Assembly (NCBI GenBank): GCA_001938485.1
Contig: MQRK01183883.1
Span: 19,079 to 73,577 of the forward strand
Reading direction: 5' to 3'
DNA from: Girardia tigrina
Taxonomy: Eukaryota
Length of the DNA: 54,499 nucleotides
Shown: positions 1 to 54,499 of the stretch, piece by piece
How positions within the stretch are numbered: position 1 is the first letter of the stretch
How the letters are laid out: every line of letters begins with the position of its first letter
Notes under the pieces: generated by a model
Database searches by the model: none
Told to the model about the DNA's origin: nothing
Seen by the model: the letters and a program-made list of their open reading frames with translations, nothing else
Position numbers and translations under genes: made by a program

Positions 1-23
1 ATATATATATATATATATATATA
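1..23. repeat. (AT)n microsatellite
   Basis: Perfect AT dinucleotide run at the window start. Confidence 0.9.
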
Positions 24-1299
24 TTATTTTAAAATATGACATTATTATGAAAAATTAAACTTTGATTACTGGTAGAAAACCAGTAAATCAAAATAATTCT
101 TTTTTTAAACAATGCTTTATGCGAGTTAAATTCCCTCAAAAATCAATTAACCAATTCGCAGTTTTCGACTAAACGATATTTCTGGTCTACGACTTGCAAT
201 AGTTGTCCGATCGAACCGGTTGGGGTGACAAAATAATTGGCGAGTTAAGGAACGCATATTATATTTGTTTCTTAAAGTTGAAATATTTTACGACTGATTA
301 TTGTTTTGATGGAGATCGAAAAATCACTGTTTATTTAGGAATAATTAAAAATTGATTTCTAAATTTCGGTAGGTATCAAGCATTGATGGAAGAAGCTAAA
401 GTCTAGCCCATTTACATCAAATAGAAATAAGGACATCAAAAAAATGGAAAGTTATTTTCAGCTTATTGAAGAAGTAATTTTAAAATGGAAAGGACAACAT
501 AGATTCTATGATTTTGAAAAGGATTTCTGTACAATAAATTATTAAAGAGAATCTTAGAAAATTTATTATTGATGAGGGAAAGAGAAAAGTTTAAGCAGGA
601 GAAAGCAGATATTGTCCTAAATGTGTTATTTCTAGATTTGCTAAAAAGAAAAAAATTTGAGAAGACGAACTGAAGAACGTTTAATCGGATTAGACCCAAA
701 ATAAGAAACGCCAACGAAGACCACATTGCTTACTTCCTTTGAAAATCAAATATATCACAATCGCTCACAAAAGATAAATTGTTTTCTTTTTAGAACGATG
801 CAAAGAATTTTTAAATATGATTGTAAGCAAAAGGAGAGAAGCGCTCTTGAAAAAATATTATACTCAAACGGTTTGAGAAAAGGTCATACATAGTCTAAAA
901 AATTGTTTGAAGTCGACTTTTTGTAGAAAGATAAAAATAAAGAAAAGCGTCTATGGCAGCTGCATATTGAATTCAATAATTCAAAAAATCAAGAAGATAA
1001 AGATAGAATCAAGTAAAAACATTGCTGACAAAAATTAAAAAGTGGAGTTGTAAAAATTTTTGTATGAAATTTTTCTTTCTACAAGAGATATAAATAGTTA
1101 CTAATAACATAATAAATTTATTAAAAAATGTAATATTAATTTTCCTTTTTACAAAAGATATCAAAAAAAGTCTGCTGACCAAATAGAGTTCTACCTACAT
1201 AAAGCGTGGATGTAAATAATAGTTTGATTTATTAGTTTTACAATGTAGAATCTACATCAGCAGTACAGTACCAACAATATGCAACGACCAGTGATTGAT

Positions 1300-2520
1300 C
1301 CAGTACTGGCACAGAATCGATGGATATTGTGAGCTCCAGTGCTCAGTCGTCAACAGATGTCAAAGGAAAACGGCACCAATCAACTTCAAGTGCTTTAAAT
1401 CTGGTCATAAATTCCAAATTGTCTAGTCGAAGAGCATCGATTGTTTGCCAGTCACTTCATAATGATGGAGTAAAACTTCCAACTCCAAGTCAATCAGATA
1501 TATCAAGAGCCATTTTCAGAGAAGCTGAAAAGCTAAAATTAAACTTCCACGAAAATCTTAGAAAAGACCTCTGGAGTTTGCACTTCGAGGGGAAAATAAT
1601 GAATCATAAAGAACATTAAGTTGTTCTGTTAAAAAATAGCAAATAAGAAATCCGACTATCTGTGCTTGTTTTACCAAACAGAAAATCACAAACTATTGCT
1701 TCTGGATTAGAAGAGATTTTATCCGAGTATTTATTGCGGCCAGTTATAAAGATGATCGTCTGTGATACAATGTTGTGACACAACAAATGTCAACACTGGT
1801 AAGAAGAATGGCTTTGTGGTGCGGTTGCAGAGGCAATTCGAAGAATGTGCTTTGGAGCCTCCAGTGTTTATTGGTTGCCAACATCATGTACTGGATCTCC
1901 TACTGAGGCATGTTCTGGATCAAAAATTCTATATCCATACAACATCCCCAAATTTCAGTTATCTTTCTGTTATGTAAATCATTCATAACTAAGAAAGTTT
2001 AAAAGAAAAATTCGTGCGCAGTGACGATTGGGAATAAACAACATTAGAAGAGGAACAGGGCTGGCGTGATGACATGAAATTTCTATTTCATTTGACAAGA
2101 GCATTTTGTCATTATAAAAGATCTGGTAGAATGCCAAAAGTGACATTTATAACATTTCCAAATCTCAGCAATGCCAGAGGGAACTCAAGAGCATTTTTCG
2201 CTTTACTTTCTTATATTCTCATTCCTCATTCTCGAATGCAATTGGAAGAAGCATGATCCTTTATAAGTGGAATTTGGAGTGACATTTGGTTCAGCAAGCA
2301 ATTCTACGATGAGAATAACTACAGATTCTTATCCCAAACTGTTTAGCAATATCCAATAGTTGCATGCTCTGTAGGAATGCATTGGTCGCATCACCCTTCA
2401 CCTCTAAATACAGAGTGGAGTAAAATTTGTGCAGAAAGGATGATAAATATTTTGGAAGACATTAGTCCCTTGTGCCGCACAGAAACAAAATTGAAAAAAA
2501 AACAATTTCTATTGACAAAA
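1300..2520 (+). mobile_element. Degenerate DDE DNA transposase of the hAT/P-like group (LHxDGK / DTTxxNTG / CxHH type)
   Basis: Collinear ORF fragments with stops and frameshifts: WSLHFEGK (about LHFDGK), CCDTTNVNTGKKNG, GCQHHVLDLLLRHV (CxxH motif), SNARGNSRA (about xARW), CAERMI (catalytic E region). Confidence 0.65.
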
Positions 2521-4747
2521 TCGTGTCTTTGTCGACCTGCATTTGCTTTCTCTTTGTATAAAGCTTGTATTTTGGCTTCCTTAAATATTGTGACTTACCA
2601 TCATTTATTTTTACAATTGTAATTCATTCAATTTTTGTTATTCACTGCTAAAAAATATCATGTTTACTGTAAATAGTTTTAGTTTTTTTCGATTGGTGCG
2701 TGACTTTTTATCAGAATTGGCATGTTTTATTCGTTTTTTATAATATTTACGCAAAAACTCATCGCACTATACTATGGGAATGTAAGGGTACAAAATATTC
2801 ATATCCCTAATGTAGATAAATCAACTATATTTCTCTATAAAGTAATTTATCATAACTATTGATTATTTTCTTTTAAATTAAAATTCATATTTTTATTAGT
2901 TTCCGAGTTTTCTCCATTAAATTTTTGTATGATGATACAAAACTGTTTCATAACTATTTTAATTGCAACAGCAACCGAATAACGTAGGGCTAGTGCTGAT
3001 GTTGAAACAAACGGAGGGCAAAATAAAAAGAATAAAAAAAATAAATCGAGCATCGAAAGGTGAAGGAGCTCACTGAAAACATCACTTAAGATAAATGTCT
3101 TCCAGAAATGAAATGACTTGTGAATCATTTCTTGTTCCCAATGTCTGTGATGAACAATATTACAAAGGGTAAACAATGACTTCGGAATAGCTGCTCTAAC
3201 ATTGTAACCAAAACTTCAGATATTATCATGCAGAAGTTTCTAAAACAGAAGATCTAAAAGCTACTTTATCAGCAGAAACTAGATATTCCGATTCTACCTC
3301 TCTTAATAGAGTAAAGAAGGCGAGGTGAAGGCTTTGGAAGTCTTCCAAGCAAGATTAGGAATGATATAAACAAATATTGTACAATATTAAAAGGATTATC
3401 ATTCAACAATTGATTTTAATAAGAAAAAAAGAGATGATATAGTTTTAATAATTTCAGATTTTAATATATAAAAACACAAAAGGTTGTATGACTCAAATTG
3501 TTTAAAAGAATACTCTTTACAAAAAAAGCTTATAAAATATATTCAACTCATGCATGTCTTCCTGTTCTGCAAATAGTTGACGTTAACTGACTCTGCAGGA
3601 AAAAAAAGTTTTGCTGTCAACTTTCATTCATTAGAGGGGAAATTCTCAAACAGAATTTCAAAAGTACTTAAAAATTAATTTTAATTTATTTATTTCACCA
3701 TTTGATATAGAAATTATTTCATGATTAATTTAACTATAATTAATGGACTTGTAAATTGATGTTATTCTTCAACAGTTTTTCTACAAACTTGTGTGAGTAC
3801 GAATCACATTTGCTAAACATAATTATATTAAATATTTAATTAACGTTTTCAATTGTACTTATCATCTGTGTTTCATCGAGTACAGTTTTATTAAAATTAA
3901 AATTTATTAAAAATATTTTCATTTTACTTTAAGGATAATTAATTCAAAATTGAAAATTCGATTCAAAAAATTATATATATATATATCTAAATTTAAAAAT
4001 AATTTTTGGTTGCGGAAGTGATCTAGTTGAAATATTTTTGAACTTCCTGGAAATATTTTTAGGATAATTAAATTGATAATTTAATATTTATTTCTACATT
4101 TATTTTTAAGTAGATAAATAATTGATAATAACTCTATAAAACCCCTGTCTGTTTTAATATTTTAAAAATAATTAAAAATAATTTTTTAATTATTAAATTT
4201 TATTTTTGTTTAGTTAAAAAAATACTTTTACAACTCAACAGACCTATTTTTTGATTTTTACGAACAAATAAATGTTCGGGAATCAAATTATTTTTTAACA
4301 TGTTCGTGTTGGTAAATTGAATGTGATTTAGTTTAAATTTGTAAAAAAGAAAATAAATGAAAAATTATAAAAAATATATTTGTTTGGTTGAATCAATTGA
4401 TATTTTAAATCATCGTTGTTGTTGATTGTTTTGAATCGGGAATCGAATTGTGATCATTTTATTGTTTGAAGAAGAAATAATTGTCAAAGGAATGGATAAT
4501 TAATTATATCTTATTGTTTTCCAATTTTTGTATCGAATGCTTGCTGTTGTGTTACCGCCAAGTGGGCGTGAGAATAATCGTTGCAACTTACATTGCTCAA
4601 CATAGAAAGAAAATGTTTAGATAGTATAGTAGATTTCAGTAATTTGAAAATTTTGTGTAATCAATTTGATAGTTACTGTGAGTAATGTGTAAAGCACAGA
4701 TGATTAATACTCTATCAAATAATATCATACCAAAAAAATTTTTGGTG

Positions 4748-5418
4748 TACAAGCTTTTATAATTTGTCATATATTTGCGGTTCTGTATCTATTTTGACTG
4801 TACATTTTTTGACTGAATTATCAAAGCCTACTAGGCGAAAACCCACTTTCTATTTGCATTTAGATGTAGCAAATTTCAAAGCCTACTACTGAGGAAAACA
4901 TGAGAACGACACTTTAATTANNNNTTTTTGCGGCCAAACTAAAGGCGGTAGATGAGCAGTGACAGTGAAAAAGTGTATTGTCACCTAGAATACATCCATC
5001 CTGAAAGTTTCATGTCGCTAGGTGAATGGGAAGTGGATGAATTTTCCATCGCAAGATTTGATGCATCCAGACAGACAAACAAATGAAACGTAATAAAAGC
5101 TTGTAATAATAATAATTATTATGATTTGGTAATTTGGTAGAGTTTGAATTTTATTCATGAAAATAAACAAAAAGATTGCTATGTAATACAGTNNNNNNNN
5201 NNNNNNNNNNNNNNNNNNNNNNNNNNNNNNNNNNNNNNNNNNNNNNNNNNTTTTTTTCAAAAATTTTCAAAGAAAAGTGTATTGTCATCTAGAATACATC
5301 ACTCCTGAAAATTTCAAGTCACCAGCACAACGGGAAGTGGGTGAAATTTCGATCGCAAGATTTGATCCATACAGACAAACAAACAAAACAAACAAATGAA
5401 ACGTAATAAAAGCTTGTA
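4748..5418 (+). mobile_element. Helentron-associated non-autonomous element (HINE/DINE-1-like), two tandem 3' halves
   Basis: 13-bp inverted repeat TACAAGCTTTTAT (4748-4760) vs ATAAAAGCTTGTA (5093-5105 and 5406-5418). About 140-bp core duplicated (4967-5105, 5272-5418) with an ACAG/ACAA microsatellite before the 3' repeat. Both copies abut N gaps. Confidence 0.6.
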
Positions 5419-5420
5419 AA

Positions 5421-5700
5421 AAGTGTGTTCCTCGATTCGTTAACAGAGATCTATACATATCCCTCCGATATATGTGGTATCACACCCATTATATTTAAAC
5501 TGGTAAACTAAATTGGAAAGGTAAACAGATAGAAGCTGTGTATTTAATGCTACCTTTTTACTTGACTTAGAAAGAATTTTTTTAATCGCATTATCTTTCT
5601 TGAATTACATGAAACTCTTAGAAGAAGGTATCTTTAAAACGAATCCAAAATTAATATTATTAATAATAATAAAGATTTTTAGACATTAGGTTGGTCATAT
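5421..5700 (-). mobile_element. Penelope-like element fragment (GIY-YIG endonuclease)
   Basis: Reverse strand reads NLVYQFKYNGCDTTYIG; homologous to 8160-8250 and 35800-35890. Confidence 0.7.
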
Positions 5701-6150
5701 CCATATTAATAATAACGGATTGTTAACTGATAATATTCATAACAAAGTCGTTTCGTGTACCGAAAACATAAATTACTGTTTGACCGGAAATTACTTGCAA
5801 CACCAGTTTCAGGTAACAGATATTTCTACCGACAACTAATTAGGCATAATCGTTGTTTTCATACTATTTAACGTTAGTTAAAGTAAACCGAACGTGGATG
5901 AAAGATTTTATTTAGTAAATAAAATGTATAAATATGTAAATCTGACTCTTTGGAAAACCAAGTTTGTGATTATCTGTTAATTAATGGCGGCAACCAAACT
6001 AATTCAAAATAAAAATTACCATGACGTAATTATCGGAAATAAAGAAAGTCATAAATTAAAAGAAAACACTTGTGTCAGGTAGGAAAATAAAGGTAAATTT
6101 ATAGATAGAGAGGAATTAATGACTTCTTGAAACAAAAAGTGAAATATCCA

Positions 6151-6445
6151 TGTGAGGAATATTTTAAATTTTGTATGTTGAGTTTAGTATTTTGGAAATG
6201 TGTTTCTCCCACCCAGATGGAAAATTGATATTTTAGATGTTCGCGATGAATAATTATTTGAGCATAATCTGCATTTTAAATTACAACAAAAGATATTAAA
6301 AAAAACTTTTAAAATATTAAATCGTTTCAAATTTAATATCAAAAATTTAAATAAAGTAAATAACTTTTAACTAATTTTTAAATTGATTAAATTAATGTTT
6401 TTTCTTTAAATAAAATCATTTTTAAAATTAAATTAATATTTAGAT
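6151..6445 (+). mobile_element. Partial LTR, TGTGAGGAAT family
   Basis: Starts TGTGAGGAAT and carries the core TGTGTTTCTCCCACCCAGATGGAAAATTGATATT; nearly identical to the copy at 38203. Confidence 0.75.
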
Positions 6446-7849
6446 AACCCCCATTTTTGCCGGGGAAGTCCCCAAGATACCTTTGTTTTTGCTCTGGTCT
6501 TGTTTATAAATATACTGTAATATGTGTTGCGCCAAACATATCGGAGAAATATCTCATTATATCTGAAAGTGAATCAAAGAGTAAAGTCGATTAAATAATG
6601 TGAGTAATTTTTCTGTACAAAATTTAAAATTTTACAAACAAATAAAAAAAATATGAATTTCAAATTCTGTGCAATCGATTTAAAAATTATTTAGAGATAG
6701 TGAAACTCATGTCAAGCCTAATTAATAAGATCAATGGATCAGAAAATTAATATCCAAGCTTAGCTTCTCTGTTAAACACTTTCAAATAAAACCTTTATTG
6801 ATTACACAATCATCACTCTGAAATAAACTAAAAATAAAGTTTTTATAAAATTCTAGACTTTTAGAAACTTTGTTCAAGTTGGTGATTGATAGAGAGAAAC
6901 TGATAAATGAAATTCGTAATTTTTATCAATAAATATTAATTTTAATGTTTTTACTTTACCAAAGACATTACTATTTCTTAGGAAAGTCAAGTATTAATTA
7001 TCGAACAGTCATATCTTTACCCCGAAAATATTCAAAACATTCAATGCAATTAATATTTTATATTAATTTTTAAAATAATATATTATTTTTGTATTTTCCT
7101 AATAATTTAAATGGAATAAAATAACGAATTTATATTGAGGTTTATGTAATAATTTTCTAAAATTTTTCCATCTTTAGATAAAATGTAACATGATTACAAT
7201 TATCTTACAGAGATATTGGTTGTCAATTTCCCATTTGGGTTGTCTGTAGCTGACGCAGAGCCGCATTAATTATCCGGCTACTGAATTTACTCAAATCCGG
7301 CCTCTGGCATAATCTATTTCACTAATTAGGTAAGATTGATAATTTTATTAATAAAAGACTGATTATTTGATTTTTTCATATTTGAAATGTATAGTACAAG
7401 AAATAAGTCAAATGTTTAAAGGTTTTTAGAAATTATTCTATATATTCTCTTTTTTATTTTCTTTTTTCCTTTCTTTCATATAGTAAACAGTTTTGGAAGA
7501 TTAAAAATTTGAAAAGTTCCTTTTTAACGCCTTAAATTGTATTTGTTTCTTTAACATAATAATCCAATTTGTACCCTTACTGGACTTAGAACAGCTAGGG
7601 ATTAAAGAAAGGAAATTAAAGTTCTGATATATTTTTTTTAAAAAAAAATTAAGTTAAATAAATTTAAACAATTTATTTTTATGTAAATAATATTTTTATT
7701 ATATGAGTTTGTATATCTAAATAAAAGGTTTCCTCCGAAATTTTAAAAAATGAAATTAAAAAAAGTAAAAATAAAAACTTGTTTTCATAATTTGTAAAAA
7801 TAACAATTTATTTTAATATAAAAAAATCTTAAACCAATCAAAGTTTATT

Positions 7850-8250
7850 AATTTCGACGGTTTAAACTTCATCGTTAGAACAAATGATTTTTCAAACGAA
7901 ATTTACTTATATAGCGCAGTTAATGATTATGTAATCAATACGTCAACAGTACATCATTTAAAAATTCTCAACAAAGTTGTAGAGAATACAGTTTGAATGT
8001 TAATTTTAGGATCCAAAGATCTCATATATAACGCTTCACATGAGTCACTCTCTTCCAATAATTCTTAAATTGAGTACAAAGAATTTTAAAGTGTTGTGAA
8101 TTTATATATCCTTTAGAATGTCTTCTATGTCCTGCAATTTTACTTCCACCTTCATTGCGACTGTGTTCTTGGATTCTCTTACAGAGATGACATGAAGTCT
8201 CTCCAATGTATGTGGCGTTACACCCATTATATGTAAATTGGTAAATAAAT
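7850..8250 (-). mobile_element. Penelope-like element 3' end (GIY-YIG, C-terminus and hammerhead relic)
   Basis: Reverse strand: YQFTYNGCNATYIGETSCHLCKRIQEH, then EALYMRSLDPKINIQ; degenerate hammerhead core at 7851-7878. Confidence 0.8.
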
Positions 8251-9296
8251 TAATTAATTAATAAATATTGTTACAATATCATAATAATATTTAAATTTAC
8301 AATAAATTTTAATAGAAAAATAATTAAAATAATACAATAATGACTTAAAAAGCAAGTTGTTAAAGAAATAGATCCTTTGAAGATTGTCAATTATTAAATA
8401 TATTTTCCTAAATTATTTATAAATTTTTAAAAGAATTAAAATACTGAAATAATTGTTATTTTATTTAAAGAACAACATTTTGCAATTAGTTATGATTTAT
8501 GAATGATTTTCTTTGCAAAACATTAATTAGACCTTATCTTTTTTTCGTAAAAAAAAGAAACTGATAAAAGATTATATGAACGAAAATTTACTTTATTTTG
8601 TTAGAAAGCACAGATATTCGCTGCAGGCAGAAGAAGAACTAAAGACAATTACTGTAAAAAGAAAAGAGAAATTGAAATTAATTAATGAAAACTGTTTGAT
8701 ATTTCTTTATTATAATAGATGAATGTCATTTATTATATGGTAATTATTTCATTTTTATTTTTGAAACTTCAGTAAATTAATAATTTATACTTTGAAAAAT
8801 TATATTTTTTTCAAAAAATATTTTCTGTATTTTATCCGGTTTTATATATATTATTTTTAATTTTTTTCATAAATTTATAATAGTTATTTTATTTATTTTA
8901 GTTTATTTTAATTTATTTTATTTTTAAAAAAATATTTAGAATTTTTTCCAATATTCAGAAAGATCTTTTTTACATCAAATCAACTTGAATTAATTTATAA
9001 TTTAATTAATTAAATTTTATTACCAAAACTCCATTGAAACTATCCAATTTGCTAATTTACACCCTTGTTTCTCTTTGATTTTGAAAATTGAAAATTTTTT
9101 CTTGTAATCCGAAACTTAAAAGAACTGTTATTTTTAACATATACGCATTCTTTTTTTTTATTTTTCGAGAAAAGAAGAAAATTTATTTTATGAGAATTAT
9201 TATTTGTTAGCTGAAAATAGTGGATTATTTTAACTAAAAATTGTAAAAAAATAATTCAAAAAATATATGCTTTACATCTTGAATAAAATCAACAAA

Positions 9297-9341
9297 ATGG
9301 ACAAACACGACGAACAAAAGTTCGATTCTTTCAGTATAAAT
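9297..9341 (+). CDS. Candidate first coding exon of the CCDC89-like gene (MDKHDEQKFDSFSIN)
   Basis: AACAAA-ATG start context and 15 open codons ending at a phase-0 GTGAAT donor, compatible with the phase-0 acceptor at 20826. No homology support. Confidence 0.35.
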
Positions 9342-9520
9342 GTGAATTTTTCGTGTTAATTACCTTTTTAAAGGAGTAAACCAATTATTTTGCCAATGGA
9401 ATCCCAAAATATTATTTCTCAGATTAAAAATTATTTAGATAAATAAGATTTGAAAATTTAAATAGAAAATTTTTTTTATTTAAACTAATTAAATTAGATT
9501 TTAGATTTTGGAAGAAATAA

Positions 9521-10283
9521 CCGGTGACGAGAAAAAACACCACAAGAAAAAACAGTAAAATGAATAATTAGTCAGGTAAATGCAACCAAACTTGCCAAAG
9601 ACATTCTTCATACACAGGGGCACGTCGACGTCAACTTTTTATCGAAAACAACTAATGCACCCCTGGAAAAAATCGATTTAGGTTTGATCAAACAGATTGC
9701 AGTATTTTAAAACTGTTGCAAAACTACATTTTTATAATTTTGAATACAACAGAATTGAACAAAAAGTGTTTTTAAGGCTTTAATGCAAATTTAAGTTTTC
9801 TTACCACTTTAATACCCTATTTAAAATAAATAATAAAATTTAGTTTTAAATAAGCAAAAAAAACATAACAGATGCAAATAAAAAAATGCTTATGAAATAA
9901 ATGCAGAAAAAATTCAACTACGTATACACTGATTTATAAATTGGCATCCAAAAGCGACTATATTACTATTGTGTGTCAAAAATTAGACTGTGATAGTCGC
10001 ACATAATGCGTTTTACATTTATAAAATATAATATTACTCAAAAATTCGATATCGAAAACAATTAAATTAAGACCAGCCAATAATACAAAAAATAAAATTT
10101 TCATTGCAAATTTATCATTATTCTCATGCACACCAGTTTGTCTTGTCAAGCATGATATCCTTTAGCTGTTGTTGCAACTTTTCGATATAGTGTGGTGTTT
10201 TTTCACTGTGATGTTTTCATTGAGGTGTTTTTTCATTGTGGTGTTTTTTTTCAGTGTGGAGTTTTTCCTGTTCTTTTTTTCTT
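9521..10283. mobile_element. Foldback/MITE-like element with tandem subterminal repeats
   Basis: Left end GAAAAAACACCACAAGAAAAAAC is the reverse complement of the repeated TGTGGTGTTTTTTCA units at 10190-10283. Confidence 0.5.
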
Positions 10284-11284
10284 GTGATGTTTTTCATGGA
10301 ATCAAAATATACAGTGTTTATATCATTTGTATATCGTATACAGCGTTGGTTAGAGACGTTACAGAAATCGAGGGTAGAAGGATTTATGGTAATAAATAAC
10401 TTTAAAAATTATCTCATTAATTAAATTTACTACATTTACTATTAATTATTGGTTTAGGAATTTTCTTAATGCTCTCTAAATTAATTTAATTACATATTAA
10501 ATTAATTTAATGTGTGTTGTTTTTTTAATTAAGTGTATCTTGATTTTTTTAAATTTTGTTGCACAAATATTTTCATTAATTAGTATTTTTCCTAACAAGG
10601 ATCATACTTCCCTTTTTTAGAATACAGTTATCACTTAAAAAGTTTTTGATCACATAGATTTAAAATAACAAAACTGCAGTTGACAATTTGGTTAATAAAA
10701 AATGGATTATCTTTTCGAGGCTATAACAGCCTTTTCTTTTGGGTTCTTGATTTTGTTGTGAGGTTTCCATTATTTATTTTCTACTCTTAGGTGACTAAGA
10801 TTTATATTGAGACTAAGTTGTTAGTTAAGGTAGGAGATTTTGGTATCAACAGCTTTGGTATCAAAATCAGTTAAATGTAACTCGTTTTATTGAATGCATC
10901 GTTTAATACCTGAATCTTCAAAACTAGATTATTACATTTACTGGATGTTTAATTTTTGAAACTTGACCCTCTTACATGAATTGTTCCTGAGGCCTACAAC
11001 AAACACTAAACACACCGTCTGTTCGTAATTTAATTTTATTTTTATTATATTTGAATCAATATTGTTATTTATTAAAATTCCTCTCCAGCCAAGACAAATT
11101 AAAATTGACATTTACTATATTGATAATGGAATGACAATATCTTATCTTTTTATCACTTGCTGATGTATACATATTTCGATATGTAATTAATAAAAAAAGA
11201 AAATAATTAAATTAATTAAATAAAAAGATTAAAATAATTAAATAAGATTTTAAATAAAAAATAATATAAATATAAATTTTAATT

Positions 11285-12200
11285 AGATTGTTAATGTCGT
11301 TCAAATCCCGAACAAAGATATCTTTGTTCTGGTTGTTATCTTTTGAATTGATGATTCATTTTGACTCGATGAGGAGAGACAGAAAGTGCCAGACTGTATG
11401 TGTGCCGGTATGATGGTGAGAGTCCGTTTGAAATTTAAATCGCTTTGATTGGTTAGCCAATTGATTTTAGTGAAATAATTATCACTTTAAACTTTCTATT
11501 TCTGATTGTATAAAAAAGTCTGATTTGCTTTTTGTCATCTCGATTGAATTTATAAAAGTATGATTTTGTTATTTGTCTTCTTAATTCGAATTTATAAAAA
11601 GTTTGAATATGTACAAACTATTGATACATGGTAATAAAAGACGATAGTTTTATTTTAATTTGAAAATTTACTTTAAATGACTTTCTTTTCTCTTGAACTT
11701 TTAACTAAAAAAGGTTTATTCTGAATGAACTCTCCAAAAAAACCTTCTGCAAAATGGCCCAGCTCAACAAATCCGAGCTCCTACTGCGTACCTCTGTCAC
11801 CACCACCCGGTCTTTGAGACAACTTTGGGATCAGGCGGATCTCCCTCACTTCATAAAATTGAGTCTTGTCGCTTCAGACAACCTTCTTCTTGTCTTCACT
11901 TGGCTACAACACCATGATCCTTTTCCTACTGCAGTTGTTTATTTTGCTTCCAGACTTTTTGAAATAAATACTCAACTGGCAATAAATCTTGAGTCGATGA
12001 TGTTTCTCTGCAGTACTGCACCAAAAGTCTGGATATTTTTCTATAACATGCCAAATTTTTGACTCTCTTTCTTCCCTGCCTTTCTTTTATTGTAACCTTG
12101 GCACTTGTTTGGAACCGTTTACAAAGTTTGTTATTACTAAAAACCAGAGTTCCATTTTTGATCTTTTGAGCAAAACAACTGTAACTTGCGTTGTTCTATG
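11285..12200 (-). mobile_element. Highly degenerate Tc1-like transposase
   Basis: Reverse-strand motifs in the correct order: RFQTSAKVTIKERQGRKR (HTH linker), KVVxSDKTQF (about VxFSDExxF), GGG, FQTDSHHHT (about FQQDNAxxH), DLNDINNL (about DLNPIENL). Confidence 0.5.
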
Positions 12201-12419
12201 CCGATAAATTCAATCTTTTTTGAACTTTCATAATATAAATGTTTATACAATCTATATAAACTAATATTTTCATTGATTTACTTGTAAATGTGTAAACATT
12301 TAGGTTTACTAAAAAATTAAAATATATTTGTCGGAAAAGATGTATGATTTTAAACTTTGAATCTTTATTGACGTTTTATATATCAAATTCGAAAGATTTG
12401 TATTTCAAATTAATCAAAA

Positions 12420-12690
12420 TTCATTCATTATTCGTAATTCCGTAGTTCAATCAATTTCGAAACCATTAAACCTTGGTTAACGTGGACATTCTAAATCCCT
12501 TATCAAAGTTTACATGAAAATACTTTTACCATTTAAACAAAAAAATGTCTTCAATATCCAATTTCTGAATTATATGATTATTTCCAAAGGTTATTGAGAA
12601 GACTTCTTTCTTTTCTTTTAGTTCTTGTACCAACTTTGAGACTCATCGATGGGGTTGAAGTCAAAGTCTCCTTATAAAGCAGCGTAGAAT
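12420..12690 (-). mobile_element. Possible non-LTR APE endonuclease remnant
   Basis: Reverse strand GDFDFNPID followed by weak similarity to L1/Tx1 endonuclease; heavily decayed. Confidence 0.3.
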
Positions 12691-13338
12691 TATGTTTTCA
12701 ATTTTTAAAATTAAACTTAAATTTTGTTTAATTCCATAGAAAACATTTACAAAAAACATTTTCCGATTAATAAAATAAACATTAATTTTTTTATGAACGT
12801 ATTTAACGATTTTTGAAAATTTCACGATGAAGGAATGTGTATTAAAGACATTCTGTGTCGGAGACTTTTTTCAAAAAGTTAAAGTAACAATGAATCGCTA
12901 AACGTATCTACAAAGCTCCATGTTAATCTACAAACCTCGCTAAGAAGCGAATGAAAAACAATTATAAATTGCATTTTACATGAAATTTTTAGAAAAAGAA
13001 AAGTAAGTGCTTAATTTACGCTTTATTGTGGTAAATGACGAAAATGATTTTAGAATTTAGTAAGATTTTAAACAAAAGTATACTCTAATCAAAACATAAC
13101 AAAAGGTTTATCTTGAGATAATTCAACAAAAATATATTCACTTAAACATTTTGGATCCCAAATTAACATGAATTAGGCCCCAATACTACAAGCTAAAATC
13201 ACAACCATTATTACATTTCAAAACACTATTATTGTGATTATAATAACCGAAAACAAATATTTTAGATTTTATATTTATATAATTAATAGTATATTTGATA
13301 TTTTAAATCGAGTGAAAAAATGAGATATATAAAATTAG

Positions 13339-16142
13339 CTACAAAATCTTTAAAATCCTTTTCATACTTAGGCATTCTCTTAAAACAATATTTGCCATTC
13401 TTTGTTGAAAACGCTGTTTAATCTTTGATTCTTCTCCTAATTCAATCTGATAGTATGCATTTCCCAGATCGATTGTACTAAAATATTTTGCTCCATTCAA
13501 CGTGTTTAACATATCATCCACATTTGGCATGGAAAATGCCTGTCTTACCGTAATTTTATTCAACTGTCGAAAATCGACACATACTCGAATGTCTTGTTTC
13601 TCTTTTTTCCATACACACACCAGAAGGAAGTTCCATGGAGAACTACACTTTTCAATTATACCGTTTTCTTTAAAATTTCTAATGGCATCCTTTAGTTTCC
13701 CTTCAAAATGTTGTGGCAGTTGATAAGGCTTCACTAAGACTGGTTCTCCCCGAGATTCTATTTTGTATTTCGTTAAGAAGGTTTTCCCAACATCCCACTT
13801 GTCAGCTATGAAAATTGATTTATATTCTGTTAATAATGTCATTAATTGGTTGTCAACTTTGGTGTCATATATTTCCTTAATTCTCTTTAGTCTGTCATCA
13901 TCTGTTGGACTTTCTCTTATCATCCATATATCACCTGATTCTATAGTTTCTTTCTTTAGTTTTATTCCAAATTTGTCTAAAAAGTAAATTCCTGCTTTCA
14001 TATCTGGATTGAGTTCTTTGACTACATAAAACTCTATAATTTTTTGTACTCCTTCTATTATTACTTTTAATTTAACGATTCCATAATTTATAAGTTCTGA
14101 ATCATTTGCACAATAAATGCGTTTACTCGTCTTTTATATGAACATCTTTCATACTTCTAAGTATATCTGCTTTAACAATATTTACTTTGGCACCGGTATC
14201 CAAAAGACATTCAACATTTATATTCTTTGTATTCGATCCTTGGTCTTCCATTCAATTTGTCATATCTAATATAAAGCTTTGATATTTCCAACATTTCTTC
14301 CTGTTTCAACTTTTTCGATTTTATCTTTAATTCCTTATCAAAACAGTCTGTGTCAAACTCTTCTTTCTAACATTCTATTTCACAAACTTCAAGAGGGGGA
14401 TCTTCCAACACACAATCACACATACATAACTGTAAAGTAACAACTTTACTTTCCCGAATGTGCAACAGTTTGTTGATGATATCACATCAACTCGAACAAT
14501 ATTGCATTATATGATGTAAGAAGCACACAAAATTGATATAAAAGTAATTTTGTAATTTTGTATTTTTTAAAATAAAATTTATTTAATATTTTTGTCTTCT
14601 TATCCTTTTTATATATAAAAAAATGAATGAATACAAAAATACCATTACATACACAAACACATACACAAACATTTTTATTTTTAGGGCAGCAAACTGATTA
14701 CCTCTCCTTGTGATCGTGAATCCTCGTTTCCCTGGTCTTTATCGTATACTTGTATATTATCTGTAAACATTATTTGCCTCGAGTTTTCTTCATTTGATCG
14801 TGTTTCCCCGTATTCGTTATAATCCTTGCCATCATACATTTCTGCAATATCATACCTTCGATTTTGATGCTTCTGTTGATTTCATGGGTTATTTGTTCTT
14901 TGCCATTTATTTTTTCTGGCATCTTGGTCTCTTTCTTTAAATCTATCCTTGTTCATGTAGCATTGAGTCATGATATGGCCATTTTTATTGCAATAAGAAC
15001 ACTTTATATTTGGACAGTTTCTTCTTATGTTTCTTTCTTTGTGATATGCCCAGGATTTTACAACTTTTGAATAGTTATTTTTTGGTTTTTATTCATTATT
15101 TCTTTGACTACTGTACCTATTTTCGAAATTTCTTTTTTGGGTTCGTTTTTATATTGTAGTTTACGTTTGCCTACCGCTTTCCATTCATCATGTTTACCTA
15201 CCGTATTGTATGCCGCAACTGTTTCTTCGTTTTCCATTTTCTGTAGTTCATACTTATTCGAAACTACATCTTTTATATCCTTTGTTTCGGTAGCTCCTCT
15301 CAATTTCAATTCTATTTTCACCTCAATCGTCAACCATATTCATGCAAATAAGGTTGAGCAGCTTTTTCTTAGAAAGTTTACTTTCTGTTAATATCGTTAC
15401 TAATTCTTCGACTTTTTTGAACATTTCTTCGTGATCTGAAGATCCCCACCGGAGATTTAAAATATCCTTCATTGTGTCAAGCAGAAATTTTTCTTTCACA
15501 AATGCCGTTTTCAGTTTTTCTTTATACGTATTTCCATCTGCTTCTGAAAATTTTGTGATAGCTGATGGAGTCATGAAGATCGTCACCAACACTAATGTTC
15601 TCACTTCTGTTATACCCACAATATCAGCATAAAGTTCGAAATTTTTTATGAAGTCATCTAATTTCGACTCGGATTCATCGAATTTTTCGTGTCCCATAAT
15701 GTTCGTTGTCACATGAGCTGTGGTCGCCATATTAACAAAATCAATATGAGGTTTACAATATTTATTAATATCACAAGCGCATTCACTATTTGACATTTTT
15801 CTTGATCAATATATTTCTGAATTCATACTAATTTTTTCAAAAAATGAAAATCATTTAATAAAAATTATTAATTAAAAAGATTCTAATTGGTTAAAATTAA
15901 ATCTAAACAGTTGTTTTTAAAAAGTACATATTAAATTAATATACTAAAATTTTAAATTACATAAATTTAAATATTACTTTCAAAATTTATTTTAAATCTT
16001 TTTACTTTAAAATTAAATTATATTATTTTTAATTAGTAAATATCAAAGAAAATACCAATCATCCATCTTGGTAAGAGAGGCACAATCCGAATCAACATAC
16101 AACATGCACAATATCAACAAACAATTCAAAAAATTCCTGACA
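13339..16142 (-). mobile_element. Ty3/Gypsy element B: 5' LTR, PBS, gag, protease and 3'-truncated RT
   Basis: LTR 16142-15730; PBS-like TGGCGACCAC from 15729; gag 15796 to about 14685 with zinc knuckle CSYCNKNGHIMTQC (15001-14960); slippery site GGGAAAC at 14732-14726; protease CLLDTGAKVN near 14200; RT motifs SSPWN, RVCVDFRQLN, FSTIDLGNAYYQI; broken before YxDD. Confidence 0.9.
14512..14671. mobile_element. Probable short solo LTR inserted in the pol 5' region of element B
   Basis: 160-bp AT-rich TG...CA segment starting TGATGTAAGAA (same start at 16349). Removing it plus 5 nt rejoins the -1 pol frame (NQFAALKIK-MQYCSS). Target-site duplication is imperfect. Confidence 0.4.
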
Positions 16143-16599
16143 ATAATAATGTGGATTTTGATAACATAGCATTAAAAATAAATGATTTATTTCTTCCTTA
16201 AATGTTGTTGTTTTTTGTTTCTTCACTTTTAAATAATCAGTTTTATAGACATACATTTTACCAAAAATCAACAAACATCGAGCACATCAAAAAAATAAAT
16301 GTAAATTAATAAAAAAGGGTTCATTTAATATAAATAAAATATATTTGGTGATGTAAGAAACAATAAGTGTGTAAATGATATTTACAGACATAAATTAATA
16401 TTTTATGTGCAAAAATAATAGAAAGCCAATATATATAATAAAGTTATCAATATAATTTTAGGTATGTACGGTGAACAGAATCTGATGTTTTTGGACTCTG
16501 AACAAAAACTATGAATAGCAAATTTAATACGGTTTAAAAATTTGATTATTACAGTGCTTTGCAAAAATATAATTTTTTTTATTCTTATTCCGACTTCTT

Positions 16600-18205
16600 T
16601 TATTCTTATTCTTATTTTTATTCTTATTCCGACATATTTATTCCGACATTCTGACATGGATTCATGCAAACCATAAAAATCATTGTTAGGAGAACTCACA
16701 CATTTGACAGAACATTTATTACATTCACAGTTTTGATCATCTCTATGACGATCAATAGTAATGCTTTCACTTAAATCCACCATTCAATGTTTAATACTTC
16801 TCATTCCAATCTGAACTAACGTGAAGTAAATTATTTTATTTAAAATATTTAATTTAAATTTTATTTGCTAAAATAAATTAATTTTTATAATTATTTTTAA
16901 CATTAATTTGATTTTAATTATTTAAAAATTTACAAAAATAAAAATTAAAAATTTGAATATTAAACCTAAATTTAAATAAATTAGTTTCAGATTATAAGAA
17001 TTAAAATATTGATCATCCATCTGATTAGGAGACGCACAATCCAAAATAAACACACAACATTTAAACATGCAAACACAACAAAAACAATTACACACCCCAT
17101 ATTCCTCACATCCCCCTCGATTTAAATGGATTTAGCCATTCCATATTTCTTATCAAAATTCTACCATCTTCTAGCTCCAATTCATAACTTCTTTCATGCC
17201 TTCAGCTTTTTACTGTGGCTGGACCCATTATCGATCTTTTTCTTTTGTAGCTTTTTCTTTTTTTATCAACACTTTATTTCCGTATGAAATATTCGTTTTG
17301 TCTCTATCGTATTTTCGCTCTTTTCTTTCTTATTACAACTCTGTTTCATAGTATCTTTCCACCAATGTCTTAGCTTCCTACCAAATATCATTTCTGCTTG
17401 TGAGATACCTGTGATAGCTTGAATTGTGCTGTTCATCATACCTTCTACTTCTGGAAAAATTTCCGTCCAATCTTTGTGGGCTTGATCTTTTATCCTTATG
17501 TTCATAGCATCTCTAATAGTTCTAAATTGTCTTTCAATGATGCCATTGGTATTGTGATGATAAGGACTGGAGTAAATTATTTCTGTTTTAAATCTCTTCA
17601 ATGTGTCTTTGAAGAGTGTCGATTCGAATGCTTCACCTCTATCCACATGTATCTCTTTTGGTGATCCGAATTTCCAAATCCATCTGTCCAGTAGTACCTT
17701 CGGTGCAGTTTTCTCATCTTGATGAATTACAGCATTTAGACTTATATACCTGCTAAATTGATCGATTATTGCTAATATATATTGATATCCATTTAAAGTC
17801 CTTTTAAATGGTCCGCAAAAATCCATAAACAGCTTTTGAAATAGTTCATCAGCAAATTGTTTAATAAAACTTTCTTTCGTTTTTGTGGTTAAAGTCTTTC
17901 TCTTTTGACAGTTTATGCAAAATTTTACAATTTCCTTAATGATCTCTCTCATATTAACCATATCAAAATCATCTTTCAAATATTTTTAAACCATTTTACT
18001 AGCTGCATGGCACAGCATCTTGTGAGCGTCTTCCACGAATTCTATCCTTGTGGTTCTCGGAATTTAATATTTGTTATCTATTGTTGTCAAAATATTGTCT
18101 TTCAGTATCTATATCTTTGTTCTTCCCATTCTAATATCTTCTCTGATCTGATTTATTTCGTCATTATCTTTCTGCCACTTGAACTCTTTTGATTCTTCGT
18201 CTAAA
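16600..18205 (-). mobile_element. Ty3/Gypsy element A: integrase, polypurine tract and 3' LTR
   Basis: Integrase ORF 17979-17266 (CINC zinc motif, DFCGP, IDQFSR, DRG, NGIIERQFRT); purine tract GAGGGGGA (17118-17111) directly precedes TGTGAGGAAT at 17110; LTR closely matches the copy at 22358. Confidence 0.9.
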
Positions 18206-19599
18206 GCCAAGAAAAGGAAAGTGATATTCATCGATTTGGAAAAGGCATTTGATAGTGCTTCAAGTGAAGTTCTGCGGGCCTGTCTGAAAAGATTCGGCTT
18301 GACCGACAAGATTCTCTACCTGATAGAGAAATTCCATGAAAGCTTTATTGCCTCTGTAGGAGATTTTGAGTTTCTCATGGATATCGGTCAGCTGTTGCGT
18401 TGTGGAATGAGTAAGTTACGCGAATTGCAGTCTGCAATTCAAAGTACCCGAGTTCCTCTAGCTCTGAAAAGAAGACTAATCGAATCAAGCCTTTTTCCTG
18501 CAGAATATTATGGGAGTGAGTGCTTGGCAGCAGCTGAAAAAGATGTAGCTCGACTACAAGCTTTTCATAATACCTTCACACGAACTGCTCTTGGTAAGGC
18601 TAAACTTGACAGAATACGTAATACGGATATTTCAATTGGTTTGCCCGAGGCACGTGTGGTACTGGTGAAACGGCGTATTGTATTCTATGAGTACAATAAA
18701 CGAAAAGGTGTACGTGAGGTAAAAAGAGTACTAAACTCTAAAATTGCCTCAGGAAATAGAAAAGCCAGCGACCATAAAAAGCAGTTGATGAAAGAGCGTA
18801 TCGCCAGCGATATGCTCTAGTTATTCGGTGGCCAAGAAGATATGGTCGAATACCAGGAATGCTTAAATGAGAGAAGAATTCTCGACACTGACGAGAAATT
18901 CAAACACCTAATCAAATAAACTGTGTCTGAGAAACTGATAGAAGTTATTGAACAATTAAAAGAGTACCCGAAAATGATCCAGCTGCATATCAAGAGTACA
19001 ATGCACGTATCCTTCTTGTTTGAAAGCTTTTTCAGAGCGGAAGAAACTAAGAAGACACATCGAAAACGTGCATACGCTCACGACGCCGCAGTGTCAGATT
19101 GGTAACAAACCTTTTCGGTATCCCATGGAAAATTGTCACAAGACATATAAAACGGATGGATTGTTAGAGACATTTATTGATTGATCACCGAACTCAAGGC
19201 AGTAATAGTGGTACTAGTGTTTCACAAAATAACGCAGATAGAAGATGTACAAAATCATTGAACCCGATCGCGATGCATGATGTGCTAGTGCCCCTCGATG
19301 GTATTTACTCATTGTATGAAATGTGTTTACACAGTCAAAGCTCTACAGAATCACGGCACGAGGGCTCATGATTTGTCCTTTCTGACTGGGAAACCAAAGT
19401 GTATCCTTGCGTTGAAAGCTTGCATTCTTGCATCTACAGCCGTGCGAAAAATTCAGTAGGCTCTGTATTGTCAATTTTTGGTTTCTACCCGATATAGAGT
19501 CTATGAATCACTACCCTGTACGCCAATGCTGGTACTATAGTCTCTACAATACTCAGTTATCCGTTCAATCAGGGGAGGCTTATTAATATCCTTCATCAC
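18200..19599 (+). mobile_element. 5'-truncated RTE-like non-LTR retrotransposon with internal RT deletion and a C2H2 zinc-finger tail
   Basis: FIDLEKAFDS...LKRFG, then a jump to YYGSEC...LQAFHNTFTR...DRIRNTDI (RTE-type thumb) with no YADD. Downstream frames encode CTYPSCLKAF...RHIENVH and two decayed fingers. Confidence 0.8.
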
Positions 19600-20070
19600 T
19601 GTGAGGAATATTTTTGAATGGTGTTCATTATGTGTTGTTTTGTATGTCGTTTTAGGATTGTGTTTCTCCCACCCAGGTGGAAGATTGATATCTTAAATAT
19701 TTTAAAACGTCGAGTTGTTTAATCAATTATTAAAAGTTAAATAATCCCTTTAAAATTAAACTAATATTTCATAAATAATATTTTAATAATAATTTCTTAA
19801 AATAAATAAAAATTATTTTAAATTTCAATTATAAATAATTTTTGTCATAATTAAATTGTATTTTAAATTTGTTTGAATAATAATATGTTAAATAATATTA
19901 TTAAGATTATCAATCAAGAACGATAACGAGCTACGCAAGTTTTACGGAGAATTGTTGTAGTGACAATTCAAATTGTGATAATAATAAATGTAAAGGAAAC
20001 TCAATTAGTGTTCTTCACAATCACAATTCTTTGACAGATTAAATAAGTGTAAACACTTCAAGAATATACA
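19600..20070 (+). mobile_element. Solo LTR, TGTGAGGAAT family
   Basis: TGTGAGGAAT start, conserved TCTCCCACCCAGGTGGAAGATTGATA core, Cys/Asn-rich 3' part; right boundary approximate. Confidence 0.7.
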
Positions 20071-20826
20071 AATTAAATAAATTTAATTCGTAAATTTATA
20101 ACCAAAAGATGTTAAGACTTCATACAGTTCGATTAAGAGAAATACATCTGTTCCTAAAATCGAAGATTTTACAAATTAGAAATAACACAGTCATATTTTT
20201 AAAGATGAATTCATTTTGCCAAGACAAACACGTTTACTGTTATCTTTTAAAATTTGTAAAAAATTGAAATTTATTTTTGTCAAAAAAATTTCTAATTATT
20301 TTGAAAAAGCAATTTTAAATTCCAAGGTTATATTATACACTTTTAAAAGTTATATTTTAACGCTTTAATTATAAATGCATCTGTTTTTTCTACAATCAAT
20401 AATATGATAATAATAAAATTAGTGTCTGAAAAAAATAATAAAAAGTAATTAAATGCAAATAAGGCGACAGATTTCTGCACTGATAAATATTCAATTAAGA
20501 TATGACAGCAACAAAAAATTATCTTTTACATAATTGTAATAATTTTAATTTAACTCAAATATATTTTTCTAATATTATTTTGAATCAAAGTTCTTACTTT
20601 AAAATATATATCTAAAAATGCTTTAAATTTTTTAAATCATTTTGTTTAAATAATACGTATCGAAGAGAAAATATTAGCGGCAATTTAACGTATTATAATT
20701 TAATATATGATATTAAATAATCTATCATAAATGAATGATAGAAAAAGCAATAATAACATTTTTAACACTGGAAAAAATGTAAATTTAATAAAATTATAAA
20801 AATACAATTGATATCATCGAAAATAG

Positions 20827-21059
20827 GAAGTCAATCAAATGAAAGAAAACTTAGCAAAACTTTATAATTTAACTGATGAAGAAAAATCAGAAGAAAGTTT
20901 ATTGCAAGCTCGGATTGAAGAGCAGTCTCATTTAATTATGATGCTTAAGAAACGAGCCGATGAATATTTATTGAAATATCAGTCTTTAGAGAGAGAAAAT
21001 AAAGAATTAGAAGCGAAATTCGTCACTATGAATAATAAAAGTAAAGCCGATGACAAAAA
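20827..21059 (+). CDS. CCDC89: CCDC89-like coiled-coil protein, exon (EVNQMKENLAKL...ADDK)
   Basis: MKENLAKLYNLTDEEKSEESLLQARIEEQSHLIMMLKKRADE closely resembles the conserved CCDC89 N-terminal block as recalled (LxxLxxLSxEExSExxMLRSRIEEQSQLIxILKRRxDE). AG acceptor at 20825-6; phase-2 GTTGAT donor at 21060. Confidence 0.85.
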
Positions 21060-21108
21060 GTTGATTTTTAAGGAAATTCTACATTTATATAAACAGTGTT
21101 TATTGCAG

Positions 21109-21342
21109 ATATCGAGTAATCTACCAGAACTATGGGAAATTGACTCAAGCGTATGACGAAATGAAGGTGGAGCTCGACAATGTAAAGGAGATAAATGAAA
21201 AAATGAAACAACAAACCGATCATTTGAAATCAGAAATTTTATCTCTCTCAGAACAATTGGAAAATTATTCTGGTACTGATTTACTGAAAGAAGAAATGGC
21301 ATCTATGAAACACAAAAATGATCAATTAGAAATTGATATCAA
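21109..21342 (+). CDS. CCDC89: CCDC89-like exon (YRVIYQNYGKLTQAY...QLEIDI)
   Basis: Follows a 49-nt GT-AG intron (21060-21108); 234 nt, phase 2 at both ends, open coiled-coil frame; GTAAAG donor at 21343. Confidence 0.85.
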
Positions 21343-21639
21343 GTAAAGTTTTGGAGTACAGGTTTTATCGTTTTCATTATTGATGATTATGTTTTAGAAA
21401 ATTTAGTCACAAAAATTGGTTTTAGTTAATTTTAATAATCAAATTTAATATTATGTCGTTTTATTTCTTCGTTTTTTCCTGAAAACAGTCATTAAAACTA
21501 TTTATAAACAATTTGAATAGTGTGCAGTAATTTTAAAAACTATTAGGAGAGTCTCCTTTGAGACATTATTGATCAAATCATTTAATCCATCAATTAATTA
21601 TTGAAACAAACATCGCGATCGATTTGAATTTTGAAAATT

Positions 21640-22200
21640 TTCTAATGTTTTAACACAGACATGTCGACAATAATTGAATATCATCCTTATTTGCGACATG
21701 GATGAAGGTCGTTTCTCCATTTTCCCACTTAGAACAATCAAGTCAATCTCAAAAACAATCAAGAGTTTTATGAAGCATAAGTATCTCGAGAGGAACGATT
21801 TTTTATTTTATTACTAAATTTATTTTCCTTATTTTTAATGAAAAACAGAAATGCTTCAGAATGGAATAAGGGGCTATCGAGATTTTAATTAAATTTCTTC
21901 GAGCCACCAATCATTTAGCCTATCATCCAGGGATTTGGATCGAAAAGAAAGAGTGCTTTGTAATTTCTTTGCTCCAGTACTTTCGATGAAATATTAAGTT
22001 TTCAGTTGCAAATCACTCAAATCTTCTGTGACGAGATCTTTCACTAACCATAAATATAAATTAAATGTCTGATCTAAAGCAGAAATCGGTATTTTTGGTA
22101 TTTTATCATCGAAAAGTTTGTGCATTTAACTTGATCACATCAACATTCATTTTCGCTGACTAGCGATCAAAAGTTTGTAATAATTCTTAAAAATCAACAA
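21640..22200 (-). mobile_element. Decayed non-LTR (L1/Tx1-like) C-terminal fragment
   Basis: Reverse strand CSKWENGETTFIH resembles the CxxC...ETxxH motif; many stops. Confidence 0.3.
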
Positions 22201-22357
22201 ACGCATATTTCTAAAAATAATTTTTTAAATCACAGCAAATAAAAACTGCATTGATTGGAAAAAAGTTTTTTTCAGATCCAAATGGAGTTTTTGATTATTA
22301 GAAAGATATACCACTTTTCTTTATGCATATCTTGGAATGATAAAATAATGTAATGAT

Positions 22358-22859
22358 TGTGAGGAATTTTGGTGTGTTGATGTTTTTGAGTAGTGTTTGC
22401 ATGTTTAAATGTTGTGTGTTGATTTGGGATTGTGCCTCTCCTAACCAGATGGATGATTAATATTTGAATTCTTATTATCTCAAACTAATTTATTCAAATT
22501 TTTATTTTTGTAAATTTTTAAATAATTAAAATAAAATTAATGTTTAAAAATGATTATAAAAGTAGTTTTGTTTTAGCCAATAAAATTTAAATAATATATT
22601 TTAAATAAAATAATTTTCTTCAAGTTAGTTCAGATTGGGATGAAAAGTATTAAACATTGAGTGATTGATTTAAGGGAGAGATATACTATTGATCGTCATA
22701 GAGATGATCAAAACTGTGAATGTAATAAATGTTCTGTCAAATGTGTGATTTCTCTTAACAATGATTTTTTATGGTTTGCGTGGATCCATGTCAGAATGTC
22801 GGAATAAATATGTCGTTGTTTTATGTGTGAAAAATAAAAAGAAAAAATTCTTTTACACA
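22358..22859 (+). mobile_element. Solo LTR, TGTGAGGAAT family
   Basis: TG...CA, about 500 bp, high identity to the reverse complement of 16640-17110. Confidence 0.85.
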
Positions 22860-23004
22860 AAAATCTTTATTGGATTAAAAAAAACTTCCCAAATTTTGTT
22901 TATTAAAACAAAATTGTTGATTGATTTTTTTTTATTGCGTTTCTTGTTTAACATTTATTTTTGGTCCCCAGTCGCGAGGATTAATAAGATGGGGGACATA
23001 AAAA

Positions 23005-23300
23005 AATACTAATGAGTAGGGGGATGAGTACTGGAATGGACGGCCTTGAATGCATTTACACGGAAGGCTGAGTCCAGAACGGGGCGTGGACAACCTGCGA
23101 TGGAGGTGTCGAAAGAAATGCGGCCACGTGCGGTTGGCTGTTCCTTGAAAGTAGTTAGGTCCTTATCCGATAGTGGATTTTGCTACAGGATGTCTTGGGT
23201 GAATAATGGTTCAAAGTCCAATGAAGCCAAATACATATTTGAGAGACTGTCTCTGTTTTATCTGTGAAAGAATTCAACAGCATGGATGGACAGAGGGTAA
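23005..23300 (-). mobile_element. Gypsy pol fragment (just upstream of the integrase zinc-binding domain)
   Basis: GC-richer island; reverse strand FDTSIAGCPRPVLDSAFRVNAFKAVHSSTHP resembles the typical DTSTGxPRPxVPxxFRxxxFxxxHxxxHP motif. Confidence 0.6.
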
Positions 23301-23539
23301 GAATAATATTACTGCACATCTTTCAAGATTTTGAAAGTTTATAGAAGAATTTGTCGTGTGAAGATATTGTAATTGTCATGTCCTAAAATTAATGTTCAAA
23401 TGGTAGTCTCAACTAGTTTATAGAGAATATTTTATTAGCATTATTTCATATAATCAATTACCGATTCGTGATTTTGCATTTCAATCGATTAGTTACGTGT
23501 TACTATTTAAATTTTTTAGCAATATTTATTATATTTATT

Positions 23540-24740
23540 TTTATATTTACAGCTTTCAAATCTATAAACAACGTATTGTATCGAGCACTTCACGAGAAAT
23601 TACCGGTTTTGAGTTAAAGTTTAAATGACATCCACATACCTGATCAATTGACACAAACTATTTCATGCCAATTATTTTTATTGTGTATCAGTGAGGATAA
23701 ATCAATTATATTACTTGGAACAATAAGTAATTTACAAATGTTATCCAGCAATAACCATTGGTTCATGGACGGTACATTTCGGGTTAAACATCCCTTTTAT
23801 AAACAAATCTTTACAATCCATGCACTGCTCCAAAGTAAAGTACTTCCATTAATTTATTGTATTCTGATAGATAAAAAAGCTGAAACATACACATCAGTTT
23901 TTCGTAAAATTCGAAATTTATGTCCGGAGCATAATTTGATTCTTACGCCAAATTTAATCACATTGGATTTCGAGAAAGGTTTAATAGTTGCGTTACAACA
24001 GGAGTTTTCGCAAAGTCTTCTACGCGGTTGTTATTTTCATTTCTGCCAAGCGGTATTTAGACAAGTTCAGAGATTAAGTTTTAGTGTCGATGATGGTAAT
24101 AATCAGGAACTTAGAACGAAAATACGTATGCTTATAGCTTTGGCGTTTGTTCCTGAATAAATTGTTCAACAAACTTTCGACAGACTGAGGAACGAGGCAC
24201 CGGTAATTATTAGACATTTATTCCAGTACTTCATCCAGCAATGGTTATTAAAATTTAAGAAAGAAATGTGGAATATGTATGGCATCAGACGGTACACTAA
24301 CAATGATGTTGAAGAGTGGCACAACCATTTCAATAATTTAGTTGTTAAGCAACACCCGAATATTTATGATTGAATATCATGCATAATAAAGAAACAAGGA
24401 TTTACAGAAACATTGATGACACAAATTTATGCTGGGCAAGTTATTAACAAAACAAATAAAAAATATAATTTTATAAGTCAACGTGTTTCAAACTTGCAAC
24501 TACGTTTTGATAATGGTGAAATTGGTATCATGGAGTTTATTCGTGGAATTTCTTTCAGTTTAAACACACCAATTGCATTTTGACAGTGTATTTAAAGTTG
24601 GAATTTGCTTAAAATAAAATTTTATATCTAATTGACTTTTTTTCTATTTGGAAAGTAAATCGTTGTTTTGAGAATCGCTGTTATGGGATTCGCTGTTTTG
24701 GGATTTGCTGTTATGTAATTCGCTGTTATGGGGATATTCT
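23540..24740 (+). mobile_element. MULE (Mutator-like) transposase pseudogene with right terminal repeat array
   Basis: WFMDGTF, QIFTIHA, LPLIYCIL.DKKAETY, DFEKG, GCYFHFCQA, TNNDVEEWH; ends in 15-bp tandem units (ATTCGCTGTTATGGG) at 24658-24740. Confidence 0.9.
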
Positions 24741-24863
24741 ATATTTATACTCTAAAGTTTAAATATTTTTAATAAAGATTATTTTTTACTTCTCTCTGAC
24801 TAATTCTACAAAATACAAATATTTATTTATTTATCATTTATTTTTACAAATTCTGTCATTCAG

Positions 24864-25098
24864 AAGTTTAAATAAGAAATATTCGCAAAGCTTGTCACAA
24901 CATCAACTCGAAATCAGCAAAGCTAACGAAACTATTAATTCTTTAAACGAAAAACTGAAAGAAAAAGAAGCAAATTTTAGTAAAACTATTGCAGAATCCG
25001 AGAAACTGCTCGAAAACCTAAGGAAAGAAAATACGGAATCAATTAATGAAATCGGAACTCTGAAAGGTACTGTAGATTCACAAGGCCGGATTATAAAA
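24864..25098 (+). CDS. CCDC89: CCDC89-like exon (SLNKKYSQSL...SQGRIIK)
   Basis: TTCAG acceptor; phase-2 entry matches the donor at 21343; coiled-coil heptads; phase-0 GTAAAT donor at 25099. Confidence 0.85.
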
Positions 25099-25352
25099 GT
25101 AAATATTATCTATTTATTCTATGAATTATTTTTCTATTATTTTTAAGAGATTATTATGTCCAAATTGTATTTTATTTTAAGAATTTGATGATTTTCCTGC
25201 ATCAATTTAGATCCCGTTTAAAATAATTAAGATATTTAACATTTTTAGAAATAGAGAAAAACTTTTTTATATTTAATTATATTTTACAATGATAAAATAA
25301 ATTTATTAACATTATTGATAAAAATAAAAAGCGAATTGATGTATATTTACGT

Positions 25353-25950
<598 letters not shown>

Positions 25951-26185
25951 ATTTACGTCAATATTTAGTAATTTATCAAAACACAATTATAGACAGGGTT
26001 GGAAAACTTTTTCTTTGGAGGGTTATATTGAAACCTTTATTGCTATCGGGAGCCGTATATGTATAAGAACTAATTTAATTGCAACTAGTAACATATAGCA
26101 ATGATAACAATGATAAAGAATATATTCATGTTTTGTCATCCGTGAAATAATTTTACACATTTTATTCTACAATTAGTGTTATTAA

Positions 26186-26408
26186 CTCTTTCGAGACTAT
26201 CGGTACATATACGTATCACTAAATTACACAACTGAAGCGTTCTTTGAGTTAAATTCGAGTGAAATGCATGTATGTTTATTATTTGGTGACGTATAATTGC
26301 GTAGGTTTTGATGTTTGATTTGCACTTTTTCAATAGATTAGTTTCTGACAACATTTTAAAAACACAAAAAAACATATTCGTACTTAGAAAAAATCCGTCT
26401 CGAAAGGG
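26186..26408. mobile_element. piggyBac-type MITE
   Basis: TTAA on both flanks; 12-bp TIR C(C/T)CTTTCGAGAC / GTCTCGAAAGGG. Confidence 0.8.
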
Positions 26409-27109
26409 TTAAATATGTATAAATATTATAAAGTTAGAAGCTAAGATTAAATTCTAAACTAAGTTTTAATATTAACTAAGTTACTTATTTTTAATTAGCT
26501 TTAATAAATTTATTTGTTTTAGTTATCGTAAATTAAAAAGATATCAAATATATAAAATGTTACTAAAATTGAATATATTTAGCTTCTCCATTTTGTTACA
26601 CAATTTATGATGCAATTATTTTCCGCAACGAAAAGCAAATGAAATTGAGATTATTTATTATGCTTCACTTATTTTTATAATTTACCGTTTGTAATTTAGT
26701 TTCAAATAATTAATATAAATTAATTATAATTGATTAAATTATTTAAATTAATTATTTTTAATAAACTTTATAAAATTTATTTGTTTTAGTTATTATAAAA
26801 TAAAAAGAAACTAAATTTTTTTTCAAAAATTTTTATTCATAATTTCCGGTTCGAAACATAATGATTTCTTGAATTAATCTTCAATTATCTGAAGCAACAT
26901 TATATACTGGAAATTATAAATAAAAATTTAATTAATTTAATTGAAATTATTAAAAAGCAAAAGAAATTGAGGTTATTTAATATGTTTTGTTTTTTATGAA
27001 CAAAAATAAATAATTAAAATCATAAAATTAAAATTTTAATATTTGATTATTAAAAATATTTATTTAAATTTAAATTTTTATGCATAAAGTATTTTTTAAA
27101 ATTATTTAT

Positions 27110-27805
27110 TAATATTGGAACAAATGGATGTATTTATTATAAAGTTAAAAAAGGTTTATTTACAAAAGATGTTTTAAGTGAATACAATAATGTGTAAGAA
27201 AGACAGAATCAGTATATCAAGACCTATTGTTTTTGTTCTTGACAATGCACGTTTTCATCGTTTAATTGAGTGTATTTTGGAAGAAAAAGAGTTTCAGCTG
27301 AATAAAATTCTTAGATTAGATCCATACAATCCAATGATGAAACTCATTGATTCAGCTCTGTCAAGTGTAAAAGATTGGGTGCAACGACAATTGGCAATTG
27401 CTTAATATCCTGCATGATGAAAATGATTAAGTTTCAGTTAGATTTAGCATCGGTTGTATAAGTTGGAGAACGTTGTTCAAAATCGCTAACTGAAATTTGC
27501 TTCAAATGTTTTTAACAAATATATTGCCAGAATTCAAGGATTGTTTCCAGATGTGAAAAAAACTTTATGATGTTTGTTAAATATTTGAAATAGATATTTA
27601 AATTGTTGAAAATAAATTTTAATACATTTTTAAAATTTTAAATGCGACGATAAAAAATTTTAAATTTTAAATCCCCGAAATGATTTTGATTGTTTCTAAA
27701 ATGTTTCTGGTTACTTCTAAAATAATCGTAAATTTTCCTAATTGTTTGACTGTTTCCGAAGAGATTCTGGTTGTTTTCAAAGTGATTTTAATTATTTCTG
27801 AGTGG
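27110..27805 (+). mobile_element. IS630/Tc1-like (DDE_3) transposase 3' fragment with about 21-bp subterminal repeats
   Basis: IVFVLDNARFH...LRLDPYNPMMKLID (about DNAxxH...LPPYSPxxNPIE); degenerate TGATTTTGATTGTTTCTAAAA units at 27680-27805. Confidence 0.65.
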
Positions 27806-27809
27806 GCTC

Positions 27810-28050
27810 TGATTAAGACTAACTTGAAACTTGATTCATATTTCAGTCTGTTACTATAGACCAGTTCTCCACAGCAATGAATAATCTCTGTCTTTAATAT
27901 TAGTGCTTTCATCCAAAGTAACTGTCTTATCTTCTGTCTTGATATTGTACATTAGAAATATGTTCTGCAGTTTAGAATCCACAAACAGAAGACACTGAAG
28001 GAGGCTTAGGAAAGCGTGTTAAGATAATGAAAGGCCCTTTAAGGTTCTCA
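27810..28050 (-). mobile_element. Possible non-LTR C-terminal (CCHC) remnant
   Basis: Reverse strand has QC..C...TAEHI-like residues across a frameshift; weak. Confidence 0.25.
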
Positions 28051-29049
28051 TTATATTTATATCGTTCTATAACTGATCTATTGAATAGCAATTACAAGTA
28101 GAGCACATTTTTTCTAAGATAATTTTTATATAAAAAAAGAAATGATAGAAAAGAATGATTGTTTCAATTTTCTAGATGCCAACCTTTTCCAGATTTATAA
28201 TTCTTCCTTCTTTTATGATTTTCGTTTCAAACATCCGATCTCTTTCATACTTATAACGGAATTCATGATCAAAGAACAATAAATATCCGATTGTTGGAAA
28301 TTTTCGTGAAAAAAAATTACTAAATAAAAACCGCCATTTAGAAAATCTTTCCGAAAATTATCGAAAATAATCGACATTATTAATATAAAAAGGTGATTAA
28401 ATTGAGCATAAGACTGTCTCTGATGTCACGCTACTCAAAAGTGTCACAGAATTAGCTCTACAAATTATATTCAGAATTATTAATAAACTTTCTATTGTTT
28501 CAATTGACGTTTTAATTAACGTTATTATTAGTAAATAATGTAGATTAATTAGCATAATGAATCTGCTACGCGTTTATTTCTGAGTGTCAGAAAATAATAA
28601 TATTTTGTTTTATTTTTGGTGAAAAAAATTATATTTATTCATTATTAAGTCTTTGGAAGTAAATTCTAATAGAATTCATCAATCTTGTTAAATAAGTTAT
28701 GACCATCCTTCGAGTATTTTTAAATATTTTTTAAATAAATTATTTGTATGTACGTATACATTGTTGTAAATTTTATTAAATTTATTTATCCTAATTGATA
28801 TATTATTTTCTAAATATTTATCATTAATATTTATAATCAATAAATAAATAAATAATTGTAACAACACAAAAAATAAACAACATAACCAGAAGAATTGTAA
28901 TTAATACTGACTAAAATGATATAGAATTATAATTTTATCTATATTATTTTTATTATTTATTGTGTTTGAATAAAGCAAAAATGTGTCTAATTTGAATTTC
29001 TAATAAAGATTCATAATTAATTATTTATCATATTAATAGTTAATCATAC

Positions 29050-29560
29050 TCTTACAACGAAAAATTCTATATAGACTTATCCACGACGAAAGTTCATCGA
29101 CTTCATTATCAAATGTAGCAGAGGTTAATGTTAAGTTCCCTTATCGATGTACCTAACCTTTAATCATGTTCCTATTATGTTTAGTGTCTTAAAATCTCTT
29201 TGAACAACTGTATAAACTAGTATCCGTTGGTTTTCGATAGATTCAAGTCTGATATTTATCTTTAGGTCTTTTAGTTAATTAAAACGATAATTTTTTATTA
29301 TTCTCTATCACAAATATAAATTTAATATTATGATGAAGACCATTTACAATATCTAAAAAACTTGAAGCATTCTCTTCACCTTTAAATATAAGAAAAATAG
29401 CATCGCAAAATCTCATAAAATATAGGTAATTCACCATTAAAATTTTCGAAATATTTTTCTAAATTATTCAAAAATATAGAGGCAATTGATAGCGTTAAAT
29501 GTGAATCTATAGCAATACCATCTATTAAGAACACCAATTTGACTTTTCATATTTTTATTC
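29050..29560 (-). mobile_element. Penelope-like reverse transcriptase fragment
   Basis: Reverse strand DGIAIDSHL..IASIFLNNLE, MRFCDAIFLIF (about RYVDDIF), NGLHHNIKF, YRKPTDT. Confidence 0.75.
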
Positions 29561-29639
29561 ACACAACAATTTGGGTTGTCCTTAAGACCATCTTTGTCAA
29601 AGCTTTCGTACGATTGCATTCTAAACTAAATTGATTAGT

Positions 29640-29961
29640 GAATTAATTCTTATTATTTTTTAGCAAATGGGAAATAAATATTTTATTAAAATATTTACTC
29701 AAAACTTATTGGATAGAAATTAAAATGATTATTAATTATTTTAAAAATATAAATTTGATTTATTTATTAAAAATTGTAAAAATTAATTAACTTATTTAAA
29801 ATTTTACCATTATTTGAATTTAAAAATAAATTTAAACATTACATATTTTTAGATAATAAGAATTCAAATATTAATCATCCATCTGGGTAGGACAGACGCA
29901 ATTATAAATCAACATGCAACAATCAAACACAAAACATCAAACATTCAATATATTCCTCACA
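29640..29961 (-). mobile_element. Partial LTR, TGTGAGGAAT family
   Basis: Plus strand ends ...TATTCCTCACA at 29961 and contains ATCATCCATCTGGGTAGGA (the family core reversed). Confidence 0.75.
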
Positions 29962-30009
29962 CCATCAATGAGCATAAACCATTCCTCATTAAAAAATGGT
30001 ACATTTTTA

Positions 30010-30900
30010 TTGGGTTGTTCGGAAAGTCATTTCGTTTTTTTGTATTAAAGTAAAAGACAAATTTTTATGACGAATAAATATTTTATTGAAATACATATTG
30101 ACCATTGTGGTCCAATACCTTCTTCCATCTTCCTGGCATGGAAGTGATATGATTCCACGTTCATAAAATATTTGTTCTTTGCTGCTAAAAAACTTTTCCA
30201 GGTGATTTTTAACATCTTCATTTGATCCAAAAGTGTTACCATCTAAATAATTTTGTAGAGACCGGAACAAATGATAATCAGAAGGTGCAAGGTCTGGAGA
30301 ATATGGTGGGTGAGGCATGATGTTTCATCCAAGCTGTAAAAGCATTTGGTGAGTTACCATACCTGTATGAGGTCTTGCATTATCTTGGTGAAACACTACA
30401 CCTTTTCTATTGATCAATTCTGGCCTTTTGTGTTTAAGGGATTCATTTAATTTGTCCAGCTGATGATAGTAGACGTCCGAATTGATCGTAGTTTTTTCTT
30501 TTATGCCTTTATTATGTCTTCATCGGCCTCAACGGGCCTTCCGGAACGTGAAGAATCTTCAACATCAAAATTTCCGGATCTAAATTTTTTAAACCTGTTT
30601 TTGCATTGGCGTTATGTCAACACATCTTCTCCATACACTTCGCATAATTTTCTACTTGATTGTACAGCATTTTTACCTTTTCGGAAGTAAAAAAGTAATA
30701 CATGCCGTAAATGCTGATTCTGGCTTTCCATCTTTGATAGGTAAAAAATCAAATATAAATGTTTTTAATTATTCCAAAATTTTCCAAATCTAACCTTGAT
30801 TACCAACTGCTAAAATAAATAATATAGTCAATGATTATTAATATAAAAAATTACATTTAAAACAAATATTAAAAAACGAAAGACTTTCCGAACAACCCAA
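30010..30900 (-). mobile_element. Internally deleted mariner (DD34D), mellifera-like
   Basis: TIR TTGGGTTGTTCGGAAAGTC with TA TSDs; HLRHVLLFYFRKGKNA, RSGRP, then a deletion to HQDNARPH and HPPYSPDLAPSDYHLF. Confidence 0.95.
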
Positions 30901-33099
30901 TAGTACTAAAAATGGATTTATCAAAAGGTATTTAAATAAAATCACAAAAGATACAGTTGAATCAATTAATTTAAAATCGAAAAGTAAATAGTAGAATTTC
31001 GGAAATTTAAATTGACAATCTAATTCCAGATTAATTGTTTTTGATTACTTAGATTGCGACTTAATTTTCATTACATTGCTGACATTAAGTCATATACCCT
31101 GCCACTATATTTAGATAAAATTATTAGGTATTATTATATATTGAGTTTTCTATTTTTAATTTTAAAAAATTAAAAATCAATATCACTCATACCAATTAGC
31201 AATTATAATTGTGACCCATTATGCATCGAACTACCTCTGAGCTAATTATTTTGTGAAGAATTCCTTTCAATTATCATAAATCCATAAAAATCTTTGACAA
31301 AAGAGAAAACAAATAACTTTTTTCATTCTTTTTATTAGCTTACTTTTTATATAGGTATGCATCCATGGAATTTAGAAACCTATTTTTGAAGGCTTTTTAC
31401 TCAATCAATTTTCTTCTAATTTTGCACACTTACTCATTTTAGATGACAATAAATGATTATGTAAAAAATTAATCGAAAAAAACTTTTTAAAGTCCAAAAA
31501 TTGGAAAAACAGAAAATTCAGTGTTTCTGAACAATATTAATTGAAAAGGATCTACTTATAAATTATAAGTAGTTTATATTACGCAAAAAAAGTAAAGATA
31601 AAAAAATATTAATAAATGTAATAGTAATTTTCCTTTCTATAGAAGAACAAAAAACATTCCCTTGACCAAATAAAGTTCTGCCAGCATAAAGAATGGATAT
31701 AAAATTTTTTTTGATTTACTCGTTGATATTGCTGTTGTCAGAATCCTCAAATCCACGAACATAATTAAAATAGAAAAACCTTATATCTGGAAACTATTGC
31801 TCAAATTCGGAACAATATTTTTCACTAAAAATCAGCTTCGACTTCAATGTACTTGAGAAATAAAATGACGAAGAATTTTTCTCTAAATAACCGTTTATTA
31901 TTTCCAAAGAAATACTGAACCTGTTTTCATTGTCAAGAAAAAATCGAAAGTAAAAACTTAATCGTTCAACTTCATACAAGTGTTGTTTTTTATACAATAG
32001 ATGATTAAAGAAGTCATGTTTCATTGTTATATTTTATCGATAATAAAAAAATATAATTAAAAAAGTATTATCAAAAAAGTATTGAATTAATAATCATCGG
32101 AGTTTGTGTTGCTAATATTTTTACTTGCCTAGAATGGTTGATATTTACATTCAAGAAATTAATTTATTTTTTAAGTGCATATTTTATGATCATTTATTAG
32201 TTCTAAAACGTCTCGTCATCTTTCTATGAATGAACTCAAATATTTGTCATAATAAAAGCTGAAGGTGACTTTATTTTATTTTTTTGTAATCGAAAAAACA
32301 AGGCATTTTACTTTTGTAAAATATCATTAATTAACTACTTTTGTTCTCTAGACTTGTCTGAAATTGCTTAATTATACTTAATTAATTATTTCTTTCTTTT
32401 TAACCATCAAAGGAATTGTACAAGAGTAATCTAGTCAATCCGATACACTAAAGAAGAAGAATATGTTGTTCATTTCTTATCTGATTCAACTTGTTTTTAA
32501 TAAGCGATTTGTAATTATTTGTAATTTATGAAATACAAAATTAATATTAATAAAAATAGCTCTACGTCTTTATTATCTTATACAAGCTTACATCTTTTAG
32601 CTCAGACATTCTATTCATGTGAAGGGTGCATTTAACCAAAAAAAGCGTTGAGTTGTTAATTATATTCAAACATATGTTTATAGCTATAATTAATATATTA
32701 TTAATATTTATACTCATTTAACTGTATCATTATTATTATTATTATTATATTATATATATAATATATATATATAAATATCTTAATTATTTATTACTATTAT
32801 ATCCCCTATCATTTATTCGTATTTGTATTTATAATGGCATTTATATTATAATTATATTATTTATATTTATATTAATTATCTATCTGCATAACTACATAAT
32901 GTCGTTATAAAGATATTTAAACAATGTCAAATTAAAATTTTAAGATTCAATCAATTAATTGATCATAAATATTATGTAATTATTATTATTAAGCTTTCAA
33001 GCTCTAAATAAAATTTACGAATATTTAATCATATCAGTTGTTTTATCGCTATCTGTTATCGAAAGCCAAATTGGTACTGATTACATTGTTGTTATAGTC

Positions 33100-33670
33100 T
33101 ATAGTGATCCGAAACTACATTAACGATTCTTATAGTAAGTAGCAAAGGAATAGAAACATGTGAAGATAAAATCAAATCGATTAATGAAGCACCGGTTCCA
33201 AAATGTGCAACTCAATTGCGTTCTTTCTTGGGTCTTGCCAATTACTACCGGAGATTTATCAAAGATTTTGCTTAAATATCAAAGCTTTTATATGCAGCCA
33301 GTGTCGCTAAAGAGAAATTTTACTGGTCACAGGAGTGTGCAAACAGTTTTGATGAACTTAAAAAGTCTTTCTACAAGTCCGGTATTATGCTTCCCTAATA
33401 TTAACCAAAAAATGGTGCTAGATACAGATGCCAGCTTCAATGTTATTGGAGAGGTATTAAGTAAAATTCAAGAAGATGGATCGGAACGGGTGATAGCTTA
33501 CGGATCAAGAACCCTAAGTGAGTATGAAAAGGGCTACTATGTTACCAGAAAGAAATTGCTAGCATTAAGAGATTACATGCTGTATTTCAAGCATTATTTG
33601 TATGGAAAAAAAGTTCTTGGCTCGTATCGATCATAAAGCACTTTTATTTATGTCCCAGACAAGCAAACCA
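33100..33670 (+). mobile_element. Gypsy RT thumb/RNase H fragment
   Basis: QLRSFLGLANYYRRFI, LDTDASF, VIAYGSRTLS, FKHYLYGKK, DHKAL across frameshifts. Confidence 0.85.
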
Positions 33671-33671
33671 C

Positions 33672-33880
33672 TCAGTTTTCAATTTCAGACATGGATTGAA
33701 GATCTGTAGGGTTTTCAGTATGACAATCAGTGCTCTTCAACCTGCAATTTAAGTCTCCTCCAATTAGTAGTTCCATTTTCTTTTCTCTAGCGAATTTCTT
33801 CTCCTTCTCGATCTCCTCCAGCAGCTTCAAATGTACGAGTGTTAACACCCATATTTCAAACAATGAACCATAACATGGGA
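33672..33880 (-). mobile_element. Non-LTR APE endonuclease fragment
   Basis: LLIGGDLNCRL motif (GDxN); abuts and truncates the Gypsy fragment. Confidence 0.5.
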
Positions 33881-34985
33881 AGTTAATTCATCTTTATTTT
33901 ATTTATGAAACAATGATTTATCTATCATTTCATCAATCTTCTGAAATAACAATGCCACTGGATCACTTTCTTTATCATAGTTATATAAATTGATGAAATC
34001 CTGAATTAGTTACAACTGTCATTGAAAAACCACTAATAAAATTTAGTAATCATTGGATCCACCACTTCATAGATTGCTATTAAATCCTTTGCCAACAACC
34101 CTTCGACGAATAAATGTTGGATTTCGCACTCGATTTTCAAAAATTCAAAGAAACTATTACAGTCAGTAATAAATTCAATAATATATTGTTGTCCATTGTG
34201 TGTTACTGGGACTATGTGATTGAAGATATTTGTCGCCATGTTCGAAGATCAAGAAGGATTCTCAATTATAGTTCACGAAAATAATAAAATGCATAGAGAC
34301 ATGCCTAATCTTGAATTATTGTGTAATCAACAAATTTATAATTTGTTATAATTCAATTTATTAATTTCGAAATTATTAATTTAATCTTGTAATACATCAC
34401 AATAATAATAATAAAAGTTATAAATAATATATCAATACAAAAAACATCAAAAACAATGATTTCATATAGAATTCTTATTTATTTCATCTCCATGTGTATC
34501 AATTGTGTTTTTCAAGAGAATTGTTTTTGCCTTTTTTATTTTTAGCGCGGTCGGTATCGTAATCGCTTCAACGCCTACTTTGCATCACTTGCTCGCGGTC
34601 TAGATCAGACTCCACAATTATCTATTTATAAAAATTATAAGCAAATTTTAAATAGAAACAAAAACACTCGACAGATTAGTTTAAAATTTCGATACAATTT
34701 CGTAACATATGCTTTTTATTCTGGAGAAAAATGTTGCATAATTATCATAATATAAATACTTTTTTTATTTTGTTGATGAAAGAGAAAATTGTTTAATAAT
34801 TAGATAAATTATCTGATAAAAAAAATAATTCAAATAGTCGATTAAAACAACGATATTCAATTAAAGAAAATTAACTAGAAAAACTAATTTTTCTCAATAA
34901 ATATTAATCAATTTTCACAAGGTAAATAATTGTGAGGGGCGTTCAGAAATTTGATTGGCTGTTGGTAAAATAATTAATGAGTCAT

Positions 34986-35045
34986 CGGTGTGGTGTATTT
35001 ACCATGACAGCAACTCGTGTGGTGTGTTTACCATGACAGCCACTC
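34986..35045. repeat. Two-copy about 29-bp tandem repeat
   Basis: GTGTGGTGT(A/G)TTTACCATGACAGC(A/C)ACTC occurs twice, just after TGATTGG. Confidence 0.8.
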
Positions 35046-35499
35046 ACATTGGAGATTTTTATTGATTTTCGTAGGCAAATTATAATATAGGATACACTTT
35101 GTTTAAAATAAATAATTCAAATTCTTGTCGTGATTTTTGATGAAATATCATACTGATTTCTCGCTTCGTGATTTCGGGTGTGACATTTAAGTATACGATA
35201 ATTGGGAAACAGTCATATTGACAATAATTTGTCGCCCAATTTGTTTTCGTGTTTTGAACTAATATGATTAAATGACATTAAACCAATTATTTTTTATCGT
35301 TTATTATTTGAATAAATGGAGAATTTTTTAAAATATGAATTATGTGTTGATCAACTTGATCACAACTAATTGGTTCTACCGTCAACTCCAACGTATTAGT
35401 TTCACCATTTATATTTTCTGTCATGAAAAACACTTAAAAATTTAAAAAATAGTGGCGAATTTTTATGCGAATCAATTACGCCATTCAAAAAACTAAATT

Positions 35500-36500
35500 T
35501 AATCGTCGATATATATTTCCTGGGATTTTCCACCACCTACAGGCTTAATTAACAAGAATTCTGCTGTCTTGTATATATATTGATAATTATATAATCACTT
35601 TGCATAATAATTCATTAAATATTTTCAACAAAATGAAAGAGACTACTTTGAACATTAAGTGATTTAATCAATAATGCCGCACAAAAAGTTCTTTCCAAAT
35701 TATTTTTAAAATTACTGCGCAATATTTTAAAATGTTGTTTTCACTTCCGATTTACAAACTTTCATATGTCCAGCAATATTACTACCATTACCCAATTGTC
35801 CATGCTCCTGAATCAGTTTACAGAGATGACGAGACGTTTCTCCAATGTATGTGGCGTTGCACCCATTACACGCAAATTGATAAACAAGATTGAAACATAA
35901 ACTCAAAGGAGTTGGAAATTTTATTGCTGAACATACTTTGAATTTGATAAGATTTATAAATGATTTTTAACTTCAAATTTTTATTATCGATTGATTTTAA
36001 AATAGACGATTTACATTTTTATAACCTTCTGAATAAGGAACAATTAGTGTATATCCAATATTAGAGTCTCCATTGGATACTTTATCAGTTTTTAATTCGT
36101 CTTTACTCTCCATTTTTTATTAATTCATTTATTTATTGTCTCATTAGTTAGTTTATCTATGCTTGCATCTGATTTTGCATATATTGAAGACAGAGACAAC
36201 CATATGAATTACAAACATTGTATCATTCTTCATTTATAATTGCGTTCACAAAAATGTTAGTAGTAGTATATAACCCAGTATGTTTTCTTTCTATAAATTT
36301 TTGTTTCATAATAGCTACCTTTCCTCTATATTAACAAATCTAAAAACGGTAAAACACCATTCTTCTCAATCTTCACCGTGAAAACAATATTAGAATGAAG
36401 GGAAATGAAATAATATAAAAACGGCAACATATGATCACTTTAAAAATAAGAAGAAATATTATTGTAAAATGGTCTCTTACAGGGACTAATTGTTTAAATC
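35500..36500 (-). mobile_element. Penelope-like element, 3' portion (RT thumb, GIY-YIG, hammerhead relic)
   Basis: SLHSNIVFTVKIEKNGVLPFLD; NLVYQFACNGCNATYIGETSRHL..IQEH; hammerhead-like end at 35503-35544. Confidence 0.85.
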
Positions 36501-36607
36501 ACTTAATCCATACATTAATGTCCAAAAAAGTCTCTCTTCCATTTTGTTAAAAATATTTAGTTAGTTATTAAGTTAGGTAATTGCATAATCTTCAATTTGA
36601 TAAGTGT

Positions 36608-37150
36608 GTGTTATGCCGAATTTGTATAATTGCCGAATTCCCGAATTAGGTAACCGATTTGCCAAATTCACGAAATAGGCAATTTTTAAAAAAAAATTTT
36701 AATTCAATTATGAAATTAATATTAACATTTAATATGAAAAAATCAATTTAATATGAAAATATATCAATTTAATATGAAAAAAATACTTTTTAAAATACAT
36801 AATTTTGCAATTTACCTTCCCACTAAGGAAGACGTTTTAATAACTATGAATAAAAATTTTACATTTCAAATCTATTTTGCATATTAAATTAAGATTTTTT
36901 GCAAATTTAATTTATTTTTTCAGATGATATTGATATTTTTTCATTTTTAAATACATTAAATTATAACATAAATTATTACATGTTTAATATTAAATTATGA
37001 AAAAAATACATATTTTTTCATATTAAATACATGATCTTTCATTTTAAATTGAGAAATTTTAATATTAAAATGAAAATTTTTCATATAATTTATGAAATCG
37101 GCAAAAATTGACTAGTCCATGAATTCGGCAATTACACTATTTCAGCAAAC
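36608..37150. mobile_element. MITE with imperfect about 60-bp TIRs built from GCCGAATT repeats
   Basis: Left TAATTGCCGAATTC...TTTGCC vs right GGCAAA...GAATTCGGCAATTA; AT-rich interior. Confidence 0.65.
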
Positions 37151-37479
37151 TGTTGCCGAATTTGCGAATATTTATACAAGACAGCAAAATTTTTTTAATT
37201 ATACCTGAAGATGGTGGGAAATATTCCAAAATAAATCGTGAGAATAAAATTTAGCTTTTCGAATGGCATTATTGATTTTCATAAAAAACAAGTAATTTGT
37301 TTAAATTTCTGCAATATTTTTTTAATTTAAAATCTATGTTAAATGACTAGTAATAATGAACCAAGGCAAAAGAAACAGCTTATCTTTCTTTATTTTTTTT
37401 TGCTTTAAAATTTCCATGATTTCGAACCTGAAATTAAAAGTAAAGTCTTATAAACTTCACTACAATATTAAATCACCTG

Positions 37480-37620
37480 CAATATTTTATCAGTAGTATT
37501 CATGGCATTGTAAAGTGGGAAATTCTTATATACCCTGTGTGTATTTTCTTCTTCAGAAGAAAGATGGAACAGTCTATATACGCATGTTTCAGATCTTAAA
37601 AAATTTGATAGTTATAATGT
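37480..37620 (+). mobile_element. Short MULE transposase fragment
   Basis: SIHG...IPCVYFLLQKKDGTVYIRMF parallels TIHA...LPLIYCIL.DKKAETY of the MULE at 23.8 kb. Confidence 0.55.
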
Positions 37621-38202
37621 GTATTAATAATCCAATATGCACACCAAATTTGGATTTCTTAGCGGTCATAGATCTCGAGATACAACGACAAATCCATTGG
37701 AAAAAAACTGTAGACAACCCTGTATATATATATAGAAAGTGTTAATATAAGCATTTTAATAATTAATTTCGGGGGATAAACTGGTAATTACAGTTTTGTA
37801 GATCTCTAAAAATGGTGTTTTAAAATTATATAATTTTGTGTAAAATAGTTAACTATTATCTCATTACCTCTAGTTAATCGGACCCAGAAGCAATTACTCA
37901 AACATTCATGAACATTAATGTTTAAAATTGTTATAATTAAGTAGGTATACAATTCAAATGGTGTTATTGTTAAAAAGAAATTGCTTTAAAATAAATTGTT
38001 GGAAATATAAAACATTGAATATCAGCATTCAATTACTTTCATTCACATAATATTTAGTAATTCAAAAAAATCGCCTCCAATTTTTTCTTATTTGAAAATT
38101 AATGTTTGCTTGAGCACTGTTCATCATTCAAATTTGTTATACAATCTTCATTTAAATGTTGCTAATGAGTTTTTAACATTCCATGAATAGTTACGTTCAA
38201 TC

Positions 38203-38812
38203 TGTGAGGAATATTTTAAATTTGGTATGTTGAAATTGGTTTGTTGAATTTTGTATGTTGAGTTTAGTATTTGGAAATGTGTTTCTCCCACCCAGATGGA
38301 AAATTGATATTTTAGATNNNNNNNNNNNNNNNNNNNNNNNNNNNNNNNNNNNNNNNNNNNNNNNNNNNNNNNNNNNNACAACATAAGATATTTAAAAACA
38401 TTAAAAATATTAAATCTTTTCAAATCTTCATATTAAAATTTAAATAAAATAAATAGTTTTAACTAAGTTTTGAATTAATTAAATATTCTTTCTTTGTATA
38501 AAATTATTTTTAAATAAAATTAATATGTAAATAAAAATTAATACTAAAAATTCAAAATCTGAATTTTAAAAATAAAATCAGAAAATAATGAAAAATTTGT
38601 TCGAATAATTGTTTATTAACAAACATTAATAAAAAATTATCAATTTAGAACGATGTCGAATGACGAGAGTTTTGCTGAGAGTTGTCCAAAAGACAATTCT
38701 GATTGTAATGAAAATAAAAGTTTGAAAAGCCATGTTGGTGTTCTTAATACAATCAAATAGACAAAATAATATTAGTTAGGTGTAAAAGTGTTAAGTGTCT
38801 AAAATTATCACA
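38203..38812 (+). mobile_element. Solo LTR, TGTGAGGAAT family (contains a gap)
   Basis: TGTGAGG...ATCACA; family core; Cys/Asn-rich 3' segment. Confidence 0.8.
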
Positions 38813-39278
38813 CCATTAATGCATAAGGAATAGTAATTATCAAAGGTAAAGAATTGAAAGTTGATACTTCATGTAATGAATAAACGTCGAAAAATTTTAG
38901 TTAACGTGAAATTTTATATTAATTTATTTTGTAGAATATTTATTAATAACACAATTAGAATGGTTGTTACAAAAACTCTTAGCTAAAAATTTACCTTCCA
39001 ATTTCTAATGGCCCGTACAAAATACAGTTTACATTTGGGTCTAATTTTTTATTAATCTTGTAGACTTTTTTGTGTGCATTACAAAAATAACAGAAAACTT
39101 GTACTTTTACATTACCATTCAGTTATAAACGGATAATTTTGGGCTATGTAAATTTGATTTAAAAAGTGGAACCGGTCTCGTTTGACTTTAAATAAGATGA
39201 CAAACAACTATACATAAATAAGCCTTTCCACAATAAATATTTTTTGAGTAATTATGTATATCTAAATAATTATTAATA

Positions 39279-41272
39279 CACTTGAACCAAGATTTAAACG
39301 GTAGATCGGTTCTTGAAAAAATTGTGTAATTCTAAATCTAATTTTTTACACTAAAAACCGTGTAAATCGAAAAAAACATTTAAAATAACTATTATTTAGT
39401 GTGTTTAATAATTTAATTCATAAATTTTAACGAACTCAGTTACGAACTCATGAAAATACAAGTGTTCAATTATTGTCATCACTGTCATCAGCTATTAATA
39501 TTTTCTTAACCGGCACGTTTTCATTTTCATCATTCGATATTGTTTCAAGTGGTTCTGGTCCTACCGTTAATAAATCTTTTACAGTTTCATGTGGCTGAGA
39601 CTTGGTAATGAAATCCGTAATGAGCATTTGTGTTTTTTTAGTTAGATTTTTATAGATTTCTTCATATTCAGCTAAAAATTGATTAATATTTCGCTGGAAC
39701 CGCAGAGCTCGTTCAACATTAGTGTCATGTTGCATAAAATGATGACATTCTTTTCGCGTAAATTGAATTCCTTCATGTACGACTTTAGCTGCAAATTCAA
39801 TTGGTTCGATTTCCTCATTATAATCACTATCTTGAAGAATTGTAATATTAACCATAGCAACCAAATCTGCCTCATCGAGTTCTTCATCCTTCATTAGTTC
39901 CACAAGTCTGTCTCAGTCAAATTATCGATACCTTCTGCTCCAACTGTTTGTACCAACTCAAAAATCTAAGAATATTCATGTCCCAATGATTCAGCAGTCT
40001 TATGTTCAACTACACCATTCTTTAAAAAGGACGGCAGTAACCCATGCCTTCTTATTAGTCATCCAATAAACAAGTAGGGTTTGGACATTAATACCTTTAA
40101 ACGCAAGTGGTGTTTTTGATTTGTTAATAACTAATAGTTTAATTCTATGATCACCTGAAGTGCTGCTACAGAAAAGAATTGTAATCCGATCTTTCGCTGA
40201 ATTATGGCCACTAGCTGTTTTGTGACCTTTAGCTAAATAGGTTCTCTTTGGTATTTTTTCCTGTCTCGTAAGAATTGAAAACCTGGTGAGCACTGTATGA
40301 ATTAGCGGTAACAATTTCATCTAATTTTGCTGGATATTTTTAAGCTGCATTTACATCACCAGATGCAGATTCATCTTTTATAGTTAGATTATGTAAAGTG
40401 TCGTTTTGAATATGTGGAACGAACTGTGACTGGCTGAAAATGTTGGTTTCTTTTCAACTGAAGATGTAGATGGGGACTGTTCTTGATTTTTTTCATAAAT
40501 CCTCAAAATCTTATTTGTGCTTGCGTTCATATCAATTGTAACCGTTTTTGACTTTGAACATCTATGCACAACATTAATGCCTTTATAATCATTTCAATCT
40601 AAATAACTCTCACATAAGAAGTTGTGCAGTCATTGCATTAGTTCCAGCTGATACACTTCTTCTAATGGAGCTCTCATTTTTTTCTTATTGTGGCTTCATT
40701 CATGGAATACGATTTAGCAACGTCTGTTATTCTTTCTCCATTACTTAGACGATCAAGAATTTTAATTTTGGTTTCTAAGATGATATTTTTTCTTTTCAAC
40801 TGTCGTTTCAGAATTTCCTTCGACATGGCTCAGCTTGAAAAATTTTACTTGAATTATGAATTAAAATGGTAAACTGTTTGTTACTATAAAATAACTTGCA
40901 GATTAAAAAATCTGACACAAAATTCAAAGCCTACTATCGCTTTAACGATAGAAATTCATTCTAATAAAATTTGTTCTTGATTAATATCACACACCATAGT
41001 AACTTTAAGAAATTCAGCGTTATATTCGGTGTATAAATTGTTGAGTCAGATTGGAAATACAGGCTGTATAGTGTGTATAGTGGTTAGATATTTAGATAAA
41101 ATTTTTATAAAGAAAGTTTATCGTCTTCAAAAATCTAATAGGAACTAAAACTGAAATAAATAAAAACCATAATCTACGGCTAATATGAAAATACATACAT
41201 ATTATGGAAAACGAGAAACCGAGTAAAATTGAAAACGTGTAAAAAAATACCGCGTAAATCGGCGCTCAAGTG
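39279..41272 (-). mobile_element. Tigger/pogo-like transposon, decayed
   Basis: TA-flanked imperfect TIRs (CACTTGAACCAAGATTTAAACGGTA vs CACTTGAGCGCCGATTTACGCGGTA); CENP-B-type HTH (KRKNIILETKIKILDRL), AKDRITILFC, LLVINKSKTP, NKKAWVT..LFKEW; acidic tail. Confidence 0.9.
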
Positions 41273-41299
41273 TATTTTAGAATAAAAAATTATACAAAA

Positions 41300-41912
41300 T
41301 TGGCTCAAGATGATAGCATTTTGATTGAGTTTTAACAGAGTGGATTGTGCGGCCGCAGTACTCCTGGATTGGGGGGCGGACTCGGGGTCGTGAGAAAAAA
41401 CTAGTCATGGTCTTACCCGAAGATTCCATACTTTTAAATCGGAATTTGGTACATCGAGAAGTCAAATGATAGATGATTCATATCACATAATTGCAAATCG
41501 AACAAAACCGTGTAGATTTGGATTTGACTTCCATTATTTGTCGTAACACAGACTGAGCGGCAGATGTCATCGAATCAGTTTCTTTCAGTCTATCTGACAT
41601 AGCAACATGCGAGAACCTTTTTACTTTCTCTCGAATAACAGCGATCCATTTTTCATCGGACGAGTTCAATTCAAGCACTCTATTCCGATAATGCCTCAGT
41701 TCAAAAAATTCATCGGCCGAAAAAGACAAATTAAATCCAATCGGATACATATTACGATCGACTTCGTTCGATTCTTTCTCTTTCCGATCTTCATTAGCGA
41801 TCATAGTTTGCACAAATTCTTTCCCTATCTTCACATTTCCTTTCAAAATCAATTGATAAAGACCGTCAATAAAACTACTATCAATTAATCGGTTCGTAAT
41901 CGAAATTTTCAT
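41300..41912 (-). pseudogene. Unidentified ORF remnant ending in a possible zinc knuckle (gag/ORF1-like)
   Basis: 144-aa ORF ending FCSICNYV, then NHLSFD and a Pro-rich stretch in a shifted frame; TCGA-rich; cut by the Tigger element. Confidence 0.35.
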
Positions 41913-42699
41913 CGTAATTAAATGATGATTTTATTGAGCTCATTGATTGCAATTTTTTAAATTGTCAATTAAATCGATCGATAACGATGATTTAAAATGT
42001 CAAATTACTCAAATATATCGATTATTTATTTTCGTGCAATCAAATAATCAAATCCGAACGATATTCAATCAAAACTTTATTTCTAATTGTACAAATATTT
42101 TTAATTACAATTTAATTCAAATTTTACCTATTTTTATTTACAATTTTAATTTACTCGATACAACAAAAACAATCGATCACTTCAAATTCAATCTTAACAA
42201 TTCTTGATATAAAAAATTCGGCTTTCCACGAAAAACTTCACTCACAAACCGGCACAAACTCAAATCATCAACACCGGCCGCAAAATTTACCAAAACTAAA
42301 CCTTTTTAATTTATTTCCATCAACGACAAACATTCCATTGATTTATTTAAACATAACTGATTCTACATTTCAGTGGTTAAACCGCATAATGTTAAGGTAC
42401 TTTTCCTATGGTCAAATGCGAAGTCGTTCAAACTTATTTACATCTTTTTGAAAAATCTTTTAAATTCAATTGATTAATCATCTGGTGATTTCCGAAACAT
42501 TTAAATACTCTTACTCTTATTGCTAAATTTTAGTTCTGTGGAAAGTTTGAACATTTAAAAATAATCACTTTTTAGTATGTTCATTTTCATCGATTTTGTT
42601 GATGAAACGTGAACAAGATTGAAAAATTATTCAATAGAAAGTTTTTGCATTGTGAATAACAAAAAAATATCATTTGAGTAACCTTTTATTATTTCAGTA

Positions 42700-42960
42700 A
42701 ATTTAACATAATGTTTCGTTCTTAATAGAACATCATCAAGTGGATCGTCCATTAAAGAACAAATTTAAAACATTCAAAATCAAATGAGAGTATGAGTGAA
42801 ACACTAAATATTTGTCAGAATTCTTATTGGATATAAATAATTTAAAAATAACTGTAAAATGAGATTTAGAACACAATCCTAATGTAGCGAAAGATTCTTC
42901 GCAGAACATGCTTTGGAAATTGATGATATAATTTTATGCTTTCAGGAATAAATGTTTCAA
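42700..42960 (-). mobile_element. Probable Penelope-like 3' terminus with hammerhead relic
   Basis: Reverse strand TTGATGA-T-GTTCT-ATTA-AGAAC-GAAAC at 42742-42704. Confidence 0.5.
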
Positions 42961-43411
42961 TATTTCTATTAACAACATCACAATTTGAATGCAAACATTT
43001 ATTTACAACACACACAGATTCTTCACAACAATTTTCAGTGGTCATCTTTCTTTGATTAATATAGTTTTTGATTAAATACTTANNNNNNNNNNNNNNNNNN
43101 NNNNNNNNNNNNNNNNNNNNNNNNNNNNNNNNNNNNNNNNNNNNNNNNNNNNNNNNNNNNNNNNNNNNNNNNNNNNNNNNNNNNNNNNNNNNNNNNNNNN
43201 NNNNNNNNNNNNNNNNNNNNNNNNNNNNNNNNNNNNNNNNNNNNNNNNNNNNNNNNNNNNNNNNNNNNNNNNNNNNNNNNNNNNNNNNNNNNNNNNNNNT
43301 TAGATTCAAATAATCAATCAAATAACATATCAATCCCATCTGAGTAGGAGAGTCACAAATCTAAACAGCATAAAAACAACAAACTTACAACATTCACAAT
43401 TATCCCTCACA
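42960..43411 (-). mobile_element. LTR, TGTGAGGAAT family (diverged, gapped)
   Basis: Reverse strand starts TGTGAGGGAT with core TCTCCTACTCAGATGGGATTGAT; 3' part reads MTTENCCEESVCVVNKC. Confidence 0.7.
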
Positions 43412-43508
43412 ATTTCAAAGTCAAATTTTTAAAGTTAAAATTATAACTATCGGAGAGTTTTTTTGGCACTTAAGGCTTTTGGCCACATCCTCATGTAACA
43501 TTATTCTA

Positions 43509-44838
43509 CAATGCGTTCCAAAAGTCTGTTCGCAGCCATTGAAATTTTGATTTATGCTATTTATTAAATTTTTCAATTTGTTTAAATGCTTTAATTTAAA
43601 TAATTTTAGTAAATTTAAAATTGAAATATCAAGACCATTTTTTTAAGATGAATTAATTAAATGTCTATCTTTTAGATTCAATGACAACTCGAAATATATA
43701 TATATAAGGTTTAGGATTATTATTGTAGAATTAATGAACGAGGGTCATTCAACGGGTCGGATACAAGAAATTATGAAGGTTAAGCATGGTATTATTGTTT
43801 CAAAGCAATGCATTCAAAAAATTATACATAAGTTCAAGACATTAGGTACATATGAAGATAAAAACGTAGTGGACGACCTTCAAAATTACCAAAACGTTCT
43901 GAAAGAATTATTCGCCGTATATGCTTGAAAAATAGGCGCATGTCGATAAGTAAAATAACAGGAGCTTTCAATGCAGCTGGAATGATACATGCATCACGAA
44001 GTACAGTGAATAGAATTTTGATAAAGTACGGCTTAAAAAGTCATTATGCTGTTTGCAAGCCTTTATTAAATGGAAAGCAACGAAAAAGAAGAGTTGAATG
44101 GGCTTGGGATAAACAAAATTGGGACATCGATAAGTGGTTGAATGTAGTTTCTAGCGATGAATCTATGTTCCGCACATATAGCCACACTCGTAGCGAAATC
44201 GTTAGAAGGTTTGACAATGAAAGGCTTAGTCACACTTGTACTAAGAAGGTCCTCCAACACGGTGCCCAAGTTCATGTATGGGGATCTTTCTCCAGATTTG
44301 GTGTTGGTATCTTTAAACGGATAAACGGAAATTTAAATTCAAAGAACTATCAAGTCCTAATTGTCAATGACATAGACATTACAGGGCAATGCTTGGTATT
44401 CCCTCTTCCAAATTTTATATTTCAGCAAGACAATGCGCTTTGCCATCGATCAGCATCAACAGTGTCTTTTTTGAAAACAAAGAAGATAAATATTCTTGAT
44501 TGGCCTGCCAACTCACCAGATGTAAACCCAATTGAGAATTTGTGGGGTATTATAAAGAGAAAAATAAATAATATGGATACTTTGAAATCAGAGAAAATGT
44601 GGATAGAAATACAAAAGTTATGGTACAACATACCAAGTTCTTTATGTTGTCGACTTGTCGATTCGTTGCCGCGAAGGGTGTCTTCAATCATCAAGATGAA
44701 AGGATACCACACAAAATATTAAAAATAACATTTTTATTTGTAAATATAATATTTACTTCCACTTCATCGTCTTTTTACTTAGGAATTTTATATAAGTGAT
44801 GATTTTTATGGGTGCGAACAGACTTTTGGAACGCACTG
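43509..44838 (+). mobile_element. Full-length Tc1 transposon (DD34E) with two 5' frameshifts
   Basis: About 31-bp TIR CA(A/G)TGCGTTCCAAAAGTCTGTTCGCA with TA TSDs; SSDES, QQDNA, NPIEN with 34 residues between the second D and E; frameshifts near 43700 and 43860. Confidence 0.97.
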
Positions 44839-45698
44839 TATAAATTTATTCTTAATAAATTTTATTTTCTAGTTAATTTTGTATTCAAAATCAGTAAATA
44901 TTAAATCATATCGACACTGTTTATTTTTCACCTGTCATTAATAATAATTATAAATATATTTCGTACAAATTGAAAGTGCATTATACATGTGCGTAATAAA
45001 TCATTTTTTAATACACTCATCATTCTTTTGATACGGCAACTTTAGAACAAAATAATGTAATAAAGTTATATATTTAAAAAGATAAAGTTAAAACGTTAAA
45101 ATCGAAATTTCTATAAAATATATCATTTATTAGTCACTTTTTAAAATATTTTTTTCTATTTTTGTACTTCTGAATTACCATCCCCATTCACATAACTGGT
45201 TGACCACCAGTGACTTGGGCAAATTAAAAACAATTGAACATTAAAAAGAGACATTAAAATAATGATATCTAAAAAAGAGACAAAAAGAATTGTAAATTGC
45301 ATTTCTGAATGAAGAGTAATTATTATTTTGTATATATAAATAGATTTTTATTATTTTAAAATTTGTGGAATTTATGTTCTGTCAAAATTAGACAACTTTT
45401 ACTTAAAAATAATAAACAGATTGTCAAAATTATTAAACATACTAAACATTTTTTAAAAAATATTAATCAAAATTGTAAATCAGATTTACAAAAAAGCTTT
45501 CAGGTGTACCTTTCGAATATAAAGGGTCTTTCTTACACAGTTAAGTGGAAAAAATTGCATATTTAATTTTCATTGATTTATCCAATTAATATGTGACAAA
45601 ATTGTGCACATTCTAATTTTATTTATTACTGTAGAAGTTCAAAATCATGAACTTTTGGACTCTTAATTTCATATTTAATGTATGATTGTTTATTTTAG

Positions 45699-45781
45699 AA
45701 AAACGGCGAAGAAATCAAAGAATTGACGAAGAAAAATAATCAAGTTGAAACTCTTTATAAAGACTTAAAGGAAAAATATAA
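45699..45781 (+). CDS. CCDC89: CCDC89-like exon (KNGEEIKELTKKNNQVETLYKDLKEKY)
   Basis: TTTTAG acceptor, phase 0 matching the donor at 25099; joined QGRIIK-KNGEEIKEL parallels the recalled CCDC89 segment RGKVLQNKQAEIxQL; GTACGT donor at 45782. Confidence 0.75.
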
Positions 45782-46476
45782 GTACGTTTTATGTCTTTGG
45801 GGAAATTTAAAATTGTTTTATTATTTTACTTTTCTTTCGTTCAAGACCGTATATAAATCCTTGTGATAACCATTAATAATTCAGATAATTAATATTGAAG
45901 AAAAATAGCGACTGCTTGAACATCAACTAAAATTGTTTTGATGTACATTATTGTTTTGATTTATTTTATTAATTAACGGTCAAAATTAATAATTGAAGAA
46001 TGAACAAAAAAATTCACAAATTTGAAATACTTTGAAAGAAACGAAATCTTACCAAGCTTCAAACACAACTTATACGAAGACGAAGTAAAAAACTAAGTTT
46101 AATCTCTTATGTGCCCAAGTTAGTTATCCTCGTCAGCAACAAATAAGGTGAATACATTTAGATAAACATAAATAGTACATAACACTGTCTAATTCGCAAC
46201 TATTTGCTTGTAAGGAATGCAGAAATATTCTTTATAAGACATATGTATACCTACATAAAATATATGAAAGCTATACTCTAGCTGGAGTATAAGAAAAAGC
46301 CACCTCAATAGAATAAATGAAACTTAAAAGGTTAAATGCGTAATTGCATCAATTGAGTATATTGGATTGAGTGTGATAAGTTTTATTTCAAAAATTAACA
46401 GTCGTTATCTTTGTTGTCTCCATTACCCGTTCAAGTAACGAAAGATTGAGAAAACTTATTGTTTTCACAAGCTGAA

Positions 46477-47230
46477 ATTGATAGCTGCTAATAATTGTTT
46501 TGCGAGAATGGAATTGATCGCATTTAATCTAATTTTATTTACTTTTTAAGAATTATGAAATTTTAGATGTGGTTGGCCCATCATTCGGTTGAAAACAAAA
46601 GTCCGTCACACACTTATTCAAATGTTATTTAATATCAACCAATAATGATCAATCTTAACGACAATTTCCGAATCTCTGTTTGAATATTTAAACAACTGGT
46701 TTTGAAATTTTTGAGAAATATTTTTATTTAAAGTTTATTAACCAATAACCTTAGCGATTCTTTTTTTAATTTTAATATTTAATTTAATTTTGTTTTTGAG
46801 AATTTAATTTTCCAAAATTCTTCTGGATTATTTTGTAGCCTTTATTTATTTTTTTTATTGTGAATTCTCTTTAATAAAATAATTTTAATGACTTTTACTT
46901 CCGATTAAAATCTTCTATTTCAAACTTTTCAGTCTTGTCAAAATTTTCATCTTGTTCTTAAGTTTCTAACACGAAATAAATTCATGTTTATCCAAGGATT
47001 TATTGGTAAAATGTTTTTTTAATTATTTTGAAGTCATTTATTATGTGTTAGTTTAATACACGGCATAGATTTGGTGGTGTTCACATAGGTGTCAGTGGAT
47101 CGTAAAGAACAGAACGATAGACTAAACATATTGTTTTCTCAAACGACATTTGATAATTGTCAATAGTTGTTTTGCGAGATTGAAATTGATCACGTTTAGT
47201 GTATTTTTACTTACTTTTAAGGAAAATGAA
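46477..47230 (-). repeat. Two diverged about 80-bp copies (46477-46560, 47150-47230), possibly Penelope N-terminal remnants
   Basis: Reverse strand DQFHSRKTIISSYQ vs DQFQSRKTTIDNYQ. Confidence 0.45.
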
Positions 47231-47689
47231 ATGCATTCATTTTTATCCAAAGATTTATGGATCAAAAAATATATTTACAAAATTTTTGCTTTAGTACACT
47301 GCGGTATATACTTTTTCGATGTGACAGTCGTTACACTTTCAAATTTGAATGATAATTTGATTCATAAACTAATCGTCAATAAATATTTATACTTTAAATC
47401 AATATTAGCACAATGACTGTATAATATATGAGTTGAATATTTTAATAAATGAAAACTAGTATCCACGTAATCTAACTATTTGGAAACGTCGGAAATAGAA
47501 AATACATGTTATTAAAAACTTAAAGATATCTTATTCTCTTTGGTCTTGATTTATCGGTAATAAATAAAGAAAAATAAATTATAAATATTATTTGTGTGAA
47601 TATGTCGTTTAAATCATTAAAGCATAGTAGCAGGGGGAAAATATATGTTTTGGACCCATCGATAATTGAACTCCCCAGAAGGGGGTTAC

Positions 47690-47935
47690 CCATTGCCATG
47701 GCTACGGTTCTGATTGGTTGGTGGTCCCCTAGCAACGGTCGAGATCACCCAAAAAACACTTCTGATTGGTCGGTGGTCCCCTAGCAACGGTCACCATCAC
47801 CTTAGCAACGGTAACCAAGGGACCGTTTTAATTAGCAACGGATATGGTAATTCAAGGCAGTTATAACCCTGGTAACGGTAACGGTAACTGTATTCATAGC
47901 AACCATGACCCTTTCCTTAGCAATCGTATAAAAAA
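47690..47935 (+). promoter_or_regulatory. Homotypic cluster of RFX X-box-like sites with CCAAT boxes and a TATA-like motif
   Basis: Five exact TAGCAAC sites, ATTGCCATGGCTAC, a 33-bp direct repeat containing TGATTGG and GTCCCCTAGCAAC, and TATAAAAA near 47927. Confidence 0.5.
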
Positions 47936-48328
47936 GTGCTAATTGATTTCTGCACAGTACCAAAATGTGCTATTCGATATTTTTAAAGTACTAATCAATA
48001 TTGCACATTGTGCCGTATATTTTTAATGTGCTAGCACAGTACTTTTCAAGCTGCACATATGGCAAAGTGCAAAAATCGATACATAAAATTTTCAAAAGTC
48101 AAAATCGATACCACGTGTTTGATACACATTTTGATTTTCTATCTTAATATGCAATTATATTCATATAATTGATTATTTTATATTTATTATATAAATTATA
48201 TTGATTATTTTGATTATTTTTTCATATAATTAATAAAATGTGCAAATTTACACAAAATACACATTGATTTTAGAGATACAAGAAAGCAGAATATCAATAA
48301 AGTCCTGATGCACTTGAATAGAAAGCCA

Positions 48329-48512
48329 TATACATACATTCAGATTCCATATCAACATTTTCGAAAAAGGGCTGAAAAATTATTATTTTCGAATATTTCT
48401 GAAATTCTCAAAAAAGTGCTTAAAAATTGATTTTTTCGTATATATATACGAAAAAAATCAATTTTTAAGCACTTTTTCGAAAATGTTGATATGGAATTTG
48501 AATGTATGTATA
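48329..48512. repeat. Long palindrome / nested inverted repeat
   Basis: Loop-less near-perfect palindrome 48411-48477 centred on CGTATATATATACG; outer arm 48329-48391 is also complementary to 48449-48512. Confidence 0.9.
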
Positions 48513-50088
48513 AAAAAAATATTAAATTGTGAAAATTGTTCGATTCTGGAAAAATCCAGTTTGGAAGAGAATGTTAATTGTAATATTTTTTTATCCGATA
48601 TTATTTTGATGATTGTGAAAGGAGAAAAAATTACCTTGAGTTTTGTTTTGTTGGAGTAATTTGAGATACCTGTAAATATGAGTGTGTTTTTGAGTGATGA
48701 AATTAAATTCGAAACGTGACTTAATATCGTTTTCAATTGATTAAAAAAAGTGAATTTCTTTTCTGGATACTGAATTGTGCTAATCGCGATGTTGAGAAAA
48801 ACCGCAAATATTGAAATTTCAAAAACATTGAAAGATACGATTTTCGATGCGCCGATTCTTCTCGTCGATATTATCAAACTCGAATCGATTTTAGATCGAA
48901 ATTTGAATAGAAATAATCAAATAAACGGCGCAGTGTTTCTGTGTGATCAACGAATAGAGAATTGTTCCAATAAGATTGGTTTTTACAAAACAAAATGTGA
49001 ATCAATCAATTCAAAAATCGATACTGAAATGGTTAAAGTATTTTGTGAAAGATTCGAAAGATTTAATGACAAATTGAATTCGATAAACGTTAGTTTTCAA
49101 ATGCTTTATCTATTCAGACCATCATCGACTAAATGCACGAAAAACATCCGATATAATGCAATCGATTGTCGGGCCGGATTACTGGCGTTGATCGCCGGCA
49201 ACGATGTGGATTTCTGCATTGTCTCCTCGGGCGAGAGAGCGAATATTGAATCGGTCGACTTGAGGGACAGGCTCGTGAATGTCGATCCGATTTAGTGGTG
49301 TTAGAAATTGAAAGAAGGGCAGTTTTATTAGATGTCGACAGAGAGACAAAAGAGGACGGCGCAAGATTAAGAAAAAAGTCAGGCATATAAATATTGCCGA
49401 GTTAGAAGCAGTCGTCAAGGTATTAACTTTATGTGTAAAGTGGGGAGTGATTGAGATTACGGTGAAATGTGATAAAAAATCGGTGGTGTCGTGGATAGAT
49501 GATACGATATCTAATATATCGAAATTAAGTACTGTTGCCTATTCGGAATTACTTATTAGACGACGTCTGACAATTATTATGGAAATTTGCGACGAATTTA
49601 AGATTAGGTTAAAGATAGAGTTTGTGCTAAGTCATTTTAATAAGGCTGATGAACTGACCAGAATACCGAAATTCCTAACGAAAAGTTTCTGTGGTTTACG
49701 ATGCCAGTGAGATTTAGAAGTTAGAACAATTTCATCAAATATGTCATTTAGGTGCGAACCGAATGAAGTATTTGGTGAAGAAGAGAATATTCAGGTGATT
49801 GATAAGGATATATTAAAATTAATATGAGGATGTCAACAGTGCCAATCTATCGATCTGGTGCCGGTTAAATGGGAGAAAGGCAGTTTATCTGTGAATGAGA
49901 ATTGGTTTAGATTGGCTATTGACGTCACAAAATGTATAATAGAAAGTTTTTGAGTTTGATTGATTGTAAACCATCTCGGTTTGCAATTTGGAGGGAAATT
50001 CGAGACGAAAGTAGTAGTTCGATTGTACTAGTGATGTACTCAATATTTTGTGAAAGGGTATGGATAATATCGAAATAAAATTATGAAT

Positions 50089-50218
50089 AAAATATATTTA
50101 AAGCATTATTAAAATTATTGATATTTATAAGTAGAAATATAGTAGAGATAATAAAGTAGAAATAAAAATATATTTAAAGCATTATTAAAATTATTGATAT
50201 TTATAAGTAGAAATATAG
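50089..50218. repeat. 54-bp direct duplication
   Basis: AAAATATATTTAAAGC...GAAATATAG at 50089-50142 and 50165-50218. Confidence 0.9.
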
Positions 50219-50354
50219 AGTGAAAAATATAGATGGTTTATTTGTTGTTGCTTAACTGTTGTAAAAAAATAAATGTAAATGTTATGAAAAAATAATAAAC
50301 AATTTAAAATGACTTTGTATTTTACATTTGTTTAAATATAGCGGACTCCTCATA

Positions 50355-51574
50355 CAGGGTGCGGCAGCTATTTGAGAACACGTAATATAGACACCATATC
50401 TTTTTGTGTGTTATAATTACATAATTTTATTTTTGCTGGTAGACATGGCAGAAGCTACTCTTACGAATGAAATGAAAAGGCATGCAGTTATTGTGTCATT
50501 AGCTGCAGGACACACCGAAATTGCTACATTTTTGAAAGTCGCCCGGTCGTTTGTTTTTAAAGTTCGTACAGAATTAGGAGCTGCGAAGGGTGATGGGGCT
50601 GAAGCTTCGCAACGGAAACAAGTTTGTAGACGTTNNNNNNNNNNNNNNNNNNNNNNNNNNNNNNNNNNNNNNNNNNNNNNNNNNNNNNNNNNNNNNNNNN
50701 NNNNNNNNNNNNNNNNNNNNNNNNNNNNNNNNNNNNNNNNNNNNNNNNNNNNNNNNNNNNNNNNNNNNNNNNNNNNNNNNNNNNNNNNNNNNNNNNNNNN
50801 NNNNNNNNNNNNNNNNNNNNNNNNNNNNNNNNNNNNNNNNNNNNNNNNNNNNNNNNNNNNNNNNNNNNNNNNNNNNNNNNNNNNNNNNNNNNNNNNNNNN
50901 NNNNNNNNNNNNNNNNNNNNNNNNNNNNNNNNNNNNNNNNNNNNNNNNNNNNNNNNNNNNNNNNNNNNNNNNNNNNNNNNNNNNNNNNNNNNNNNNNNNN
51001 NNNNNNNNNNNNNNNNNNNNNNNNNNNNNNNNNNNNNNNNNNNNNNNNNNNNNNNNNNNNNNNNNNNNNNNNNNNNNNNNNNNNNNNNNNNNNNNNNNNN
51101 NNNNNNNNNNNNNNNNNNNNNNNNNNNNNNNNNNNNNNNNNNNNNNNNNNNNNNNNNNNNNNNNNNNNNNNNNNNNNNNNNNNNNNNNNNNNNNNNNNNN
51201 NNNNNNNNNNNNNNNNNNNNNNNNNNNNNNNNNNNNNNNNNNNNNNNNNNNNNNNNNNNNNNNNNNNNNNNNNNNNNNNNNNNNNNNNNNNNNNNNNNNN
51301 NNNNNNNNNNNNNNNNNNNNNNNNNNNNNNNNNNNNNNNNNNNNNNNNNNNNNNNNNNNNNNNNNNNNNNNNNNNNNNNNNNNNNNNNNNNNNNNNNNNN
51401 NNNNNNNNNNNNNNNNNNNNNNNNNNNNNNNNNNNNNNNNNNNNNNNNNNNNNNNNNNNNTATGTACGTGTTAATATATGTAAAATTTTAAATTGTAATA
51501 AATGTTATTTTTCTGTTGTATATTAATTTTTTGAACTTTATGTCATTTTGTTCTCAAATAGCTGCCGCACCCTG
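50355..51574 (+). mobile_element. Tc1/mariner superfamily element, probably DD37D (maT); interior is an assembly gap
   Basis: Perfect TIR CAGGGTGCGGCAGCTATTTGAGAACA with TA TSDs; N-terminus EMKRHAVIVSL...EIATFLKVARSFVFKVR. Appears nested in an older TA-flanked MITE (about 50339-51744). Confidence 0.85.
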
Positions 51575-53989
51575 TATATCGAAGTGGCACTTTCCAAAAC
51601 TAAATTTCGGTATAGCCGTAGTTCGATATAGCCATAGCATCACCTTCCATTACCTAAGCACTGATATTTAGTATGTACAATAACATATATTCGATATATC
51701 CGTATATTCTATATATCCGTCTTCGAAAACACAGAGTGCACTGTATATAACGATGTGTTATTAATGATTTTTGAATTATAACAAATAAATTGAAAGAAAT
51801 TCAATATTTCAAAATCTTTCGTTCTTGCTAATAATGAAACCGATAATAAAAATTGACACGAAAAGTCTGATGACAAAACGGCAAAAAGTCAGGTGTACTC
51901 GTCGATCGTCAGTTTCATTGAAATTGAAAATTCACTAATTGTCGATAAATCGAATTTGGATGCGGCAAATTTATCTGCGAACGTAAAATCTCTTTTTTCG
52001 CTTTTGGTATATTTGACGGAGAAAATCCATGATTTTCCTCCGATCGATCAGACAAAAATACGATACAAAATTCTACAGTGGCTCCTTGAGCACTTGTGGT
52101 GGATAATTATGTATCATTTTAGGCGAATGAGTTTATGGATTTTATGGATCATTGGAAGGTTGGGTTAATATGTCTGTCTAGTAATTGAACCAGCGTAATG
52201 GAATTGTTGAGCGAAATCATAGAACCATCAAAAGAATTGCCGCTAGATCAAATATATCAATGGATGAAGCGTTTTGGTTGTACAATAATACACCGTCTGT
52301 TGGTAAAGAAACTCCAAGTCGAATGTCAAATAATTATTCAAGTACCAGGCCTAAAGATATAGCAGTGGTGACGAAGGACGATTCAACAAAAAAGGGTAGA
52401 GCTTTTTGTGAGTATTAATTGGTGTGGGTCAAACCAAAATTCATTACAAGTTGTACTAAACAATGGCTAAAAGAGACGGTAATAAAAAAAGTTGTCGTGT
52501 TGGAAATATTTGGTTGAATGTGATGATGAACGTTTTCCGAATCATTTTAGCGATTTTCGGCCAAGAATAGTGGAACCAGTAAACCAGATGCATCACACCA
52601 GATGCATTGGGATTGAATCCAGCTCTGAGAAGGATGAAGTGGAGACTGGCAAAGAGGTGCGCATTTGAAGGAGACCGAAATATTTAAATGATTACATCAC
52701 GGAGTTAGATTCGGATGATGATGAATCTGGTCGGGATGTGGAAATGAATTAATGAAATTACAGAGTTTTGTTTAAATAATAACGAATTGTGATGATTTTT
52801 ATTATATCGTGAAATTTGTAATCTTAAGGGTTTGTATTTATTATTTATTGCTATCAGTGTTACACAAAATAATTCATGGAATTATCATCCAAAACTTCAA
52901 TAGCATTCAAATTATCAGAACTAGTGAATCCTAGACGTTCTAATAGAAGGGCGTCAGCATAAATATCCTAATAAATATTCTAATAACAAAATTGACATTT
53001 ACATGTTGAGTTAAGTGAACTTCACACAGTTTATGTAGTATCAGTGTATTGAACTTAGTAAAGTAACTAAGCATTTTTATATGGTCCTAAGTTATGATTC
53101 ACCTATTTTTTTCGAAATCAAATTAAGCAATCAGCAATCCTGCAAATTATGATGTTCAAAAATGACTTTAATTGGTCCAAATCGACTTCAGCTGGTCTAT
53201 GAGTGCAAGATGAGGCTTGAAGTAAAATATTTTAGGAATGAATTTTTAAGAACTAATATGGGCAGGAGCACTTAGTTAGCACATGTGTATCGTATTCAGT
53301 GTGCATCTTTATTCAGGCTTCTACAGTAGTTTTACCTTTTTAAAAATGGAAAGGCAAAACATGTTTAAAATGTACTTTGTTATCTTCTATGTTCAAAATA
53401 ATACCAGACAAAACAAAATACATCCGACCAATTCTAAATCATTAAAGAAACTGAACAAGTCAATATTTCAGAGGAACAACATGTTGCAAAATATAACACT
53501 TAATCGAACGTTGAAAAGGACAGATGCAATGTGTTATGGGAAACTAAAAGTACTTTCTGGACATCCGAAAAGGCTTTTGCTCAGCTATAGGATTGTTAAT
53601 GGCTTCAATAGACGCAAAAAGTTAAAGATAATATAACTTTTTAAATGTGTAGATGCTTTCTTATTTTGTTTTTAAACTTGACAAATCAATTCCGGTTTCT
53701 TTGTGATTTACTACTTTTACTCATGTACCTCTGGAAATAAACTTCTTAGGTACTTTGAAGAATAATCATTGATATTTTAGCGACAACTTGAAGAAATTAT
53801 AAAAATTGTCTTTATTTGATATGCAATATTGATCAAATATTAGTAAACTAGAGGACTCTTCGAAAGGGACACTTAACATTTGTGAAATATCCGCCCTAGT
53901 AAAATAACCGAAAACCAAAAATAAAAGAGAAACTTTTTGCAAACAGTAATTACTGATGAAATTTAATAGTTCTTTTAAACAATTCTGAA

Positions 53990-54225
53990 ACGATAAACTT
54001 TACTAGAATAATATTTCCCCTTCTGGATAATACTTGTACCAGTCCACGAAAATAGATGGATGATGTATCGGATCATAACATTTATGATTCAACATCAAGC
54101 ACTCGATTCTTCTAGATCAAGACTTTATTTAAAATCCATCTAAAGACTATGTATTAAAGCTGGACAAAAATGGATTTGGAAGACAACGTCATATTTACCT
54201 GTTTTTTTATGTCATGGTCCATAAA
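53990..54225 (+). pseudogene. Possible decayed Ulp1/SENP-type cysteine protease (transposon cargo)
   Basis: IILVPVHENRW, NIYDS and MDLEDNVIFTCFF in order, resembling PIHxxxHW / YDS / QxDxxDCGVFxC with catalytic residues lost. Confidence 0.3.
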
Positions 54226-54499
54226 CGTTTAAAAATATTTAAAGAACGAAATATATCAAAATTGGATGCATGTATATCATCATGCACTTAATCCGACTGA
54301 AAAATTCAAAAATATCATATTAATGTTCTTTTTGAGTGGATAATGGATGCATTAAATTAACTCAATAAACCCTATTAATATGTCAATAACAGAATTTTAA
54401 AAAAAATACTAAGCACTTTTCATAATGCACTCAAAAGGACAAAATAACTTTTCTGGGTCAGAAAAGACAATTTTAGTGTACCCTCAGTTTTCAATTATT

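Follow-up and report, generated by a model that had tools for sequence, protein, structure and literature searches.

In an AT-rich contig of the planarian Girardia tigrina, a short GC-rich island is crowded with words that resemble binding sites of RFX factors and with CCAAT boxes, which raises the question of what kind of sequence carries them and whom they serve. The island lies in a window of 54,499 nt, the whole stretch of DNA analysed here, to which all plain positions refer. A preliminary description had read it as the terminus of a large mobile element whose promoter is plugged into the RFX program of the host and which may double as an intronic enhancer of the neighboring gene.

The motif cluster itself is real. 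All five exact TAGCAAC sites that had been claimed are present (47730, 47782, 47803, 47833, and 47897), a word which occurred 0.024 times on average, and never more than twice, when the island was shuffled 20,000 times with dinucleotides preserved; any 7-mer at all reached at least five copies in 72 of the 20,000. Half-sites of the form RGYAAC/GTTRCY number 10 versus a shuffled mean of 0.82 (maximum 6), so that motif density exceeds that of shuffled sequence by both measures, a check that had been named beforehand. The elevated GC content (46% versus about 20–25% in the flanks), the near-palindrome ATTGCCATGGCTAC, and the duplicated 33-bp module, with one mismatch and a period of 52 bp, were likewise found as described (Table 1). 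Calling the cluster a dense X-box cassette is correct for the half-sites only; with the consensus GTNRCY(N0-3)RGYAAC, which agrees with the one generally given for RFX factors, no strict full X-box occurs in the window copy, whereas 25 of 29 counted loci of the family to which it belongs contain at least one. The abrupt start of the island exists, but alignment to other copies places it at 47629 and not at 47626, and the end given as 47935 is none, because the element continues to 48445. The TATA-like motif is present at the end of the island (47927) but is not a family feature: the five bases at this position read CGTAG in 54 and CGAAG in 14 of 105 distinct copies, and the form seen in the window, which also occurs in locus L028, is outside the ten commonest.

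Table 1. Features of the window copy and its surroundings (positions in the 54,499-nt window)
Feature	Position	Strand	Remark
Visible exons of a coiled-coil host gene (presumably CCDC89-like)	20826..25101	+	last found exon ends in a GT donor
Outer 817 bp of TIR, truncated copy	47629..48445	+	71–81% identity to other copies
Element terminus, AG-start motif	47629..47645	+	differs from the usual AGTAGG at one position
Array of RFX-type half-sites and decayed X-box palindromes	47685..47925	+	family period 21 bp; anchored family profile matches GTTRCCATRGYAAC
Decayed palindromic X-box	47692..47705	+	perfect palindrome in many other copies
33-bp Y-then-X module, copy 1	47708..47740	+	
48-nt X-then-Y module, 25-nt spacer	47724..47771	+	orientation, length, and spacer as in the HLA-DRA XY box
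33-bp Y-then-X module, copy 2	47760..47792	+	one mismatch versus copy 1
TATA-like motif	47927..47933	+	not conserved in the family
Fold-back hairpin	48329..48512	.	turning point of the TIR at 48445, end at 48512; private to the window copy
Unrelated repeat family with decayed RNase H frame	48522..49710	+	adjoins the broken end, outside the element

Judged by its relatives, the island is almost certainly the outer end of a terminal inverted repeat (TIR) of a family derived from Polinton/Maverick elements, and makes up the outer 310 bp of that TIR (about 1.7 kb long in a complete copy). The assignment to a Polinton/Maverick-type terminus made in the preliminary description is borne out by TIRs, AG...CT ends, a 6-bp target site duplication (TSD), multiple copies, and a linked protein-primed family B polymerase (pPolB). 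A first look at the genome yielded 3,368 island candidates, of which 40 were scored, and single-copy status is thereby excluded. In 29 other loci that were fetched (L028–L030 being mutually identical), homology runs from 47629 to about 48445 at 71–81% identity, and 23 of them have the terminal motif at the same place amid unrelated flanks. A 22-letter terminal pattern matches the genome exactly 11,365 times (control, 0) and gave 0 matches in viral contigs. The start AGTAGG was read in 67 of 84 distinct termini and CCTACT at right ends, again with unrelated flanks; the family ends are AGTAG...CTACT. Six copies have both termini facing each other, and five of these are bordered by a perfect 6-bp TSD, namely ATAAAT, ATAGAC, and TTACAT in the gene-less copies L016, L032, and L284, and AATATG and ACGGTT in the coding copies C224054 and C191476; L039 is without one. 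The TIRs of C191476 (1–1730 versus 7331–8992) are 84% identical, and the stretch from the window matches both ends. TIRs, AG...CT ends, and 6-bp TSDs, described as hallmarks of Mavericks in the available part of PMC8097293, are what the family has in common with Polintons/Mavericks (PMC8097293, PMC6431247, 10.1101/2023.08.22.554363, as far as their accessible text goes).

Other element classes were considered and rejected. A Helitron or Helentron, which would show no long TIR pair and no 6-bp TSD but a RepHel, is excluded by the 1.7-kb TIRs, the 6-bp TSDs, and pPolB. An LTR or DIRS promoter, prompted by an RNase H frame 1.4 kb downstream, was dismissed because this frame belongs to another repeat family (1,344 candidates, 87–94% identity; RVT_3, E 2.4e-6), which does not succeed the other copies of the present one.

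What lies between the TIRs was read from the copies bearing a TSD. Three of the five are gene-less (1.2, 2.6, and 3.7 kb) and two are coding (8,992 and 10,170 bp); these two are the only coding copies seen end to end, and both have broken frames. Each carries one long gene, comprising a Cys/His-rich N-terminus, an EndoVII domain, and pPolB, and one small divergent gene, and no long frame is left unexplained. The pPolB expected in the flanks was thus found between the TIRs (PF03175, together with EndoVII, PF02945); its domain is 46–57% identical to animal Polinton-type polymerases, one of them named adintovirus PolB, and PolA/B/C-type motifs are visible. The Cys/His-rich frame upstream of it gave weak zinc-finger matches (E 0.015–0.085). 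In 29 of 30 loci the sequence past the polymerase stop matches one and the same gene-less right arm, and the TIR of the window is reached within 1.5 kb of the stop in 7 of the 30, many contigs stopping earlier. Outside the genome, pPolB retrieved one distant viral contig, without TIR.

The small gene matched no Pfam family and has 13 relatives in a representative library; P0003 and P0005–P0013 are distant (30–57% identity), and none of the eight looked up carries a name. Its protein model (pLDDT 77.8) superimposes on the Enc34 single-strand-binding protein (SSB) with a VIA Z of 9.2 (rmsd 2.9, 109 residues aligned) and on T7 gp2.5 with a VIA Z of 8.6 (rmsd 2.8, 110 residues); the top four fold matches, Enc34 SSB, DUF2815, gp2.5, and ASFV CP312R, span Z 9.2–7.9, the fifth reaching 5.2. 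In a viral library the model matched giant-virus proteins at an E of 7.5e-8, and Foldseek against the PDB ranked the same proteins first, but at an E of only 0.03. From the model, the small gene is predicted to encode a T7 gp2.5/Enc34-type SSB with a gp2.5-type OB fold. A GIY-YIG nuclease, about which Pfam said nothing, was ruled out by the fold. The predicted SSB has 1,738 candidates in the genome; of 26 informative loci, 13 have it divergent from pPolB, the TIR follows it in 13 of 18, and several polymerase copies (L031, L043, L091, L100) are without it. In metagenomes it returned a single weak match of 31 residues.

Integrase and capsid, which had also been expected in the flanks, were found inside the TIRs of neither end-to-end coding copy. 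Queries for INT, PLA2, MCP, and ATPase taken from the same genome matched none of 130 TIR-bearing loci, and ten further contigs contained no integrase, PLA2, capsid, or ATPase inside the TIRs. There is a good chance that the architecture is one of two genes dependent on a helper; the assembly is fragmented into 255,254 contigs, and a full-length master carrying integrase may have escaped it.

Candidate helpers are abundant. Full Polintons occur in the same genome as separate elements with AGTAGT ends and a different polymerase (36–41% identity or no match); their capsid-bearing families encode a PLA2-integrase, an A32 ATPase, and a DJR capsid (C188483, C218067, C237301, and C206357; loci L081–L082, L086–L087, L095–L098, and L149–L151), and integrase candidates number 14,413 genome-wide. 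At the ends of the capsid-bearing Polintons no RFX cluster of their own was found, and Polintons in general can hence replicate without the array; the gp2.5-like SSB was not found in 15 full-Polinton loci. At three loci (L096, L098, and L182) an RFX-type end adjoins full-Polinton genes, and these look like nested insertions; the integrase next to such an end in L182 (one of 30 integrase loci) was rejected as a linked gene since a 230-bp TIR piece is joined there to the middle of the PLA2-integrase frame. RFX-type ends in or beside full-Polinton sequence (L073, L096, L098, L142, L182) are about as frequent as chance predicts given the density of both repeats. Gene-less elements of ~300 bp with the AGTAGT ends of full Polintons exist as well (L082:1930-2260, L087:2590-2898, L149:3864-4199, and L150:6569-6875).

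The architecture of the array points to RFX. A profile of 621 units, anchored only on AAC and the three letters following it and hence non-circular, shows at the eleven preceding positions G/A, T, two mixed positions, C, C, A, T, R (86%), G (92%), and Y (96%); in its letters this is the RFX palindrome. Near-perfect X-boxes average 6.1 per 260 nt in the family (both strands) versus 0.08 in shuffled sequence. Successive half-sites are most commonly spaced by 21 nt (212 cases), that is, two helical turns, the first lies at a median of 55 nt inside the element end, and the array is retained in the gene-less two-ended copies L016, L032, and L284. The RFX and NF-Y sites are predicted binding sites; the host genome encodes RFX1-like and RFX5-like DNA-binding domains.

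Conservation of the motifs is less straightforward. Within the island, 6 of 44 positions in the X and Y cores are variable versus 71 of 168 others, and none of 245 slid masks is as low in variability; these window-defined and slid-mask tests replaced a McDonald–Kreitman-like contrast (P 1e-5) that was partly circular. In the inner, motif-poor part of the TIR 31 of 170 positions are variable (18%, versus 14% in the cores), so that conservation of the cores does not exceed that of the inner TIR; misaligned repeat units may, moreover, make the spacers look more variable than they are.

The spacing of the X site to the inverted CCAAT, or Y, box is a further regularity. RGYAAC ends 24–25 nt before the CTGATTGG box for 101 of 168 ATTGG boxes; counted by island, 60 of 102 have this arrangement. 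Genome-wide, 6,365 exact modules have a gap of 24–25 nt versus 6 with one of 19–20 nt, which shows the abundance of the family and not selection. Of 129 cases, 32 have an intact unit 4 nt before the Y box and 95 have an intact one 24–25 nt before it. Pairing Y with the X site downstream of it, as in the preliminary description, picks up a gap of 13 nt that is conserved and is the commonest Y-to-X gap of the family (44 cases); it is the upstream X at 24–25 nt, however, that has a known counterpart, the XY box of HLA-DRA with 48 nt and a 25-nt spacer (second row, 47 nt and a spacer of 24; supplement of PMC4381081), whose spacers were compared with that of the window module and counted by eye. 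With a period of 21 bp, the chance that a gap of 24–25 nt arises by phase alone is roughly 1 in 10. As in the MHC class II element described in the accessible portions of PMC4381081 and PMC4889920, an X1-type site is followed by an inverted CCAAT on the same strand after 24–25 nt; unlike there, the modules are repeated in tandem in a mobile element, and their listed spacers, read for CRE-like words, show no clear X2/CRE site. The resemblance must be convergent or stem from an old RFX–NF-Y geometry.

What, then, does the array do? That it is the promoter of the element, as first proposed, is not supported. The genes of the coding copies start in the middle of the element and read toward the TIRs, their central intergenic stretch contains no CCAAT and no RFX half-site, and the TATA-like motif is not conserved; the array is therefore not a proximal promoter. 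That it sits a short way inside both ends, and that gene-less copies retain it, point instead to a role at the ends. From the motifs, the array is quite probably bound by RFX and NF-Y of the host to the benefit of the element; that it would license the ends for copying, in the manner of an auxiliary origin, is our leading reading, at about even odds. The auxiliary origin in the adenovirus ITR carries sites for the host transcription factors NFI and Oct-1 just inside the terminal repeat. By the proposed mechanism, RFX dimers and NF-Y would occupy the phased sites, which start about 55 nt from each terminus, and would prevent nucleosomes from covering the ends. The full Polintons, which are abundant and also have AGTAG ends, would supply an integrase that excises and integrates the element in trans, and the element's own polymerase and SSB would copy the excised linear DNA from its ends as at an adenovirus origin. 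The process would be favored where RFX and NF-Y are plentiful and would be of most use in the germ line. We infer such germ-line activity of the element; in planarians, according to the part of PMC12660999 available, RFX motifs have been reported for cilia modules and NF-Y for neurons, not for the germ line. Binding of RFX1 and RFX3 to the D sequence of the AAV ITR, and RFX sites in the enhancers of HBV and polyomavirus, are described in the accessible text of PMC5760533.

The main rival to licensing of the ends is a long-range RFX/NF-Y enhancer of the two central divergent genes, timed to ciliated or germ cells and without direct origin role. The X–Y geometry equals that of a known enhanceosome, RFX sites act in viral enhancers (PMC5760533, accessible text), the central intergenic region lacks RFX and CCAAT sites of its own, and contigs of four RNA-labelled runs span 30 of 30 coding-region bins, although transcription, strand, and tissue cannot be read from contigs. 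The sites, however, lie 3′ of both genes, about 3–6 kb from where these start, and the array is found at both ends and also in gene-less copies, where there is nothing to activate; an enhancer is the less probable reading, but a serious one. Subterminal repeats of DNA transposons usually bind a protein of the element itself, and the 21-bp units could accordingly be targets of an element-encoded or helper protein, such as the integrase or the N-terminal zinc fingers weakly matched in the polymerase frame, their likeness to RFX sites being incidental. This we consider improbable, since chance would then have to account for perfect 14-bp RFX palindromes, for variation that tracks R and Y in the RFX consensus, and for a second host motif placed at a known spacing.

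The array might also be a neutral minisatellite, one chance X-box multiplied by slippage during replication of the TIR and carried along. The widely varying number of units (islands of 283–598 nt) and the cores being no better conserved than the inner TIR would fit. That the spacers have split into several types while cores and the 24–25 nt gap stayed, and that sites adjoining the Y box have decayed selectively, would not, and make this origin very improbable. The composite picture, a satellite of Polintons without capsid and integrase that encodes pPolB and SSB, borrows its integrase, and recruits RFX and NF-Y through X–Y modules like those of MHC class II genes, is put forward tentatively and is, taken as a whole, rather unlikely to be right in every part.

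The window copy itself is ordinary, inert debris: it keeps 817 bp of one TIR, and its interior and right end are lost. Neither the window nor 25 kb of flanking contig (8.5 kb of it N; contig base 9079 onward) yielded a partner end or a gene of the family. The fold-back at 48445 (z −14.6) at first resembled a parvovirus-like hairpin end, a reading that was dropped because none of 70 other stretches reaching this point folds back.

An intronic enhancer of the host gene, which the preliminary description had considered, finds no footing here. The gene encodes a coiled-coil protein, which we take to resemble CCDC89; a homology search found no homolog among 117 candidates. The last exon located ends 22.5 kb ahead of the island, with none found after it, which leaves an intronic position conjectural, and the island is one of thousands of copies, with 3 near-perfect X-boxes versus the family mean of 6.1. 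Co-option of this particular copy as an enhancer of the neighboring gene is most improbable: one intact X–Y module is left and changes private to the window fall on 1 of the 37 conserved core sites and on 9 of the 116 other sites (non-significant, P 0.45), but the copy is truncated, depleted of X-boxes, distant from the last found exon, and set among many decayed repeats. Several other features share the window. An inverted pair of ~450 bp (16630–17099 and 22370–22815; 84–96% complementary, 5.3 kb apart) brackets the first two visible host exons, a Tc1-type transposase frame of 286 codons (43862–44722, +) lies between TIRs at 43504–43555 and 44792–44843, and an element with perfect 29-bp TIRs extends across an assembly gap (50352–51577). 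Fragments of a decayed LTR-retrotransposon (RT, integrase, RNase H), a LINE-like RT, a MULE, and DDE_1 are located at 13339–18000 (−), 33154–33636 (+), 18152–18820 (+), 23618–24373 (+), and 40006–40320 (−); a 103-codon frame (51857–52168, +) gave a weak Pfam match to PTPA (E 2.2e-4, below the cut-off).

Set beside known systems, the family shares with Polintons a protein-primed family B polymerase with an inserted EndoVII/HNH-type domain, adintovirus PolB being among its closest named matches. Unlike Polintons, it showed an integrase, capsid, or ATPase in none of the copies examined, it carries the predicted gp2.5-like SSB, and it ends in AGTAGG rather than (AGT)2; its coding copies measure 9–10 kb and its TIR about 1.7 kb, while the sources, as far as available, quote 13–25 kb for Polintons and TIRs of 46–1,447 bp for those of vertebrates. 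Like the AAV ITR D sequence (PMC5760533, accessible part), it has host-factor-type sites just inside the terminal repeat of a linear DNA replicon, but about ten phased predicted sites plus CCAAT boxes instead of the one or two of AAV and adenovirus. Capsid-less linear replicons with replication functions only between TIRs are also known as eukaryotic pPolB linear plasmids (PMC10583447 and PMC11071308, in the parts accessible, the latter of which does not use the term SSB); unlike these, the present family is nuclear, is integrated in thousands of copies with TSDs, has a polymerase of the animal Polinton type, and lacks an RNA polymerase.

In open-access text no report was found of RFX sites in Polinton TIRs, of a Polinton with pPolB and SSB only, or of host factors acting at Polinton ends (Repbase and subscription papers may differ); the words "polinton" and "RFX" occur together, without relation, in the accessible text of PMC11464507. 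If true, the reading presented here would add a replication-only, helper-dependent form of Polinton that stands between virus-like elements and linear plasmids, and the family offers a testable case for host factors at Polinton ends. The X–Y spacing offers a direct test of whether RFX–NF-Y cooperativity exists beyond vertebrates. Should the satellite reading be true, it would have seeded more than 6,000 X–Y modules in one invertebrate genome, and the RFX–NF-Y spacing rule would far predate adaptive immunity. Thousands of such modules could, in turn, titrate RFX or create ciliary or germ-line enhancers.
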